Positions 1 to 64,000 of a DNA stretch of 64,000 bases are shown here, piece after piece. Where the stretch lies: positions 2,144,001-2,208,000 of the forward strand of contig CBDCCI010000002.1 of NCBI GenBank assembly GCA_965214705.1, written 5' to 3'. This stretch comes from Alphaproteobacteria bacterium. Its GTDB lineage: Bacteria; Pseudomonadota; Alphaproteobacteria; UBA828. Within the stretch, counting starts at the first letter, position 1, and the number at the start of each line of letters is the position of its first letter. The translations under genes were made by a program, and so were the position numbers. Under the pieces are notes generated by a model. The model did not search any database. It was not told the DNA's origin and saw only the letters and a list, made by a program, of their open reading frames with translations.

Positions 1-302
1 AGTGCCGGGCTGCCGGCAAGGTCGAAGGGCAAGCCGTGAATGCCGCGGGGGAGCTCGCCCGAGGTGTAGCGGCCCTGCCGGCGCTCATGGGCGCTCACGA
101 TGAACTCCACGGTGGTGAACCAGTGGGTGTCGAACACCACGAAGGTGTCGGGCCTGAGCGCGTCCAGGACTTCGCTGCGCAGCCGCTGGAGCCCGGTCAC
201 GAGGCTCAGCTCGCGCCCCTCGTTCAGCGCGAGCCGGACCTCCTTCGGCAGCATGATCGTAGGCACATGCGACAGGAAGCCGGCGCCCGCGATGTCTCCC
301 AC
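1..302 (-). CDS. Extradiol ring-cleavage dioxygenase, HpaD/LigB-type (homoprotocatechuate 2,3-dioxygenase-like); 5' part only, runs off window
   Basis: Not in the ORF track; translated by hand from GTG at 302 with RBS AGGAGG: MGDIAGAGFLSHVPTIMLP...DTFVVFDTHWFTTVEF...GRYTSGELPRG, matching HpaD motifs xHVP, FDTHW and YTSxELP. Confidence 0.8.
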   Translation of the reverse strand, partial: MGDIAGAGFLSHVPTIMLPKEVRLALNEGRELSLVTGLQRLRSEVLDALRPDTFVVFDTHWFTTVEFIVSAHERRQGRYTSGELPRGIHGLPFDLAGSPA

Positions 303-388
303 GTCTCCTCCTTTGTCGCCTCGCCCGCGCCCCGTAGCCGACCCGCCGGCTCGGGCTGGCACGCACAGCGAACGACTTCGGTGGACAG

Positions 389-408
389 ATCGTTCGTATC
401 CGAACTAT
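389..408. promoter_or_regulatory. Palindromic operator candidate ATCGTTCG-N4-CGAACTAT in the divergent dioxygenase/P450 promoter
   Basis: Near-perfect inverted repeat; a related copy lies at 5402-5421. Confidence 0.55.
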
Positions 409-445
409 CATGATGCCAACCGGTTCGCAACAAAACGAGACCGCC

Positions 446-1705
446 ATGTCCGCGCTTCTTTCTCCCGAGCCGGAGGGGATCGCCGACCTCTCCTCCCACG
501 ACTCCTTCGTCGATTGCGTGCCTCACAAGACCTTCGAGGCGCTGCGGCGCGATGACCCGGTTGCCTGGTTCGACGAGCGCGATGCCTCCGGCTTCTGGGC
601 CATCACCCGCCACGAAGACATCGCGGAGATCAGCAAGAACTTCCGGCAGTTCACGACCCGGCACGGCATCCGGCTCGAAGAGATGACGGAAGAGGAGCGG
701 ATCGCGCGCCTGACCATGATGGAGCAGGACCCGCCCGAACACACCCGCCTGCGCCGCCTGGTCAACCGCACCTTCTCGCGCCGCTTCATCGAGACCTACC
801 GGGACCGGGTCCGCGCCATCGTCTCCCGCGTGCTCGACGACGCCCTGAAGCAGGACGAGTTCGATTGCGTCGACGCCATCGCGAAGCCCCTGCCCATGCT
901 CATGCTGGCGGGCGTGCTCGGAGTGTCGGAAGAGGACGGCGCCTGGCTCGCCGACAAGGGCGACGAAATGATGGCGAACAGCGACCCGGACTTCACCGAC
1001 CACGTGGTCGACCAAACCGACACCGATGCCTTCCGCCTCATGCCCTTCCGCTCGCCGGCCGGCGCGGAGGTCTTCGAGTACGCGGAGCGCCAGGCCGCGC
1101 TCCGGCGCGGGAAGCCGCGCGGCGACGTGATCAGCCTTCTGCTCGAGCCTGATCGGGACGGCGAGCCGCTCACCGATCACGAGTTCAAGAATTTCTTCAC
1201 GCTCCTGGTGGTGGCGGGCAACGACACCACGCGCTACGCGGTCGCCTCCTCCGTCGACCTGCTCGCCCGCGAGCACCGGCTCTTCGAGCAGCTTCAGGGC
1301 GCCGACGACGCGCTTTGGAACACGGCGGTGGAAGAGCTGCTGCGCATCTCGTCGCCGACCATGCACTTTCGCCGGACCGCCGTGGAGGACTGTGAGATGC
1401 ACGGGCGCACCATCGCGGCGGGCGACAAGGTGATCCTGTGGTTCATCTCCGGCAACTTCGACGAGCGGGTCTTCGACGATCCCTACAACGCCGATTTCGC
1501 GCGCGATCCGAACCCGCAGATGGCCTTCGGGCGGGGCGGGCCACACCTCTGCCTGGGCCTCTGGCTGGCGCGGCTGGAGCTGCGCATCGTGCTGGAGGAG
1601 CTGACGCGGCGGGTGCGCACGCTCCGGCCGGCCGGTGACGCGCTCCGGCTTCGCTCCAACTTCATCAACGGCATCAAGTACCTGCCCGTGTCGGTGACCT
1701 GCTGA
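446..1705 (+). CDS. Cytochrome P450
   Basis: I-helix AGNDTT, EELLR (ExxR), heme motif FGRGGPHLCLG; start taken at ATG 446. Confidence 0.95.
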   Translation: MSALLSPEPEGIADLSSHDSFVDCVPHKTFEALRRDDPVAWFDERDASGFWAITRHEDIAEISKNFRQFTTRHGIRLEEMTEEERIARLTMMEQDPPEHTRLRRLVNRTFSRRFIETYRDRVRAIVSRVLDDALKQDEFDCVDAIAKPLPMLMLAGVLGVSEEDGAWLADKGDEMMANSDPDFTDHVVDQTDTDAFRLMPFRSPAGAEVFEYAERQAALRRGKPRGDVISLLLEPDRDGEPLTDHEFKNFFTLLVVAGNDTTRYAVASSVDLLAREHRLFEQLQGADDALWNTAVEELLRISSPTMHFRRTAVEDCEMHGRTIAAGDKVILWFISGNFDERVFDDPYNADFARDPNPQMAFGRGGPHLCLGLWLARLELRIVLEELTRRVRTLRPAGDALRLRSNFINGIKYLPVSVTC

Positions 1706-1735
1706 CCGGCGCGGCCGAGTGATAGGGCGCCTGGC

Positions 1736-3022
1736 ATGAGCGACTACGAACGCATTCGGGTCCTGTTCTGCGACCACCTGAACCTCGCGCGCGGCAAGTA
1801 CGTCCCGCGCGCAATCGCCGAGTCCGGCACGCTCCGGCAGTGCGTCGGGGTCTACGCCGTGGACTACGAGCGTGCCTTGATCCCCGCCCCCGGATCGGGT
1901 GTGCCCGAAGGCCTGCCGGACATGGAGGCGGTGTTCGACCTCGACGGAGTCCGGCCCGGCTGGGAGCCTGGCACCGGCGTGGTGGTGGCGAACCTGGAGA
2001 AGGAGGGTCAGCCGCTCGGGCTTTGCTCACGGGGCGCGCTCGCCCGCGCGATTGCGGCGTGGCAGAAGGCCGGCCTCGCGCCTTTCCTCGGCATCGAGCT
2101 CGAGGCCTTCGTCTTCGAGCGCGATTCCGCCGGCAACTGGGTGCCCTACGACACCCCCGGCGCCTACGTCTACGGTACCGGCACAGCGGTCGACCCCGCC
2201 GGCCTGGTCGACGACATCTGGTTGCAGGCAGGGGCCTGCGGCTTCCCCGTGGAGGCGATCAACTCTGAATTCGACTGGCCGCAGTTCGAGTTCACGCTGC
2301 GCTACCGGGACGCGCTCGGCGCCATCGACGATATCTTCCTCTTCCGGCTGATGGCGCGCGAGGTCGCGGCGAAGCGGGGCTATCTGCTCAGCTTCATGCC
2401 GAAGCCGCTCTCGGATCGCGGCGGCAGCGGGGTCCACCTCAACCTCAGCTTCGGCGACAAGGACGGCAACAACGCCTGCGCTGATCCCGCGCAGGAGGAC
2501 GGCCTCTCCGAACTCGCCCGGCAATGCATCGCGGGGCTCATGCACCACCACCGCTCCATGGCTGGGCTGATCGCGCCCACCGTCAACTCCTACCGCCGCC
2601 TCCGACCGGCGAGCCTCGCCGGCTACTGGGCGAACTGGGGCTACGACCACCGCGGCGTCGCGGTGCGGGTGCCGGGCGAGCGCGGCCCGGCGACGCGCAT
2701 CGAACATCGCGTCGCCGACGGCGCCGCCAATCCCTACGTCGCCGCCGCAGCCATGCTGCAGGCGGCCCGGCTCGGGGTGGAGAAGGGCTATCCGCTGCCG
2801 CCGGCGGAGACCGGCGACGGGCTGGAGAGCGTCGATACCGACGTCACCGTGCCCGAGAACCTGGGCACGGCGCTCGACGCGCTGGAGCAGGACGACGCGC
2901 TGGTCTCCGCCATCGGCGCGCTGCTGGTCGCGAACCACGTGGGGATCAAGCGCAAGGAGTGGGACGACTACCTCGGCAGCACGACGGACTGGGAGATGTC
3001 GCGCTACCTCAACTTCCTCTAG
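1736..3022 (+). CDS. Glutamine synthetase-like (gamma-glutamyl-amine ligase, PuuA/GlnA-like)
   Basis: GIELE, EFDWPQFE, FMPKP..GGSGVHLNLS, PTVNSYRRL, RIEHRVADGAANPY motifs. Confidence 0.9.
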   Translation: MSDYERIRVLFCDHLNLARGKYVPRAIAESGTLRQCVGVYAVDYERALIPAPGSGVPEGLPDMEAVFDLDGVRPGWEPGTGVVVANLEKEGQPLGLCSRGALARAIAAWQKAGLAPFLGIELEAFVFERDSAGNWVPYDTPGAYVYGTGTAVDPAGLVDDIWLQAGACGFPVEAINSEFDWPQFEFTLRYRDALGAIDDIFLFRLMAREVAAKRGYLLSFMPKPLSDRGGSGVHLNLSFGDKDGNNACADPAQEDGLSELARQCIAGLMHHHRSMAGLIAPTVNSYRRLRPASLAGYWANWGYDHRGVAVRVPGERGPATRIEHRVADGAANPYVAAAAMLQAARLGVEKGYPLPPAETGDGLESVDTDVTVPENLGTALDALEQDDALVSAIGALLVANHVGIKRKEWDDYLGSTTDWEMSRYLNFL

Positions 3023-3062
3023 CCCCGCGCCTCCACCAGCCCGGCAGAGAGCGGAAGAGCCG

Positions 3063-4526
3063 ATGACTGCGCCCCGGATCGACATCGACGGCGTCTCCGT
3101 CTCACCCGATCATTACGTCGCAGGGCGCCGCGTGCCCTCGGAACGCCGCTTCGAGGATCGTTCGCCGCTCGACTGGACCCGGAAGCTCGGCGACTTCGCA
3201 GCGGGCGATGCCGCGACCGCCGAGCAGGCGGTCGGCGCGGCTGCGGACGCCTTCCCGGACTGGTCGGCGAAGAGCCCGGCCGAGCGCGCCATCTACATGC
3301 ACCGTCTGGCCGAGCTCATCGACGCGAACGTCGCCACCCTGGCCCGGCTCGAATGCCTCGACATGGCGATGCTCCAGGAGAGCCTGGAACTGCGGGTGAT
3401 CCCCCGAGGGGCGCGGAACTTCCGCGCCTACGCCGACCTCGCCTGCGACTACGAGCCGCGGGCCTGGTCCTCCAACGGCACCGCCAACCGCATCCTGCGC
3501 ATGCCCGCCGGCCCCGCGGTGATCATCACGCCCTGGAACGCGCCCTTCATGCTCGCAACCTGGAAGTGCGCGCCGGCGCTCGCCGCTGGCAACACCGTGG
3601 TGCTCAAGCCGGCGGAGTGGTCGCCGATCACGGCCTCCCTGCTCGCCGATCTCGTGGACGAGGCGGGCTTTCCGCCCGGCGTCTTCAACGTCGTCCAGGG
3701 AATCGGCGAGGAGGTCGGCGCGGCGCTGGTGGCGGACCCGCGGGTGCGGCGCATCTCGTTCACCGGCTCGCCCGAGGCGGCCCGGCAGATCGGCGCCGCC
3801 GCCGCCCGCAACATCGTGCCCTTCACGGCGGAGCTCGGCGGCAAGAGCCCCTTCATCGTGTTCGCCGACGCCGACCTCGATGCCGCCGCCCGCAAGGCCG
3901 CCGGCCAGTACGACGACGCGGGGCAGGTTTGCCTGGCCGGCACCCGCCTGTTGGTGGAGGAGGCGGTCCGCGAGGAGTTCCTTGAACGGATGCTGGCCCA
4001 CACCGACGAGCACGTGGCGGGTGACAGCCGGGAGTCGGGCACCACCCTCTCTCCGCTCATCCATCCCGAGCACCTCGAGCGGGTCCATGGTTTCGTCGAG
4101 CGGACGCGGGCGGCAGGAGACCGGGTGCTGAGAGGCGGGCACGTCACCAAGGAGGGCGGGCTCTGGTACGAGCCGACCCTGATCGAGCCCCGCAGCAACG
4201 AGGCCGAGATCGTGCAGCACGAGGTGTTCGGCCCGGTGCTGACCCTGCAAACCTTCGCGGACGAGGACGAGGCGGTGGCGCTCGCCAACGGCACGCGCTA
4301 TGGGCTGGCCGGGATCGTCTACACCGGCGACGCGGCGCGGGCCGAGCGCATCGGCCAGCGGGTACGCGCGGGCACGGTGTGGGTCAACTGCTTCCTCGTC
4401 CGCGACCTGAGCGCACCCTTCGGCGGCTGCGGTATCAGCGGCATCGGCCGGGAGGGCGGCGACTACGCCCTCGACTTCCACAGCGACCTGAAGACCCTGC
4501 AGATCCTGGAGGGCTCCACCGCCTGA
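3063..4526 (+). CDS. Aldehyde dehydrogenase (HpaE / hydroxymuconic semialdehyde dehydrogenase-like)
   Basis: ITPWNAP, LKPAEWSP, FTGS, ELGGKSP, catalytic GQVC, EVFGPV, PFGG..SGIGREGG. Confidence 0.92.
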   Translation: MTAPRIDIDGVSVSPDHYVAGRRVPSERRFEDRSPLDWTRKLGDFAAGDAATAEQAVGAAADAFPDWSAKSPAERAIYMHRLAELIDANVATLARLECLDMAMLQESLELRVIPRGARNFRAYADLACDYEPRAWSSNGTANRILRMPAGPAVIITPWNAPFMLATWKCAPALAAGNTVVLKPAEWSPITASLLADLVDEAGFPPGVFNVVQGIGEEVGAALVADPRVRRISFTGSPEAARQIGAAAARNIVPFTAELGGKSPFIVFADADLDAAARKAAGQYDDAGQVCLAGTRLLVEEAVREEFLERMLAHTDEHVAGDSRESGTTLSPLIHPEHLERVHGFVERTRAAGDRVLRGGHVTKEGGLWYEPTLIEPRSNEAEIVQHEVFGPVLTLQTFADEDEAVALANGTRYGLAGIVYTGDAARAERIGQRVRAGTVWVNCFLVRDLSAPFGGCGISGIGREGGDYALDFHSDLKTLQILEGSTA

Positions 4527-4533
4527 CGCGGCG

Positions 4534-5382
4534 CTACGACTTGCGCGGTGCGCGAATGCCGCGGAACTCCCAGTCGCCGCCGAGCGCGGTGGACATCACC
4601 TCCTCCGAGCTCGCGGGCTGGGCGCCGACATCGTTGCGGATGGGCACCGGGCCCTGGACGATTTCGTTCTCCAGCGCCCCCAGCCCGTCCACCTCCACCC
4701 GCACCACGTCGCCCGGCTCCACCGGCCGGCTGTTGGCGGGCGTGCCGGAGAGCAGCAGGTCGCCGGGCTCAAGGGTGATGTTGCGGGCGATGTCGGCGAC
4801 GAGATAGTGCATGTCCCACGCCATTTCGTCCGTGTTCCCGTCCTGGGCGAGGGCGCCGTTGACGTAGGTCCGGACGGCCTTGCCGCGAAAGTCCCAGCCG
4901 CTCACCAGCGCAGGGCCGACCGGGCACAAGGTATCCGATCCCTTCACCCGCAGCATGGAGCCCGCGTCGGTGTCGCGGAAGTCGTGCAGTCCGTAGTCGT
5001 TCGCGATGGTGTAGCCCGCGATGTAGTCGCCGGCCTCCTCGCGCGCGATGTTCCGGCAATGCCGGCCGATGACGATCGCGATTTCGCCCTCGTAATTCAG
5101 CCACCGGCAGCGCTCGGGCCGCACCACCTGGGCACGGTGCCCGCAGAGCGCGCTCACTGGCTTGTGGAAGTAGGTCGGCGTCGCCGGCAGCGTCACCATG
5201 AACTCGTCCACCCGGCTCTTGTAGTTGAGGTGCACGCAGATGATCTTGCGCGGCTCCGTCGGCGGCAGGTGGATCGCATCCTCCACCGCGACCGAGCGCC
5301 CGTCCTTCGCGTGCAACCGCTCGCCCTCTCTGGTCGCGACGACGGGATAACCGTCCAGCAAAATGCGCCGGTGCTCCCTCAT
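4534..5382 (-). CDS. Fumarylacetoacetate hydrolase family protein (HpaG-like)
   Basis: KIICVHLNY, YEGEIA, GYTIAND, KGSDTLCPVGP, LEPGDLLLSGTP; start at ATG 5382. Confidence 0.9.
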   Translation of the reverse strand: MREHRRILLDGYPVVATREGERLHAKDGRSVAVEDAIHLPPTEPRKIICVHLNYKSRVDEFMVTLPATPTYFHKPVSALCGHRAQVVRPERCRWLNYEGEIAIVIGRHCRNIAREEAGDYIAGYTIANDYGLHDFRDTDAGSMLRVKGSDTLCPVGPALVSGWDFRGKAVRTYVNGALAQDGNTDEMAWDMHYLVADIARNITLEPGDLLLSGTPANSRPVEPGDVVRVEVDGLGALENEIVQGPVPIRNDVGAQPASSEEVMSTALGGDWEFRGIRAPRKS

Positions 5383-5401
5383 GGCTGGTCCTCGGCTTGA
5401 A

Positions 5402-5421
5402 ATCGTTCGGTCCCTGACGAT
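5402..5421. promoter_or_regulatory. Second operator candidate ATCGTTCG-N4-CTGACGAT in the divergent FAH/Adc promoter
   Basis: Same left half-site and spacing as 389-408. Confidence 0.5.
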
Positions 5422-5476
5422 AGGATCGCGGCTCACGAAAGACAAGGAATCGTCGAGATTCCGGGAGTGATTCGTC

Positions 5477-6298
5477 TTGTCCCTCAAAGGCTTCATGTTC
5501 CCGCGCTCCGGCAGCGGCCGGGCCTCCCTGCTGCCGCCCGTGCCGTGGCACTACTCCGGCCAGATGCTCACGCTGGAATACCGCACCGACCCGGACGCGG
5601 TGGCGGCGCTGATCCCACCGGGGCTCGCGCCGGCGGACGAGGACCCCGGCGCCGTGGCGCTCATCTGGGCGGAGTGGCAGAGCTGCTCCGACACGTTCGA
5701 GGAGCTGCTCGATCCGATCCGCGCGCAGTATCGGGAGATGTTCGTCGTCATTCGCTGCAAGTACCGGGGCCGGCACTACTCGCGCTGCGCCTACATCTGG
5801 GTCGATTCCGACTACGCCATGGTGCGCGGCCATCACCAGGGCTACCCCAAGAAGCTGGGCTCGATCTATCTGACGCGCCCGGTCACGGTGGGCCGGGCGG
5901 GACCGCGCCTGGAGCCCGGCGGGCGCTTCGGCGCGAGCCTCGCGGCCAACGACCGCCGCCTGCTGCACGCGACCTTCGAGATCGAGGCCGAGAGCGACCA
6001 TGCCGGCTTTGTCAACGCGCTGCCGATGGTGCACAACCGGTGGATGCCCGCGATCGAGGGCGACGGCAGCGACAGCCTGGACGAGCTGGTGACCATGTCC
6101 GCCTACGAGGGCGAGGTCGGCCGCTGCTTCCGCGGCAGCTTCGAGCTCTGGATCGGCGACTCCCCGGTGGAGGAGCTCACCCGGCTGCAGCCCCGCGAGA
6201 CGATCGCGGGCTACTGGCGTGAGGTGGCGATGTCCTGGCGCAGCGGCACGACGCTGGAGCGGCGCAACCTTCCCGAAATCGGGGGCGCCGACGCATGA
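5477..6298 (+). CDS. Acetoacetate decarboxylase-like superfamily enzyme (MppR/Sbi00515-like)
   Basis: PWHYSG, QYRE, YIWVD..AMVRG..QGYPKKLG with Schiff-base lysine; TTG start. Confidence 0.85.
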   Translation: MSLKGFMFPRSGSGRASLLPPVPWHYSGQMLTLEYRTDPDAVAALIPPGLAPADEDPGAVALIWAEWQSCSDTFEELLDPIRAQYREMFVVIRCKYRGRHYSRCAYIWVDSDYAMVRGHHQGYPKKLGSIYLTRPVTVGRAGPRLEPGGRFGASLAANDRRLLHATFEIEAESDHAGFVNALPMVHNRWMPAIEGDGSDSLDELVTMSAYEGEVGRCFRGSFELWIGDSPVEELTRLQPRETIAGYWREVAMSWRSGTTLERRNLPEIGGADA

Positions 6299-6789
6299 GC
6301 AGGGAGGTTGCGCTCACGTGGGAAGAGCGCGAGGCGCGCGCGCGGGTCGAGGGGCTGGGCATCGATATCGACGCCTTCGCGGCAGTCTCCAACGTCTTTC
6401 GCGTGGCCAACGCGGTGCGCAACTACATGGAGCGGAACCTGCTCGCCGAATACCGCCTCTCCTTCTCGGGCTTCACGGTGCTCTGGGTCCTGTGGGTGTG
6501 GGGGCCCAAGGAATCCAACGTCCTCGCCGAGGAATCGGGAATCTCCAAGAGCACGCTCACCGGCGTGGTGAAGACCCTGGAGGGACTGGGCTTCGCCATT
6601 CGCCGCCCCCATGCAGCCGACGGCCGGCGGGTGCTGGTGGAGGGGACCGAGACGGGGATGGCCACCGTGCGCGAGATCTTTCCCCGCTTCAACGCGCTGG
6701 AAGGCCAGATCACCCGCGACCTCTCCACCGCGGAGAAGGAGGAGCTCGCGCGTGCGCTCCGCGTCATGCTCCACACCGTCGAGGCCTGA
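6295..6789 (+). CDS. MarR family transcriptional regulator
   Basis: wHTH: LSFSGFTVLWVL, LAEESGISKSTLTGVVKTLE, DGRRVLV. Confidence 0.9.
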   Translation: MSREVALTWEEREARARVEGLGIDIDAFAAVSNVFRVANAVRNYMERNLLAEYRLSFSGFTVLWVLWVWGPKESNVLAEESGISKSTLTGVVKTLEGLGFAIRRPHAADGRRVLVEGTETGMATVREIFPRFNALEGQITRDLSTAEKEELARALRVMLHTVEA

Positions 6790-6816
6790 CCGCGTCCGCA
6801 CGACGAGAGGAATCCC

Positions 6817-7212
6817 ATGACAGCACCGATCTTCCACATGGCGGCCGGCGCACCCACGCCCGTCGCGCCCTTCAGCCACGCGGTCGAGGCCGATGGCTGG
6901 GTGTTCGTCACCGGCCAGATGCCCAACGACCCCGACGACGAGGCCGCGCCGCTCCCCGAGAGCATCAAAGGCCAGACCCATAACGTCATGGCCAATCTGA
7001 AGATCGTGCTCGCGTCCCTCGGCCTCGGGCTCGAGCACGTCATCGTCGCGCGGGTCTATCTCACGCACTTCAAGGAGGACTACGCGGCGATGAACGCGGT
7101 CTACGAGACCTATTTCGATCCCGAACAGCGCCCGGCGCGCACGTGCGTGGGCGTCACCGGACTCGCCCTCGATGCCCGTGTCGAGATCGACCTGTTGGCA
7201 AGGCGGCCCTGA
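6817..7212 (+). CDS. RidA/YjgF family imine deaminase
   Basis: PFSHAV, VFVTGQ, MNAVY..YF, RPARTCVGV..L...ARVEID. Confidence 0.92.
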   Translation: MTAPIFHMAAGAPTPVAPFSHAVEADGWVFVTGQMPNDPDDEAAPLPESIKGQTHNVMANLKIVLASLGLGLEHVIVARVYLTHFKEDYAAMNAVYETYFDPEQRPARTCVGVTGLALDARVEIDLLARRP

Positions 7213-7231
7213 GGCGAATCGGCGGCGGCGA

Positions 7232-8104
7232 TCAGGGCGCGGAGTCGCCGGCCTCCTCCTGCACCGCGAAGAACGATGCGCGTATCGGCTGCTCGGGGAG
7301 CTCGATGGTCGCCTCGGCAAGGCGGGCACGGCGCGTAGGCCGGCCGCGCACCATCATGCCCTCGTTGCGGTTCGGCATGGGGTTGCGGGCGATGGGGAAC
7401 GCGTCCGCGGCGCTGTAGACACAGATATAGAGACCGCGCGGCGCTGACGAGCGGTTGGGCTCGGAGCCGTGCGCGAGCCGGGTGTGCATCAGGCAGACGC
7501 TGCCGGCGCTGCCGAGAACCGGCACCTCGTGCTCCCGTAGCGAGCGCTCCACGGTCGGCGCGACGAAGCCGGTGAAGCGCTCACCGTCGAAGAGCGAGTA
7601 CACCGGGCCGCGGTGGCTGCCGGGCACCGCCATGAGGCAGCCGTTCTCGGGCGTCATGTCGTCGAGCATGAGCAGAGCGGTCACGACATCGTCGTTCGTG
7701 TGCGGCGTGTAGGCGAAGTCCTGGTGGTAGCGCACCTCGGTGTTGGAGCCGGGCAGCTTGAGGTTGATCTTGCAGTGATGGTGCTTGACGTCGGGGCCGA
7801 TGAGGGCGGCGACCATGTCGGTCATCGCCGAATCGCGCATCACCTCCATGTAGGCGTCGTCGATCTCACTAGGGTTATTGACCCGTCGGAGTGCGGGCTG
7901 CTTCGCGTTGTGCTCGGGCGCCAGGTCGAAGCGCGGCCGCCCGTCGGTGGTCGGCTCGCCGAACGGCGCATCGTGGTCGCGGCTATCATCGACCCACCCC
8001 GCCAGGGCGCCCCGCAGGCGCGTGAGCTGGCGGCGGTCGACCGCGTTCTCGGCAACAATGAAGCCATCGCGCCAGAACGCATCGACTTCGTGCTTCGCGA
8101 TCAT
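7232..8104 (-). CDS. Phytanoyl-CoA dioxygenase (PhyH) family Fe(II)/2OG oxygenase
   Basis: YHQDFAY, LDDMTPENGCL.AVPGSH, HGSEPNRS..PR. Confidence 0.9.
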   Translation of the reverse strand: MIAKHEVDAFWRDGFIVAENAVDRRQLTRLRGALAGWVDDSRDHDAPFGEPTTDGRPRFDLAPEHNAKQPALRRVNNPSEIDDAYMEVMRDSAMTDMVAALIGPDVKHHHCKINLKLPGSNTEVRYHQDFAYTPHTNDDVVTALLMLDDMTPENGCLMAVPGSHRGPVYSLFDGERFTGFVAPTVERSLREHEVPVLGSAGSVCLMHTRLAHGSEPNRSSAPRGLYICVYSAADAFPIARNPMPNRNEGMMVRGRPTRRARLAEATIELPEQPIRASFFAVQEEAGDSAP

Positions 8105-8188
8105 GATCCGACCCTTCCCGCGCGCATGCGTCCCTGCCGTGCTCGGCCCGGCCCGGTGGAGGCGAACGATCTGGCGCAGGCCGAGGAT

Positions 8189-10309
8189 CTAAACCGCGCT
8201 CACCTCCACCAGCGTGTCGGAGAAGGTCGGCGCGTTGCCGTAGTCTGCGAAGGCCGGCGGGTTGATGGCATTCACCGTGCGGCCGTTGGGGCTGCTCTTC
8301 GCCCAATAGCCGAGCGGTGCGACCACCACACCGGGGCTCGCATCCTCGCTGACGTGCGCCACCGCATGGAAAGCGCCTCGATCGTTGAAGACCTGCACCG
8401 CGTTTCCGTCAGCGATGCCGCGGGCGCCCGCGTCGCTCGGATTGATCATCACCATCTGCTCGCCGGCGTGATGAAGCTGGGTATCCATATTGGCGTAGCA
8501 CGAGTTGAGGAAGGCGTGGGCCTTCGGTGAGAGCATGTTGAGCGGATAACGCGCGGCGAGCTCGGGGTTGGTGCGCGCTGACTCGTTCTGCGGAATGAAG
8601 TTTGGCAACGGGTCCAGCGGCTCGCCCGACTGATCGGCGGCATAGCCCTGGCGAAACAGCGGTAGCACCATGTTGCCGGCGGCCTCGGCAACCGACGACT
8701 TGAACTCCATCTTGCCGGAGGGCGTCGGGAAGTTGCCCTCGCGGTGCGGCACGAACTCCTCTGGCGAGCCGACCTTGAGCCGGGCATAGCCGGTCTGGCG
8801 CAGGACATCGAGGTCGATCCCCTCCAGCACCGGGTTGTCCCAGTCCAAGGCATCGAGCGCCATTTGCTCGTCCGACCGATCCCAGAAGGGGTCGTTGAAG
8901 CCCATGGCGCGGGCCAGGCGCCGGAACAGCTCGGTGTTGGATACCGCCTCGCCGAGCGGCGCGATCGCCGGCTCGTTGAGGGTCAGATAGAGGTGCCCCC
9001 ACGAGAACATGAGATCGAACTGCTCCAGCTGCGTGGTGGCGGGCAGCACGATGTCGGCGTAGAGCGCGGTATCAGTGAGGAAGTGCTCGCTCACGACAGT
9101 GAACAAGTCCTCGCGCGAGAGACCCTGCAGCATCTTGTCCTGCTCCGGCGCCACCACGACCGGATTCGAGTTGTAGACGAAGAGCGAATTGACCTTGTGG
9201 TCGAGCTCGCCCGCGAGCGCCGGGCCGAGCCGCCACTGGTTGATCACCGGTGTGCCTTCGCGGATCCAGTCGGGGCGACTGAGATCGTCCCACTTCATCG
9301 GAAACGCCCAAATCGGCATGTGCAGGATGCCGCCGCCGCAATGCCGCCAGGAGCCGACCAGGGCGGGGATGCAGGACATCGCCCGCACGGCGTTGCCGCC
9401 GGAGGCGTTGCGTTCGATCGCCACCCCCATGCGGATCACCGAGGGCTGCGTGGTCGCGAACTCCCGCGCCAGCGTGTGGATGTCGTCCGCCGCAATCCCG
9501 GTGATCTCAGCGACCTTATCCGGCGGGAAGTTCGCTGCGCGCTCGGCCAGTTCGTCGTAGCCGACGGTGTACTTCTCGACGTAGTCGTGATCGACCAGGT
9601 CCTCGGCGATGATCACGTTGATCATACCGAGCGCCAGAGCGGCGTCGGTGCCGGGCTTGATCGGCAGGTGCCAGTCGGCCTGCTTTGCCGTGCGGGTCGC
9701 GACCGGATCGATCACTACCACTTTGGCGCCGCGGCGCTGTGCCTCGGCAATGAAGGGCCAGTGGTGCAGGTTGTTGCTGATGGTGTTGATCGCCCAGAGG
9801 ACGATGTACTTCGAGTAGACGAAACTCTCGGGATCGACCGCGGCGGTCGGCCCGCAGGACATGAAGAAGGCCGTGATCGCGGCAGAGTCGCAGAAGGTCC
9901 GTTCCGAGACCGCAGCGCCGAGCTTGTTGAAGAAGGCATCGCCGGAATTGAGACCGTTCAGGATGCCCTCGGTGCCGAGATAGCTGTAGGGCAGAATTGT
10001 GCTCGGCCCGTCCTTGTCGATGATGTCGTTCCACCGGCGCGAAATTTCCTCAAGCGCGTCGTCCCAGGAAATTTGTTCGAATTCGCCGGCGCCCTTCGCT
10101 CCCGTGCGGCGCAGCGGATGCAGCACGCGATCCTTGCTATAGACCCGATTCTGGTAGTCGTTGACCTTGACGCAGAGACCGCCCTGAGTGAACGGGTGAT
10201 CCGGGTTGCCGCGCACCTGGGTCACCTTGCCGTCCTCGACGGTGGTGAGCATGGCGCACGTGTCTGGGCAATCGTGAGGACAAGCGCTGAAGACGGTGGT
10301 CTCTGCCAT
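8189..10309 (-). CDS. Molybdopterin-dependent oxidoreductase (DMSO reductase superfamily)
   Basis: N-terminal CPHDCPDTC..LC Fe-S motif, ISWDDAL, TDTALYADIVLPA, C-terminal molydopterin dinucleotide-binding domain. Confidence 0.92.
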   Translation of the reverse strand: MAETTVFSACPHDCPDTCAMLTTVEDGKVTQVRGNPDHPFTQGGLCVKVNDYQNRVYSKDRVLHPLRRTGAKGAGEFEQISWDDALEEISRRWNDIIDKDGPSTILPYSYLGTEGILNGLNSGDAFFNKLGAAVSERTFCDSAAITAFFMSCGPTAAVDPESFVYSKYIVLWAINTISNNLHHWPFIAEAQRRGAKVVVIDPVATRTAKQADWHLPIKPGTDAALALGMINVIIAEDLVDHDYVEKYTVGYDELAERAANFPPDKVAEITGIAADDIHTLAREFATTQPSVIRMGVAIERNASGGNAVRAMSCIPALVGSWRHCGGGILHMPIWAFPMKWDDLSRPDWIREGTPVINQWRLGPALAGELDHKVNSLFVYNSNPVVVAPEQDKMLQGLSREDLFTVVSEHFLTDTALYADIVLPATTQLEQFDLMFSWGHLYLTLNEPAIAPLGEAVSNTELFRRLARAMGFNDPFWDRSDEQMALDALDWDNPVLEGIDLDVLRQTGYARLKVGSPEEFVPHREGNFPTPSGKMEFKSSVAEAAGNMVLPLFRQGYAADQSGEPLDPLPNFIPQNESARTNPELAARYPLNMLSPKAHAFLNSCYANMDTQLHHAGEQMVMINPSDAGARGIADGNAVQVFNDRGAFHAVAHVSEDASPGVVVAPLGYWAKSSPNGRTVNAINPPAFADYGNAPTFSDTLVEVSAV

Positions 10310-10411
10310 GTGTCTATCCCCCCTTTTGTGACGAGCATGATATAGGCAAGTCCGCGCGGCTGGCTACGCGCATCGCCGCGCTAACCGGTATCGGAGAGGG
10401 GCGGCGCGCAC

Positions 10412-10924
10412 ATGGCTGACGGAGACGGCGGCAGAGGCATAGACAAGGGTCTCTTCACGATGGCCTTCGGCCGCGACGTGGACTTCCACGATACATATCC
10501 GCAAGTGGTCTACCTCGACCGGCAGACGGGCGGCATCGTCTGGCTCTACGAGACGGACGACAACGCCTACATGGAGGTCGGCATACCCGCCGAGGAGAAT
10601 CGCCAGGAGCGCGAAGCAGTCGACGCTGCGCCGGAGCGTTATCTGGAGATACCCGGCCTCGATCACGACGATCACCATCGGATTCTCAGGCGATTCCTGA
10701 TGTCGGATTGGACCCGCGACAAGGAGCGGAGACAGCGGGCGGAAGACGCCTACAGGGGCTCGATCGGCAAGTGGAAACGGGACGTCAGAGACGAGGCCGC
10801 CGTCGACGCCTTCTATGCGTTCCGGGAAGCGGAAATCGTGGCGATGGCCGAGGAGTTCCTGCGGGAGAACGATATCGAGCCGATCTGGAAGTCGTATGGC
10901 GAAGGGTCGCCCGCTGAGGGATGA
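10412..10924 (+). CDS. UPF0158-like protein
   Basis: YLDRQTGGIV, PERYLEIP, C-terminal AEEFLRENDIEP pattern. Confidence 0.65.
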   Translation: MADGDGGRGIDKGLFTMAFGRDVDFHDTYPQVVYLDRQTGGIVWLYETDDNAYMEVGIPAEENRQEREAVDAAPERYLEIPGLDHDDHHRILRRFLMSDWTRDKERRQRAEDAYRGSIGKWKRDVRDEAAVDAFYAFREAEIVAMAEEFLRENDIEPIWKSYGEGSPAEG

Positions 10925-10956
10925 GGACCGGCGGACGCCCGGTGGAACGCCACAGT

Positions 10957-11772
10957 TTATCCCAGCGACGGACTGCGGCGTTCCAGAAAATCTCTGAGGG
11001 CGCCGGCACACTCCGGCCCGTGCGAATAGGCAACGCCATGGCGAGCGCCGGCAACCACGTGCATCTCGCAATCGGGCATGGCACGCAGTCGCTCGACCTG
11101 CGTCTCGAGTGACACGAATGGGCTGTCGTCGGGCGCGATCAGGAGGGTGGAAACCTGGATGTCGCCAAGCGCCTCCGTGAGATCCACCTGCACCAGCATG
11201 TCGACGAGGTCGACGCAGGCCTGTGGCGCCGAGGCGCGTTGCGTGTCGTGGAACCAGCGCTCCATCGCGGGTCTCAGGCAACCTGCGGGGAAGCGGAGCG
11301 GCATGAGCTTGGCCGACCATTCGTCCATCCCCAGCCCGTGGACATCGTCCCGGAGCGCCTGCGCCCGCCCGATCGTGCCGCCCCGGTGAGCCGCCGAAAC
11401 CATGGTCAGCGTTTGAAGGCGTCCCGGATGATGCGCGGCGAGATGGAGGCCCACGGTGCCGCCCGTCGATTCGCCGACGAAGTGCACCCGCTGCGGCCCG
11501 AGCGCGGCGAGCACGTCGAGAACATCGTCGGCCATCGCGTCGATGGACCAATCGGCGCCCTCCGCCGGGACGAAGGACCGGCCGAAGCCGCGCAGGTCCA
11601 TTCGGATGATCCGATAGCGGTCCGCCAGGATCGGCAGCCACGTGATCCAGATGTCGGAATCGACGGCGAGCCCGTGGAGAAAGAGGATGGTTTCGCGCGG
11701 CTCCTGCCACGGGGGCACGATGTCGCAGAGCTCGTAGTGGATGTCCCCTTCGGAACGTTCCAGCATCGGCAT
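10957..11772 (-). CDS. Alpha/beta fold hydrolase
   Basis: FLHGL, DLRGFGRS, nucleophile elbow GESTGG, C-terminal His (ARHG). Confidence 0.88.
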   Translation of the reverse strand: MPMLERSEGDIHYELCDIVPPWQEPRETILFLHGLAVDSDIWITWLPILADRYRIIRMDLRGFGRSFVPAEGADWSIDAMADDVLDVLAALGPQRVHFVGESTGGTVGLHLAAHHPGRLQTLTMVSAAHRGGTIGRAQALRDDVHGLGMDEWSAKLMPLRFPAGCLRPAMERWFHDTQRASAPQACVDLVDMLVQVDLTEALGDIQVSTLLIAPDDSPFVSLETQVERLRAMPDCEMHVVAGARHGVAYSHGPECAGALRDFLERRSPSLG

Positions 11773-11787
11773 GGCATCGCCTCCGGC

Positions 11788-12102
11788 TCAGGGTTCGACG
11801 AGCGCGTAGATCGCGCCGTCCTCGACGACGAGGTCATAGCTCTGAATGGGCTCGGTGCAGGGCGGCTCCACCGGCTGGCCGGTCTTGATCTCGAAGCAGC
11901 CGCCGTGGAGCGGGCATTCGATGATGTCGCCGTCCATGAAACCCTGGGAGAGCCAGGCCTGGCTATGGGAACACGTGTCGTCGGTGGCGAAGAACGCGCC
12001 GTCCAGGTTGTAGACCGCGACCGGCGGCAGGCCGTCGGTCTCGACCCGCAGGATCTCGCCCGCGTAGACTTCATCGACGCGGCAAAGCAGGATCTTCGCC
12101 AT
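11788..12102 (-). CDS. Rieske [2Fe-2S] ferredoxin (dioxygenase ferredoxin type)
   Basis: DTCSH...IECPLHGG.F..KTG motifs. Confidence 0.92.
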   Translation of the reverse strand: MAKILLCRVDEVYAGEILRVETDGLPPVAVYNLDGAFFATDDTCSHSQAWLSQGFMDGDIIECPLHGGCFEIKTGQPVEPPCTEPIQSYDLVVEDGAIYALVEP

Positions 12103-12435
12103 CTTCCGCGTATCTTCCGGCCTGGCGTTATGTTGCGGCCCCAGCGCATGTTCCGGCGCCGGGTCGTGTCCGGGCGATGGAGTGTCTGAATTCTGCGATC
12201 GGTTGACAAGCGAGCGACGCGCTGGCGTTGCGCGGCTTCAGGCCGGGCGCTACAGTCGCCGCGCCGATGCGGCCTTAGCGGGCCGAGTGACCGCCCGAAC
12301 GACGGAACGGTCGGTCCCCGTCGGCGACGGCCGAGGCGCCGTGGAGGTGCGGGAGCGCTCGCTCCAGTCGGAACCAGCCTCATGCACGCAAGTTAAGGAA
12401 GAGGCGCGAGCCCCGCAGGGGCCGCGACGCGCGAC

Positions 12436-13239
12436 GTGTGGCATGGAAGTGGCAACCGGCGGCGGCGGCGATCCTCGGTGCTTCGGGCGGCATGGCTAGT
12501 GCTCGCCGCGCTCTCCGCCTGCTGCTGGGCGGGGCCGGCGGCAGCCGAGCGGGTGATCGTGCTCGCGGCCGCGAGTGCCGCACACGTGATCGACGAGGTG
12601 ATCGAACGTTTCGAGGCGGGTCCCGACTACAGTGTCGTGGCCTCCTATGCGGGCACCTCCGCGCTCGCACGCCAGATCGAGAGCGGTGCGCCCGCCGATA
12701 TCTTCCTCGCCGCCAACGCGGCCTGGATGGACCATGTGGAGGCGCAAGGCCTGATCGAGCCCGGTAGCCGGCGCGTGCTCGCCGGCAATCGGCTGGTGTT
12801 CGTCACCGGTCTCAGCGACGTGGCGCCCTTCGAGCCCTCCGCGGCACTCGATCTTCCCGCATTGCTGGACGGCGGGCGGCTCGCCATCGGCAACCCCGAC
12901 CACGTGCCGGCTGGCATTTACGCACGCCGGGCGCTGGAAGCGCTCGGTCTATGGCCCGACCTGCAGAGCCAACTCGCGCCGGCGGCCGACGTGCGTGCGG
13001 CGCTCGCGCTGGTAGCGCGTGGCGAGGCGCCGCTCGGCATCGTCTACGCCACCGATGCCGCCCTCGTCGAAGGGGTGCATGTGGTGGGGACGATCCCGGC
13101 CGCGCTGCATGAGCCCATCGTGTATCCGGTCGCCTTGATCGAAGGTCGCGACACGCCGCTCGCGACGCGCTTCTTCGAATTCCTCACTGGACCCGAGGGC
13201 CGGGCGGCCTTCGCCCGCGCCGGCTTCCTCGTCGACTGA
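12436..13239 (+). CDS. modA: Molybdate ABC transporter substrate-binding protein
   Basis: AAAS, SALARQIESGAPADIFLAAN, GNPDHVPAGIYA, DVRAAL..V.RGEAPLGIVYATDA; exact start uncertain. Confidence 0.92.
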   Translation: MWHGSGNRRRRRSSVLRAAWLVLAALSACCWAGPAAAERVIVLAAASAAHVIDEVIERFEAGPDYSVVASYAGTSALARQIESGAPADIFLAANAAWMDHVEAQGLIEPGSRRVLAGNRLVFVTGLSDVAPFEPSAALDLPALLDGGRLAIGNPDHVPAGIYARRALEALGLWPDLQSQLAPAADVRAALALVARGEAPLGIVYATDAALVEGVHVVGTIPAALHEPIVYPVALIEGRDTPLATRFFEFLTGPEGRAAFARAGFLVD

Positions 13240-13251
13240 GAGACCGGACGG

Positions 13252-13941
13252 ATGGCGCTCACGCCGCTGGAGGTCGAAGCGATCCAACTCAGCCTGCGGG
13301 TGGCGGGCTGGGCGGTTCTGATCAGCCTGCCGCTCGGCATCGCCGTCGCCTGGCTGCTGTCGCGCTATCGCTTCCCCGGCCGGGAGTTCCTCAACGGAGT
13401 GGTTCACCTGCCGTTGGTGCTGCCGCCGGTGGTGGTGGGCTTCGTGCTGCTGTTGCTGCTCGGCAGGCGGGGACCGCTCGGCGCATGGCTCGACGACTGG
13501 TTCGGCATCACCCTCGCCTTCACCTGGCAGGGCGCGGCGGTGGCCTCGGCCGTGGTCTCCTTCCCGCTCATGGTGCGCGCGATCCGCCTCTCCATCGAGG
13601 GCATGGACCGGCGGCTGGAGACCGCCGCGCGCACGCTCGGCGCCCCGCCCGTCTGGGTGTTCGTGACCATAAGCCTGCCGCTCATCGCGCCCGGCGTGCT
13701 CACCGGCGTCATCCTCGCCTTCGCCCGTTGCCTGGGCGAGTTCGGCGCGACCATCACCTTCGTCTCCAACATCCCCGGCGAGACCCGGACCCTGCCGCTC
13801 GCGCTCTACACCTACACGCAGGTGCCGGGCGGCCTCGACGGCGCCTTCCGCCTTATGGTGATCGCCATCGTCATCGCCTTCGCCGCGCTGATCGGCTCCG
13901 AGTTCTTGGCGCGCATCGTCAAGCACCGGCTGGAGGGGTAA
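13252..13941 (+). CDS. modB: Molybdate ABC transporter permease
   Basis: HLPLVLPPVVVG, FPLMVRAIRLS, FARCLGEFGATITF..NIPGETRTLP. Confidence 0.95.
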   Translation: MALTPLEVEAIQLSLRVAGWAVLISLPLGIAVAWLLSRYRFPGREFLNGVVHLPLVLPPVVVGFVLLLLLGRRGPLGAWLDDWFGITLAFTWQGAAVASAVVSFPLMVRAIRLSIEGMDRRLETAARTLGAPPVWVFVTISLPLIAPGVLTGVILAFARCLGEFGATITFVSNIPGETRTLPLALYTYTQVPGGLDGAFRLMVIAIVIAFAALIGSEFLARIVKHRLEG

Positions 13942-15044
13942 TGCTGACGGTCCAGGCCCGACTCACCCGCGGCGAGTTCACGCTTGATGCGTCCTTCGGC
14001 GCAGAGGCCGACGGCGTGGTGGCGCTGTTCGGTGTCTCGGGCGCCGGCAAGACCACGCTGGCCGATGCCATCGCGGGTCTCGTGCGGCCCGAGGCGGGGC
14101 GGATCGCGCTCGAAGACCGCGTGCTCTTCGATGCGGAGGCCGGGATCAACCTCAAGCCGGAACGCCGCCGGATCGGCTACGTGTTTCAGGACGGGCGCCT
14201 CTTCCCCCACCTCAGCGTGCGCCGCAACCTGCTCTACGGGCTCCGCTTCGCGCCGCGCGACCGGCGCTACGCGACGCTGGAGAGGATCGTGACACTGCTC
14301 GGCCTGGAGGCGCTGCTGCAGCGCCGGCCCGGCACCCTCTCGGGCGGCGAGCGTCAGCGCGTGGCGCTCGGGCGCGCGCTCATGGCACAGCCCGAGCTGC
14401 TGCTCATGGACGAGCCACTGGCCGCGCTTGACTTGCCGCGCAAGGCGCAAGTCATCGACTACATCGAGCGGCTGCGCGACGAGATCGGCGTGCCCATTGT
14501 CTTCGTCAGCCACGCGGTGGACGAGGTCGCGCGCCTCGCCGGAACGATCGTGGTCATGGCGGGCGGCAGGGTCGCCGCCGCGGGCCCCGCCGCAGAGGTC
14601 ATGGCGCGGCTCGACCTCGACCCGCTCGCCGGGATCGAGGCCGCCGGCGCGGTGCTGGACGCGACAGTGCAGCGCCACGACGCGGCCTATGGGCTCACAG
14701 AGCTCGCGGTGCCGGGCGGCATCCTCCGCGTGCCGCGCCTCAGGCTTGCGCCGGGACGGCGGCTCAGGGTCCGCGTGCGGGCGCGGGACGTGTCACTCGC
14801 GACCGCCGAGCCGCGCGAGACCAGCGTCCTCAACGTCTTCCGCGGCCGGGTCGTGGAGATCGGCCCGCGCCGCGGCGCCTCGGTCGACGTGGCGGTCGAT
14901 ATCGGCGCCCGTCTGACGGCGCGGATCACGGCGCGATCGGCCGATGCGCTGGGCCTTGCCCCCGGCTCCGAAGTCTATGCGCTGGTCAAGAGCGTCGCGG
15001 TCGATCCGGCGTCGCTGGTGCAGACCGAACAGAACGACGCCTGA
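13941..15044 (+). CDS. modC: Molybdate ABC transporter ATPase with TOBE domain
   Basis: GVSGAGKTT, LSGGERQR, MDEP, C-terminal TOBE (VYALVKSV); ATG overlaps the modB stop. Confidence 0.95.
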   Translation: MLTVQARLTRGEFTLDASFGAEADGVVALFGVSGAGKTTLADAIAGLVRPEAGRIALEDRVLFDAEAGINLKPERRRIGYVFQDGRLFPHLSVRRNLLYGLRFAPRDRRYATLERIVTLLGLEALLQRRPGTLSGGERQRVALGRALMAQPELLLMDEPLAALDLPRKAQVIDYIERLRDEIGVPIVFVSHAVDEVARLAGTIVVMAGGRVAAAGPAAEVMARLDLDPLAGIEAAGAVLDATVQRHDAAYGLTELAVPGGILRVPRLRLAPGRRLRVRVRARDVSLATAEPRETSVLNVFRGRVVEIGPRRGASVDVAVDIGARLTARITARSADALGLAPGSEVYALVKSVAVDPASLVQTEQNDA

Positions 15045-15144
15045 AGCTGCGCGGCAACGCGAGAAGCCGGCGCGCCTGTTGCCGTCGCCGATTTGTTCCC
15101 CTTACCATCCCGAGGCGGGGCAATTGCCAGACTGGGAGGGCAAC

Positions 15145-15651
15145 ATGAGAGCCAGCAGAGGACTTGCCGTGGCGGCAGCAGCCATGATGGGCGTTCTATG
15201 CGCAGCCCCGAGTACGTTCGCGCAGGAGAGCGGCAGCTTCAGCGCGATCGCAACCTATGTTCGCGACTTCACCTCCATAGAGCACGCCGACGGCGCGTAT
15301 TTCGGCGGCAGGCTGGAGGGCACCATCACCACCCTCGCAAGCAGCGGCGAGCCCTTCGTCGAGGGCGGGCACAGCCTGTCGACGTGCGTGATCTTCGGCA
15401 AACGCTCGGCTGCCGGGCTCGATCTTCAGACCGCGTGCACGTCCACCAACCCCTCCGGCGACACGCTCTATCTCACAGCCGAGAGGCGCGCAGGCGACGT
15501 GGATGCAGGTGGCGGCGGGCAGGGTCAGCTGGAGCTGGCAGGCGGCACCGGTGTCTATGCCGGGATGGCAGGAAGCTGTGCCTACGAGACCAGCTATCTG
15601 GCGAACAATCAGGTCGTCACGACCACGGATTGCACCTGGCACAGGGATTGA
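15145..15651 (+). CDS. Secreted hypothetical beta-barrel protein
   Basis: RBS GGAGG, signal peptide ending AFA/TFA-QE, GDTLY and GGTGVYAGMAG motifs reminiscent of dirigent/AOC-like barrels. Confidence 0.6.
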   Translation: MRASRGLAVAAAAMMGVLCAAPSTFAQESGSFSAIATYVRDFTSIEHADGAYFGGRLEGTITTLASSGEPFVEGGHSLSTCVIFGKRSAAGLDLQTACTSTNPSGDTLYLTAERRAGDVDAGGGGQGQLELAGGTGVYAGMAGSCAYETSYLANNQVVTTTDCTWHRD

Positions 15652-15744
15652 TCGTCGCGAGACAGCGCAGCCGCGCGCGGGCTTGCGCAGGGCCCGCCAA
15701 CCTGCAACGCTTCGCCGCGGCTATTCCTTGCAGTGGAGGTGGCT

Positions 15745-16026
15745 ATGGGCGCGGCAACGCCGACCGTGCTAATCGACAACGACCGCGTGCGCGTCACCGA
15801 GTGGCGATTCAAGCCCGGCGAGGCGACGGGTTGGCACCGGCACGAATACGACTACGTGGTGGTGCCGGTAACGACCGGACACCTCCACCTCGTGGAGCCC
15901 GACGGCGAGCGCACAGTCCAAATCGTCCACGGCTCGCCCTATTACCGGGATGAAGGGGTCGAGCACGACGTCATCAACCCGAGCGACACCGACGACGTGG
16001 TCTTCGTCGAAGTCGAGGTGAAGTAG
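15745..16026 (+). CDS. Cupin domain protein
   Basis: TGWHRHEYDY and GVEHDVIN cupin motifs; RBS GGAGG. Confidence 0.88.
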   Translation: MGAATPTVLIDNDRVRVTEWRFKPGEATGWHRHEYDYVVVPVTTGHLHLVEPDGERTVQIVHGSPYYRDEGVEHDVINPSDTDDVVFVEVEVK

Positions 16027-16047
16027 GGCGTCCCGGCGCGGGGCATA

Positions 16048-16080
16048 GAGTCAACGAACCGTCACATATCCGTATTATTT
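16048..16080 (+). promoter_or_regulatory. Putative Pho box (three 11-bp phased half-sites) upstream of pstS
   Basis: GAGTCAACGAA CCGTCACATAT CCGTATTATTT resembles CTGTCATAWAW repeats at 11-bp spacing. Confidence 0.6.
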
Positions 16081-16179
16081 CCATCTTCGCCCGGCGTTAG
16101 GGTTTGCCTGCCATCCCGGGCGGCCGCGCCGGCGCGCGGTCACGACCGTCGGGATGAGAGCGAACCCGGAGGAAGCGCC

Positions 16180-17226
16180 GTGACCAAGACACCCCTCGCC
16201 ATCGCCGCGGCGGCAGCTCTTGCGCTGACCGCGTCAGTGGCGCTGACCAACGCCGCGGAGGCCCGCGACCAGATCAGGATCGTAGGCTCTTCGACCGTAT
16301 TCCCCTTCGCCACCGCCGTCGCCGAAGAGTTCGGCAAGACCACGGGGAACAAGACCCCGGTGGTCGAGAGCACCGGCTCGGGCGGCGGGCTCAAGCTCTT
16401 CTGCGCCGGCGTCGGCGTCGCTCACCCCGACATCACCAACGCCTCGCGCCGGATCAAGACCTCGGAGGTCGAGCGCTGCGCCTCGAACGGCGTGACCGAC
16501 ATCACCGAGGTCAAGATCGGCTACGACGGCATCGTGCTCGCCAACTCGAAGTCGGCGGAGCGGTTCTCGATCACCCTGCAGCAGCTCTTCCTCGCGCTGG
16601 CGAAGGACGTGCCCTCCGACGGAGGCATGGTGCCCAATCCCAACCAGACCTGGAGCGACATCGACGCCTCCCTGCCGGGGGCGAAGATCGAGGTGCTCGG
16701 CCCGCCGCCGACCTCCGGCACGCGGGACGCCTTCGTCGAGCTCGCCATGGAGGGCGGCTGCAAGACCTTCCCCGGCATCAAGGCGCTCAAAAAAGAAGAC
16801 AAGAGCGCCTACAAGGTCATCTGCCATTCAATTCGTGAGGATGGCGCCTTCGTCGAGGCGGGCGAGAACGACAACCTCATCGTTCAGAAGCTCGAAGCCA
16901 ATCCCTCGGCGCTCGGGATCTTCGGCTACAGCTTCCTCGACCAGAACCGCGACAAGGTTCGCGGCAGCATCATCGACGGCGTCGAGCCCGACTTCGACAC
17001 CATCGCCGACGGCGACTATCCGGTCTCCCGCTCCATGTACTTCTACGTGAAGAAGGCGCACGTGGGCGTGATCCCCGGAATCGACGAGTACGTCGCGACG
17101 TTCACCGACGAGGATGCCTGGGGTCCCTACGGCTACCTCGCCGACAAGGGACTGATCCCGCTCCCCGATGCGGATCGCGAGGCGATGCGCACCCAGGCCA
17201 CCACCTTTGCTCAGCTCTCCATGTAA
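16180..17226 (+). CDS. pstS: Phosphate ABC transporter substrate-binding protein
   Basis: RDQIRIVGSSTVFPF, ESTGSGGG, NASR, GPPPTSGTRDAF, YPVSRSMYFYVK. Confidence 0.95.
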   Translation: MTKTPLAIAAAAALALTASVALTNAAEARDQIRIVGSSTVFPFATAVAEEFGKTTGNKTPVVESTGSGGGLKLFCAGVGVAHPDITNASRRIKTSEVERCASNGVTDITEVKIGYDGIVLANSKSAERFSITLQQLFLALAKDVPSDGGMVPNPNQTWSDIDASLPGAKIEVLGPPPTSGTRDAFVELAMEGGCKTFPGIKALKKEDKSAYKVICHSIREDGAFVEAGENDNLIVQKLEANPSALGIFGYSFLDQNRDKVRGSIIDGVEPDFDTIADGDYPVSRSMYFYVKKAHVGVIPGIDEYVATFTDEDAWGPYGYLADKGLIPLPDADREAMRTQATTFAQLSM

Positions 17227-17261
17227 CGGGGCTCGCCACAAGACCCTGAAATAATGCTACA

Positions 17262-17298
17262 GCGGCGCCCGTTCCTCACCGGGAGCGGGCGCCGTTTT
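17262..17298 (+). terminator. Intrinsic terminator-like hairpin after pstS
   Basis: GCGGCGCCCGTTCC-loop-GGGAGCGGGCGCCGT followed by TTT. Confidence 0.65.
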
Positions 17299-17354
17299 CA
17301 ACCAGCGCCGCAAGACAATAGCCAACCGCAGGGAGAGCGACAGGAGCATGCGCG

Positions 17355-18044
17355 ATGACGGATAGCCCGCTCATCCTCGTGATCGAAGACGAAACCTCGC
17401 TGACAACCCTGCTCCGTTACAATCTCGAGAGTCACCGGTTCCGCGTCGCTTCGATCGAGAACGGCGGCGACGCGATGGGCACGATCGCTTCGATAAAGCC
17501 CGATCTGGTACTGCTCGACTGGATGCTGCCCGGAGTCTCCGGAATAGAGATTTGCCGCAAGATCCGGCGCGATCCGGAGACTCACAGCCTGCCGGTCATC
17601 CTGCTCACCGCGCGCGGCGAGGAAAGCGACCGCGTCCGCGGCCTCGACTGTGGTGCCGACGACTACGTGGTCAAGCCATTCGCAATTTCGGAACTCATCG
17701 CACGCATTGGCGCGGTGCTGCGCCGGGCAGCGCCGACGAACGCCGCCCAATCACTCGCCAGCAGCGACATCACAATGGACCTCGCCAGCCATCGCGTCAG
17801 CCGCAACGGGCGCTCGATCCACCTGGGGCCGACCGAATACCGCCTGCTGCGTCACTTCATGGAGCATCCCGGTCGGGTGCTCTCCCGCGACCATCTGCTC
17901 GAAGCGGTATGGGGGCGCGCGGTGCATATCGAGCAACGCACCGTGGACGTGCACGTTCGCCGTCTGCGCCAGGCGCTTAACCGCGACGGCGAAGATGACG
18001 TGATCCGGACAGTGCGCGCGGCAGGCTACGCCTTCTCCGGTTGA
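17355..18044 (+). CDS. phoB: Phosphate regulon response regulator
   Basis: LLDWMLPGVSGIEICR, LTARGEESDRVRGL, HLGPTEYRLL, RTVDVHVRRLR, IRTVRAAGY. Confidence 0.9.
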   Translation: MTDSPLILVIEDETSLTTLLRYNLESHRFRVASIENGGDAMGTIASIKPDLVLLDWMLPGVSGIEICRKIRRDPETHSLPVILLTARGEESDRVRGLDCGADDYVVKPFAISELIARIGAVLRRAAPTNAAQSLASSDITMDLASHRVSRNGRSIHLGPTEYRLLRHFMEHPGRVLSRDHLLEAVWGRAVHIEQRTVDVHVRRLRQALNRDGEDDVIRTVRAAGYAFSG

Positions 18045-18060
18045 TCGAAGCGCCGCTCTA

Positions 18061-18684
18061 TCAACCGAACTCGGGAACCGTTGCGACCGCGCTCTCGCGC
18101 TCGTCGATGGCGGCGTGCCAGCGGGCGATGTTGGCCCTGGGAGCCAGCAGCGTCTCGCCCTCCGCCGTCATCTTCAGATAGTGGAGGACGGGCAGCACCA
18201 TGTAGTCGGCGATCGAGGCCTCGCCGCCGGCGAAGCAGGCATTGCCTTCCAGCGCCCCGTCGAGCGCGATGAGCGCCTTGTCGGACTTTGGCACGCTGCT
18301 CTCGACCAGGGCCTCGTCGGGCTCGCCGCCCTGCGCGGGCACGATCAGGCGCTGCAGCACGATGTCGATCGCAGGCCGGTAGAGGTACTGGATGAAGACC
18401 GACGTCCACTGCCAGCAGCGGGCGTTGGCGACCGGGTCGTCCGGCTGCAGGGGCGGCCCGTCGAACGCATTGTCGATGTAGTTGCAGATCGCGAGCGACT
18501 CGTACATGCGCACGTCGCCGTGGGTCATGGCCGGCACCGACCCCCAGGGCTGCATCGCCAACTGCTCCGCCGACTGGGGCATGACGGGATCGAGCTCGTA
18601 GGGCACCCCCTTCTCCCTGCACGCCATGCGGCAGGTGCGGACATAGGTGCTCAGCGGTATGCCATGAATAATCAGTGTCGCCAT
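18061..18684 (-). CDS. Glutathione S-transferase family protein
   Basis: STYVR, PWGSVPAM, YESLAICNYID, SIADY; start at ATG 18684. Confidence 0.88.
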   Translation of the reverse strand: MATLIIHGIPLSTYVRTCRMACREKGVPYELDPVMPQSAEQLAMQPWGSVPAMTHGDVRMYESLAICNYIDNAFDGPPLQPDDPVANARCWQWTSVFIQYLYRPAIDIVLQRLIVPAQGGEPDEALVESSVPKSDKALIALDGALEGNACFAGGEASIADYMVLPVLHYLKMTAEGETLLAPRANIARWHAAIDERESAVATVPEFG

Positions 18685-18864
18685 CGTTCGCTCCCTCACT
18701 CCGGTCGGCGCGGCAGGGCCCTCCCCCGACCGCGCGCGCCTATCTTGCATATCCCGCTCGGGGTTGCACCGGGACCGCACCGTGAACGCATCGGGGCACG
18801 TTGTTCGCCGCCGGGCCCCTGACTATGCTCGCGGCATGAGGATGGCGCAGCGCGGAGGCGCAGC

Positions 18865-21117
18865 ATGCTGACGATCACCGGCTATCCCGACCGGATCAGC
18901 GTCCGGCCGGGCGAGACCATCAAGTTCCATGTGAACTGCGAGCATCCCACCTATCAGGCGGACATCGTGCGCCTGATCTGCGCGGACGACACGCCCGCCG
19001 GGCCCGGCTTCAAGGAACGGCCGATCCGCACCCCGGTGAGCAAGCGCCACAAGGGGCGCCGGCAGGTCATCCACGCGGGCTCCTACGCCCTGGTGGAGAG
19101 CCGGCCGCTGCTGGAGACGCTCGGCAGCTTCACCGTTCAGGCGATGATCTGGCCGACCACGCCAGGCAAGGGCGAGCAAGGCATCGTCACCAAGTGGGAC
19201 CCGCGCACCAAGACCGGCTTCGCGCTCGTCATCGACGATGCGGGCTCCGTCGCGCTCCGGCTCGGCATGGCCGACGGCACGGTGGAGACGGTCTCGGTCG
19301 GCAAGCCGCTGCTCGAGCGCCACTGGTATCTCGCCGCCGCCAGCTACGATGCCGAGTCCGGCCGGGTCACGGTCTATCAGGAGCCGCTGCTGCCCTACGC
19401 CCGCGTCGACGACGGCGGCACGAAGACGCGCAAGGTCGGGGCAGCTTCCGTCCGCAACGGCGCGCCCATCGTCATGGCCGGCATCTACAAGCGGCGCCAG
19501 AAGGGCCGCGCGCTGGTGGAGGGCCTCTACAACGGCAAGATCGATTCGCCCCGGCTGGTCGGCCGCGCGCTGGATCGTTTGGAGATCGAGCGCGTGCGGA
19601 ACGAGGCGGTCCCCGCCGGGCTCGCGCCCGACATCCTCTGCGCCTGGGATTTTTCGCGGGACATCACGTCGATCAAGATTTCCGACCGCTCCCCCAACCA
19701 TTGCCACGGGGAGATCGTCAACCTGCCCGCGCGCGGCATGACCGGCTGGAATTTTTCGGGCGAGGAGATGTGCTGGCGCCACGCACGGCACGAGTACGGC
19801 GCCATCCACTTCCACGACGACGATCTCTACGACGCCGGCTGGGAGGTGGACTTCGAATGGACCGTGCCGGCGCGCATGGCGAGCGGAGTCTACGCCGCGC
19901 GGCTCCGGGCCAAGGGAGCCGAGGAATACGTGCCCTTCGTGGTGCTGCCGGCGCCGGGGCGGGCCAATCGCGTGGCCTTCCTGCTGCCGACGGTCGAGTA
20001 CATGGCCTACGCCAACGAGCACCTGGCCTTCGACGGCCCGCTCGGCGAGCTCCTCACCGGCCAGCTACCCACGCTCAATGCGCAGCAGCTCTTCCTCAAC
20101 GAGCATCGCGAATACGGCTCGTCGCTCTACGACACCCATTCGGACGGCAGCGGCGTCTGCTACTCGTCTCGGCTGCGCCCGATCCTCAACATGCGCCCCA
20201 AGGCGGAGACACCCTGGGCCTGCGCCGGCGAGGACTCCACCAACGCGCGCGAGTTCATCCTCGACATGTACGTGGTGGACTGGCTCACCCACTTCGGCAT
20301 GGAGCACGACGTCATCACCGACGAGGACGTCGACCGCGAGGGCATCGACCTGCTCAAGCCCTACAACGTGCTGATCACCGGCGGCCACCCGGAGTACTAC
20401 TCCAAGGCCATGCGCAACGTCGTGCACGGCTTCACCCAGCAGGGCGGCCGGCTGATGTATCTCGGCGGCAACGGCTTCTACTGGCGCGTCGCCATGCACA
20501 AGGAGCTGCCGGGCGTGATCGAGGTGCGCCGCTGCGAGGCCGCGATCCGCACCTGGGAGGCGGACCCCGGCGAGTACTATCACAGCTTCACCGGCGAGTA
20601 CGGCGGCATCTGGCGCCACCAGGGGGACTTCGCCCCCCAGCGCCTGGCGGGCGTCGGCTTCGTCGCCGAGGGCTTCGACAAGTCTTCCTACTATCGGCGC
20701 ATGCCGGGCAGTTTCGACCCTCGCGCGCAGTTCATCTTCGAGGGGATCGGCGCGGACGAGCTGATCGGCGACTTCGGCTATCACGGCGAGGGCGCGGCCG
20801 GCAACGAGCTGGACGGCACCGACCCCCGTCTCGGCACGCCACCGCACGCGCTGGTCCTCGCGCGCTCGGAAGACCACACCGACCTCTACCTGGTGGTGAA
20901 CGAGGAGGTGCTGGTGAACCATGCCGGCCTGGGCGGCACCGAGCACGAGAAGGTCAGGGCCGACATGGTCTTCTACGAGACGCCCAACGGTGGCGCGGTG
21001 TTCTCGGTGGGCTCGATCTGCTATCCCGCGAGCCTGCCGTGGAACGGCTACGACAACAACATCGCGAGGCTTACGACCAACGTACTCCGCCGCTTCGCCG
21101 ACCCCGAACCGTTTTGA
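18865..21117 (+). CDS. N,N-dimethylformamidase large (beta) subunit family protein
   Basis: GYPDRISVRPGE, YMAYANEH, SLYDTHSDGSGV, GGHPEYYS, MYLGGNGFYW, GAAGNELD, GGAVFSVGSI. Confidence 0.88.
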   Translation: MLTITGYPDRISVRPGETIKFHVNCEHPTYQADIVRLICADDTPAGPGFKERPIRTPVSKRHKGRRQVIHAGSYALVESRPLLETLGSFTVQAMIWPTTPGKGEQGIVTKWDPRTKTGFALVIDDAGSVALRLGMADGTVETVSVGKPLLERHWYLAAASYDAESGRVTVYQEPLLPYARVDDGGTKTRKVGAASVRNGAPIVMAGIYKRRQKGRALVEGLYNGKIDSPRLVGRALDRLEIERVRNEAVPAGLAPDILCAWDFSRDITSIKISDRSPNHCHGEIVNLPARGMTGWNFSGEEMCWRHARHEYGAIHFHDDDLYDAGWEVDFEWTVPARMASGVYAARLRAKGAEEYVPFVVLPAPGRANRVAFLLPTVEYMAYANEHLAFDGPLGELLTGQLPTLNAQQLFLNEHREYGSSLYDTHSDGSGVCYSSRLRPILNMRPKAETPWACAGEDSTNAREFILDMYVVDWLTHFGMEHDVITDEDVDREGIDLLKPYNVLITGGHPEYYSKAMRNVVHGFTQQGGRLMYLGGNGFYWRVAMHKELPGVIEVRRCEAAIRTWEADPGEYYHSFTGEYGGIWRHQGDFAPQRLAGVGFVAEGFDKSSYYRRMPGSFDPRAQFIFEGIGADELIGDFGYHGEGAAGNELDGTDPRLGTPPHALVLARSEDHTDLYLVVNEEVLVNHAGLGGTEHEKVRADMVFYETPNGGAVFSVGSICYPASLPWNGYDNNIARLTTNVLRRFADPEPF

Positions 21118-21128
21118 GGACGCCCGAC

Positions 21129-21671
21129 ATGCCAGGCTATGTGATCGCCGATGTGAGCGTGACCGATCCCGAGACTTACGCGGACTACCGGGCGCTGACG
21201 CCGGGCTCGATTGCGGCGTTCGAGGGGCGGTTCCTCGTGCGCGGCGGCGAGCACGAGGTCATCGCCGGCGGCTGGCAGCCCGGCCGGCTGGTGCTGCTGG
21301 AGTTCGAGAGCCCAGCGCGTGCCGCAAGCTGGTACGATTCGCCGGCCTACGTAGAAGCACGGGCTATTCGCCAGCGTGCATCGACCGGCCACATGGTCCA
21401 TCTCGAAGGCGACGGGGCTGCACAGGGTGGCGGCCACTACCTGATCCTGCGCGGAGCGAGCGGCGAGTCCGACATCGATCCCGCCAGCATCGCCGCTTGC
21501 GGTGGGCGGGTGCTGTCGAGCGGTCGAGCGCCAACGGTCAAGGAAGGCACCTGGCCCGACGGCAGCATGATGGTGCTCGAATTCGACGACCGCGCAGCGG
21601 CGGAGGCCTGGCGCGAGTCGGCAGACGCCCAGCGGCTAGAGGGAGCGGCAGTTCTGGTCGAGGGCGCGTAA
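21129..21671 (+). CDS. DUF1330 family protein (tandem domains)
   Basis: MPGYVIADV.VTDPE.Y..Y, GRFLVRGG, LLEFES...A..WY.SP.Y; second degenerate repeat. Confidence 0.8.
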   Translation: MPGYVIADVSVTDPETYADYRALTPGSIAAFEGRFLVRGGEHEVIAGGWQPGRLVLLEFESPARAASWYDSPAYVEARAIRQRASTGHMVHLEGDGAAQGGGHYLILRGASGESDIDPASIAACGGRVLSSGRAPTVKEGTWPDGSMMVLEFDDRAAAEAWRESADAQRLEGAAVLVEGA

Positions 21672-21680
21672 GCCCTTGCG

Positions 21681-22898
21681 TCAGGCAGGCGCGCCGACGA
21701 TACCGCGATCGTGTAGCGCGCCGATGGCACCGTCGCTGAGGCCCAGCACCTCCGCCAGAATCTCGTCGGTGTGCTGGCCGAGCTGCGGCCCCGGCGCGAC
21801 CTCCCCGCGGGGAGACGCGGCGAAGTCCAGCGGCGAGCCCGGCGTCAGCACAGGCCCGATCCCCGGCTGATCGATCCGCTGAAACAGCGGATTGGCGGTC
21901 GAGCAGAAGGGGTCTTCCTCCACCATCTGGCTGTGGCTGCGGAACGGCCCCCAGAGCACGCCGGCTTCGGTGAGACGGGCGCCCACCTCCTCCAGGCTGA
22001 GCGAGGCGAACCAGGGCTCCAGCGCAGCGCGAAGCTGTTCCCGCACCTCCCAGCGGTCGGCCTCGTCGGCAAGATTGACGCCGTGCTCCGCCTCGATCCG
22101 AGCGAAGGTCTCCGTAAGTCCGGCCGCCTGCCCCAGCGCCTTCACGTGGCGCGGCGTCACCACCACCAGCATGACACAGCGGCCGTCGCGGGTCGCGAAG
22201 TCGCCGCCGAAGGTGCCGTACATGTCGTTGCCGATACGCGGCCGCTCGGCGCCGTTGATCTCGACATCGCCGATGTAACCCAGCGAGCCCGTGATGTGAT
22301 AGGCGACGTCGGCCAGGCTGAGCCGCACCTCCTGCCCCTCGCCGGTGCGACTCCGGTGGCGCTCGGCGGCGAGCAGGCCAATGGCGGCGGTAAGCCCGCA
22401 GGTCAGGTCCCAGCCCGGCAGGACGTTGTTCACCGGCTCGTCCAGGTCCGCCGGCCCGGTCACGTAAGGCCAGCCCATGCGCGCGTTCACGGTGTAGTCG
22501 ACCGCGACCGTGCCATCCGGATTGCCGATGATGCGCAGCATGATGAGGTCTTCGCGCCTGGCGCTCAGCGTCTCGTAAGAGAGCCAGTCTCCCACCTGCA
22601 GATTGGTCAGAAAGATGCCGGCCTCCGGCCCCGGCGCGGTGATGAGGGCCGCCACCAGCTCTCGCCCTTCGGCCTCGCGCAGATTGACGGCGAAGGACCG
22701 CTTGCCCTTGTTCATGCCGGCCCAGTAGATGCTCTCGTTCTCGGGCGTGACCGGCCAGCGCCGGTAGTCGAGGCCACCGCTAAGCGGGTCGAAGCGGATC
22801 ACGTCCGCGCCCATCTGGGCGAGAGTCATGCCGCCGAGCGGGGCGGCGACGAAGGCCGAGCCTTCGACCACACGCAGGCCCTTGAGAATACCGTTCAC
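21681..22898 (-). CDS. mct: Family III CoA transferase, mesaconyl-CoA C1-C4 CoA transferase (2-methylfumaryl-CoA isomerase)-like
   Basis: GILKGLRVVEGSAFVAAPLGGMTLAQMGADVIRFD..GGLDYRRWP, VDYTVN, catalytic Asp in PGWD; closely follows the Chloroflexus Mct sequence as recalled. Confidence 0.8.
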   Translation of the reverse strand: MNGILKGLRVVEGSAFVAAPLGGMTLAQMGADVIRFDPLSGGLDYRRWPVTPENESIYWAGMNKGKRSFAVNLREAEGRELVAALITAPGPEAGIFLTNLQVGDWLSYETLSARREDLIMLRIIGNPDGTVAVDYTVNARMGWPYVTGPADLDEPVNNVLPGWDLTCGLTAAIGLLAAERHRSRTGEGQEVRLSLADVAYHITGSLGYIGDVEINGAERPRIGNDMYGTFGGDFATRDGRCVMLVVVTPRHVKALGQAAGLTETFARIEAEHGVNLADEADRWEVREQLRAALEPWFASLSLEEVGARLTEAGVLWGPFRSHSQMVEEDPFCSTANPLFQRIDQPGIGPVLTPGSPLDFAASPRGEVAPGPQLGQHTDEILAEVLGLSDGAIGALHDRGIVGAPA

Positions 22899-22985
22899 GC
22901 CCTCTCCTCCCCGCTCTCTCCGCTTCGCCGAGCCAGGACGCCCGGCTTTGGCTAGGGCGCTGTGTAGTGGTCGCGTGGGCTGCGA

Positions 22986-25900
22986 TCAACCGTCGCTTTC
23001 GCGCAGCCTGAGAGCCGGTGACGCATCGTCCTCGACGGCCCTCTCGCCTCCGGCCGTCGGGCGGCCGAAGAGAGCGGCGATGTCGCCCTGAATCGCGAGC
23101 AGGCACGGCACCAGGATCAGCACGATCAGGGTCACGCCGAGCAGGCCGAAGACGATGGTGACCGCCATGGGCTTCAGGAACTGCGCCTGAAGGCTGGTCT
23201 CGAACAGCAAGGGCGTGAGGCCGAAGATCGTGGTCACCGAAGTCAGAATGACGGCACGCAGACGATCCCTCGCGCCGCCGACCAGGGCCTCCATCAGCGG
23301 TTCGCCGGCGTCGAGACGCTCCTGGATCGCGCGCACGAGGATGATCGAATCGTTGACCACGATGCCGCTCAGCCCGAGCAGCGCCATCATGCTCAGAACG
23401 GTGAGGTCGTAGCCCAGAACGAAATGGCCGAAGACGGCGCCAACCGCACCGAAGGGAATCACGGCCATGACGAAGATGGGCCGCGAGTAGCTGGAGAACA
23501 CCCAGGCCAGAATGAGATAAATCGCAACCAGGGCGACCACGGCGCCGGTCATCATGTCGCCCATGGTCGTCGCCTGTTCCTCGGCCTTGCCGCGCAGCAG
23601 GACGCCGACGCCGTACTTTTGCGCGGTCTCCGGCAGACCCTCAACCTGGAGCGCGTCCAGGACCTCGTCGGTGTTGGTGGTCGATTCGTCGATTTCCGCC
23701 GTGACGGCGATCATGCGCTGGCCGTCCTCGCGGCGGATGCTCGCGAACCCGGTTGCCTCGTCAAAGTCGACCACTTCGGCGAGCGGCACTTCGACGCCTG
23801 CGGGACTGCGCAGATAGAAGCGCCGCAAATCGCCTTCGGTGAGGGCTTCGTGCGGCAGGCGGACACGGATCGCGACCTCTTCGTCGCCCCGCGCGAAACG
23901 CCTCGCGATCACGCCCTCGAAGGCGGCGCGCACCTGGCGCGCGGCGCTCTCCGTGGTGAAGCCGAGGGCGCGGCCGCGCGCATTGACGGTAAGGATCGCC
24001 TCCTGCTTGCCGTAAGGGGTGTTGTCCTCGATGTCGCTCACACCTGGGAAACGGCCGAGCAACACGCTCACCTCGCCTGCCGCCGCCTTGAGCGCCTGCA
24101 CGTCGTCGCCCGCGATCCGAATGTCGATCTCGCGGCCGGGTGGCCCCGCTGCACGCTCGAGGATCGTCATGGTCTCCAGCCCCGGCAGCGGGCGCACCCG
24201 CTTGCGCCATTCCTCGATCAGCGCCTGCGTGCGGATGGTGCGCCGATCCGATGGCTGCAACTCGACCCGCATGGCGCCCACGTGGTCGCCGGTGCCGAGG
24301 AAGAACGTGTTGGGACGGGACGCCGGCTTGCCGACCTGGCCGAGGCTCATGACCACGAGGCCGCCGGCGCCCTCTGTCAGCGCGCGCTCGGCCTCGTCCA
24401 GCGCCCGCCCGAGCTCGTCCACCATGGCGGCCGTGGTCTCCCGCTTGGTGCCCTCGACGAAGGTGACGTTGGCGACCACAGAGTCCGCTTCGGGCGAGGG
24501 GAAGAAAACGAATGAGATACGCCCGCCCCCGATCAGCCCTATGAACAGCAGCAGCAGGCCGATCGCGACGGCGACGGTGAGGTATCGCCAGGCGACGCAG
24601 GCCCGCACGGCGCGGGCGAACAGCCCGTCGCGGAACGCCTCGAAGCGCGGGTTGAACCATCGTGCGAATCTGTTTTCCCCGCGTGGATCGGTCTTCAAAC
24701 CGATCCGCAGATGGCCGGGCAACACCAGGAAGCACTCGATCAGGCTCGCGACGAGCACGGCCACGATCACCAGGGGAATGGCCCCGATGATCTCGCCGAT
24801 CTGGCCAGACACCATGAAGAGCGGCAGGAAGGCGGCGACGCTTGTCAGCGTCGCCGCCATCACCGGCGCCAGCATTCGTCGGGCGCCGAGTTCCGCCGCG
24901 TCGGCCGGGCCGGCGCCCGCGGCGCGCTGAGTTACAGCATGCTCGCCGACCACGATGGCGTCGTCCACGATGATGCCGATAGCCATGATGAGCGCGAACA
25001 GGCTCACCATGTTGATCGTCTGGCCGGTCAGCATCATCACGCCGAGGGTGGCGAGCAGCGAGACGGGAATGCCGACCGTGACCCAGAAGGCGACCCGCGT
25101 GCTCAGGAAGATGAACAGCACCAGCACCACCAGAGCCAGCCCGCTCGCGCCGTTGCGGAGCAGCATGTTGATGCGGTCGTCGATGAGTTCGGCCGCATTG
25201 TCGTAGTGCTCGACGACCAGAGTCGGTGGCAGCGTCGGCCGCATCTCCTCGAGAAAGTCATCGAGGATGCCCGCCTGCTCCAGCGCATCGGACGTGCTCG
25301 CCCGCCGCACCTGTAGCTCGATGGCGGGGTAGCCCGCCCTGTACGCGACAGCATCCCGCTCGTTGAAGCGTTCGCTGATGGTCGCGATATCGCGGAGGTG
25401 GACCTTGGCCCCGTCCTCGCGCGCGATGATCTCGACCTGGCCGATCTCATCGGCCGATCTGGCAAGGCCCAGGCTTCGGATCTGCTTGTTGGTGCCGGCA
25501 GGGACGATGCCGGAAGGCTGGTCGGCCGAGCTCGTACCGATCCGCGACGCGATATCGCCGAGCGTGAGGTCGAGCTGGCGCAGACGCCCCTCCCCGACCT
25601 CGACCCAGATTTCCTCGCGCCGGCTGCCGAACAGGTCAACCTTGTCGACGCCAGCGGCAAGCAGACGCTCCCGGATGTCCTTGGCGTGGGCACGCAGCGC
25701 CGCCTCGGAGAACGGGCCGGAAACGACGATATTGCCTATGTTCTCGTAGAAGTAGAGGCGGTTGACGACCGGCCTCTCAGAGTCCTCCGGCAGCGTCTCG
25801 ACCCGATCCACGGCGTTCTCGACATTGGCCAGCGCCGTATCGAGGTTCGTCCCCGGCTCGAACTCCACGACGACCGAGCCGATGCCTTCCACGGACTGCG

Positions 25901-26159
25901 CGAAGACGCGCTTGACCCCGTCGAGGAAGCGGACCTCCGGCTCGATCGCCGCGACGATGTTGGTATCCACGTCCTCGGCGCTGGCGCCGGGCCAGGTCAC
26001 GCTGACCGAGACCCATTCGACGGCGAAGGTAGGGAAGAACTGAGTGTTCATGCGCGCGAGTCCGAGCGCGCCGAACAGAATCATCAGCACCATCACCAGA
26101 TTGGCGGCCGTGCGGTGGCGCGTGAACAGCGCGATCAGACCGCGACCGGTCTGGCTCAT
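22986..26159 (-). CDS. RND efflux transporter permease (AcrB/AcrD/AcrF family)
   Basis: 1057 aa, GIIVDDAIVVGE, SGIVVNDSI, RLRAVILTSVTT. Confidence 0.95.
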   Translation of the reverse strand: MSQTGRGLIALFTRHRTAANLVMVLMILFGALGLARMNTQFFPTFAVEWVSVSVTWPGASAEDVDTNIVAAIEPEVRFLDGVKRVFAQSVEGIGSVVVEFEPGTNLDTALANVENAVDRVETLPEDSERPVVNRLYFYENIGNIVVSGPFSEAALRAHAKDIRERLLAAGVDKVDLFGSRREEIWVEVGEGRLRQLDLTLGDIASRIGTSSADQPSGIVPAGTNKQIRSLGLARSADEIGQVEIIAREDGAKVHLRDIATISERFNERDAVAYRAGYPAIELQVRRASTSDALEQAGILDDFLEEMRPTLPPTLVVEHYDNAAELIDDRINMLLRNGASGLALVVLVLFIFLSTRVAFWVTVGIPVSLLATLGVMMLTGQTINMVSLFALIMAIGIIVDDAIVVGEHAVTQRAAGAGPADAAELGARRMLAPVMAATLTSVAAFLPLFMVSGQIGEIIGAIPLVIVAVLVASLIECFLVLPGHLRIGLKTDPRGENRFARWFNPRFEAFRDGLFARAVRACVAWRYLTVAVAIGLLLLFIGLIGGGRISFVFFPSPEADSVVANVTFVEGTKRETTAAMVDELGRALDEAERALTEGAGGLVVMSLGQVGKPASRPNTFFLGTGDHVGAMRVELQPSDRRTIRTQALIEEWRKRVRPLPGLETMTILERAAGPPGREIDIRIAGDDVQALKAAAGEVSVLLGRFPGVSDIEDNTPYGKQEAILTVNARGRALGFTTESAARQVRAAFEGVIARRFARGDEEVAIRVRLPHEALTEGDLRRFYLRSPAGVEVPLAEVVDFDEATGFASIRREDGQRMIAVTAEIDESTTNTDEVLDALQVEGLPETAQKYGVGVLLRGKAEEQATTMGDMMTGAVVALVAIYLILAWVFSSYSRPIFVMAVIPFGAVGAVFGHFVLGYDLTVLSMMALLGLSGIVVNDSIILVRAIQERLDAGEPLMEALVGGARDRLRAVILTSVTTIFGLTPLLFETSLQAQFLKPMAVTIVFGLLGVTLIVLILVPCLLAIQGDIAALFGRPTAGGERAVEDDASPALRLRESDG

Positions 26160-27412
26160 CGCACCTCGACTTTGACGCCGGGTCCGATCTCGGGGAAGCG
26201 CGTCGTGGCGACGCTCTCGCCCTCGATGATCCCGCCGGATACCACGACGTCGTTGCCGACGCGCGCGAGCAGCGCCACCGGCCGGGGCTCGAGCCGGCCG
26301 TCTATGACCGCGTAGACCGTATCGCCGCCGACCAGCGCCGTCTCCGGCAACTGCGTGGCCCCCCGGTACACGCGGTCCGGTATGCGAACTTCCACGAAGG
26401 CGCCGGGGCGGAGCGGCAGCGCAGCCGCGTCATGCTCGATCCGCGCATACACGCGAACCCCGCCGCTCGCCGCGTCGACCTCGCCGTCGGCCCTCTGGAT
26501 CACCGCGCGGAAGGGGAAGTTGCGGTCGCCCGCACGCCACGTCACCTCTACCGGGCGCCCGCGAAGACCCGCGGCAGAGGAGATAAGCCGCCCGTAGTCC
26601 GCATCGCTCAGATGAATTTGGATGTCTAGCTGGGCTTGATCCAGCAAACGCACCACGCGATCGTTCACGCCGAGCCGCTTGCCGAGTGCCGCGGAAATTG
26701 ACGTCAGATACCCGTCGAAGGGTGCGACCAGCCGTGTGTTCGAAAGGTCTCGCTCGGCTCGTTCCAGCGCTACGGTGCTGCGCGCAATCACCGCCTCCTG
26801 CCGCGCGATCCGCGCGCGCAAGCCCGCAATCCGGCGCTCCGTCGCCGCCAGCGCCCGCACCCGCTCGCTCCGGCGCACCAGGGCATCGTCGACCGTCTTC
26901 TGTGCGGCGGTGCCTTTGGCGAGCAGTGCCTCCCGCCGTTCCAGCTCGCGCTCCGCCAACGCCAGTTGGGTGCGATCTGCCGTGAGTCCCGCCTCTTCCG
27001 CTCCCAGCTCCGCCCCGGTCTCCGAAAGCTGCGCCCGCGCCTCGGCCAGTGCCGCCTCCGCCTCCGTGACCGCTGCGCGATACTCGAAGGGGTCGATCTC
27101 CACCAGCAGCTCGCCGGCCTGCACCGTGCCGCCGTTCACGAAGTTCCGGCCCACGGCCACCACCGGCCCCGCCACCAGCGCCCGCAGCTCCACATCGCGG
27201 TGCGCCACCACCTCGCCGTAGGCACCGATGGAGGGCTGCACGTCGGCGATACGCACGGTCGCGGCGGCGATCGGCCGGGCACGCTCCGCCGGGCCGGTGC
27301 GCTCGATCTCGGGCCGCGTCGCCTGCAGGTAGCCGACCGCCAACACCGCGCACACCAGCGTGAGCAGCGGCAGCACGACCTTCAGCGTGCGAAAGCGGCG
27401 GCGTTTGGCCAA
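26156..27412 (-). CDS. RND periplasmic adaptor (membrane fusion protein)
   Basis: N-terminal TM, lipoyl motifs (V.AGELLVEID; LVAPFDG), coiled coil; overlaps the permease start. Confidence 0.92.
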   Translation of the reverse strand: MAKRRRFRTLKVVLPLLTLVCAVLAVGYLQATRPEIERTGPAERARPIAAATVRIADVQPSIGAYGEVVAHRDVELRALVAGPVVAVGRNFVNGGTVQAGELLVEIDPFEYRAAVTEAEAALAEARAQLSETGAELGAEEAGLTADRTQLALAERELERREALLAKGTAAQKTVDDALVRRSERVRALAATERRIAGLRARIARQEAVIARSTVALERAERDLSNTRLVAPFDGYLTSISAALGKRLGVNDRVVRLLDQAQLDIQIHLSDADYGRLISSAAGLRGRPVEVTWRAGDRNFPFRAVIQRADGEVDAASGGVRVYARIEHDAAALPLRPGAFVEVRIPDRVYRGATQLPETALVGGDTVYAVIDGRLEPRPVALLARVGNDVVVSGGIIEGESVATTRFPEIGPGVKVEVR

Positions 27413-27518
27413 CTGCGGCCTCCCCTTACTCCCCTACTCGGCAACCTGTGGTGGGCGGCCTTGTGCCGCCGCCATACCGCGGCGACAATCCCCGCCCGCC
27501 ACACGGATGGTGACGCGA

Positions 27519-28688
27519 ATGTCCGGCACTCATTACGATCCCATCGAAATGATCGAGCGACTCGTGTCTTTCGACACGACAAGTCGCGAGTCAAACCTCG
27601 CGTTGATCCACTTCGTGCGCGACTATCTCGCCTCGCACGGTATTGATTCTACACTTATTCATGACGAAACGGGAAACAAGGCGAATCTTTACGCCACGGT
27701 CGGCCCCAGCGATGTGCCGGGAATAGCACTCTCGGGCCACACCGACGTGGTGCCGGTGGATGGCCAGCCCTGGGACACGGACCCGTTCAGCGTCGTAGAG
27801 AAAGACGGCCGCCTCTACGGGCGCGGCACCTCTGACATGAAGAGCTTTAGCGCCATTGCGCTCGCCCTCGTGCCCGAATTCACCGCCCGTCCGCTCAAGA
27901 CTCCCATTCATTTCGCGCTCTCCTTCGACGAGGAGGTCGGCTGCTTAGGCGCGCCGCTGATGATCGACCGGCTTGGCCACGAGCTGGGCGTCAAGCCGCA
28001 TATCGTGATCGTGGGCGAGCCGACGAACATGGCGGTGGTGAATGCCCACAAGGGTGTCTATAGCTTCGAGACCCGCGTGCGCGGGCTGGAGGTCCATTCC
28101 AGCGCCACCCATCTCGGCGTGAACGCGGTGCAGTACGCCGCGATGTTGGTCCACTTCCTGACCGAAATCGCGGACGAAATGGCCGCGCGTGCCGAACCCG
28201 AGAGCGGCTTCGATCCGCCGTACACGACGGTCCATGTCGGCACGATCCGAGGCGGAACGGCCCAGAATATCGTGCCGCTCGACTGCAAATTCACCTGGGA
28301 ATACCGGCTGGTACCGGGGGCGAACCCTGACGAGATTCGCAGCCGCTTCGAGCGTTTCGCCGAGGAGACCGTGCTGCCGCGCATGCGTGCGGTCGATCCG
28401 GCGACCGGAATCTCCACGAAGGCCCGCGCTGTCGTGCCAGGCCTGGTGCCGGAGGACGGCTCGCCGGCCGAGGCGATCGTGATGGCGCTGGCGCGCACCA
28501 ATCACACCGAGGTGGTGGCCTACGGCACGGAGGCGGGGCAGTTCCAGGAAGCCGGGATCCCGACCGTGATCTGCGGGCCGGGCAGCATCCGCCAGGCGCA
28601 CCAGCCCAACGAATACATCGAGATGAGCGAGGTCCGCGCCTGCGAGGCCTTCATGCGCCGCCTGCTCGACGAGGTGTGCGCGGCCTGA
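27519..28688 (+). CDS. argE: Acetylornithine deacetylase (M20)
   Basis: LSGHTDVVP, GRGTSDMK, DEEVGC, GEPT, YGTEAG, GPGSIRQAHQPNEY. Confidence 0.9.
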   Translation: MSGTHYDPIEMIERLVSFDTTSRESNLALIHFVRDYLASHGIDSTLIHDETGNKANLYATVGPSDVPGIALSGHTDVVPVDGQPWDTDPFSVVEKDGRLYGRGTSDMKSFSAIALALVPEFTARPLKTPIHFALSFDEEVGCLGAPLMIDRLGHELGVKPHIVIVGEPTNMAVVNAHKGVYSFETRVRGLEVHSSATHLGVNAVQYAAMLVHFLTEIADEMAARAEPESGFDPPYTTVHVGTIRGGTAQNIVPLDCKFTWEYRLVPGANPDEIRSRFERFAEETVLPRMRAVDPATGISTKARAVVPGLVPEDGSPAEAIVMALARTNHTEVVAYGTEAGQFQEAGIPTVICGPGSIRQAHQPNEYIEMSEVRACEAFMRRLLDEVCAA

Positions 28689-28700
28689 TGGCGGGGCGGA

Positions 28701-28765
28701 TTTTCCACAGGTTCTCCACAGGCATTTGACAGCGTTATCCACAGCTTATCGACAGCTTCTCCACT
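28701..28765 (+). promoter_or_regulatory. Array of six co-oriented DnaA-box-like 9-mers at 11-12 bp spacing
   Basis: TTTTCCACA, TTCTCCACA, CATTTGACA, TTATCCACA (perfect), TTATCGACA, TTCTCCACT starting at 28701, 28712, 28723, 28735, 28746, 28757. Confidence 0.75.
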
Positions 28766-28786
28766 AAGGACAGAGGAACGCGAGGA

Positions 28787-30886
28787 ATGAGCGGCGCGAG
28801 CTTGGAGCGCGAGGGCGCGGTCGGCGTCATCACCATCGACAACCCGCCGGTGAACGCGATGAGCCCCGGCATACCGGGCGCGATTCTGGACCGGCTGGCG
28901 GAAGCGCAAGCCGACAACGCGGTCGAGGCGGTGGTGCTGCGCTGCGCGGGCAAAGGCGGGCTCGCCGGCGCCGACATTCGCTCGTTCGGCAAACCGTGGC
29001 CCGAGGGCGAGCCGACGCTGCGCGACGTGATCCCGGCGATCGAGCGCTCCGCCAAACCGGTGATCGTCGCCCTCAACGGCTATTGCCTGGGCGGCGGTCT
29101 CGAGTTGGCGCTTTCCTGCCACTACCGGGTTGCCAGCCGGAAGACCGAGGTCGGCCAACCGGAGGTGCTGCTCGGCTTCCCGCCCGGCGCGGGCGGCACC
29201 CAGCGCCTGCCCCGGCTCGCCGGCGTGGAGACGGCGCTCGCGATGATCGTCGACGGCACACACGTCGCTGCCGAAGAGGCGGCCAACAGCGGGATCATCG
29301 ACCGGGTGATCGACGGCGACCTGCTCGAAGGCGCGCTCGCCTTCGCGTCGGAGCGCATCGCCGCCGGGCCGCCGCATTCGCTCGCCCGCGAGCGAGAGCC
29401 GGTGTTGAAGGACCCGGATGTCTTCGCGGCCACGCGCAAGCGCCTTGAACGGCGGGCGCGCGGCCAGCGGGCCCCGATTGCATGCCTGGAGTGCGTCGAA
29501 TCGGCGCTGACGCTCCCCTTCGACGAGGGGGTCCGCAAGGAGCGCGAGACCTTCGAGGAATGCATGGCCTCGCCGGAATCGACGGCGCTGCGCCACGTGT
29601 TCTTCGCCGAGCGGGCCGTGCGCAAGGTGCCGGGCATCGGCAAGGACACGCCGGCCCGGACCGTCCAGCGCGCCGCCATCATCGGCGCCGGCACCATGGG
29701 CAGAGGCATCGCGACCTGCTTCGCCAACGCCGGAATCCCGGTGCGCCTTATGGATTCCGACTCCGAGGCGCTCGAACGCGCACTAGCTGCGATCCGCAGC
29801 GACTACGAGCGTCGAGTCTCGCGCGGCCGCCTCGGCGAAGCGGACGCCGAGGCCCGCGTCAAGCTGATCGAGCCGATCGAATCGCTGGAAGGAGTGGGCG
29901 GCGCCGATCTCGTCATCGAGGCGGTGTTCGAAGAGATGCCGCTGAAGGAAGACGTGTTCCTGGCCCTCGATTCGGCGTGCGACGAGGGGGCGATCATCGC
30001 CTCCAACACCTCCTATCTGGACGTCAACCACCTGGCCGACATCGTGCCCCGCCGCAAGGGCAACGTGCTCGGCATGCACTTCTTCAGTCCGGCGCAGGTG
30101 ATGCGGCTCCTGGAGGTCGTGCGCACCGATTCGGCCTCGCCCGAAACGCTGACAACGGTGCTCGCGCTCGGCCGGCAACTCGGCAAGATTGCGGTCGTGG
30201 CGGGCGTCTGCCACGGCTTCATCGGCAACCGCATGCTGGAAGGCTACACGCGGCAGGTGCGCTTCTTGCTGGAGGAAGGCGCGAGCCCGACCGAGATCGA
30301 CGCCGCACTCACCGGCTTCGGCATGGCGATGGGGCCCTGCGCCGTCGCCGATCTCGCCGGCCTCGACGTGAGCTGGCGCAAGCGCAAGGCCGACGCGCAT
30401 CTGCGCGATCCCTCCAAGCGCTATTCGGCGGTGGCCGACCGGCTGTGCGAGCGCGGCCGATTCGGCCAGAAGACCGGCGCCGGCTACTACCGCTACGAGC
30501 CCGGCAGCCGTACGCCCGTGCCGGACCCGGAGGTCGATGCGCTGATTGCCGAGGTCGCGGCGGAAAGCGGTATCGAGCGCCGCGCCATCGGCGCGGACGA
30601 GATCGTCCAGCGCTGCCTCTATCACCTGGTGAATGAGGGCGCGCGCGTGCTGGAAGACGGCATCGCGCTCCGCGGCAGCGACATCGACATCGTGTGGATC
30701 AACGGCTACGGCTTTCCACGCTGGCGGGGCGGCGTGATGCATTGGGCCGACCACGTCGGCCTCGCCGCCATTCACGCCACCATCTCGGGCTTCAACCAGA
30801 GCCAGGATTACTGGGAGCCGGCGCCGCTGCTCGGCCGGCTTGCGGCGGAAGGCAGGAGCTTCGCCGACTTCGATCGTGCGGCGTAA
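28787..30886 (+). CDS. Enoyl-CoA hydratase / 3-hydroxyacyl-CoA dehydrogenase (FadB/PimF-like)
   Basis: DNPPVNA, AGADI, LGGGLELAL, GAGTMGRGI, IEAVFE, ASNTS, GMHFFSPA, GFIGNRM. Confidence 0.93.
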   Translation: MSGASLEREGAVGVITIDNPPVNAMSPGIPGAILDRLAEAQADNAVEAVVLRCAGKGGLAGADIRSFGKPWPEGEPTLRDVIPAIERSAKPVIVALNGYCLGGGLELALSCHYRVASRKTEVGQPEVLLGFPPGAGGTQRLPRLAGVETALAMIVDGTHVAAEEAANSGIIDRVIDGDLLEGALAFASERIAAGPPHSLAREREPVLKDPDVFAATRKRLERRARGQRAPIACLECVESALTLPFDEGVRKERETFEECMASPESTALRHVFFAERAVRKVPGIGKDTPARTVQRAAIIGAGTMGRGIATCFANAGIPVRLMDSDSEALERALAAIRSDYERRVSRGRLGEADAEARVKLIEPIESLEGVGGADLVIEAVFEEMPLKEDVFLALDSACDEGAIIASNTSYLDVNHLADIVPRRKGNVLGMHFFSPAQVMRLLEVVRTDSASPETLTTVLALGRQLGKIAVVAGVCHGFIGNRMLEGYTRQVRFLLEEGASPTEIDAALTGFGMAMGPCAVADLAGLDVSWRKRKADAHLRDPSKRYSAVADRLCERGRFGQKTGAGYYRYEPGSRTPVPDPEVDALIAEVAAESGIERRAIGADEIVQRCLYHLVNEGARVLEDGIALRGSDIDIVWINGYGFPRWRGGVMHWADHVGLAAIHATISGFNQSQDYWEPAPLLGRLAAEGRSFADFDRAA

Positions 30887-30907
30887 GAAGCGCCGCCGGC
30901 ACCCGGC

Positions 30908-32062
30908 TCAGGCCGCAGGCATACTTGCCGCGTCGGCGCCGACACCCCGCCGTCGCAAGCGTGGCACGCTCGCCGACTTGAGCTGGCCGCATGCCGCCTG
31001 GATGTCGCGGCCGCGCGGTGCGCGCACCGGGGCGGCGTAGCCGGCCCGGTTGACGATCGCGGCGAACCTTTCGATGGCCTCCGGCGACGAGCACTCGTAG
31101 GGCGCGCCCGGCCAGGGATTGAAGGGGATCAGGTTCAGCTTGGCGGGAATGCCGGCGATCAGGCGCACCAGGTCGCGGGCTTCGGCCTCGGAATCGTTCA
31201 CGCCCTTCAGCATCACGTATTCGAAGGTGATGCGCCGCGCGTTGCTGGCGCCGGGGTAGCGGCGGCAGGCGTCGAGCAGCACCGCAATCGGGTATTTGCG
31301 GTTAATCGGGACCAGCTCGTCGCGCAAGTCGTCGCGAACGGCATGAAGCGAGACCGCGAGGCCGACGCCGAGCTCCGCTCCGCAGCGCTCGATCATCGGC
31401 ACCACGCCGGCGGTGGAGAGCGTGATTCGCCGGCGCGAGAGCGCGATCCCCTCGGGGTCCATGACGATGCGCAGCGCCTTTGCGACATTCTCGTAATTGA
31501 ACAGGGGCTCGCCCATGCCCATCATCACGATGTTCGAGAGCAGGCGCGGGCCCCGCGGCGAGGGCCATTCGCCGTAGGCATCGCGGGCCGTGAGGAACTG
31601 CGCGACGATCTCGCCGGCGTCCAGATTCCGCACCATGCGCTGGGTGCCGGTGTGGCAGAAGGTGCACGACAGCGTGCATCCCACCTGGGAAGAGATGCAG
31701 AGCGCGCCGCGATCCTCCTCCGGGATGTAGACGGTCTCCACCTCGCGGCCGTCGGCGAAGCGCAGCAGCCACTTCCGGGTGCCGTCGGACGCGCGTTGCT
31801 CCGTCGCCACTTCAGGCCGCGCCAGGGTATAGCGCTCGGCGAGCGCAGCCCGCAGCGCGCCGCTTATGGTCGTCATCGCGCCGAACTCGACGGCGCCCCG
31901 GTGGTAGATCCAGTGCCAGAGCTGCTTGGCCCGCATGCGCAGGCGGTCTTCCGGCACCCCGACGGCCTGCAGGCGCTCGCCAAGCTCGTCCCGCGTGAGC
32001 CCGATCAGGCTCTCGCGCTCGGCCGCCGAAGCGCTCAGTTCGTTCGTTGAGTGGTCGTCCAT
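30908..32062 (-). CDS. rlmN: 23S rRNA/tRNA m2A methyltransferase (radical SAM)
   Basis: [51 protein letters not shown]; start may instead be GTG 32104. Confidence 0.95.
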
Positions 32063-32094
32063 AACGGGCCCGGAGCCCGTCGCGGAACTATCCG

Positions 32095-32631
32095 CTACGG
32101 GCACGCCCTGACGATGGCGTCGTGGATCTTGGTAAAGCCGATCAGGGAGTAGCTGTCTTCGGAAAAGGTGTTCTTGAGAGACACCCCGCGCACCTTCATC
32201 TCGCGGCCGCGTATCATGGCCTTGACGACCGTGGCGTCCGCCTCTTCGTCACTCACCCAGGCGTGCTCTCCATGGGTCAGGTCGAAGCTGAATTGGCGGC
32301 CGTCGATGGTCACCTTCACGACCTTTCCCTCCGGATAGGGATAGCCCGAGGTCACGCTGACTTCCTCGGTCGTCCTCGCCGCCTGGCGGCGGGTCACCAT
32401 GACGTTGGGCGCGCCGCGCCGCTTGTAATTGCCCTTGGACTTCGCCGGTTTGGCATGCATGTAGCAGACCTTATTACCGTCCCGGACGTAGCTGTGCGCC
32501 TTCCAATTTGCGTTCTCGGCCAAGGGCTCAGGCTTCACCTGCGCGTCCGCCCCCTGGGGGCCGGCGAGCAGTGAAACACACAGAACGGCGGAAAACAGGA
32601 GCGCCGGCGTCGCGGCGATGCGTCGGTTCAT
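32095..32631 (-). CDS. Invasion-associated locus B (IalB) family periplasmic protein
   Basis: Signal peptide, W..Y.....[21 protein letters not shown]...C; typical rlmN neighbour in Alphaproteobacteria. Confidence 0.75.
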
Positions 32632-32815
32632 GGCCTTTGGAAGCTTATGGGCGACGGCGGCGCAGCATAACCAAAATGATGCCGGGCCGCCAGTACCTCT
32701 CCCGCCGGTTCGAATCACGATTTCGACGCCGGCTGCCCAACGTGCTTTGCGCCCTCCTTCGACACTCGGGCACCAAGCAGTTTACGACGGGCCCGGCGCA
32801 GGCCATATAGAGAGC

Positions 32816-33379
32816 ATGGCGATACTCAAGATCGCGCGCATGGGCCACCCCGTACTGAGCCGCGCCGCGTTGCCGGTGGCCGACCCGACCGCACCGGCGA
32901 TCGCGCGACTGATCGAGGACATGATGGAGACGTTGGAGGACGCAAACGGGGCCGGCCTCGCGGCGCCCCAGGTCCACATGCCGCTGCGACTCGTGCTCTT
33001 CCGCGTGCCGCCCGGCCGCGAGACGGCGGAGGAAGAGAGCGCGGACGGCGAGCCAGCGCCTTCGTCGGAGCTCGAGTCGCCGACGGTTCTCATCAACCCA
33101 GCAATCGAGCCGATCGGCGAGCGCATGGTGGAGGACCTGGAAGCCTGCCTCTCTCTCCCCGGCCTCGCCGGCATCGTGCCGCGCTACAACCACATTCTCT
33201 ATCGCTGGACGGACACCGAAGGCCGCAGCCACGAATGCGAAGCGCGGGGCTTCCATGCGCGCGTGGTGCAGCATGAGTGCGACCACCTGGACGGTATCCT
33301 TTATCCGATGCGGATGACCGACCTCTCGACCCTCACCTTCACGAGCGAGCTCGGCCGCCCGGCGGCCGTGGAAGCCTGA
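32816..33379 (+). CDS. def: Peptide deformylase
   Basis: GAGLAAPQV, EACLSLPG, QHECDHLDG. Confidence 0.95.
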   Translation: MAILKIARMGHPVLSRAALPVADPTAPAIARLIEDMMETLEDANGAGLAAPQVHMPLRLVLFRVPPGRETAEEESADGEPAPSSELESPTVLINPAIEPIGERMVEDLEACLSLPGLAGIVPRYNHILYRWTDTEGRSHECEARGFHARVVQHECDHLDGILYPMRMTDLSTLTFTSELGRPAAVEA

Positions 33380-33382
33380 GCC

Positions 33383-34072
33383 ATGTGGCGAGCGCTGCCT
33401 GCGGACGAGACCCGCGACCGGCTGCTGGTCGCGGTTCTCCCCCACGTGCCCTTCGACGGCTGGTCCGAGAAGGCGCTGGCTGCGGCAGCGGCGGAGCTCG
33501 GTATCGAGACCGAAGAGGCGCACCAGGCCTTTCCCGGCGGGGCCGTAGCGCTCGTCACCTACCACGCGGGCTACGCCGACCGGCGCATGGAAGAGGCGCT
33601 GAAAGAGTCCGATCTGACGGAGATGCGGCTGCGGGAGCGCATCGCCCATGCCGTGCGTCTCAGGCTCGAGCAGAACGTGGCACACCGCGAGGCGATCCGC
33701 GCGGCGTTGCCGATCCTGGCCCAGCCCGCCAACGGCCCGCACGCGCTCGCGTCCCTCTACCGCACCGTGGACACGGTCTGGTTCGCAGTCGGCGACAAGT
33801 CGACGGATTTCGGCTTCTACACCAAGCGCGCCCTGCTCGCCGGCGTCTACCTCTCCACCCTGCTCTACTGGCTGAACGACGGCTCCGAGGATACGCAAGC
33901 GACCTGGGGCTTCCTCGACCGCCGTATCGCAGACGTCATGCGCATCCAGACGGCTCGGGGGCAATTCGCCCGCTTCCGCCCACCCGGCTTCGGGCTACTG
34001 CGGCGCCTGCGCGAGGCGGCCCGCGCCGCCGCGAATCCCATGCAGACGGGCGGCCCACAGAGCCCGTCGTAG
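33383..34072 (+). CDS. COQ9 family ubiquinone biosynthesis protein
   Basis: HVPFDGWS, FPGG, W...GDKSTDFGFYTKRALL, FLDRRIADVM. Confidence 0.88.
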   Translation: MWRALPADETRDRLLVAVLPHVPFDGWSEKALAAAAAELGIETEEAHQAFPGGAVALVTYHAGYADRRMEEALKESDLTEMRLRERIAHAVRLRLEQNVAHREAIRAALPILAQPANGPHALASLYRTVDTVWFAVGDKSTDFGFYTKRALLAGVYLSTLLYWLNDGSEDTQATWGFLDRRIADVMRIQTARGQFARFRPPGFGLLRRLREAARAAANPMQTGGPQSPS

Positions 34073-34100
34073 CACGCGGACCCGGCGTGATTGCCTGCTC

Positions 34101-35288
34101 CTACACAAGCAACTCGGCCAGCAGACTGTTGAGCAGCGGCCGGCCGGCGGCGGTCGTGCGGAACCGCCCGCCCCGACGCTCCAGATAGCCGGCCTCGACG
34201 AGGCGTGTGAGGCCATCGCGGTCGATTACCCGGTCCGGCTCACAGCCGGTGCGCTGCCTGAGCCGGGATTCCGGCACCCCTTCGGCGAGCCTGAGTCCCA
34301 TCATCAGCATCTCGCGCGCCTGTTCATCGGGGGCGAGGGAGCGCGTCTCGGCGGTGCCGTGGCCGTCGCGCTCGACGGCGGCAAGCCAGGCTTCGGGAGC
34401 GGCGTGTTGGCGCGTCGCCTGCCGCCCCTCCCCTGCCGGCGCGATACGGCCGTGGGCGCCCGGCCCGATGCCCACGTAGTCGTCGTAGCGCCAGTAGGCG
34501 AGGTTGTGGCGGCAGGCATCGCCGCCGCGCGCATGGTTCGAGACCTCGTAGGCCGCAAAGCCGGCGGCCTCCATGATCTCCTGGGTCAAGTCGTACAGAG
34601 CGCGGCCGGTATCGTCGTCGGGCACCGCGAACGCGCCTTCGCGCGCCTGCCGCCAGAACGGCGTGCCCTTCTCGATGGTGAGCTGGTAGAGCGAGAGGTG
34701 ATTGTCGGCGAACGACATCGCCTCCGACAGCTCGTCGCGCCAGGCCCCCACAGTCTGGCCGGGCCTCGCGTAGATCAGATCGAAAGAGCTGCGCGGCATG
34801 ATGCGCTGCGCCAGTGCCACCGCTTGGCGCGCCTCCGCCGCGTCGTGTCCGCGCCCGAGGAAGTTGAGAGCGTCGTCGTCCAGCGCCTGCACGCCCAGCG
34901 AGACCCGGTTGATGCCGGCCGTGCGGAAGTCCTCGAGCCGCGCCGCCTCGGTCGAGGTCGGATTGGCTTCGAGGGTGATCTCCACGTCCGCTGTGGGGAT
35001 CCAATGCGCCGCCGCCCGGTCGATGACGGCGGCTGCGGTCGCGGGCGGCATCAGCGAGGGCGTGCCCCCACCGAAGAAGATGCTGTTGACCGTCGCCCGC
35101 GGCAGCAGCGCCGCGAAGTGGTCGAGCTCGCGCAGTAGCGCGCCCCGCCATCTGGCCTGATCCACGCTCTCCTTGACGTGGCTGTTGAAGTCGCAATAGG
35201 GGCACTTGGAGAGGCAGAACGGCCAGTGGACGTAGAGAGCGAGCGCCTGTTGCGCTCCGGCAGAAGACGGCTCGGGCTCGCCGCTCAC
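34101..35288 (-). CDS. hemW: Radical SAM heme chaperone (HemN-like)
   Basis: [53 protein letters not shown]. Confidence 0.92.
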
Positions 35289-35899
35289 GGCCGAGGCGGC
35301 AGATAAGCCGCGAGTTGCTCGAAGGCCCGCGCCCGATGGGTCAGCGGCTGCTTCTCTTCCGGCGGCATTTCGCCGAAGCTGCGTCCGTGGCCGTCGGGGA
35401 CGAAGATCGGATCATAACCAAACCCGTGCCCACCGCGCGGCGGAAACGTGAGTATTCCATTCACGCGGCCCTCGACGGTCTCGCAGTGACCGTCCGGCCA
35501 GCCGAGGGAGAGCGCGCAGACGAAATAGGCCGCTGCGCCGATGGTCTCACGCCCCCGCGCCGCAAGCTCCGCCTCGATCCGGTCCATCGCCACGCGAAAA
35601 TCCTTCCCCGGCCCCGCCCAGCGGGCGGAATAGATGCCGGGGGCGCCGTCGAGCGCCGGCACCACGAGGCCGGAATCGTCGGCGAGCGCAGGCTCGCCGC
35701 TCGCCTCGGCCGCTGCGCGGGCCTTGAGGGCCGCGTTGGCGATGAACGTGTCGCCGGTCTCCTCCGGCTCCGCGAGGCCCAGCGCCGAGGCGCCCACCGC
35801 CTCGATGCCGAGGGGGTCCAGCAGCGCTGCGATCTCGCGCACCTTGCCGGCGTTATGGCTCGCCACGATCAGGCGCGCCGCCGTGAGACGACGGGCCAT
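35285..35899 (-). CDS. rdgB: dITP/XTP pyrophosphatase
   Basis: [45 protein letters not shown]. Confidence 0.95.
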
Positions 35900-35904
35900 G
35901 CCGT

Positions 35905-36627
<723 letters not shown>

Positions 36628-36761
36628 GAAGGGCCCTCCCCCGCTGGCGGCGCGACACTATCGCGGGGCCCTAAGAGCGTCCACCCCCGCCCCGCTCGCG
36701 CGGGCGGTAAGGCTGCAGAGCCTGTAGACTTGGCACCTCGTTCGCGCCGCGGAGCCCCGCC

Positions 36762-39700
36762 ATGCCTTACCGCATCGCCGTCGACACTGGCGGCACCTTT
36801 ACCGATGTCGTCGTCGCAGCACCCGGCGGCGCGCTCACCGTCGGCAAGGCGCCGTCCACGCCCTTGCGTAGCGCGGACGGGGTCAAGGCGGGCCTCGCCG
36901 ATGCGGCACGGAGCATGGGCATCCCGGTCGAAGCACTGATCGGGGAGGCGGACGTTCTGATCTACGGCACGACCTGGGCGACCAACGCGATCGTCACCGG
37001 GACCACCGCGAAGACCGCCCTTCTGGTGACCGAGGGCTTTCCCGACATCCTGGTCTATCGCCAGGGCGGCAAGCTGCACCCTTTCGAGCTCCACATCGAC
37101 CCGCTCAAGCCCTACGTGCCGCGCCGGCTCACCGCCGAGATCCCCGAGCGGGTGACGGCCGAAGGCGAGGTGGAACGCGCACTGGATGAGGACGCTGCGC
37201 GCGCAGCGCTGACCCGGCTCGCCCGGCAGGGCGTGGAGGCGGTTGCCGTCTGCCTGCTCTGGTCGATCAAGAACCCGACACACGAGGAGCGGTTGGGCGC
37301 CCTGATCGAGGAGACGATGCCGGGCGTCCCCTACACGCTCTCGCACCGGCTCAACCCGATCCTACGCGAGTACCCGCGCGCCTCCTCGGCTGCCATCGAC
37401 GCCTCGTTGAAGCCGCTGATGCAGCGCCATCTACGGGCGCTCCGCGATGACCTCGGCGCCGCCGGGTTTGCCGGCGAGCTCCTGGTCAGCACGGTCTCTG
37501 GCGGCCTGATGCACGTGGAGGATGTCGCCGACCGTCCAATCTTCATGGTCAAGTCGGGCCCGGCGATGGCGCCGCTCGCCGGCATCGCCTACGCGGAGGC
37601 TGAGGGGCTCGGGCGCGACGTGCTGGTGGTCGATGCCGGCGGCACCACCTTTGACGTCAGTATGGTGCGCGACGGCGCGGTCAAATACACCCGCGAGACG
37701 TGGCTGGGCGGGCTCTTCTCCGGCCACAACCTCGGGCTCTCCTCGGTCGACGTGCGGAGCGTGGGTGCGGGCGGCGGCTCGATCGCCTGGATCGACCCCG
37801 GCGGGTTGATGCGCGTGGGGCCCGAGAGCGCCGGTGCCGACCCCGGCCCCGCCTGCTACGGCCGGGGCGGGAACGCGGCGACCGTGACCGACGCCGCCGT
37901 GGTGCTCGGCTACATCGACCCGGACGCCTTCCTCGGCGGGCGCATGAAACTCGACGTGGCCGCCGCCCGGTGCGCCGTGGACGCGCTGGCCGAGCAGCTC
38001 GACATGACGATCGAGGAGACAGCCTCGGCAATCCTCACCCTCGCCAGCGAGACCATGATCAAGGCGATCGAGGAAATCACGGTCAACGAGGGGGTCAATC
38101 CGCGCGAGAGCGTGCTCGTGGCGGGCGGCGGGGCCGCCGGCCTCAACATCCTGCCGATTGCCTCGGCGCTCGGCTGCGAACGGGTGCTACTGCCCAAGAC
38201 GGCGGGCGCGCTCAGCGCCTGCGGCGCGCAGTATTCCGACATCGTCGCCGAGTTCAGCGCGAGCCACTACGTCCGCACCGACCACTGGGACGAAGCGGCG
38301 GTCAACGAAACCCTCGGCGATATCGACGCGCGCATGGAGGCGTTCGCCGACGGCTTGCGGACGCGGGGTATCGCGCGCTTCCGCAAAGATCACTTCGTCG
38401 ACGCCCGCTACCTCAACCAGCAATGGGAAACCGAGATCGCGATGCCGGCCCCGCGCTTCGCGGGCCGCGGCGCCGTCAACGCGCTCATCGGGCATTTCCA
38501 CGAGGTGCACGAGCGGCTCTACGGCGTGAAGGAAGAGAACGGGCTGCTCGAATGCCTGAACTGGAAGGGCCGGCTCACGGCCTTCCTCGACCGGCCCCAG
38601 CCAGCAACGGCGGCAGAGGGCGGCGCTCGCAGCGGGCCGCCTGTACCACGCCGCACGACGCAGGCCTTCTTCGGCGACGCTGGATTCCTGGAGACGCCGG
38701 TCTTTGAGGGCGCGACGCTCGCGGCGGGCGATGCGATCGCCGGCCCCGCCATCATCGAGGAGCCGACCACCACGGTTGTGGTTTACCCCCGGACGCGGGC
38801 GCGGGTCTCGTCCGGCGCCAACTACGTTCTGGAACCGGCGGAAGAGACGGCACGGGCGCCGGCGGAGGGCGCGGAAGAGCTCGACCCGGTGCAGGTCGCG
38901 ATCATGGCCAACCGGATCGACGCGATCCTGCGCGAGATGACCGGCGTGGTGATGCGTACCGCGCGTTCGGCCGTGATCGGCCAGTCACGCGATTTCTCCT
39001 GCGCCATCGTGACGGCCGACAACGAGCTGCTTGCCGCTGCCGAGGGCATCCCTGCCCACATCTACGGCGCCCATCTGCAGACCAGGACCATGTGCCGGGT
39101 GCATCCGGACTTCCGCGAGGGCGACGCCTACCTCCACAACGACCCCTACGACGGCAACAGCCACGCCGCCGACTGGTCGATCATCGTGCCGGTCTTCTGC
39201 GACGGTGAGCACCTGTTCAACGTCACCGTGAAGGGCCATCAGGCCGACTGCGGCGACAGCATCCCCACCACCTACACGCCGCGCGCCCGCGATGTGTACG
39301 AGGAAGGCGCGCTGATCTTCCCCTGCGTGCGCGTGCAGCGCGACTTCCGCGACAATGAGGACATCGTGCGCATGTGCCGCCGGCGCATCCGGGTGCCGGA
39401 CCAGTGGTACGGCGACTATCTCTCGCAGCTCGGCGCGGCGCGCATTGGCGAGCGCCGACTCAAGGCCTTTGCTGCCAAGCATGGCGTGGATCAGATGCGG
39501 CGTTTCATCGAGGCCTGGTTCGACTATGCCGAGCGACGCGCCGATCACGCCATCCGCAGGCTGCCCAGGGGCACGTTGGTCAACAAGGGAATGCACGACC
39601 CGGTGCAGCCCTTCCTGCCCGAGAGCCTGGAGATCACGGTCAAGGTCGGGATCGACCCCGATGAAGGCCGCATCACCGTGGATCTCCGCGACAACCCGGA

Positions 39701-40685
39701 TTGCATCGACGCGGGCCTCAACCTCACCGAGGCTTGCGCGACCGCCAACTGCATCCAGGGCGTGTTCGAGAACCTGGAGTCCGATATCCCGCCCAACGCC
39801 GGCAGCTTCCGCCGCCTCGAGGTCAAGCTGCGCGAGGGCTGCGTCGTGGGCATCCCGCGCTTCCCGCATAGCTGCTCGCTCGCCACCACCAACATGGCGG
39901 ACGTGGTGGTGAACCTGGTGCAATCGGCCTTCACCCAGCTCGGGGACGGCCACGGGCTCGCCCAGGGCAATCTCTGCTTTTCCGCCGGTATGGGCGTGGT
40001 CTCAGGCAGGGACTGGCGGCGCGGCGGGGCCGAGTACATCAACCAGGTGTATCTGATGGGCGGCGGCGGACCGGCGCTGCCCGAGCACGACGGCATGATC
40101 TACCTGCTGACGCCGGGGGGCTGCGGATTGCTGCATCGGGACAGCATCGAGTTCGACGAGCAGCGCTTTCCCATGCTGATTCGCTCGCAGCGGCTCCTCC
40201 CTGATTCGGGCGGCGCGGGGCGCAGGCGGGGTGGGCCTGCGACCGAGGTGATCTTCGGTCCGCGCCGCGACCAGATGACCGTGAGCATCATGGGCGGCGG
40301 GACGATCAACCCGCCCAGAGGCGTGCGCGGCGGCAGCGACGCCAACCACGCCTACCACGGCCACCTGCATGCCGACGGCTCCGAGGACTCGGTTCCGAAC
40401 GGCGTGATGCTGGCACTGGCGCCCGGCGAGTTCGTGCGCTCGGTGGATAACGGCGGCAGCGGCTATGGCGACCCGCTCACCCGCGAGACTGGGCGCGTGC
40501 TGGAAGACGTGGTCGAGGGCTACGTGACCCTAGACCATGCGGAGGCGGTGTATGGCGTGAGGCTCACCGGGCGAGCGGAAGAGGGCACGCTCGCCGTCGA
40601 CGAGTCCGGCACCGCGGAGCACCGCGCCGCATTGGCCGGCGGCGCGGTGCCGCCGCGTAGCGTCAGCCGGTTCGGGCAAGGGTAG
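36762..40685 (+). CDS. Fused hydantoinase/oxoprolinase A+B (ATP-dependent amidohydrolase)
   Basis: DTGGTFTD, SGPAMA, DAGGTTFD, GAGGGS, SAGADPGPACY (A half); SRDFSCA, NDPY.GNSH..D, DSGGAG..RGG, GGSGYGDP (B half). Confidence 0.92.
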   Translation: MPYRIAVDTGGTFTDVVVAAPGGALTVGKAPSTPLRSADGVKAGLADAARSMGIPVEALIGEADVLIYGTTWATNAIVTGTTAKTALLVTEGFPDILVYRQGGKLHPFELHIDPLKPYVPRRLTAEIPERVTAEGEVERALDEDAARAALTRLARQGVEAVAVCLLWSIKNPTHEERLGALIEETMPGVPYTLSHRLNPILREYPRASSAAIDASLKPLMQRHLRALRDDLGAAGFAGELLVSTVSGGLMHVEDVADRPIFMVKSGPAMAPLAGIAYAEAEGLGRDVLVVDAGGTTFDVSMVRDGAVKYTRETWLGGLFSGHNLGLSSVDVRSVGAGGGSIAWIDPGGLMRVGPESAGADPGPACYGRGGNAATVTDAAVVLGYIDPDAFLGGRMKLDVAAARCAVDALAEQLDMTIEETASAILTLASETMIKAIEEITVNEGVNPRESVLVAGGGAAGLNILPIASALGCERVLLPKTAGALSACGAQYSDIVAEFSASHYVRTDHWDEAAVNETLGDIDARMEAFADGLRTRGIARFRKDHFVDARYLNQQWETEIAMPAPRFAGRGAVNALIGHFHEVHERLYGVKEENGLLECLNWKGRLTAFLDRPQPATAAEGGARSGPPVPRRTTQAFFGDAGFLETPVFEGATLAAGDAIAGPAIIEEPTTTVVVYPRTRARVSSGANYVLEPAEETARAPAEGAEELDPVQVAIMANRIDAILREMTGVVMRTARSAVIGQSRDFSCAIVTADNELLAAAEGIPAHIYGAHLQTRTMCRVHPDFREGDAYLHNDPYDGNSHAADWSIIVPVFCDGEHLFNVTVKGHQADCGDSIPTTYTPRARDVYEEGALIFPCVRVQRDFRDNEDIVRMCRRRIRVPDQWYGDYLSQLGAARIGERRLKAFAAKHGVDQMRRFIEAWFDYAERRADHAIRRLPRGTLVNKGMHDPVQPFLPESLEITVKVGIDPDEGRITVDLRDNPDCIDAGLNLTEACATANCIQGVFENLESDIPPNAGSFRRLEVKLREGCVVGIPRFPHSCSLATTNMADVVVNLVQSAFTQLGDGHGLAQGNLCFSAGMGVVSGRDWRRGGAEYINQVYLMGGGGPALPEHDGMIYLLTPGGCGLLHRDSIEFDEQRFPMLIRSQRLLPDSGGAGRRRGGPATEVIFGPRRDQMTVSIMGGGTINPPRGVRGGSDANHAYHGHLHADGSEDSVPNGVMLALAPGEFVRSVDNGGSGYGDPLTRETGRVLEDVVEGYVTLDHAEAVYGVRLTGRAEEGTLAVDESGTAEHRAALAGGAVPPRSVSRFGQG

Positions 40686-40768
40686 GCGCCCAGCCGTCCT
40701 CCATCGGCTTACGTTGTCTTGCCCGAACCAACTGGGTGGACATCTGCACTGTCGTTCTTGGCGGGAAT

Positions 40769-40876
40769 GTCTCACCACGGTCATGGTCTGCGCGGCGCTG
40801 TCCGGCCTGCAGGGAGGGACAGGCGGGCAGCGGGTCGAGCGCCAGGGAGGGGCGCAGACCATGACCGTGGTGAGAC
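40769..40876. repeat. 108-bp element bounded by a perfect 25-bp inverted repeat (MITE-like / hairpin)
   Basis: GTCTCACCACGGTCATGGTCTGCGC (40769-40793) and its exact reverse complement (40852-40876). Confidence 0.7.
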
Positions 40877-41498
40877 GTACGGGTCGAGGGCGTCACGCGG
40901 CCTATGCTCCCGCTGTCGAGAGAAGGAGCGCCGCGAGAATGAGGCACACGCCCGTGAGCCAAGCCGCGAATACGGAATACGTCCACATCATCGAGGCGGC
41001 TCCTCACGGCAGAAGCAGATAATTGCCGTTGCAATCAGCCATTTGCTCCGCCTAAACGAGACGGGTACTCCGAACTCACTCATGGGCTTCTCACCTCACA
41101 ACCGGTGCCGTTCTCGAGAATCGAGACCGCGCGTCAGCATCGCAGTGTCAAAGTCGACGGAGACTGGGATCACTGGATAGAGAGAAAGTAGATATAAATT
41201 GGCAAGAAATGTACACAGAATCAATATACTTTGTTGATCTTGAGCTATATCCGTATTGACATATCTAACAACCTAATACTTTGTAATAACAAGATAAAAC
41301 ATATTAGTATATAAATTACATCTTAGAAACTGGCCCGACCAATGCGAAATTGATATGGAGTGGAAAGACCAATGCTCTCTTTCAAACAAGAGAGCATACC
41401 ATCATGGCATATCAACCATGTTATCGCGGTAGGGAACCGGGTTGCCCCGGTCCCCCCGCACAGATCCGGACGGGCGCTGTTCGCATCCGGCTCCTCCC

Positions 41499-44400
41499 TC
41501 AGGTCCTGACGACAAGCCGCTGGTTCGGCCACGGATGACGGATGCTGGCCTTGGGCCAGTGGGCAGCAGTGAGGGGATTGATATCCTCCCACGCGGTGCG
41601 GTCCCGTTGGGACCTTCGCCGCAGGGCACGCATGAGCAGCCGTTTGCATTGGTGCACGAACCGCACCAGATAGCGGCCGCTCCCGGGTACGCCGTAGTAG
41701 TTGAGCCAGCCGTCGATGACCCTTCCCAGCCACTTCGCTGTCTCGTGCCGGTTGTCGTGCCAGCGCTTGCGCAGCCTTTCCGCGATCCCCCGCAGAGTGC
41801 GGTTGACCCGTTTCCGGGATGGCCTGCGGCCGACCCTGAACCGTCCCTTCCTCGACTGGTCGCAGAAGTGCGTCATGCCAAGGAAGTCGAACGTCTCCGG
41901 CTTGCCCTGCCCCCGTGTCCGGCGGTTCGCTTTCGCGTAGCGGCCGAATTCGATGAGCCGGGTCTTGCCCGGATGCAGTTCCAGTCCGTACTGGGCCAGC
42001 CTCTCGCCGAGGTCCCGGAGGAAACGCTTCGCGTCGCCCTCGTGCTGGAAGCCGCACACAAAATCATCGGCGTATCGCACGATGATTGTGTCGCCTCCTG
42101 CCGTCCGTTTGCGCCATGTGTTGTGGAACCAGTCGTCGAGCACGTAATGCAGGTAAACGTTGGCGAGGCAGGGTGAGATTATCCCACCCTGCGGAACGCC
42201 CCTGCCGGTGTCCGTCCAGTCGGTCCCTTCCATGACGCCGGCGTTCAGCCACTTGACGATCAGCCGCATGACCCGCGTGTCTCCGATGCGCCTTTCGAGC
42301 ATCCCGACCAGGTGGTCCCGCCCGAGATTGTCGAAGAACCCGCGGATGTCGGCGTCAACGACCCAGTTGACCTTCCGCCGTTCCATTCCAACCGCCACGG
42401 CGTCGAGCGCGTTATGCGTCCCCCGCCCCGGCCGGAAGCCGTAGCTGAAGCCGAGGAACTCCGTCTCGTAGATCGGCACCAGAATCGTATCCGTCACCGC
42501 CCGCTGGAGTATCTTGTCCTCCAGCGAGGCGATGCCGAGCGGTCGTTGTCCCCCGTCCTCTTTGGGTATGTAGACCCGCCGCGACGGCGGCGCCCGATAC
42601 GCCCCCCTGTGCACACGCCCGTGCAGGTCGACCAAGCGATCTTCCAGCCCGTCGGCGTATGCCTCCCACGTGACGCCGTCCACCCCCGCTGCCGCGTCCT
42701 TTCTCAGCGAATGGTACGCGTCGCGCAGGCAGTCAACCGTCACATGGTGGAGGAGCGCCACGAGACACTCATCCGGGTTCCTCTTTGCAGCCTGTCGTAT
42801 CCGGTCGGCCGCCTGTGACTCGCTTCCCCGCTTCTGCGCGCGGCGCGAGCTTTGGCCTTTCGGATTGCCCTTGGGTCCGCCCCTTCGCTCCCCCGGCTCC
42901 GCCGGCCCCGAGGGGCCGTTGTTCGCCGGCTTCATTGCTGTCGGGTCGGAGGAGGCGCCCCGCGAGGCTAGCCTCCGTCCGCCGCTCAAACGGCCCGTAC
43001 GGTTTTCCCGTAAGCCGCTTTCACAAAGGTGTCTCAACGAAGGTTCAAGGACGGAACCAGTGAGATCAGGCGAACAAGCCCGTATTCGTCGATCAGCTTG
43101 CGCTCCGGCAACTGTTTCCAGCCAGCGTTGCGCCAGCGCTTGCGACGATGCGACCAGAGCCGCCGCACGATCCAGCCGTCAAGCTGGTGGAAGAGCCCGC
43201 GGACGTGGGCCTTGCAATAGTATTGGCCCCATCCCCGAATGATCGGGTTGATCTCGTCAATCAGCTCCTGCGTGCTGACAGGAGCCTTGCGCCGGGTACG
43301 CTGGCGAATCTGGTCCTTGAAGTGCCGGATGGATTTCTCACGCGGAACCGCGTAGCGCGCTCCCCCGCGAACCCCGCTCTTGATCTTGGAGGACGACAGC
43401 CGGAGAGGCCGCTCGCCCTGCTTGATCTTGTAGCCGAGGAACTCAAACCCGTGCCTGACATGGACAATGCGGGTCTTCCCGGCGTTGAGGGACACACCCA
43501 GCTTTGCCAGAATCCGCCTGGCCGTCTCCAGTGCTGCGCGGGCTTCCCCGCGTGTGCGGCACGTGATCAGCCAATCATCGGCGTATCGCGTTAGTCGATA
43601 GCCGCGACGACGCATTTCCCAATCGAACGGGGTCAGCAAGATATTGCTGAGCAGCGGTGAAACGATGCCGCCCTGCGGAGTGCCCTGTTCGGTCGGCAGC
43701 CTCTTACCGTCGGCCACCACCCCGGCCGTGAGCATCTGCCTGAGCAGACCTAATACCCGGCCATCCGAGACTCGCTGGTTGACGAGTTCGAGGAGCTTTT
43801 CGTGGTCCACGGACCCGAAAAAGTCTTTCAAATCCGCATCGAGAACCCACTCGTTGCCCTCGTCCAGTTCCCTCCATATCTTGCGTAACGCTCCATGGGC
43901 AGACCTTCCTTGCCGGTACCCGTAGTTGGCATCGTCGAACACCGGCTCGAAGATCGGTTCCAGCCGGTTCAGCAGCGCCTGCTGGCACACCCGGTCGTAG
44001 ATTGTCGGGATGCCGAGCGGGCGGAACTTCCCCGGCTGGCCCGCCTTGGGGATCAGGCATTGGAGAACCGGCTGCGGGTGATACTCACCGTCCCGCAACT
44101 CCCGGTGCAGGCGATCGAGATTTGCATCCAGCGATGCCTCGAACGCCGCTAAATCCTCTCCGTCCACGCCACCGGCACCCCGGTTGCGCTTCACCTTTTC
44201 CCAGGCCACCTCAAGGTTCTTCCGCTTGTACACCTTGTCCACCAGTGAGTGGACCTTCCTGTCACCCGCCGGGTTGATCCAGTCGATGAGTCTCCTCGGG
44301 CCATGATGTCCGGGTCTTTCGCTCAAGGAACTTGTCCGCGTCATGGTCCTTACTCACTCATCGCTGTCTCTCGCCGACCACCTCTGCCAACCGACTTCCC

Positions 44401-45001
44401 CGGCCCACACGGCCGCCGCTCGCGCGGTCACCCGGCTTTCGCCGGGCTTCAGGTACTATTCGGTTGTCCGATTGCTCGCCGCGCATCCTTTCCCATTTCG
44501 CCTTTCGGCTTATAGGGTCCGTTATCCCGGTGCCACCCGGGAACGCGGCGAGCCCTCCTGGGGTCACGTCCAGATCTTCCGTACCGTGCCGCTCGCAAAC
44601 ACCTTGGTGCGACGGGTGGGTAAGAACGCCTTCGCCGCCATAGTGCCGGCTCGACCTTGCCCCGTCTTTGGCCGACCGATTCATCATGGGGTGGCCCCCT
44701 CGATTACGGCCCGGTACTTCTCCGCAAGCCCTTCAGATTCCACCTCGCGGTGGACACCCTGCCTTCCGGTTGTCTTTCGACAGTGGACCAACTTAGCTCC
44801 TCCCTTGGCTGTCTCCGCCGTTTCCGGCTTCGTGCCCGTTTAGAGTTTCGCTTATCGGCTCACTCCGGCCAGTGAGGAATTACCCCCACTTTTGGATATG
44901 GCGCCCCTTACCCGAGCGCCAGTGGGACTTGAACCCACCTGATCTGGGCGCTGCCCAGCACACACTATGGGCGAATCTGATTTCTTCGAACCGTACATCA
45001 T
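41499..45001 (-). CDS. ltrA: Group II intron RT/maturase of intron A; join 45001-44964 + 42939-41499, 492 aa after intron B splices; no endonuclease domain
   Basis: AAGVDG, RPLGI, FSYGFRPGR, DADIRGFFD, GVPQGG.ISP, RYADD, FDFLG; joined length 1479 nt equals the joined right copy. Confidence 0.9.
42940..44963 (-). mobile_element. Group II intron B (2024 nt) nested in intron A (twintron)
   Basis: 5' GTGTG at 44963; DV AAGCGGCTTACGGGAAAACCGTACGGGCCGTTT and 3' end CCGACCCGAC at 42940; removal restores CCCATAGT|AGCAATG as in the right copy. Confidence 0.92.
43034..44344 (-). CDS. ltrA: Group II intron RT/maturase of intron B (intact, class F-like, no endonuclease domain)
   Basis: KVHSLVDKVY, GAGGVDG, RPLGIPT..DR, YGYRQGR, DADLKDFF, GTPQGG.VSP, RYADD, FEFLG, NPIIRGW. 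Confidence 0.93.
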   Translation of the reverse strand: MTRTSSLSERPGHHGPRRLIDWINPAGDRKVHSLVDKVYKRKNLEVAWEKVKRNRGAGGVDGEDLAAFEASLDANLDRLHRELRDGEYHPQPVLQCLIPKAGQPGKFRPLGIPTIYDRVCQQALLNRLEPIFEPVFDDANYGYRQGRSAHGALRKIWRELDEGNEWVLDADLKDFFGSVDHEKLLELVNQRVSDGRVLGLLRQMLTAGVVADGKRLPTEQGTPQGGIVSPLLSNILLTPFDWEMRRRGYRLTRYADDWLITCRTRGEARAALETARRILAKLGVSLNAGKTRIVHVRHGFEFLGYKIKQGERPLRLSSSKIKSGVRGGARYAVPREKSIRHFKDQIRQRTRRKAPVSTQELIDEINPIIRGWGQYYCKAHVRGLFHQLDGWIVRRLWSHRRKRWRNAGWKQLPERKLIDEYGLVRLISLVPSLNLR

Positions 45002-45359
45002 TGGGTTGCGGTATAGCTCCTTTCCTTAGCGGCCCCGCACGACCGCGGGGCAGTTCGAAGACCTCCCAGGTCCCGGTGGACTGCTTCGGCACGTGCCATG
45101 GTTCTTAGACCCCGCAGAGCCCCTGCTCGCCTCACCAAAACGGCTCACAGGGTGTTGCCTTCGGCTAATCTGACAGCCTCGGCACCCCGGTTGAATCAGG
45201 TTTCGTGGCTCAATAGCCCGGCCCGTGCCTGCCGCTTCCCAACGCTTCGCCTGCCGCCTCGCGACGACCGGCGCATGGGTCGCGGAGAAAGTGGTCGGTT
45301 CACCTCTCTTTCTGCCGGGACTTCCACCCGGCGACATTCCACCAGTTTGCCTGGCGCAC

Positions 45360-47749
45360 CAGACTTCCTGACCTCTGCTGATTTGGGGTGATGCGGTTTG
45401 CGTGGATTCCGGGGCTGCGGCGACCTCGTAGACCATGCGCAGTTCGGTCCCGGGGAAGACGGTTTCGGTGGCGTTGAGCTCGCTCAGGAGGGCATCGATC
45501 TGGCGGTCGCAGGCGTCATTTGCGAGGCCGAGAATATGGACCCGGAGAACGCCGTTGGCGGGGTCCGGCAGGATGTCGGCATCGGCGGCCAAGAGAGCCT
45601 GAAGCAGTTTCCGGGGATGAGGCTTCTTGCCTTGTCCCTGCATGACGGGGAGCATCATGCGGGTTTCGGCGCGGTAGGCGATCATGCGGATGACGTCGAG
45701 GAGGAGACGGTCGCGTGAGGGCAGGGCATCGAGCTGTCGGTCTTCGTCGAGGTCGCCGGCCCGACAGTGCTTCGGCACGTTCCTGCGGCTGGCCTTGGCG
45801 ATCTCGAGGGCGCCCTCGAGGTCCCTGACCTCGCTCCTGAGCTGCGCCGTCGGCCTCTTTTTCCTGGCCGCGCCGGCGATCCGGTTGCGCAGGCGGGCGA
45901 GCCGGCGTTCGGCGCTGCGGATTGCCTTGTCGTAGGCCCGCCGGAGCGGGTTGACGACCATGGTGTCGGGAGCGAGCGGCTCGAGTTGGTGGGTCGGCAG
46001 GGCGTCGAGGTTGAACTCGTCGCGCATGTACTTGAAGAAGTTTTCCTGCGACCAGCGCGAGACCATGGCGCCTGCGGCCTCGCCCATCGGTTTGTGCGGA
46101 TCGGTGACGATGAAGGGGATCTGGCGGCCGTTGTCCAGCAGGCGGCGGATCTGGCGCACCCTGAAGCCGTTCGGCAACGTCACCGGCTTTTCGGCCAGCC
46201 GCAAGGCGGCGGTGCCGCTCGTCGCCGGTCCGTGAATAGGAACGGTCGTCGCGCTGAAGTCCTCGACCGGCCAATCCTCGCCGCTGAAGTTCTTGTGCCA
46301 GGTCAGGCAAGCGATGCCGCGCCTCGCCAGCCGGCGGAACAGCTCCGGGCTCCAGCCCTCGCGGTCGAAGACCAGGGTGAGCGCGGGGTGGCCGGGCGCC
46401 TGTGCGGTCAGGTCCGGCGCCTGAGCATCGACGATCCCGAGCTCCTGCAGCGCCGCCACCACGTCGGCTTCGATGGCGGCGACCATCTTCGGATCCAGCG
46501 TCTTGTGCAGACAGAGCAGGGGTTTGCCGCCCAGGGCATTGATCCAGTAGCTGGCGCTGGCCGGCAGGCACAGCTTCTGGCGCGAGACGAAGTGTTTCGG
46601 CAGGCGTCCCTTGCGGCCGGCGTAGACCTTGACGTGCCCGTCGACGGCCAGCGTCGCCCAGAGCTCCGGCTCGTCGGCCTGCCAGCGCCTGGCAAGGGCG
46701 AGCTGCCAGGCCCGCACGCCGGCCTCGTCGTTGGCGATCAGCGCGATCTTGCGCCGCAGCGTCTTGACCTCGGGGCAGCGGTCGAGGCCGAGAATGGCGC
46801 CCCATTCGCCCGGCGGCCGGTAGCGCAGGCTCTCGGGATTGCGCACCCGCGCCAAGCTCATGAAGGCCAGGAAGAGCAGGATCGTGTTCAGGCCGTAATA
46901 GCCCTTCGGCAGCGGTGGCAGGACCTCGGTCGCGGCCAGCAGGCCTTCCTTGAGCAGAGCCGGCAGGGCGGTGAGAACGCCACCTGAGCGCACCCCGCGG
47001 GCGGCGCTGCCGAACTGCGGATCGACCGGCCCCGCCTGCCCGCAGCTGGCCAGCACCCGGCCCGAAACATCGCAGGTCGCGCGCCCCATCGGCGCCTGCC
47101 GGTCGCGCCGGTCGCGTGCGGTGCGATCGGTCTGCGGCCCGGCGTCGATGGGGCCTGGTGAGCGGCTCTGCGCCGGTTCCGTCAGGGGCGGCGCTTCCGG
47201 TCGTACCGTCTCGGACCCGGGGGCGCCGGCACCGTCATCGTCGACGCGCCGCTCAACCGCATCGGGCGGTGGACCCTGCGCCGAACCCCCGGGCTCCTGC
47301 GCCGCCTTGCCGATCAGCCCCTGCCGGCGCCACTTGTTGACCGACGCCACCGACACGCCCAGAACCCGGGCCACCGCAGAGCCGCTCAGGCCCGCTTCCA
47401 GCAACGCTGTCGCCTTCTCGGCCAGTTCCGGTGTGAACACCGACGGCCCGCGACCGCGCCGGGGTTTCAGAAACGCCGCTTCACCCTCGGCCAGGTAGCG
47501 CCGCCGCGCGCGCAGCACGGTCGCGCGCGAGACACCGAACGCGTCGACCAGATCCCGTTGCGCGATGTCGCTGACCACCGCGAGCCGGCCAATCCGCATG
47601 AGCATGGCGGCACGGTCATCGGCGGGGTGGCTGTCGAACGGAACGAGATTGGAGAAGTAGGTGAAGGTGTCGTCGGAGATCAGGACGGCGAAGCAGCTGT
47701 TGCCGATCGGAACCGCTTCTGGGGGGCAAATCGGGAGGGTGATGGGCAT
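45360..47749 (-). CDS. Putative DDE transposase, 796 aa; stop codon TG|A completed by base 41422 after splicing
   Basis: N-terminal HTH motifs, VDGHVKVY, VFDREG, RWSQENFFKY acidic motifs; frame reaches GGT CAG GAA GTC TG at the TIR. Confidence 0.8.
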
Positions 47750-47903
47750 GGCTCAGGCCGCCGAATCTGCGTCACCATAAAATAGCAGATTCCGCCGTGC
47801 CGATCAACGAAAACCTGGCCTGAAACGGGAAGAAAGCGGGGAATTTCAACGAGTTCCCGACGCACCGATCCGCATCGCCAAGGCCATGAGGTCAGGAAGT
47901 CTG
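45360..47903 (-). mobile_element. Insertion sequence of unassigned family (2544 bp), 16-bp perfect TIR CAGACTTCCTGACCTC
   Basis: TIRs at 45360-45375 and 47888-47903; direct repeat ATGTT at 41418-41422 and 52483-52487 lies outside the introns. Confidence 0.88.
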
Positions 47904-49602
47904 GTGCGCCAGGCAAACTGGTGGAATGTCGCCGGGTGGAAGTCCCGGCAGAAAGAGAGGTGAACCGACCACTTTCTCCGCGACCCATGCGCCGGTCGTC
48001 GCGAGGCGGCAGGCGAAGCGTTGGGAAGCGGCAGGCACGGGCCGGGCTATTGAGCCACGAAACCTGATTCAACCGGGGTGCCGAGGCTGTCAGATTAGCC
48101 GAAGGCAACACCCTGTGAGCCGTTTTGGTGAGGCGAGCAGGGGCTCTGCGGGGTCTAAGAACCATGGCACGTGCCGAAGCAGTCCACCGGGACCTGGGAG
48201 GTCTTCGAACTGCCCCGCGGTCGTGCGGGGCCGCTAAGGAAAGGAGCTATACCGCAACCCAATGATGTACGGTTCGAAGAAATCAGATTCGCCCATAGTA
48301 GCAATGAAGCCGGCGAACAACGGCCCCTCGGGGCCGGCGGAGCCGGGGGAGCGAAGGGGCGGACCCAAGGGCAATCCGAAAGGCCAAAGCTCGCGCCGCG
48401 CGCAGAAGCGGGGAAGCGAGTCACAGGCGGCCGACCGGATACGACAGGCTGCAAAGAGGAACCCGGATGAGTGTCTCGTGGCGCTCCTCCACCATGTGAC
48501 GGTTGACTGCCTGCGCGACGCGTACCATTCGCTGAGAAAGGACGCGGCAGCGGGGGTGGACGGCGTCACGTGGGAGGCATACGCCGACGGGCTGGAAGAT
48601 CGCTTGGTCGACCTGCACGGGCGTGTGCACAGGGGGGCGTATCGGGCGCCGCCGTCGCGGCGGGTCTACATACCCAAAGAGGACGGGGGACAACGACCGC
48701 TCGGCATCGCCTCGCTGGAGGACAAGATACTCCAGCGGGCGGTGACGGATACGATTCTGGTGCCGATCTACGAGACGGAGTTCCTCGGCTTCAGCTACGG
48801 CTTCCGGCCGGGGCGGGGGACGCATAACGCGCTCGACGCCGTGGCGGTTGGAATGGAACGGCGGAAGGTCAACTGGGTCGTTGACGCCGACATCCGCGGG
48901 TTCTTCGACAATCTCGGGCGGGACCACCTGGTCGGGATGCTCGAAAGGCGCATCGGAGACACGCGGGTCATGCGGCTGATCGTCAAGTGGCTGAACGCCG
49001 GCGTCATGGAAGGGACCGACTGGACGGACACCGGCAGGGGCGTTCCGCAGGGTGGGATAATCTCACCCTGCCTCGCCAACGTTTACCTGCATTACGTGCT
49101 CGACGACTGGTTCCACAACACATGGCGCAAACGGACGGCAGGAGGCGACACAATCATCGTGCGATACGCCGATGATTTTGTGTGCGGCTTCCAGCACGAG
49201 GGCGACGCGAAGCGTTTCCTCCGGGACCTCGGCGAGAGGCTGGCCCAGTACGGACTGGAACTGCATCCGGGCAAGACCCGGCTCATCGAATTCGGCCGCT
49301 ACGCGAAAGCGAACCGCCGGACACGGGGGCAGGGCAAGCCGGAGACGTTCGACTTCCTTGGCATGACGCACTTGAACGAAGCCGCTACGCGGAGTTAGCG
49401 GCGTAGAGTTCATTCATTTCCGAGGCGTCGCGGGTGCCGTTTGTTCTGTGCGTTCGCTTCCCGGTTGCGTCAGTGGCGCTCCGCCCGTCGGGTGGCGGAT
49501 CCCCAGCAGCCTCCCGATCACCAGTGGTTAGCATCGACCCCTGCGACGGACCGTCGCCGGATCGGTCCGGCGGCGCGCCGTCGCGATCCAGGGAGATCGA
49601 TA

Positions 49603-50481
49603 ATGACCGGGACCGCGTGCGACACGAACACCGTCACCCCTCTTCGCCAGCGCATGGAGGAGCAGCTCCGCATCGCCAATCTGGCCGCGAGCACGTCCAA
49701 GGCCTACATCTGCGAGATCAAGAACCTGGCCAGGTACTACGACGCCTCGCCGGACGAGCTCGACGCCGAGCAGGTGCGCCAGTGGTACCTGGGGCGGATC
49801 GACAAGGGGCTCAGTCCGGGCACGACCAACGTCTCCTTCGCCGCGCTGAACTTCCTCTACATCGACACACTCGGCTGGCCTGACCATGTCGCCGGCCTGC
49901 GCTCCCGCAAGAAGCCCGGCAAGCTGCCGCGCTACATGTCGGAGCAGGAGGTCGAGCACCTCATCCTTGCGACACCCGACCTCCGCCACCGTGCTGCCAT
50001 TGTCACCGGCTATGGCGGCGGGCTCCGCATCTCCGAGACCTTGGCCATCAAGGTCGGCGACATCCTGTCGGAGAAGAAGCTGCTGCACATCCCCTCCGGC
50101 AAAGGCGGCACCGAGAGAATGGCACCGTTGCCGGACATCGTCATCCACTACTTGCGCGTCTACTACAGGAACATCTGGCCGCGTCCGACGAGCTGGCTCT
50201 TCTACGGCGTCTCGCTCGACAGGCCCATCGCAACGGAGACCTTGCAGGCCGCCTTCAGGAGGGCGCGCGACATTGCCGAGCTCGACCGCAGCTACACCTT
50301 CCATTGCCTGCGCCATTCGGCGGCGACCCATCTCCTCGAGCGCGGCGGCGATATCGAGGTGATCCGGGACATGCTCGGCCATCGAAGCGCGAACACGACC
50401 CGTCACTACGCCCGCGTCACCGGCAAGATGTTCGAGGGCCTCGACCACCCGATCTCAGGCTTCGCAGCGTTGCGCAACTGA
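49603..50481 (+). CDS. Tyrosine recombinase/integrase with N-terminal SAM-like domain
   Basis: TPLRQRM, YGGGLRISE, GKGG.ER, HCLRHSAATHLLE, MLGH, TT.HY catalytic residues. Confidence 0.93.
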   Translation: MTGTACDTNTVTPLRQRMEEQLRIANLAASTSKAYICEIKNLARYYDASPDELDAEQVRQWYLGRIDKGLSPGTTNVSFAALNFLYIDTLGWPDHVAGLRSRKKPGKLPRYMSEQEVEHLILATPDLRHRAAIVTGYGGGLRISETLAIKVGDILSEKKLLHIPSGKGGTERMAPLPDIVIHYLRVYYRNIWPRPTSWLFYGVSLDRPIATETLQAAFRRARDIAELDRSYTFHCLRHSAATHLLERGGDIEVIRDMLGHRSANTTRHYARVTGKMFEGLDHPISGFAALRN

Positions 50482-50487
50482 CGGCGC

Positions 50488-51729
50488 GTGGAGGCCGAAC
50501 GCGCGGGCGTGGCGGAGATCTTCCGCCGCGCCGGCGCCGCTTTCCGTGAGCGCCACAAAGGGCGCATCGACGCCGCCCGGCTCAAGGTCATGGGCGCCAT
50601 CGAGGCGTGCCGCACCGCCGTGCTCGGCGGCCACATGTACGCCTGCGAGGGCTGCGGGCGCGAGCATCCGCTCTTCAACTCCTGCCGCAACCGCCACTGC
50701 CCCACCTGCCAGGGTCTCGCCGCCAACCTCTGGAGCGAGGAGCGCGCCGGGGACATCCTGCCGGTGCCCTACTTCCATGTGGTCTTCACCCTGCCCAAGG
50801 AGGTTGCCGCCATTGCCTTCTGCAACCGCAGGGTGGTGTTCGACATCCTCTTCCGGGCCGTCGCCGAGACCCTGCGCACCATCGCCGCCGATCCCCGCCA
50901 CGGCGGCATGCGCATCGGCGGCACCGCGGTCCTCCATACCTGGGATCAGAAGCTCCGCTTCCACCCGCACCTGCACGTGGTCGTGCCCAACGCGGGCTTC
51001 GACGTAGACAGTGGCGAGTGGAAGACGGGGAGCACCACCTTCCTCGCCCCCGTCAAGGTCCTCGGCAGCCTGTTCCGCCGCCTCTTCCTCGAGGAGCTCG
51101 CCCGCGCCCACGGCCGGGGGGACCTGGAGTTCCACGGCACCGTCGCCCACCTCGCCAATCCCGGCGAGTTCCACGCCACGCTTGCCGCCGCCCGGGCCAG
51201 GGACTGGGTGGTCTACGCCAAGCGGCCCTTCCGCGGGCCTGAGCAGGTCTTCCGGTACCTCTCGCACTACACGCACAGGATCGCCATCTCCGACAGCCGC
51301 ATCGTCTCCTTCGACGGCGAGACGGTCTCCTTCCGCCACCGAAAGCCCAAGGCGCCGGGGCAGAGAAAGCCGCGCTACGGCATCGCCACCGTGAGCGCCG
51401 ACGAGTTCATCCGCCGCTTCCTGAGGCACGTCCTGCCGGACGGCATGCACCGCATTCGCTACTTCGGCATCCTCGCCAACGGCTGCCGCGCCAGCACGCT
51501 GGAGAGAGCACGCCAGGCTCTCGGCGCCCTCGGCTGCGCCGCCCCCGAGGGAAGCGTGGACGGCGCTCAGGCCGAGCCCGACGAAGAGCCCGAGATCGGC
51601 ACCGCGCCCGTGGCCTGCCCCCACTGCGGCGGCGTCATGCGCCTCGTCCGCGAAATCCGCCGCCGCCATGAGCCCCGCTCGACGCGCGGCCCGCCGGCGC
51701 TGCCGCCGACCCACAGGGGGAAACCGTGA
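50488..51729 (+). CDS. IS91 family (Y2 HUH) transposase
   Basis: Zn motif CRT..LGG, SCRNRHCPTCQ, HUH HPHLH, Y2 motif YLSHYTHRIAIS, RIRYFGILAN, C-terminal CPHCG. Confidence 0.93.
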   Translation: MEAERAGVAEIFRRAGAAFRERHKGRIDAARLKVMGAIEACRTAVLGGHMYACEGCGREHPLFNSCRNRHCPTCQGLAANLWSEERAGDILPVPYFHVVFTLPKEVAAIAFCNRRVVFDILFRAVAETLRTIAADPRHGGMRIGGTAVLHTWDQKLRFHPHLHVVVPNAGFDVDSGEWKTGSTTFLAPVKVLGSLFRRLFLEELARAHGRGDLEFHGTVAHLANPGEFHATLAAARARDWVVYAKRPFRGPEQVFRYLSHYTHRIAISDSRIVSFDGETVSFRHRKPKAPGQRKPRYGIATVSADEFIRRFLRHVLPDGMHRIRYFGILANGCRASTLERARQALGALGCAAPEGSVDGAQAEPDEEPEIGTAPVACPHCGGVMRLVREIRRRHEPRSTRGPPALPPTHRGKP

Positions 51730-52673
51730 GACGGCCGCTCGCTTCGGCCCCGCGCAACGGCGCCAAAGCGCCGACGCACGACCGAACCTGTCTCCGCTTG
51801 AGCCGGGCTGACAGCCCTCGGCTCACACCCCGCTCAGTCCTCGCAGCGTGCGCCCGCATGCCTGCCGAAAGACCGGCGCGAGCGTCGATTTTATGCGCAA
51901 CTCTGCTGCCGGTGGATGCCGCCTGACGCTGACATCAGCGCACTTTCCACATAGCTCAACTTCGCCTCTCGTGGCCCGCGGCTTCGTTCAAAAGGGTTGG
52001 GCAGGCTCTCGAGAGAGAGCCTGCCCAACCCTTAACCTTCTGCGACCAGTCGAGGAAGGGACGGTTCAGGGTCGGCCGCAGGCCATCCCGGAAACGGGTC
52101 AACCGCACTCTGCGGGGGATCGCGGAAAGGCTGCGCAAGCGCTGGCACGACAACCGGCACGAGACAGCGAAGTGGCTGGGAAGGGTCATCGACGGCTGGC
52201 TCAACTACTACGGCGTACCCGGGAGCGGCCGCTATCTGGTGCGGTTCGTGCACCAATGCAAACGGCTGCTCATGCGTGCCCTGCGGCGAAGGTCCCAACG
52301 GGACCGCACCGCGTGGGAGGATATCAATCCCCTCACTGCTGCCCACTGGCCCAAGGCCAGCATCCGTCATCCGTGGCCGAACCAGCGGCTTGTCGTCAGG
52401 ACCTGAGGGAGGAGCCGGATGCGAACAGCGCCCGTCCGGATCTGTGCGGGGGGACCGGGGCAACCCGGTTCCCTACCGCGATATGTTACAGCGTAATCTC
52501 TTGGGAACACCATGAGATTTCATGGGAATTTCATCACCTAATAGTCTTGATTCTAGAGGGAAAACCGGCCCGACCTTCCATGCCACGTGTGCGACTCGGG
52601 GCGCGGTGGAGACGGGGCAACTGGTCGACTACCATTGGGGTCGAACGGGAAAGCCTCGGGGAGGGCCGGTGCC

Positions 52674-53849
52674 ATGCGTTACAGCGACTCTAGGATCCTC
52701 ACCACGCACGCCGGCAGCCTGGCGCGGAACCCGGAGCTTAGCGCCCTGCTGATCCGGCAGGACCACGGCAAGCCGGTCGACCCTGCGGCGCTCGACGCTG
52801 CGATTCGCGCGCGCACCCGGCACGTCGTCGCGCGCCAGCTTGAGAGCGGCATCGACATCGGCGGGGACGGCGAGCAGGCCCGCGCCGGCTATTCGACCTA
52901 TCCGGCCCAGCGCATGAGCGGCTTCGGCGGGAGCTCCAGCCGCAACGACCTGCTCGACTTCGAGAAGTTCCCCCTCTACGCCGAGGCCTACCGCGAGGCC
53001 TTTCGCACCAACCCGGAGGAACGCACGCGCATCGTCAACGCGCCGCAGGCGGTGGCCGAGGTGAGCTACGACTCGGCCTGCGCCGGCGTGCGCGCGGAGT
53101 GCGATGCCTTCGATGATGCGCTCGCTGGGCAGGAAGCGGGCTTCGCCGAGACCTTCGTGACCGCCGCCTCCCCAGGCTGCGTGCTGACCATCATGCACAA
53201 TGCCCACTATGCGTCGGACCGTGACTACCTCTTCGCGCTCGCACGGGAGCTGAAGACGGAATACGAGTTCATCGTCTCGCGCGGCCACCTGCTGCAGATC
53301 GACGCGCCGGACCTCGCCATGGAGCGCTATCTATACTTCCGCGATGCGCCGGATGCCGCCTTCCTCGCCAGCGTGGAAGACCACATCGAGGCGCTCAACA
53401 TGGCGCTCGCCGATGTGCCGCGCGAGCGTGTGCGTCTGCACGTGTGCTGGGGTACCTGGGACGGGCCGCATGCCGACGACACGCCGCTCGCGCCCCTCCT
53501 GCCCCGCCTCTACGAGGCCAAGGTGGGCGCGCTCAACATCCCCTTCGCCAATCCCGGCCACCAGCACGAGTACGAGACGGTGCGCAGGAACCCGCCGCCC
53601 GAGTCGATGGTGCTGATCCCCGGCGTGATCGACAACATGACCAAGCACCTGGAGCATCCGGAGGTCGTGGCCGAGCGCATCCAGCGCGCGGTGGACGCGG
53701 TAGGAGAGCGCGAACGCGTGATCGCGGGCGTGGACTGCGGCTTCGCCGTCTTCACCGACAACGCGATGATGACCGAGGACATCTGCTGGGCGAAGTTCCG
53801 CGCGCTGCGCGCCGGTGCGGATCTCGCCAGCAGCCGACTGTGGGGTTAG
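52674..53849 (+). CDS. Cobalamin-independent methionine synthase II family protein (MetE C-terminal-like)
   Basis: RILTTHAGSL, GDGE, LQIDAPD, LHVCWG, PGVID, EHPEVVAERI, DCGF. Confidence 0.88.
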   Translation: MRYSDSRILTTHAGSLARNPELSALLIRQDHGKPVDPAALDAAIRARTRHVVARQLESGIDIGGDGEQARAGYSTYPAQRMSGFGGSSSRNDLLDFEKFPLYAEAYREAFRTNPEERTRIVNAPQAVAEVSYDSACAGVRAECDAFDDALAGQEAGFAETFVTAASPGCVLTIMHNAHYASDRDYLFALARELKTEYEFIVSRGHLLQIDAPDLAMERYLYFRDAPDAAFLASVEDHIEALNMALADVPRERVRLHVCWGTWDGPHADDTPLAPLLPRLYEAKVGALNIPFANPGHQHEYETVRRNPPPESMVLIPGVIDNMTKHLEHPEVVAERIQRAVDAVGERERVIAGVDCGFAVFTDNAMMTEDICWAKFRALRAGADLASSRLWG

Positions 53850-53866
53850 GGCGCGGGTCCGGCGGG

Positions 53867-54802
53867 TCAGGCCGAGGCGAGCGCGTCCTTGAGCGCCTCT
53901 TCGTGGTCGAGGCCGAGGATCCAGGCCTCTTCGGTCTCGATGATGCGGCGTTCTTCAGCGGTAAGGCATGGAGCGCCGGCGAAGAGGGGCGCGAGCCCGC
54001 CCAGCGCATCCAGCCGAGCGAAGGCCTCCGCATTCACCCGCACCTGGGCGCTGTCGAGGATTTCGTCCCCATGCCTGCGCGTGCGGATCTGGTCTCGGAG
54101 AAGCGAGGGGTAGACCTCGGCAATCACCGCAGGTGCGTCGGGCGTTTGCAAGCCGATCTGGAAGGGCCAGATTGCCGTGCGGCCCGCGATGCGCGGGTCC
54201 TCGACCAAGCGCTTGAGCGCTGGCAGTCCCAGCAGCATTTGCGAGCCGACGGAGCCGGCATACGCCAACTGCCAGACCGTCTTGGCGCCGCTGGCGCGGA
54301 TGTCGCAGATGCGACGCTCCGGCGGGTGTGCCTTCTGCTCCGTGCGCGCGGATGCCCGCACCGGAATCGTCGGGTAATCCCAGGTGCCAGGACGGCCCCA
54401 GAACGGGCCAACACCTGGATAAGCCGCATTGATGGCGGCCGCCACGTCGTAGAGATTGTTGTCGTTGTCCGGCGCGTCCTTGATTTGCACCGCGAGCCAG
54501 TCCCACAAGGCCAGGGCAGATGCCTTGCCGGTCAGATGTTCGGCGACGCCCGCCGGATAGCCGAAGGGAAAGTCGAAGCCCACGAGTACCCGCCGGCCGG
54601 TATCCAGCTCGTCCGCGATCAAGCGGCCAAGTCGGTCCAGTGCCCTGTACCGGGTGCAAGCGTATTCCGGTGCCTCTACGACGACCTTGCCGCTGTCGTT
54701 TCGGGTAACGGCCCACCAGATCGAGTCCTTCGTAGGATTCTTGGGACCCGGCTTCGACCGCGCCGACCAGTCGACGACGACGTGGGTTTGGAAGTGCGGC
54801 AT
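53867..54802 (-). CDS. Conserved protein, DUF429-like (predicted RNase H-like fold)
   Basis: VVDWSA, VGFDFPFGYP, IWPF, AEVYPS, EEAWILG. Confidence 0.6.
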   Translation of the reverse strand: MPHFQTHVVVDWSARSKPGPKNPTKDSIWWAVTRNDSGKVVVEAPEYACTRYRALDRLGRLIADELDTGRRVLVGFDFPFGYPAGVAEHLTGKASALALWDWLAVQIKDAPDNDNNLYDVAAAINAAYPGVGPFWGRPGTWDYPTIPVRASARTEQKAHPPERRICDIRASGAKTVWQLAYAGSVGSQMLLGLPALKRLVEDPRIAGRTAIWPFQIGLQTPDAPAVIAEVYPSLLRDQIRTRRHGDEILDSAQVRVNAEAFARLDALGGLAPLFAGAPCLTAEERRIIETEEAWILGLDHEEALKDALASA

Positions 54803-55745
54803 TGCGGCCTCTGTTGCTTTGATTGCCGGCGACAGCGTGACAGCGGCGCGGCGGTCCGTCACCCTTGGCTCACGCCGTCAGCGGTATATGCGAGAGCGAC
54901 CCATGCACACATGCCGCCGTCTGAGAGAGTTCACGCGCGCCACATCAGTCGCCGCAGCGTTCGTCGTCTTGTTGGGCGCGGCTGCCCCCGCCGTTCTGGC
55001 CGCGCCGCTTTCCCTCACCCTCGTTCACGTGAACGACTGGGACCAGATGGCGGGGATCGACGGCGCAGGCGGCGCCGCGAAGATCGCGACCGTGGTCGCC
55101 GAAGAACGTGCGCGGGCGGAGGCCGAGAGCGGTCTGGCGGTGGTGACCTTCGGCGGCGACATGATCTCGCCCTCCGTGCTCTCCGGGATCGACAAGGGCG
55201 CGCACATGATCGACCTCGCCAACGCCGTCGGCTTCAACGTGGCGGTCCTCGGCAACCACGAATTCGATTTCGGCCCGGACGTGCTGCGGGAGCGGCTCGC
55301 GGAGTCGGAAACGGTCTGGCTCGCGAGCAATGTGACGATCGCGGGCGGTGGCTTCCCCGGCACCACGGCCACGACGGTGGTGGAGAGGGACGGCTACCGA
55401 ATCGGCTTCCTCGGCCTGGTCACGACGGAGACCCCGGTGATTTCGAGTCCCGGCCCCGACGTCGCCTTCGCACCGGTGGCGGAGGCGGGCGCCGCGCTGG
55501 CCGAAGAGTTGAGGGCGGAGGGCGCGGACATCGTGGTCGCGCTAACCCATCAGGGGCTTGGCGCGGACCTGGAGCTGCTACGCCAAGTCAAGGGAATCGA
55601 CGTGGTGCTCGGCGGCCACGATCATCTCCTCCTCGCCCACCATGACGGCCGCCGGGCGGTGATGAAGGCGGGTTCCCAAGGACGCCACGTGGGCGTTCTG
55701 ACCCTCATGATCGACCGCATCGAGGGGCGCGGCGGAGTACCCAAG

Positions 55746-57905
55746 CCCAAGTTGGCACTTTTTCCGACCAGCCGAGCCTGTTCGAGCCAGTTTTGCGGCG
55801 CTGAACCACTAGATGTTGGGGTTGGAGGACACCTGAGACCCACATTTGCCATTCGTGGTCCTGGAAGCCAATTGTGGGGCCAGGACTTTGGAGTTGAGTC
55901 GATATCCCTCTTGCCAGATGCCGCGAACGCCGTGTATGCGAAACAGGCATCGCAGAAACGGCGCCGCCATGTACATCAAGGCAACCAGGACACACACCGA
56001 CAAGGCCGGCCAGCCGGTCCGAAGCCATCGCCTCGTGCTCGCCCAGCGCGTCGGCGACAAGGTGCGCCACAGGACGCTGCTCAATCTCGGCACCGACTAT
56101 CCGGTGCCGCGCGAGAAGTGGAAGGCCGTCACCGAACTCGCCGAGGCGCTGCTTCACGGCAAGCCGCCGCTGTTCGAGGGCGAGGCGGATGTGCGGGCCG
56201 CAGCCGAGGACATCGTCGCCAAGCTCAGGGCCAGGGGGTTCCGCGTCGAGGCGATGCAGGAAGAGGCGCGCAAGCCCGACATCGCCACCGTCGACCTCGA
56301 TACCCTGGAGCACGAGAACCCGCGCACGGTCGGCTGCGAGCGCCTGTGCCTCAAGGCCCTCGACGCCCTCGGCTTCGCCGAAATCCTCCACGGCCTCGAC
56401 ATCAAGGGCCGCGACGGGCGCATCGCCAGCGCGCTGATCGTCGCCAGGATGGTCCATCCCGCCAGCGAGCGTGATACCAGCCGCTGGCTCCGCCACGACA
56501 GCGCGGCCGCCGAGCTCCTGGGCCTGGAGGGCGACCGCAAGGCGCTGCGGCGCAAGACGCTCTACCGCATCGGCGACCTGCTCTGGCGCCACCGCGCCGC
56601 CATCCAGCGGGAGCTGTTCAACCGTGAGCGCGCACTGCTCGACCTGCCCGAGACGATCGCCTTCTACGATCTCACCAACGTCCACTACCACGGCCACACG
56701 GGCGGCGAGCTTCCCAGGTTCGGGCGCTCCAAGCAGAAGCGCGACGACTGTCCCCTCATCACGCTGGCGCTGGCGCTCGACGGCGCGGGCTTCCCGCGCA
56801 GTTGCGAGATCCTGCCGGGCAACGTGAGCGAGCCGGGCACGCTGCACGAGGCGCTGGCGCGGCTCGAGGCGGTGTGCGGCGGCACGGCGCCGAAGCCCAC
56901 GGTGGTCATGGACGCGGGCATCGCCACCGAGAAAAACATCGCGTGGCTGGGCGAGCAGGGCTACGACTGGATCGCGGTCAGCCGCGGTGCCAGGCCTGCG
57001 CCGCCCGAGGGCGGACCCGAGGCCCTGCTGATCACCAGCGCGCGCCACGAGGTGCGGGCCTGGCGGCTTGCCAGCGAGGACGGCGAGGCGCGGCTCTACG
57101 TCGTCAGCGAGGGCAAGAAGAAGGCCGAGAACGCGATCATCGGCCTGAGGCGGAACCGCTTCGAGGCGGCGCTGGAAAGGCTCCACGGCGGCCTTGCGGT
57201 CAAGGGCCGCCTCAAGCGCTACGACAAGGTGCTGGAGAGCATAGGCCGCCTCAAGCAGCGCTTCTCCGCCGTCGCCAGGCACTACGAGATCACGGTCGAG
57301 AGGGCGAAAACCGGCCCCAATGCCACCGCCGTGCGCTTCAAGCGCAGGCCGCGATACGACGAGGCCGATGAGGGCGCCGGTGCCTATGTGCTGCGCACCA
57401 GCCACGTCGACTGGGACATCGAGACGGTCCTGCGGACGTACTGGCGGATCACGGATATCGAGGCGACATTCCGGAGCCTGAAATCCGAGCTCGGCCTTCG
57501 CCCGATCTGGCACCAGCTCGACCGGCGCATCGCGGCCCACCTGCTGATCGCCGTGCTGGCCTACCACGCCGTGCATCTGATCCGTACCCGGCTGGCCGCG
57601 CGCGGCATCCACAAGTGCTGGGCGTCGATCCGCGAGAGCATGCGGACCTGGGTGCGGATCACCACGCGCCTGCGCCAGACCGACGGCACCTTGATCGTCA
57701 ACCGCCAGGACACGCGCCCGGCCGCCGAGGTTGCCGCAATCTCCTCGGCGGCGGGCGTGGACCCCGCCATCCACCGCACGAGGACCCGTCTGATGAGCTG
57801 ACAGAATCTCACAAAATGTGGGGCCATGTTGGAATCGACCGAGAAAAATATCGCGTTGAATCAAACCAATAGGGAACACAGGCAGCGGAAAAGTGCCAAC
57901 TTGGG
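55746..57905 (+). mobile_element. IS1634-family element, copy 1 (2160 bp, 4-bp TSD CAAG)
   Basis: TIR CCCAAGTTGGCACTTTT; CAAG at 55742-55745 and 57906-57909. Confidence 0.92.
55969..57801 (+). CDS. IS1634-family DDE transposase
   Basis: YDLTN, FGRSKQKR.DCP, VVMDAGI, IEATFRSLKSELGLRPIWHQ. Confidence 0.9.
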   Translation: MYIKATRTHTDKAGQPVRSHRLVLAQRVGDKVRHRTLLNLGTDYPVPREKWKAVTELAEALLHGKPPLFEGEADVRAAAEDIVAKLRARGFRVEAMQEEARKPDIATVDLDTLEHENPRTVGCERLCLKALDALGFAEILHGLDIKGRDGRIASALIVARMVHPASERDTSRWLRHDSAAAELLGLEGDRKALRRKTLYRIGDLLWRHRAAIQRELFNRERALLDLPETIAFYDLTNVHYHGHTGGELPRFGRSKQKRDDCPLITLALALDGAGFPRSCEILPGNVSEPGTLHEALARLEAVCGGTAPKPTVVMDAGIATEKNIAWLGEQGYDWIAVSRGARPAPPEGGPEALLITSARHEVRAWRLASEDGEARLYVVSEGKKKAENAIIGLRRNRFEAALERLHGGLAVKGRLKRYDKVLESIGRLKQRFSAVARHYEITVERAKTGPNATAVRFKRRPRYDEADEGAGAYVLRTSHVDWDIETVLRTYWRITDIEATFRSLKSELGLRPIWHQLDRRIAAHLLIAVLAYHAVHLIRTRLAARGIHKCWASIRESMRTWVRITTRLRQTDGTLIVNRQDTRPAAEVAAISSAAGVDPAIHRTRTRLMS

Positions 57906-58637
57906 CAAGGTGATCTGGACCCCGGAGTTCCGCCTCCGCTCGACTGCTGACACCGAAGGCGATGCCAAACTCGCCGCCAAGGTTCGCGACTATCAAGCAA
58001 ACCTCGACGAGACCCTGGACGTGGTGATCGGCGAGACCGCGGTGGAGCTCAGCACCCGCGGCTTCCAGCACGGATCGGCCGAGACCGCCTTCGGCAATCT
58101 GCTGGCAGACGCCATGCGCGAGGCGACCGGCGCCGACATCGCGCTCACCAACGGTGGCGGCATTCGCGGCGACACGGTCTATCCGCCCGGCACCAGACTC
58201 ACCCGCAAGATGGTGCTGACCGAGCTTCCCTTCGGCAACAAGACCGTGGTGCTTCGCCTGACCGGCGCCCAGGTGCAGGAGGCACTGGAGAACGGCGTAA
58301 GCCGGGCCGAGAACCCCTCGGGCCGGTTCCCGCAGGTCTCTGGCTTTGCCTTCACCTTCGATGCGCGCAGGCCACCGGGCGAACGGGTGACGAGCGTCAC
58401 GGTGGGCGGTGTGCCGCTGGAGGACGGCAAGACCTACACGCTCGCCACCAACAGCTTCCTCGCGAACGGCGGCGACGACTATCGCGTGTTCAAGGTCGGC
58501 GAGGTGTTGATCGATTCTGCGTCCGGCGAGCTCATGGCGGGGCAGCTCATCGACCACATCATCGCGGCCGGCAGTGTCGCGCCGAAGATCGAAGGGCGGA
58601 TTACCCGCGAGGACTGACGCGCATCGCGATTGCACGA

Positions 58638-60797
58638 CCCAAGTTGGCACTTTTTCCGGTTGCTCAATGCCGGTCTGCCCATATTTTGCGGACCGAAGTA
58701 CCACATATTGGGGTAGCTCCGAGATGATGCCACTATATGTGTAATTGAGGCGCTGGAAGCGCGTTGTAGTGCCAGGAGTTGTTAGGTATTGACGATTTTC
58801 CCTTGACCCCAGACCCCAAGCCGACAAATCTTGGCCCCTCGCAACAATCTCGCGACGGGCGACATGTTCATCAGGGCAACCAAGACCCACACCACCGACG
58901 GCAAGCCCGTCCGAAGCCATCGCCTCGTGCTCTCCCAGCGCATCGGCGACAAGGTCAGGCAGCGCACGCTCCTCAACCTCGGCACCGACTATCCGGTGCC
59001 GAAGGAGAAATGGCGCGAAGTGGCCGAACTCGCCGAGGCGCTGCTGCACGGCCGCCCGCCGCTGCTCCAAGCCGTCCCGGACGTGCAGGCCGCAGCCGAG
59101 GACATCGTCGCCAAGCTCAGGGCCAGGGGGTTCCGCGTCGAGGCGATGCAGGAAGAGGCGCGCAAGCCCGAGATCGCCACCGTCGACCTCGATACCCTGG
59201 AGCACGAGAACCCGCGCACCGTCGGCTGCGAGCGCCTGTGCCTCAAGGCCCTCGACGACCTTGGCTTCGCCGACATCCTCCACGGCCTTGGCATCAAAGG
59301 CCGAGACGGGCGCATCGCGAGCGCGCTGATCGTCGCCAGGATGGTCCATCCCGCCAGCGAGCGTGATACCAGCCGCTGGCTCCGCCACGACAGCGCGGCC
59401 GCCGAGCTCCTGGGCCTGGAGGGCGACCGCAAGGCGCTGCGGCGCAAGACGCTCTACCGCATCGGCGACCTGCTCTGGCGCCACCGGGCCGCCATCCAGA
59501 GGGAACTGTTCAACCGTGAGCGCGCGCTGCTCGACCTGCCCGAGACGATCGCCTTCTACGATCTCACCAACGTCCACTACCACGGCCACACGGGCGGCGA
59601 GCTTCCCAGGTTCGGGCGCTCCAAGCAGAAGCGCGACGACTGTCCCCTCATCACGCTGGCGCTGGCGCTCGACGGCGCGGGCTTCCCGCGCAGTTGCGAG
59701 ATCCTGCCGGGCAACGTGAGCGAGCCGGGCACGCTGCACGAGGCGCTGGCGCGGCTCGAGGCGGTGTGCGGCGGCACGGCGGCGAAGCCCACGGTGGTCA
59801 TGGATGCGGGCATCGCCACCGAGGAAAACATCGTCTGGCTGGGCGAGCAGGGCTACGACTGGATCGCGGTCAGCCGCGGTGCCAGGCCTGCGCCGCCCGA
59901 GGGCGGACCCGAGGCCCTGCTGATCACCAGCGCGCGCCACGAGGTGCGGGCCTGGCGGCTTGCCAGCGAGGACGGCGAGGCGCGGCTCTACGTCGTCAGC
60001 GAGGGCAAGAAGAAGGCCGAGAACGCGATCATCGGCCTGAGGCGGAACCGCTTCGAGGCGGCGCTGGAAAGGCTCCACAGCGGCCTCCCGGTCAAGCGCC
60101 GCCTCAAGCGCTACGACAAGGTGCTGGAGAGCATAGGCCGCCTCAAGCAGCGCTTCTCCGCCGTCGCCAGGCACTACGAGATCACGGTCGAGAAGGCGAA
60201 AACCGGCCCCAATGCCACCGCCGTGCGCTTCAAGCGCAGGCCGCGATACGACGAGGCCGATGAGGGCGCCGGCGCCTATGTGCTGCGCACCAGCCACGTC
60301 GACTGGGATATCGAGACGGTCCTGCGGACGTACTGGCGGATCACGGATATCGAGGCGACATTCAAGAGCCTAAAATCCGAGCTCGGCCTTCGCCCGATCT
60401 GGCACCAGCTCGACCGGCGCATCGCGGCCCACCTGCTGATCGCCGTGCTGGCCTACCACGCCGTGCATCTGATCCGTACCCGGCTGGCCGCGCGCGGCAT
60501 CCACAAGTGCTGGGCATCGATCCGCGAGAGCATGCGGACCTGGGTGCGGATCACCACGCGCCTGCGCCAGACCGACGGCACGTTGATCGTCAATCGACAG
60601 GACACGCGCCCGGCCGCTGAGGTAGCCGCAATCTCCTCGGCGGCGGGCGTGGAACCCGCCATCCACCGCACGAGGACCCGCCTGCCGAACTGACAGAATC
60701 CAACAAAATGTAGTGCCATGTTGGAATCGGCCGAGAGAAATATCGCGTTACATCAACATGATAAAGGACATGGGTAGGACAAAAGTGCCAACCTGGG
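58638..60797 (+). mobile_element. IS1634-family element, copy 2 (2160 bp, 4-bp TSD ACGA)
   Basis: TIRs CCCAAGTTGGCAC / GTGCCAACCTGGG; ACGA at 58634-58637 and 60798-60801. Confidence 0.92.
58864..60693 (+). CDS. IS1634-family DDE transposase
   Basis: Core near-identical to 55969-57801. Confidence 0.9.
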   Translation: MFIRATKTHTTDGKPVRSHRLVLSQRIGDKVRQRTLLNLGTDYPVPKEKWREVAELAEALLHGRPPLLQAVPDVQAAAEDIVAKLRARGFRVEAMQEEARKPEIATVDLDTLEHENPRTVGCERLCLKALDDLGFADILHGLGIKGRDGRIASALIVARMVHPASERDTSRWLRHDSAAAELLGLEGDRKALRRKTLYRIGDLLWRHRAAIQRELFNRERALLDLPETIAFYDLTNVHYHGHTGGELPRFGRSKQKRDDCPLITLALALDGAGFPRSCEILPGNVSEPGTLHEALARLEAVCGGTAAKPTVVMDAGIATEENIVWLGEQGYDWIAVSRGARPAPPEGGPEALLITSARHEVRAWRLASEDGEARLYVVSEGKKKAENAIIGLRRNRFEAALERLHSGLPVKRRLKRYDKVLESIGRLKQRFSAVARHYEITVEKAKTGPNATAVRFKRRPRYDEADEGAGAYVLRTSHVDWDIETVLRTYWRITDIEATFKSLKSELGLRPIWHQLDRRIAAHLLIAVLAYHAVHLIRTRLAARGIHKCWASIRESMRTWVRITTRLRQTDGTLIVNRQDTRPAAEVAAISSAAGVEPAIHRTRTRLPN

Positions 60798-60887
60798 ACG
60801 AGAGCATTGCGAACCGGTGGGTTTCGCACCACGCTCGTGCCACCCCAGCCTCCCGAACGGCATCCCTCCAATGAGGAGCACGCGTCG

Positions 60888-61838
60888 ATGACACTTCTTA
60901 GGTACATGCCCCGCGCGGTGCGCATCATGATCGCCGGCCTTGTCACCGCCCTCCTGCTGGCGACGACCGCGCCGGCAGACGCGCACGGCATCCGCGACGA
61001 GATCCCGCGCACTGCTGTGGTCTCCGCCTTCGCGCCGGAGCTCGCGATCTTGCAGGCGGAGCTGGAGGGCGCGTCGGCGCAATCGGTCAACGGGGTCGCC
61101 TTCACCACCGGCACCCTGGAGGGGCGCGACGTGGTGCTCTTCCTGAGCGGGATCAGCGTGGTCAACGCGGCCATGACGGTGCAGCTGGCGCTGGACCATT
61201 TCGCCATCGAGCGCATCGTGTTCTCGGGCATCGCCGGCGGCGTGGATCCCGGACTCAACATCGGCGATGTCGTGATCGCGGACCGCTGGGGGCAATACCT
61301 GGAAATGCTCTTCGCCCGCGAGGTGGACGGCGGCTGGATGACGATGCCGTTCTTCGAGTACCCCTACGCGAACTTCGGCATGATGTTCCCGCGCTCGGTC
61401 ACCGTGCTCCGCCCCGGTGCCGAGGCGCCCGAGACCCGCTTCTGGTTCCCGGTGGATGAGGCGTTGCTCGCCAGCGCCGGCAGCGCGGCGAACGACGTGA
61501 CGCTCGCCCACTGCACGGCCGAGGACCGCTGCCTGGACCAGGCGCCCCGGATTGTCGTCGGCGGCTCCGGGGTCTCGGGCGGCGCCTTCATCGACAACGC
61601 GGCCTTCCGCACCTGGGCCTTCGAGACCTTCGGCGCGCGCGTGCTGGACATGGAGAGTGCGGCCGTCGCCCACGTCGCCTACGCCAACGACGTGCCCTTT
61701 ATCGCCGTTCGCAGCCTCGCGGACCTTGCCGGCGGCGGCGAAGGCGCGAACCAGATGGAGGTTTTTCTGGGCCTCGCGGCCGGCAACGCGGCGGCGGTGG
61801 TCAAGGCGCTGCTGCGGGCGATGCCGGGCGAGAACTGA
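60888..61838 (+). CDS. Secreted MTA/SAH nucleosidase-like protein (PNP/UDP phosphorylase fold)
   Basis: Signal peptide, SAFAPE, SGISVVNAA, FSGIAGG, DMESAAVAHVA, RSLADLAGG. Confidence 0.88.
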   Translation: MTLLRYMPRAVRIMIAGLVTALLLATTAPADAHGIRDEIPRTAVVSAFAPELAILQAELEGASAQSVNGVAFTTGTLEGRDVVLFLSGISVVNAAMTVQLALDHFAIERIVFSGIAGGVDPGLNIGDVVIADRWGQYLEMLFAREVDGGWMTMPFFEYPYANFGMMFPRSVTVLRPGAEAPETRFWFPVDEALLASAGSAANDVTLAHCTAEDRCLDQAPRIVVGGSGVSGGAFIDNAAFRTWAFETFGARVLDMESAAVAHVAYANDVPFIAVRSLADLAGGGEGANQMEVFLGLAAGNAAAVVKALLRAMPGEN

Positions 61839-61871
61839 CCGTGCCAGTGCTTGCGCAGTCCCCTCCCCCGC

Positions 61872-62501
61872 TCAGGTGACGAACGGAATCAGCACCATGA
61901 TGCCGAGGGTAAGGACGGCGAGCCCGATCGCGGCAACCGCGCCGTAGCGGTGCTCGAGGATGCGCCGAGCCTTGGGTCCCAGATACCAGAGTATCGCCGC
62001 CTCCACATAGAAGCGCATGCCTCTGGCGACGAGCGACGCCGCGATGAAGGCGCCCACGTTGAGATTAGCGGCGCCGCTCGCGACGGCGACCAGCTTGTAA
62101 GGTAGCGGCGTCAGCGCACCGGCGGCGACGAACCAGGCGCCCCACTTGTCGCGATACTCGTAGAAGGTCTCGAGGTCGCCGGCGTGGCCGGAGATTGCGA
62201 GAAGTGGCTCGCCCAGCCAGTCGTAGAGAAAGTAGCCGATCAGGTAGCCGGTGAGGCCGCCGCCGACCGACGAGACCGTGGCGATGCCGGCGAAGAGCCA
62301 CGCCTTCGCGCGCTTCGCCAGCACCATGGGGATGAGCAGCAGGTCCGGCGGCACCGGCAGGAACAGACTCTGCAGGTAGCAGAGGCCCGCCAGCACCCAG
62401 ACGGCGCGGCGCGTGCCGGCGCTCTCGATCGCCCAGTCGTAGAGCCGGCGGAGGAGATGGCGCTGCCCTCTCGCCGCAGGCGTGGCGCTGTCGTCGGTCA
62501 T
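61872..62501 (-). CDS. YqaA/DedA family membrane protein
   Basis: LYDW, FLPVPPD, SVGGG..GY.IG, LTPLPYK, ARGMRF. Confidence 0.88.
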   Translation of the reverse strand: MTDDSATPAARGQRHLLRRLYDWAIESAGTRRAVWVLAGLCYLQSLFLPVPPDLLLIPMVLAKRAKAWLFAGIATVSSVGGGLTGYLIGYFLYDWLGEPLLAISGHAGDLETFYEYRDKWGAWFVAAGALTPLPYKLVAVASGAANLNVGAFIAASLVARGMRFYVEAAILWYLGPKARRILEHRYGAVAAIGLAVLTLGIMVLIPFVT

Positions 62502-62562
62502 GTCGGATACGTGTGAACGGCCCCGGAGCTGCGGCCCGCGCGCGGATGGTGGGAGCCGGAGT

Positions 62563-63870
62563 CTACCCCCTAAAGAGCTTGCGGTCTTTGCGCTTGTTCC
62601 ACGCCACCGCGAGCGGCAGGAACCAGGGGCGGCCGGTGTAGAACGGCCAGGTCGGGAAGGGCCGGCCGTCGAAGGGGCTCGCGGCCTCGGGGTCGCCCAG
62701 CACCCGGAGCGCCGTCTTGTGGCCGAGGTAGGTGCCCATGGGCACGCCGGAGCCGCACCAGCCCATGGCGTACTCGACGCCGTCGTGGCTCCCGGTGTGC
62801 GGCATCATGTCGAAGGTGAAGGCGGTCTTGCCGGTCCAGCAATGGCTGATCTTCACGCCTTCCAGTGAGGGGACGACTTGCACCATGGCATCGCGCAGGA
62901 TGCGGGCCTTCTGCGCGAGGTCAGCGGGCGGCTCGGCGCTGAGGCCGCCGAAGAGGATGCGCGTGCCGTCCTCGTTGGGCCTGATCCAGCAGGGCGAGTA
63001 GCGGTGCTCGACCATCGGCTTGCCGCCCGGCGCGATGTGCTCCACCCGATCCTCGGGCAAGGGCTCGGTCGCAATCATGAAGGCGTCGACCGGCACCACA
63101 CGGCGGCGCAGCCATTGGGCGGCCTTGGGCGTGTAGCCGTTGGTCGCGACGATCACGTGTCCGGCCTTCACTGCGCCGCGCGACGTCGACACGCGGAAGC
63201 CGCTGCCTGAGCGCTCGATCGCCTGCACCGGACAGTGGCCGATGATGCGCGCGCCGTCTCGCGCCGCCCGCTCCAGCAGGCCCGCGTGGTAGAGGCCCGC
63301 GTGGATCGTGCCGTTGCCGCGCAGGATCTGGCCGCCGTAATAGTGTCCTTTTCTGTAGGCCGGCGGTGCCTCGTCGGGCTCGACCATCTCCGCGTCCACC
63401 GGCACGCCGTCCTCTCGCATCATGGCGAGGTCCCGCGCGAGCCCGTCGAACACGCGCTTGGAGGGCGCCGCGATGAAGCGGCCGGTGTTGCGGTAGAAGC
63501 AGGCGATCTGCTCGGTTTCGATCAGGGAAGCTGCGTAGTCATGGGCCGCGATCGCCGCACGGCAGACCTCCGCCGCCCGCTCGCGCCCGAGCTTCGGCAC
63601 CATGTCGCCGTACTTGTGCCAGACCTGGCGACCGAGGTAGCCGGCGTTGCGGGTGCTGGCGCCGTGGCCTGCGGCCTCGGCGTCGAGCACCACCGCGTCC
63701 GTGCCCCGGCGCGCGAGCGTGAGCGCTGCGGAAAGCCCCACGTTGCCCGCGCCCACGATCACGACTTCGGCCTCGACCGGCGGCGCCTCGTCGGTGATGT
63801 CCGGCCGCGGCGCGAGGTCCCACCAATAAGGCATGGCCTTGAAGTCGTCGGTCAGCACTTCCCGCGCCAT
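62563..63870 (-). CDS. FAD-dependent oxidoreductase (DAO / PuuB-like)
   Basis: IVGAGNVGLSAA, GASTRNAG, VIVATNGY, HCWTG..AFTFD..PH, GWCGSGV. Confidence 0.9.
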   Translation of the reverse strand: MAREVLTDDFKAMPYWWDLAPRPDITDEAPPVEAEVVIVGAGNVGLSAALTLARRGTDAVVLDAEAAGHGASTRNAGYLGRQVWHKYGDMVPKLGRERAAEVCRAAIAAHDYAASLIETEQIACFYRNTGRFIAAPSKRVFDGLARDLAMMREDGVPVDAEMVEPDEAPPAYRKGHYYGGQILRGNGTIHAGLYHAGLLERAARDGARIIGHCPVQAIERSGSGFRVSTSRGAVKAGHVIVATNGYTPKAAQWLRRRVVPVDAFMIATEPLPEDRVEHIAPGGKPMVEHRYSPCWIRPNEDGTRILFGGLSAEPPADLAQKARILRDAMVQVVPSLEGVKISHCWTGKTAFTFDMMPHTGSHDGVEYAMGWCGSGVPMGTYLGHKTALRVLGDPEAASPFDGRPFPTWPFYTGRPWFLPLAVAWNKRKDRKLFRG

Positions 63871-64000
63871 CGCACCCTCCGGGACTCGACGCGCGCCAAG
63901 GTAACGCAGCCGGAGCATCCAAGACTAGGCCGATGAAGAAAGCCGCCTGCCCCACCACCCCGCCCGGAGCGGCAACTGTCATGCCATTACCCTATCTGTA

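Follow-up and report, generated by a model that had tools for sequence, protein, structure and literature searches.

A transposase stop codon divided by a group II intron at the tip of an insertion sequence

Why does a transposase gene end in a stop codon that an intron divides, and is this arrangement of use to the gene or a by-product of how mobile elements accumulate? The locus that raises this question lies in the window, the whole stretch of 64,000 nucleotides analysed here. On the minus strand, a transposase gene (45360..47749, ATG at 47749) runs for 796 codons and a terminal TG; its frame ends GGT CAG GAA GTC TG at 45373..45360, and the TG represents the last two bases of an insertion sequence (IS). 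A group II intron, here called intron A, begins directly after this TG, as the strand reads GTGCGCC from 45359 downward, a group II 5' end. Exon ligation across intron A gives GAAGTCTG joined to AACATGG, where the A at 41422 (minus strand) completes the codon TGA. The corresponding junction predicted for spliced RNA is GAAGUCUG joined to AACAUGG, and the 796-residue spliced form is free of internal stops. The unspliced frame reads TGG at the junction, and because TG plus G encodes tryptophan, unspliced RNA loses termination and continues through 111 codons of intron sequence, giving the 907-residue ORF at 47749..45026. An earlier note on this DNA had proposed both the split stop codon and the two products, and the reading frames bear it out. 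As the frame is written, termination at this IS copy would truly depend on splicing, which we infer to take place.

The insertion sequence and the origin of the completing A

The IS (45360..47903, minus strand, 2,544 bp) carries an inverted motif pair at its ends, with a perfect terminal inverted repeat of at least 16 bp, GAGGTCAGGAAGTCTG, present at either end; this end motif has two sites within the window, mutually inverted. The 5-bp duplication ATGTT (41418..41422 and 52483..52487, both given for the plus strand) bounds the whole intron-IS-intron unit, since a second copy of intron A occupies the other IS end. Terminal inverted repeats together with a target-site duplication are features expected of a DDE insertion sequence. 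The A that completes TGA is the last base of the left copy, as read from the minus strand. [quoted passage not shown] Assignment of the A at 41422 to the intron was considered and rejected, because the upper flank would then begin with T, breaking both the ANNNT rule described below and the 5-bp duplication. The same letters also fit an IS that ends in A and makes a 3-bp duplication inside an A-NNN-T target, an alternative description that cannot be told from a 5-bp ANNNT duplication and under which intron A would lie 1 nt inside the IS.

Relatives of the IS were surveyed at 67 loci in 7 assemblies (2,380-2,536 bp, with the same ends). Position +1 is A and position +5 is T at 139 of 146 end-motif matches, and identical 5-bp ANNNT flanks were present at 33 of the 53 loci for which both ends were found; ATGTT fits this family target. 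Among 61 intron-free relatives that include a right end, the frame remains uninterrupted in 50, over 100 codons or more, until it meets a junction TGA, composed of the IS TG and a target A. Of 18 close homologues of the transposase (P0002-P0019, 74-96% identity), 15 terminate at the same residue with ...RGQ[E/K/D][V/I/L], in agreement with the earlier note, which asked whether intron-free IS copies end after GQEV.

To which family does the transposase belong? Pfam PF21804 (Transposase_29) is the sole full-length family that matches it (1.3e-105); the protein has an N-terminal HTH, and D370, D462 and E569 are candidate DDE residues, invariant across a 23-sequence alignment. It scores below every cutoff of the NCBIfam IS-family models and does not qualify for a named IS family, the matches being confined to the HTH region (IS630, 31.9 bits against a cutoff of 100; IS481, 18.9 bits against 224). 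An AlphaFold model built from 23 sequences is poor (pLDDT 56), and the top six Foldseek matches to this model are to Tn5 transposase (E ~1e-3, TM 0.13-0.26), a weak lead towards a possible Tn5-like fold. The transposase found no match among PDB sequences or, by tblastn, on plasmids; a blastn search of plasmids with the IS DNA likewise gave no match, and no annotated name for the IS came to light.

Intron A at both ends of the insertion sequence

Copy 1 of intron A (41423..45359, minus strand) has 1,913 nt that are intron A proper, with a second intron, intron B, set within them. It starts with GUGCG at 45359 and finishes with ...CGAU at 41423, in agreement with the group II boundaries GUGYG and AY. 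Its domain IV encodes an intact reverse transcriptase (RT)/maturase of 478 residues (41499..42935, minus strand; TIGR04416, 339.9 bits against a cutoff of 300; Pfam RVT_1 and GIIM), in which a domain search detected no endonuclease domain. Copy 2 (47904..52482, plus strand) has the same ends, lacks intron B and lies at the other IS end, where it reads outward and antisense to the transposase. Both copies match the full-length Rfam model RF02005 (group-II-D1D4-6) with 154.2 bits against a gathering score of 49 (45324..45100 in copy 1, 47939..48163 in copy 2). RF00029, the D5/D6 model, aligns over its full length at 41495..41423 of copy 1 and ends exactly at the splice site 41423; it scores 34.2 bits (E 8e-4), short of the gathering score of 40. 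Compared with plasmids, intron A reaches at best 65-69% DNA identity and its RT at most 57% protein identity, and no named class can be assigned; the closest protein homologues of the RT are 84-88% identical.

The two copies are 100% identical over three inverted-repeat blocks of 412, 1,074 and 447 nt. Perfect inverted repeats of 1.9 kb are difficult to assemble, and mis-joined repeats might conceivably have created the second copy or the inverted layout. Such an artefact is extremely unlikely, given that the copies differ in their private insertions, intron B in one and an IS91-type element in the other, and that the outer flanks share the expected ANNNT duplication. The identity could also stem from gene conversion. 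The insert in copy 2 (49374..52039, plus strand, 2,666 nt that copy 1 lacks) breaks the RT ORF and contains a tyrosine-recombinase ORF (49441-50481; Phage_integrase, 6.7e-33) and an IS91-type Y2 transposase ORF (50488-51729; Y2_Tnp, 3.3e-54; Zn_Tnp_IS91, 4.2e-30); its terminal CTT repeats the CTT that precedes it.

How might intron A have arrived at both ends? Its exon-binding sites (45167..45200, minus strand) comprise EBS2, CCUGAUU (45200..45194), complementary over 7 bp to IBS2, GGUCAGG (45373..45367), and EBS1, CAGAUU (45172..45167), complementary over 6 bp to IBS1, AGUCUG (45365..45360), while the U at 45173 is a potential partner of the +1 A. Both exon-binding sites are positioned in variable loops of the Rfam model. 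The equivalent EBS1 loop of each of two related introns pairs with that intron's own, unrelated 5' exon (UCCAUA with UGUGGA in L003, UAAUCG with CGGUUA in L005), and an EBS2 pairing of this kind is present in L003 only; these pairings were judged by eye. Because the exon-binding loops of intron A are complementary to the terminal 14 nt of the IS, the IS tip appears to be its homing site, and of the 14-nt target sites in the window both (2/2) are occupied. The layout corresponds to RmInt2-type inverted-repeat targeting, with the IBS in the IS inverted repeat, at both ends and on opposite strands. Homing to IS ends is thus suggested by base pairing and by one IS with two sites; against it, no further intron turned up at any of 146 ends of this IS family in other genomes, a protein search that covered 498-1588 residues gave no read-through fusion, and an endonuclease-less intron using both strands would require priming on both, or a changed direction of replication.

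Conceivably, the split stop codon has been selected as a switch, whereby splicing would set the ratio of an active 796-residue form to the 907-residue read-through form and so regulate transposition. The true loss of termination in unspliced RNA would suit such a switch and sets intron A, hosted by a transposase gene, apart from groEL-type introns of subgroup IIB1 (Avi.groEL, EcKTE56.groEL), in which the first intron G keeps a stop codon, UA plus G (PMC12584367). Copy 1, moreover, is co-oriented with the transposase gene. Yet an identical intron occupies the opposite tip of the IS, at which no ORF spans the junction and nothing is terminated; base pairing with the inverted repeat fully accounts for the placement; and none of the 146 ends of IS relatives in other genomes carries an intron. 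Furthermore, a search among 5.8 billion proteins with residues 790-907 of the 907-residue ORF, which covered proteins of 498-1588 residues, yielded neither a relative of the 111-residue read-through tail nor an IS-intron read-through fusion; a tail without relatives argues against a selected 907-residue isoform. We thus regard a selected switch as improbable, and splicing as a regulator of transposase activity, which the earlier note had suggested, is unsupported. Rather, the placement of intron A seems to be set by the terminal sequence of the IS and not by the ORF, as suggested by the identical intron at the other, antisense end. Nor does intron A belong to the start/stop-codon clade of subgroup IIB1 (groEL type): merely 400 nt separate the 5' splice site from the RT start codon (47904..48303 in copy 2, the Rfam model beginning at intron nucleotide 36), which leaves no room for a groEL-type insertion.

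Owing to the shared orientation, transposase transcription could feed copy 1, so that the earlier proposal of a transposase transcript supplying the intron is plausible at this end, where the orientation has been confirmed and the supply itself may follow. A promoter scan of 41000-53000 found no sigma-70-like site, a result that says nothing about transcription of either copy of intron A.

Might the mobile unit instead comprise the IS together with both copies of intron A, these 1.9-kb inverted sequences serving as its long terminal repeats, and have inserted whole, thereby making the ATGTT duplication? The duplication does flank the outer intron ends and not visibly the IS ends, but an intron inserted precisely between the IS end and the duplication would look identical. 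Relatives with both ends (n = 53) stop at GTCTG beside ANNNT, intron-free, and the outer intron ends (...CGAU) are unlike the inverted repeat of the IS, which makes insertion as a single unit hardly credible.

An intron within the intron

Intron B (42940..44963, minus strand, 2,024 nt, GUGUG...GAC) is nested in domain IV of copy 1, its limits being set by comparison with copy 2. It displays group II boundaries and encodes an RT/maturase of 436 residues (43034..44344, minus strand; TIGR04416, 383.8 bits); a D5/D6-like fold (z -2.2) and an EBS1-IBS1 pairing complete the features expected of a group II intron. The insertion point lies 4 nt upstream of the RT start codon of intron A, in the loop of a small predicted hairpin, and EBS1, ACUAUGG, pairs with the CCAUAGU that directly precedes it. 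Domain I scores 21.4 bits with RF02001 (D1D4-3), below the gathering score of 32. A full-length relative (H91) is 71% identical and has the same ends, and relatives score 36.8-40.9 bits with RF00029 at the aligned 3' end.

On four plasmids, relatives of intron B lie inside or beside another group II intron. EBS1 is unchanged in all four of these near-full-length relatives, and a 5' exon RUAGU precedes three of them, the 5' end of the fourth (L072) not having been recovered. The lineage recurs 4 nt upstream of the RT start codon of its host intron on unrelated replicons. An EBS2 candidate, GAAUCUG, falls in a motif that is conserved in the Rfam D1D4-3 model; across the four members with a recoverable 5' exon (the window, L069, L070 and L071), its central pair is U:A, a C/A mismatch, U:G and C:G, respectively. 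UGAAUC is an alternative EBS2 candidate.

The earlier note had proposed that two ordered splicing events are probably needed. With B nested in a hairpin loop of domain IV, removal of B before that of A is plausible.

Layered mobile elements and their precedents

We envision that the locus is a stack of mobile elements and that the split stop codon is very probably a by-product of the stacking. A DDE-type IS of the Transposase_29 family would first have entered ATGTT, an ANNNT site at the margin of an AT-rich spacer. Throughout the lineage of this IS, the transposase ORF reaches the final base of the element, and its stop codon combines the IS TG with a first target base that is always A. Subsequently, the endonuclease-less intron A would have homed to a site made up of the final 14 nt of the inverted repeat and the +1 A; because such a homing site lies in an inverted repeat, each IS offers two, on opposite strands, and both are filled here, each exactly at the boundary of IS and target. 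Intron B may later have entered copy 1 by homing to its domain IV, and the RT gene of copy 2 may have been the target of an IS91-type element. If the transposase gene is transcribed, excision of B followed by that of A would restore TGA in its mRNA, and transposition might be affected in turn. The earlier reading is supported in part, having missed the second copy of intron A, the ATGTT duplication and the target origin of the completing A.

Each piece of this stack has precedent: RmInt2 in ISRm17, stop-codon introns of groEL, IS870 and bacterial twintrons. RmInt2 copies lie within the inverted repeats of ISRm17 in Sinorhizobium meliloti GR4, with two sites per IS on opposite strands, and RmInt2 is related to an endonuclease-less intron that likewise targets an IS (PMC4615759). 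Intron A resembles it in having its IBS region in the IS inverted repeat and two opposite-strand homing sites, a likeness of site layout; the IS family here is different, and the RT of intron A is at most 57% identical to any plasmid-borne intron RT. Moreover, the insertion point of intron A falls on the final base of the IS and divides a stop codon that spans the border of the element. RmInt1 in ISRm2011-2 (PMC1802570) and E.c.I4 in IS3-like transposase genes (PMC3522654) are further bacterial group II introns with an IS as homing site. Transposase ORFs without a complete stop codon inside the element, the target providing the rest, are described in PMC13630536 for IS870 and ISMt1 (stop codon formed from a CTAG target) and for IS1239 (stop codon from the flank). 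Compared with these cases, the third base alone is supplied here, via the ANNNT preference, and the IS family is a different one.

Site-specific homing of one group II intron into another is likewise familiar from bacterial and archaeal twintrons: sequential, inner-first splicing has been demonstrated for the Trichodesmium T.e.I7/I8 twintron (PMC4649490), and nested introns of Methanosarcina are described along with a general statement on bacterial twintrons (PMC4424553). Relative to these twintrons, the present one interrupts the stop codon of a transposase, and the intron B lineage is distinguished by its recurrent position in host introns.

It is possible, although we hold it doubtful, that intron A is specialised on an ANNNT-choosing IS lineage and that the intron B lineage lives only inside other group II introns. 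If this were true, the ANNNT target choice of the IS would guarantee the +1 A that intron A needs, and each transposition would make two fresh homing sites for intron A. The position of intron A, right at the cleavage junction, would keep the IS ends whole, and the IS could leave intron-free. Intron B would home to a hairpin that surrounds the start codon of the host RT gene, and would do so in two or more types of ribozyme (Rfam D1D4-6 and D1D4-3).

The current understanding of group II introns and of transposase control is unchanged by this locus. An IS family that was previously only a Pfam entry is now documented with an ANNNT target and a target-completed stop codon, and the defined natural target of 15 nt (14 nt of IS end plus A) offers a way to test the use of both strands by an endonuclease-less intron. 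If splicing is confirmed, the locus would provide a second bacterial twintron that lies inside a coding sequence. It presents a clean natural case of layered selfish elements: an IS, an intron homing to IS ends and an intron homing to an intron.

A stop codon divided by intron A

The insertion sequence (IS; 2,544 bp, 45360-47903) carries on its minus strand an open reading frame of 907 aa (47749..45026), in which the Transposase_29 domain (Pfam PF21804, 1.3e-105) lies C-terminal to N-terminal helix-turn-helix domains. At the right end of the IS, its stop-codon end, the transposase frame reads GGT CAG GAA GTC TG (45373..45360) and is followed directly by GTGCGCC, the start of the group II intron A. 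From 47749 to 45360 the frame comprises 796 codons plus two bases and translates without stops; the unspliced frame continues with 111 further codons of read-through. Minus-strand base 41422, the first beyond the intron, is A, and ligated exons would thus read GAAGTCTG joined to AACATGG, with TGA as the junction codon. On the RNA, the predicted junctions are GAAGUCUG joined to AACAUGG after removal of intron A, and CCCAUAGU joined to AGCAAUG after removal of intron B, a second group II intron nested within it. An earlier note had placed the intron boundaries here and proposed a stop codon split between TG and A, with a spliced form of 796 aa and a read-through form of 907 aa. The coordinates and this description, including the two lengths, are right. 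Intron-free copies had been expected to end in GQEV*, and 15 of the 18 closest homologues (P0002-P0019) do end in RGQ[E/K/D][V/I/L], at the position where the spliced 796-aa form ends; the remaining three, P0005, P0014 and P0017, end elsewhere. Termination dependent on splicing, as the note claimed, holds for this IS copy, given the predicted splicing. The restored stop codon is followed, after 25 nt, by a terminator-like hairpin (41372-41397, minus strand).

Of 8,000 protein-database candidates scored, 2,294 are relatives of the transposase at E <= 0.001, and D370, D462 and E569 are invariant in the transposase alignment. No NCBIfam model for the IS family scored above cutoff, DNA and transposase searches returned no plasmid relative of the IS, and a PDB sequence search with the transposase found no relative. 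The AlphaFold model is poor (pLDDT 56), and its first match, Tn5 transposase (E about 1e-3, TM 0.13-0.26), may serve as a lead rather than as a classification.

Stop codons at the IS/target boundary in relatives

How do relatives terminate this frame? A genome scan identified 67 loci in seven metagenome-assembled genomes, from Thalassobaculaceae, unclassified Alphaproteobacteria, Rhodobacterales and one Spirochaetia bin; the family is greatly expanded in one alphaproteobacterial genome (assembly CAXXVO01), which holds 44 of the loci. Right ends without an intron read ...GGTCAGGAAGTC TGA NNT. Across the 67 loci, A at +1 and T at +5 occur in 139 of 146 distinct end-motif hits, a set that allows up to two mismatches and includes chance hits. 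Both ends were found at 53 loci, of which 33 have identical 5-bp flanks; each of these flanks fits ANNNT, and most fit ARNYT. The flanks of the other 20 do not match, consistent with recombination between copies, and some copies abut or lie within others; at locus L009, 5 bp of right flank are followed immediately by another left end. By sequence, a 5-bp ANNNT duplication looks the same as a 3-bp duplication within A-NNN-T beside an IS whose last base is A, and we use the former description as the simpler one.

In 50 of 61 copies with an identifiable right end, from four of the seven assemblies, 100 or more codons without a stop lead up to the junction codon TGA; in the 11 others, from three assemblies, the frame is already closed by a stop 5, 19 or 39 codons before that point. 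Together with the right-end sequences, these open frames imply that, as a rule, the stop codon of the window's IS lineage spans the boundary between IS and target, TG being contributed by the IS and A by the target. Five Spirochaetia copies (L060-L064, OZ253572.1; 57% identity) share the GGTCAGGAAGTCTG terminus and have ANNNT as their target. In these copies an internal TGA closes the ORF 5 codons sooner, and the boundary stop codon is therefore confined to some lineages. Stop codons completed by the target have been described for IS870 and ISMt1, where a CTAG target supplies them, and for IS1239, where the stop is taken from the flank (PMC13630536).

Intron A at both IS ends and intron B within it

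Intron A occupies both ends of the IS (copy 1, 41423..45359, minus strand; copy 2, 47904..52482, plus strand). In copy 1, Rfam group-II-D1D4-6 matches over its full length at 45324..45100 (154 bits), and a D5/D6 match, below the gathering score (34.2 bits, E 8e-4), ends exactly at 41423. A second D1D4-6 match of identical score lies on the plus strand at 47939..48163, and GAGGTCAGGAAGTCTG followed by GTGCGCC is found again at 47888..47910; the 14-nt IS-end motif has just these two sites in the window, inverted relative to each other. The repeat finder returned three inverted blocks of 100% identity (44964-45375 with 47888-48299, 41866-42939 with 48300-49373, and 41422-41868 with 52037-52483), so that the same 1,913-nt intron reads outward from each end. 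The gaps between the blocks correspond to two private insertions: intron B in copy 1 (44963..42940, minus strand, 2,024 nt), and in copy 2 a 2,666-nt stretch (49374-52039) that breaks the reverse transcriptase (RT) gene and has ORFs for a tyrosine recombinase and for an IS91-type Y2 transposase. The latter element has a long hairpin at its end (about 51990-52036) and CTT repeated at both junctions.

On the plus strand, ...CAACCATGTT borders the whole unit on one side, up to 41422, and ATGTTACAGCG on the other, from 52483 onward; the two share a 5-bp direct repeat, ATGTT. The insertion site lies at the margin of an AT-rich spacer of roughly 240 bp (window 41100-41422; GC 0.39 against about 0.65 around it), just downstream of a gene for a 1,307-aa fused hydantoinase A/B of the oxoprolinase type (36762-40685), and the flanking genes look chromosomal rather than mobile. 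Elsewhere in the window, a 300-nt direct repeat (56007-56306 and 58899-59198; 88% identity, 2,892 nt apart) is unrelated to the IS and its introns.

Two variable single-stranded regions of domain I in the Rfam alignment, CCUGAUU (45200..45194) and UCAGAUU (45173..45167, in a hairpin loop), would make the exon contacts: CCUGAUU pairs with GGUCAGG (45373..45367) and CAGAUU with AGUCUG (45365..45360), exon stretches that together span the final 14 nt of the IS, and the U preceding CAGAUU could pair with the A at +1. Two related introns, found by chance in non-IS contexts in the fetched loci (L003, 173 bits; L005, 130 bits), have homologous EBS1 loops that, read by eye, match their own 5' exons (UCCAUA with UGUGGA, and UAAUCG with CGGUUA). 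This covariation supports the loop assignments and hence the IS tip plus A as the probable homing site of intron A. A homing site within the inverted repeat provides two sites per IS, on opposite strands, and both are occupied in the window. The targeting of IS elements by group II introns is generally well known (PMC3522654, PMC1802570), E.c.I4 targeting IS3-like transposases (PMC3522654) and RmInt1 targeting ISRm2011-2 (PMC1802570); RmInt2 in ISRm17 is described in the same situation, with two sites in the IS repeats on opposite strands (PMC4615759).

Intron B begins with GUGUG, ends with GAC, encodes an RT/maturase (TIGR04416, 384 bits) and has a 3' end predicted to fold into D5/D6-like hairpins. 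Its EBS1, ACUAUGG (44644..44638), pairs with CCAUAGU (44970..44964) directly before the insertion point, which lies in domain IV of intron A, outside the catalytic core and 4 nt upstream of the RT start codon (42935). Copy 2, which lacks intron B, is predicted to form a small hairpin here (UUCGCC/GGCGAA), with insertion point and ATG both in its loop. Relatives that span 80% or more of intron B at 67-71% identity occur in four plasmid records, and all four are nested in or beside another group II intron, with host ribozymes of types D1D4-3 and D1D4-6. The relative in Paraburkholderia hospita (L069, NZ_CP024940.1, 3501-5525) lies between D1D4-3 (140 bits) and an RT ORF with D5/D6 (43 bits). That in Microvirga sp. 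VF16 (L070, NZ_CP069355.1, 2501-4446) follows D1D4-6 (129 bits) and stops 4 nt short of an ATG, with IS genes in place of the host RT. That in Bradyrhizobium sp. 62B (L072, CP092842.1, 2501-4340) also stops 4 nt short of its neighbour, a second annotated ltrA followed by a D5/D6 match. That in B. barranii (L071, NZ_CP088103.1, 2501-4462) stops 4 nt short of a GTG; the sequence around this GTG is homologous to the L072 host, and no host ribozyme was detected at the locus. In three of the four, 4 nt thus separate the end of the relative from the ATG or GTG at which the host's RT ORF begins or once began. EBS1 CACUAUGG is kept in all five family members, and an RUAGU exon precedes the four whose 5' exon could be recovered (all except L072). 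From the shared EBS1, exon and position, intron B belongs to a lineage found repeatedly at this spot inside other introns, which suggests specialization on other introns. In Methanosarcina, group II introns are known to home site-specifically into others of their kind, and several twintrons are known from bacteria (PMC4424553); in Trichodesmium, sequential twintron splicing was demonstrated, in what its authors considered, as of 2015, the sole bacterial twintron in a protein-coding gene (PMC4649490).

Proposed assembly history and precedents

Starting from the directly established anatomy of the element, its base pairing and the comparative stop-codon rule, we envision that the IS inserted at ATGTT, that intron A retrohomed into both tips, and that intron B and the IS91-type element arrived later. 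Alternatively to a later arrival of intron B, copy 2 might derive from RNA already spliced of it. In either history, transposase transcripts would run into copy 1, intron B would be removed first, restoring domain IV of intron A, and splicing of intron A would then restore TGA. Should the split stop codon be seen as a regulatory device? An identical intron A sits at the ORF-free IS end, a search of database proteins of 498-1588 aa found no relative of the 111-aa tail, and none of the 146 end-motif hits in relatives has an intron directly after the IS end; these comparisons point to a by-product instead.

The groEL group II introns are known to split a stop codon after its second base, and they keep a stop when unspliced because the first intron G gives UAG (PMC12584367). 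Unlike these, unspliced copy 1 of intron A yields TG plus G, a Trp codon, and the large domain-I insertion of the groEL clade is missing from intron A, which has only 400 nt before the RT start codon. Each layer individually has a published precedent. Their combination, with introns inserted precisely where IS and target meet at either end, a stop codon that spans this boundary and a twintron, is apparently new: we found no description of it in open-access text.

Follow-up and report, generated by a model that had tools for sequence, protein, structure and literature searches.

Two copies of one 1913-nt group II intron (intron A), 100% identical to each other, point outward from both tips of a 2544-bp insertion sequence (IS) in the 64,000-nt stretch of alphaproteobacterial DNA analysed here (the window). 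How did the same intron come to stand at both ends of a mobile element: was it carried there by the element, copied by recombination, created by a faulty assembly, or did it arrive twice at a site that the element itself supplies? The last of these, in which the IS inserted at ATGTT and the intron then entered the two IS/host junctions by separate retrohoming events, is in our judgement very probably the correct account.

Anatomy of the locus

Three inverted-repeat pairs, all 100% complementary, make up the symmetrical part of the locus: 412 nt (44964-45375 / 47888-48299), 1074 nt (41866-42939 / 48300-49373) and 447 nt (41422-41868 / 52037-52483). Jointly they are two copies of one element, intron A, each split by a different nested insertion (Table 1). 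The original prediction had placed two back-to-back, outward-facing introns at the IS ends; every coordinate was confirmed by reading the sequence, and the length of 1913 nt holds once the nested elements are taken out. Both 5' exons are indeed the terminal inverted repeat, with GAGGTCAGGAAGTCTG preceding both intron 5' ends, and both 3' exons begin with A.

Table 1. Features of the intron-bearing IS locus (positions in the window)
Feature	Position	Strand	Remarks
Target duplication, left copy (ATGTT)	41418-41422		Identical to 52483-52487; outward on the minus strand reads AACAT, the start of the minus intron 3' exon
Intron A minus copy, 3' portion	41423-42939	-	IEP ORF, domain V and domain VI; ends ...CCGCGAU at 41423; 100% inverted repeats
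Intron A IEP, intact, 478 aa	41499-42935	-	RT and maturase, YADD; from Pfam, TIGR04416 and translation
Nested group II intron B, 2024 nt	42940-44963	-	Starts GTGTG; in intron A domain IV, 4 nt upstream of the IEP ATG
Intron A minus copy, 5' portion, 396 nt	44964-45359	-	D1 onward; EBS1 45172-45167, EBS2 45200-45195
IS, 2544 bp, one transposase gene	45360-47903	-	5 full or split copies in the genome
L-tip inverted repeat CAGACTTCCTGACCTC	45360-45375		Outward gives IBS2 (GTCAGG) and IBS1 (AGTCTG) for the minus intron
Transposase ORF, 796 codons inside the IS	45362-47749	-	HTH domains and PF21804 Transposase_29 (Pfam, 1.3e-105)
R-tip inverted repeat GAGGTCAGGAAGTCTG	47888-47903		Serves the plus intron copy as its 5' exon
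Intron A plus copy, first 1470 nt	47904-49373	+	Covers D1-D3, the beginning of domain IV and the greater part of the IEP ORF
Nested 2663-bp IS91-like element	49374-52036	+	Splits the plus-copy IEP ORF; boundary ambiguous by 3 nt (CTT)
Tyrosine recombinase of the 2663-bp element	49441-50481	+	Phage_integrase 6.7e-33
IS91-family transposase of the 2663-bp element	50488-51729	+	Y2_Tnp 3.3e-54, Zn_Tnp_IS91 4.2e-30
Intron A plus copy, last 446 nt	52037-52482	+	End of IEP ORF, domains V and VI; 100% inverted repeat of 41423-41868
Target duplication, right copy (ATGTT)	52483-52487		Plus intron 3' exon begins here

Intron A begins with GTGCG (47904 on the plus strand, 45359 on the minus strand), which fits the group II GUGYG, and each copy matches RF02005 (group II intron D1-D4; 45100-45324 on the minus and 47939-48163 on the plus strand) at 154.2 bits, the gathering score being 49. 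At the 3' end, the uninterrupted copy aligns to RF00029 with 34.2 bits (E 4e-4), short of the gathering score of 40, and one pair is non-standard; the intron ends in AU, with a bulged A 7 nt from this end.

The intron-encoded protein (IEP) of the minus copy, searched as the longer ORF 41499-43037, matches RVT_1 (1.8e-34) and GIIM (2.1e-5) in Pfam, and it matches TIGR04416 at 339.9 bits (cut-off 300); no endonuclease domain was found in the domain searches. The genome contains six copies of intron A, which are 100% identical except for one 4-nt deletion, and the IEP is intact in four of them. None of the six combines an uninterrupted RNA with an intact IEP: in A1 the IS91-like element splits the ORF, intron B is nested in A2, A3 and A5, a frameshift disrupts A4 and A6 is a chimera. 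With no fully intact copy, the present-day mobility of intron A is not assured.

Intron B interrupts the intron A repeat without a duplication, forming a twintron whose boundaries are fixed by the plus copy of intron A, uninterrupted at the same place. Its own IEP (43034-44344) matches RVT_1 (3.1e-40), GIIM (2.2e-19) and TIGR04416 (383.8 bits), its RNA has no match in Rfam at E<=0.1, and BLAST places more than 20 copies in the genome. The 2663-bp element matches NF033538 at 382.8 bits and accounts for well over 100 rows when the genome is searched by BLAST. The original prediction was silent on both nested elements, though its 1913-nt figure allows for them.

The IS, its targets and the order of events

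The element between the introns has the features of an IS (16-bp inverted repeats, a 5-bp duplication, a transposase and multiple copies), and its sequence suggests a putative DDE-type element of unnamed family. No NCBIfam IS model reaches its cut-off for the transposase, which has matches in the HTH region only, and no named homologue occurs among the 120 listed of its 2294 homologues (E<=1e-10).

Of 69 paired IS ends in other genomes, 58 show a perfect 5-bp duplication; it opens with A in 55 of these 58 and closes with T in 56, and A directly adjoins the IS at 166 of 180 tips. The target preference is A-R-N-Y-T, as a result of which A is the first flank base at both tips. The original prediction had offered TGT as an equivalent duplication, with an inverted repeat one base longer; this alternative falls, since departures in the outer bases are copied on both sides: GAGAT, GATTT, GAGTT, AAGTC, ATCTC and AAATG are all matched on the two sides, ruling out a 17-bp repeat with a 3-bp duplication.

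The flank base also completes the transposase gene, whose stop codon is split into TG from the IS (45361-45360) and the A that follows, so that the intron copy at the L tip lies inside the stop. The frame encodes 907 aa with the intron present and reaches TGA after 796 aa when the intron is removed exactly; of the 20 relatives whose frame extends to the tip, 18 have TGA as the codon at the junction. With the L-tip intron in the sense direction within TG/A, splicing of a read-through transcript would yield the 796-aa protein and an unspliced message the 907-aa form. Because of this position inside a composite stop codon, transposase length would depend on splicing, and some effect on transposition is conceivable. 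A scan of 45200-48100 found no sigma-70-like promoter.

At all three intron-bearing IS loci of the genome, matching 5-bp duplications (ATGTT, AAGTT and AGGCT) flank the outer intron ends, from which it follows, as predicted, that the IS inserted first and the introns second. The two loci besides the one in the window lie at C3:22-31 kb and C3:2089-2108 kb. IS copy 2 (C3:23898-26441) carries a single intron, and one half of its duplication adjoins a naked tip, the other the outer intron end; IS alleles with zero, one and two introns, which the original prediction had proposed to look for, all exist in the genome. The 16-bp repeat stays intact, as had been claimed, and the IS is left physically whole. 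The hitch-hiking relationship envisaged at the outset stands only in an indirect form: the intron itself lies outside the IS, and transposition would therefore not carry it.

Since the duplication flanks the whole 11-kb block, it could also be read as the product of a single transposition in which the introns belonged to the moving unit. This is highly improbable: the outer ends (...CCGCGAT) are unlike the IS inverted repeat, the duplication of IS copy 2 is shared by one naked tip and one intron end, and the 180 tips in other genomes (79 loci) carry no intron and have the same kind of duplication. The blocks, moreover, differ in nested content, and none is repeated with new flanking duplications, the three intron-bearing IS loci each being different.

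A symmetric intron-IS-intron structure might also be built by mis-joined repeats in a very repeat-rich genome. The copy numbers of intron B and the 2663-bp element lend themselves to such an artefact, as do the public contigs on 41300-52600, which are short unitigs that break at repeats, none of them spanning the region. It is nevertheless hardly credible, given that the two intron copies are distinguished by different nested insertions, that the outer flanks carry a matching 5-bp duplication typical of this IS, and that the AAGTT and AGGCT loci follow the same logic. The tip/intron junction (16-nt repeat and intron 5' part) is, furthermore, contained in single unitigs of runs X1 and X3, both from study P1.

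Homing site and route of insertion

All five genomic copies of intron A that retain a 5' end directly follow ...GGTCAGGAAGTCTG, the junction reading GAGGTCAGGAAGTCTG/GTGCG, and this agrees with the expectation that every copy would follow the inverted repeat. All six 3' junctions in the genome read ...CGCGAT/A. The genome holds 19 sites with at most one mismatch to GGTCAGGAAGTCTG (18 of them exact), five of which then run into intron A, and chance does not account for this placement. L and R tips are both occupied, though their upstream sequence differs beyond position -16.

The pairing proposed in the original prediction is complete: EBS1 (CAGATT, 48091-48096) pairs at six of six positions with -6..-1, and EBS2 (CCTGAT, 48063-48068) at six of six with -13..-8. 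In the RF02005 alignment of an identical intron A copy, EBS1 lies in the loop of a GGCU/AGCC hairpin. In a set of 28 junctions that represent 15 different EBS1 hexamers, the mean for cognate pairs is 5.46 of 6 positions, with 19 of 28 fully paired; for non-cognate combinations it is 2.79, with 6 of 392 fully paired. EBS covariation in homologues, suggested earlier as a check, is thus present for EBS1, while for EBS2 it is weak in lineages other than intron A. EBS3 was not located in intron A, and few of the compared lineages have a known +1 base. Taken together, the junctions and pairings support the IS tip as the homing site of intron A, and five identical copies at one target sequence point, indirectly, to retrohoming.

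Recombination or segmental duplication is a different way in which identical copies could have spread. A6 (C1:1697994-1699511) is a chimera for which recombination between two copies of intron B is the best explanation, and intron B is nested at the same place in three copies of intron A. Recombination between dispersed copies would, however, break the matching of the duplications, which all three loci keep; L and R tips differ upstream of -16 and yet both are used, and EBS/IBS complementarity accounts for the site. We therefore consider such spread, as opposed to repeated homing, very unlikely.

The preferred sequence of events, IS first and independent homing afterwards, would run as follows. 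A PF21804 IS, with 16-bp repeats and a 5-bp duplication of the form A-R-N-Y-T, would have inserted at ATGTT, after which an RF02005-type intron, encoding an RT/maturase with no detected endonuclease domain, would have retrohomed at both junctions, each time independently. Recognition would consist of RNA-DNA pairing of EBS2 (CCUGAU) and EBS1 (CAGAUU) with the last 13 nt of the repeat in the outward direction (GUCAGG, one unpaired A, AGUCUG), the first flank base, A, perhaps serving as the +1 (IBS3) contact. Each tip would offer the same site, on opposite strands, with the IS remaining intact, and because insertion occurs after the last IS base the 3' exon is host DNA. Priming of cDNA synthesis would probably fall to nascent replication-fork strands, as is established for endonuclease-less introns such as RmInt1. 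Host DNA contributes one base of the recognised site, and that base is supplied by the target preference of the IS, so each transposition would create two ready homing sites, wherever in a genome it occurs. For targetron design, a 13-nt programmable site that leaves the 3' exon almost free may be of interest too.

Occupancy is far from saturated. Nine naked sites with the exact 14 nt and A at +1 are left in the genome, and one of these, at the R end of IS copy 2, shares 40 identical nt with an occupied site; unsaturated sites are described as usual among bacterial introns (PMC3522654). The filled sites are concentrated in the three youngest IS copies (97-100% identical), in which five of six tips carry an intron, versus none of four in the 94% and 85% copies and none in short derivatives.

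This distribution has a bearing on whether homing was coupled to transposition, with the intron reverse-splicing at the fresh IS/target joint and priming from a target-strand 3'-OH. In the gapped strand-transfer product, the 3'-OH 5 nt beyond the tip would replace the fork strands. The insertion point is the very site of transposase joining, with the intron outward; both tips are filled in two of the three young IS copies; and two of five intron copies face against the fork, as judged by GC skew. Coupling is nonetheless drawn from geometry and corresponds to no established mechanism, the skew signal is weak, incomplete occupancy is usual among bacterial introns, and the older sites diverge in the distal part of the 5' exon or at +1, which can explain why they are empty. 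Both the coupling and its proposed priming chemistry thus seem to us unlikely. If true, coupling would mean that the transposase stands in for the endonuclease that the intron lacks; it would account for insertion precisely at the tip and facing outward, for the filling of both tips irrespective of fork direction, and for the presence of introns at the youngest IS copies only.

Distribution and comparison with known systems

The association of intron A with IS tips was found in this genome only. A search of metagenome contigs for the tip/intron junction pattern gave no match, versus eight naked tips, and a congener with at least 14 IS copies has no intron at the IS tips examined. Among the closest intron relatives (G047, 74-76% identity), nothing in the flanking ORF lists is obvious as an IS tip. 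The 16-bp repeat is conserved in elements of metagenome-assembled genomes labelled Spirochaetia, Rhodobacterales and Thalassobaculaceae, and with hosts so varied the potential niche is wide.

Several known systems share single features with this one. IStrons, in which a group I ribozyme and an IS200/605 transposase form a single chimeric element that moves as one, are likewise an intimate association of intron and IS; here two autonomous elements adjoin. The group II intron in the Azotobacter groEL gene occupies a stop codon, and its splicing restores termination; unlike that case, the stop here is composite (TG from the IS, A from the target), and the site recurs at the non-coding tip. Class C (IIC) introns have no EBS2 and recognise a stem-loop, whereas in intron A both EBS1 and EBS2 pair with a linear 13-nt site. 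IIC introns are described as inserting downstream of terminators or in attC sites and as depending little on the 3' exon (PMC3522654), and to that extent they resemble intron A in using a structural boundary outside coding sequence.

Other bacterial introns target ISs, including RmInt1 in ISRm2011-2 and E.c.I4 in IS3-like transposase genes (PMC5894124; PMC3522654). RmInt1-like introns, as does intron A, use a multicopy IS as the homing site, lack an endonuclease and are expected to prime from the replication fork. RmInt1 copies sit in conserved IS coding sequence, and the targets of RmInt1 and E.c.I4 both lie within the transposase gene; that of intron A is the very tip, with one nucleotide of the site outside the IS.

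The nearest precedent shows the original view, that the relationship is undescribed, to be overstated: in Sinorhizobium meliloti GR4, both inverted repeats of ISRm17 are already homing sites, for RmInt2 (Martinez-Rodriguez et al. 2014, PMC4615759). As that intron is described there, the two systems have in common the missing endonuclease, IBS1 and IBS2 in the terminal ~14-16 nt of the IS repeat and A at +1, which RmInt2 contacts by a U-A EBS3/IBS3 pair (PMC4615759); in either system, it is the location of IBS1 and IBS2 in an inverted repeat that makes both IS ends targets, on opposite strands. The seven RmInt2 copies in GR4 are inserted 16 nt inside the tip and point inward, and RmInt2 consequently splits the repeat and rides inside the IS, with host flank and tip as 5' exon and IS interior as 3' exon. 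Intron A, by contrast, sits exactly at the tip and points outward, with host DNA as 3' exon and the duplication beyond; abutting the IS instead of interrupting it, it mirrors the geometry of RmInt2 and leaves the IS whole.

The partners differ as well. RmInt1 and RmInt2 belong to RF01999 and intron A to RF02005; intron A lacks the class D (IIB3) match of the other two, and IEP identity is 35-36%. ISRm17 encodes DUF772 and DDE_Tnp_1 and falls in the ISNCY/ISDol1 group, whereas the present IS belongs with PF21804; a tblastn search of its transposase against 72,556 plasmids gave no match, so ISRm17 is not a close relative. No other tip-abutting, outward-facing intron/IS case was found in the open-access literature. 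New here are the pairing of these two elements, the type of intron and the geometry (exactly at the tip, outward, with a host 3' exon and in the transposase stop). The locus is the second documented case found in which IS inverted repeats are the homing target of a group II intron, and because intron type and IS family both differ from those of RmInt2 and ISRm17, the strategy has evolved more than once.

Architecture of the intron–IS–intron block

A repeat search of the window found three perfect inverted-repeat pairs across 41422-52483 which, once ordered, amount to two copies of a 1913-nt element (intron A), back-to-back around an insertion sequence (IS) at 45360-47903; every coordinate in the original prediction was right. 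Both copies match RF02005, the Rfam model for group II intron domains I-IV (154.2 bits vs. a gathering score of 49), and the 3′ end of an uninterrupted copy scores 34.2 bits against the domain V/VI model (E 4e-4), under the gathering score of 40, with a bulged A 7 nt before the terminal AU. The intron-encoded protein (IEP) has 478 amino acids, RVT_1 and GIIM domains and a YADD motif (TIGR04416, 339.9 bits); domain searches of the protein found no endonuclease domain. The IS comprises a single transposase gene of 796 codons, encoding HTH domains and PF21804 (1.3e-105), and no NCBIfam IS model matched the transposase at its cut-off.

Features of the block, and IS copies of the source genome with their intron occupancy (C1 and C3 are contigs of that genome)
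Feature	Coordinates	Strand	Basis or remark
Target duplication ATGTT, left	41418-41422		sequence reading
Intron A, minus copy	45359 down to 41423	-	sequence reading
Intron B, group II, starts GTGTG, 2024 nt	42940-44963	-	nested in minus intron A copy
IS	45360-47903		sequence reading
Intron A, plus copy	47904-52482	+	sequence reading
Element with tyrosine recombinase and IS91-family transposase, 2663 bp	49374-52036	+	nested in plus intron A copy
Target duplication ATGTT, right	52483-52487		sequence reading
IS copy	window		both tips with intron
IS copy	C3:2098295-2105300		broken by other insertions; both tips with intron
IS copy	C3:23898-26441		99.96% identical; one tip with intron
IS copies, 94% and 85%			no intron at either tip

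All three intron-bearing IS copies are flanked by a 5-bp direct repeat lying outside the introns (ATGTT, AAGTT and AGGCT), and in the one-intron allele one copy of this duplication adjoins the naked tip and the other the intron's outer end. Among related IS copies in other genomes (79 loci), a perfect 5-bp duplication sits right at the tips in 58 of 69 paired ends, with the consensus A-R-N-Y-T (A in 55/58, T in 56/58). An alternative raised in the original prediction, a 17-bp repeat with a 3-bp duplication, was rejected: departures from A and T are mirrored on both sides (GAGAT, GATTT, GAGTT, AAGTC and ATCTC in relatives; AAATG in the source genome), and the end of the IS is therefore exactly ...CTG. 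The repeats outside the introns at three loci, the one-intron allele included, bear out the predicted order of events: the IS came first and the introns entered later, each between the final IS base and the duplication. Mis-assembly of repeats could in principle yield the same symmetry; against it stand the consistency of the duplications at three loci and the different nested elements by which the two arms can be told apart. The public contigs are unitigs only, too short to span the region; those of X1 and X3, two sequencing runs from a single study, include the tip/intron junction.

The two arms each carry a different nested element: intron B is inserted 4 nt upstream of the intron A IEP start codon, forming a twintron, and the 2663-bp element interrupts the IEP ORF of the plus copy. 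Genome-wide, intron B has 21 5′ junctions, 10 of them within domain IV of RF02005-type introns from lineages A, D and F, at ...CCATAGT/AGC(A/G)ATG, just 5′ of the IEP start of the host intron; other copies follow ...TAGT at different sites, and the 3′ exon begins with A in all. The intron B IEP clearly belongs to the group II RT/maturases, and the intron RNA matched no Rfam family at E<=0.1. The expansion of the 2663-bp element in this genome is very large: BLAST gives well over 100 rows, 98-100% identical, on all three contigs. Many of its copies are split at positions 1291-1304 because D-type RF02005 introns insert there (near position 1293), downstream of ...GAAGAGCGGA and antisense to the IS91-like transposase gene (window 50660-50700; C1:795494, C3:1609643 and others).

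Target recognition at the IS tip

EBS1 (CAGAUU, 48091-96) falls within the hairpin loop expected from the RF02005 consensus structure and pairs at 6/6 positions with AGUCUG; EBS2 (CCUGAU, 48063-68) pairs 6/6 with GUCAGG at -13..-8. The RF02005 introns of this genome fall into several lineages with differing 5′ exons, and covariation was assessed in the 27 matches over cut-off, among 33 listed in the genome, together with relatives from other genomes (28 distinct junctions, 15 distinct EBS1 hexamers). Cognate EBS1 pairings averaged 5.46/6, with 19/28 fully paired, and non-cognate pairings averaged 2.79, with 6/392 fully paired. For EBS2, covariation was weak in the remaining lineages, whose alignment is uncertain, and no EBS3 was found. 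Intron relatives in 61 related genomes (70-76% identity) have different 5′ exons, to which their EBS1 corresponds.

The whole genome (7.92 Mb, 3 contigs) was searched with each piece of the block. All five intron A copies that retain a 5′ end are preceded by GAGGTCAGGAAGTCTG and stand at an IS tip, which, together with the EBS1 covariation, bears out the predicted specialisation on the IS end. The 3′ junction reads ...CGCGAT/A in 6/6 copies. The sixth copy (C1:1697994-1699511) lacks the 5′ part; unrelated sequence precedes its nested intron B, which makes it most likely a recombinant of two intron B copies. Sites resembling GGTCAGGAAGTCTG (<=1 mismatch) number 19, of which 18 are exact, and intron A adjoins five of the 19; nine that keep all 14 nt exactly, with A at +1, are still naked, and one of these is the same as an occupied site across 40 nt. 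The IS alleles with no, one and two introns for which the original prediction had asked all occur in this genome. Short elements of ~263-274 bp with the same IS tips and their own 5-bp duplications (C3:590403-590665, C3:3022297-3022559, C1:4118905-4119178) resemble MITE-type derivatives of the IS and are intron-free.

Metagenome-derived proteins of this IS family are plentiful (2294 at E<=1e-10), and no family name appeared among the 120 matches listed. Elements with 55-57% identical transposases (L102-L157) carry the 16-bp repeat CAGACTTCCTGACCTC exactly or nearly so; they occur in MAGs labelled Spirochaetia and Rhodobacterales, with dozens of copies in the latter. Introns were found at 0/180 IS tips in other genomes and at none of those examined in a congener that has 14 or more copies of the IS, and metagenome contigs gave no match to the junction pattern vs. 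eight naked L tips. In the congener (G012, contig 8, 736210-741395; L081/L028/L046), an IS with duplication AAACT interrupts the ORF for the IEP in an A-like intron, a nesting opposite to that seen in the window.

At 166 of 180 related tips the IS is followed directly by A, and the +1 A therefore comes with the target preference of the IS. Intron A itself may need A at +1, as suggested by one empty, otherwise perfect L tip with C at that position.

A split stop codon and the condition of the copies

The transposase frame contains no stop within the IS, its last codon being TG plus the first flanking base (window 45360-45362). With the intron present, TGG is read and the frame extends to 907 aa; exact excision gives TGA after 796 aa. 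In 18 of the 20 relatives with a frame that extends to the tip (related loci L079-L101), this codon is TGA, because the A-R-N-Y-T preference supplies the base completing TG/A. The L-tip intron lies on the sense strand within the transposase stop codon, the usual intron-in-gene situation. The R-tip copy, upstream of and antisense to the gene, would need an outward transcript, on which a promoter scan around the IS was uninformative.

The intron A copies are identical apart from a single 4-nt deletion. None of the six is pristine: the ORF of A1 is broken by the IS91-like element, A2, A3 and A5 contain intron B (itself disrupted in A5), A4 is frameshifted though uninterrupted, and A6 is chimeric; four of six retain an intact IEP ORF. 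The homing burst was recent, and present activity is uncertain. Endonuclease-less introns favour the orientation that runs with the replication fork. On the weak GC skew of contig 3 (origin near 0, terminus near 1.88 Mb), three of five copies, including that of the sole singly occupied IS, lie with the fork and two against it.

Relation to known intron/IS systems

The original prediction held the intron/IS relationship to be undescribed, which was too strong, as RmInt2/ISRm17 of Sinorhizobium meliloti GR4 had been published (PMC4615759). According to that paper and to PMC5894124, RmInt2 homes into both ISRm17 inverted repeats, 'within the inverted repeats', doubling the number of sites, one of which is always on the lagging-strand template, and its EBS3/IBS3 pair is U-A. 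With the intron A IEP as query, we located seven copies on GR4 plasmids that fit the published RmInt2 description (T at -15; IBS2 AGTGC, -11 unpaired). Each has a differing host flank followed by 16 conserved nt (CTAGTGCCCRTCCATA) and the intron, and the downstream sequences form two classes, each conserved for >200 nt, which are the two IS interiors.

A second intron/IS-tip association in the source genome has RmInt2-like geometry (C1:421541-424505 (L166), C1:2635785-2638756 and C1:1501614-1503884): an IS66-family element carries ORF-less, inward-pointing RF02005 introns of ~672 nt, 20 nt in from its tips (GTAAGAGGGGCAAATCCTGG), and these introns constitute 314-bp terminal inverted repeats. 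Two E-type ORF-less introns also stand head to tail, 671 nt apart (C1:1859880, C1:1860551), the second preceded by ...CCCTACCGCGAA, a sequence similar to the intron A 3′ end; head-to-tail RmInt2 copies are reported in PMC4615759.

RmInt2 points inward, 16 nt inside the tip, splitting the repeat and being carried within the IS, whereas intron A is its mirror image. RmInt1 and RmInt2 match RF01999, and their IEPs are 35-36% identical to that of intron A, which matches RF02005; ISRm17, of the ISNCY/ISDol1 group (PMC10194956), carries DUF772 and DDE_Tnp_1, and the window IS carries PF21804. We found no case of a tip-abutting, outward-facing group II intron in the open-access literature. A bolder reading, that homing is primed by a transposition intermediate, fits the geometry and strikes us as very improbable. 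The intron A/IS pair is a variant of a known strategy, independently arisen, in which three things are new: the intron sits at the exact IS tip and points outward, its sole predicted contact with host DNA is supplied by the IS target preference, and one copy lies within a composite stop codon.
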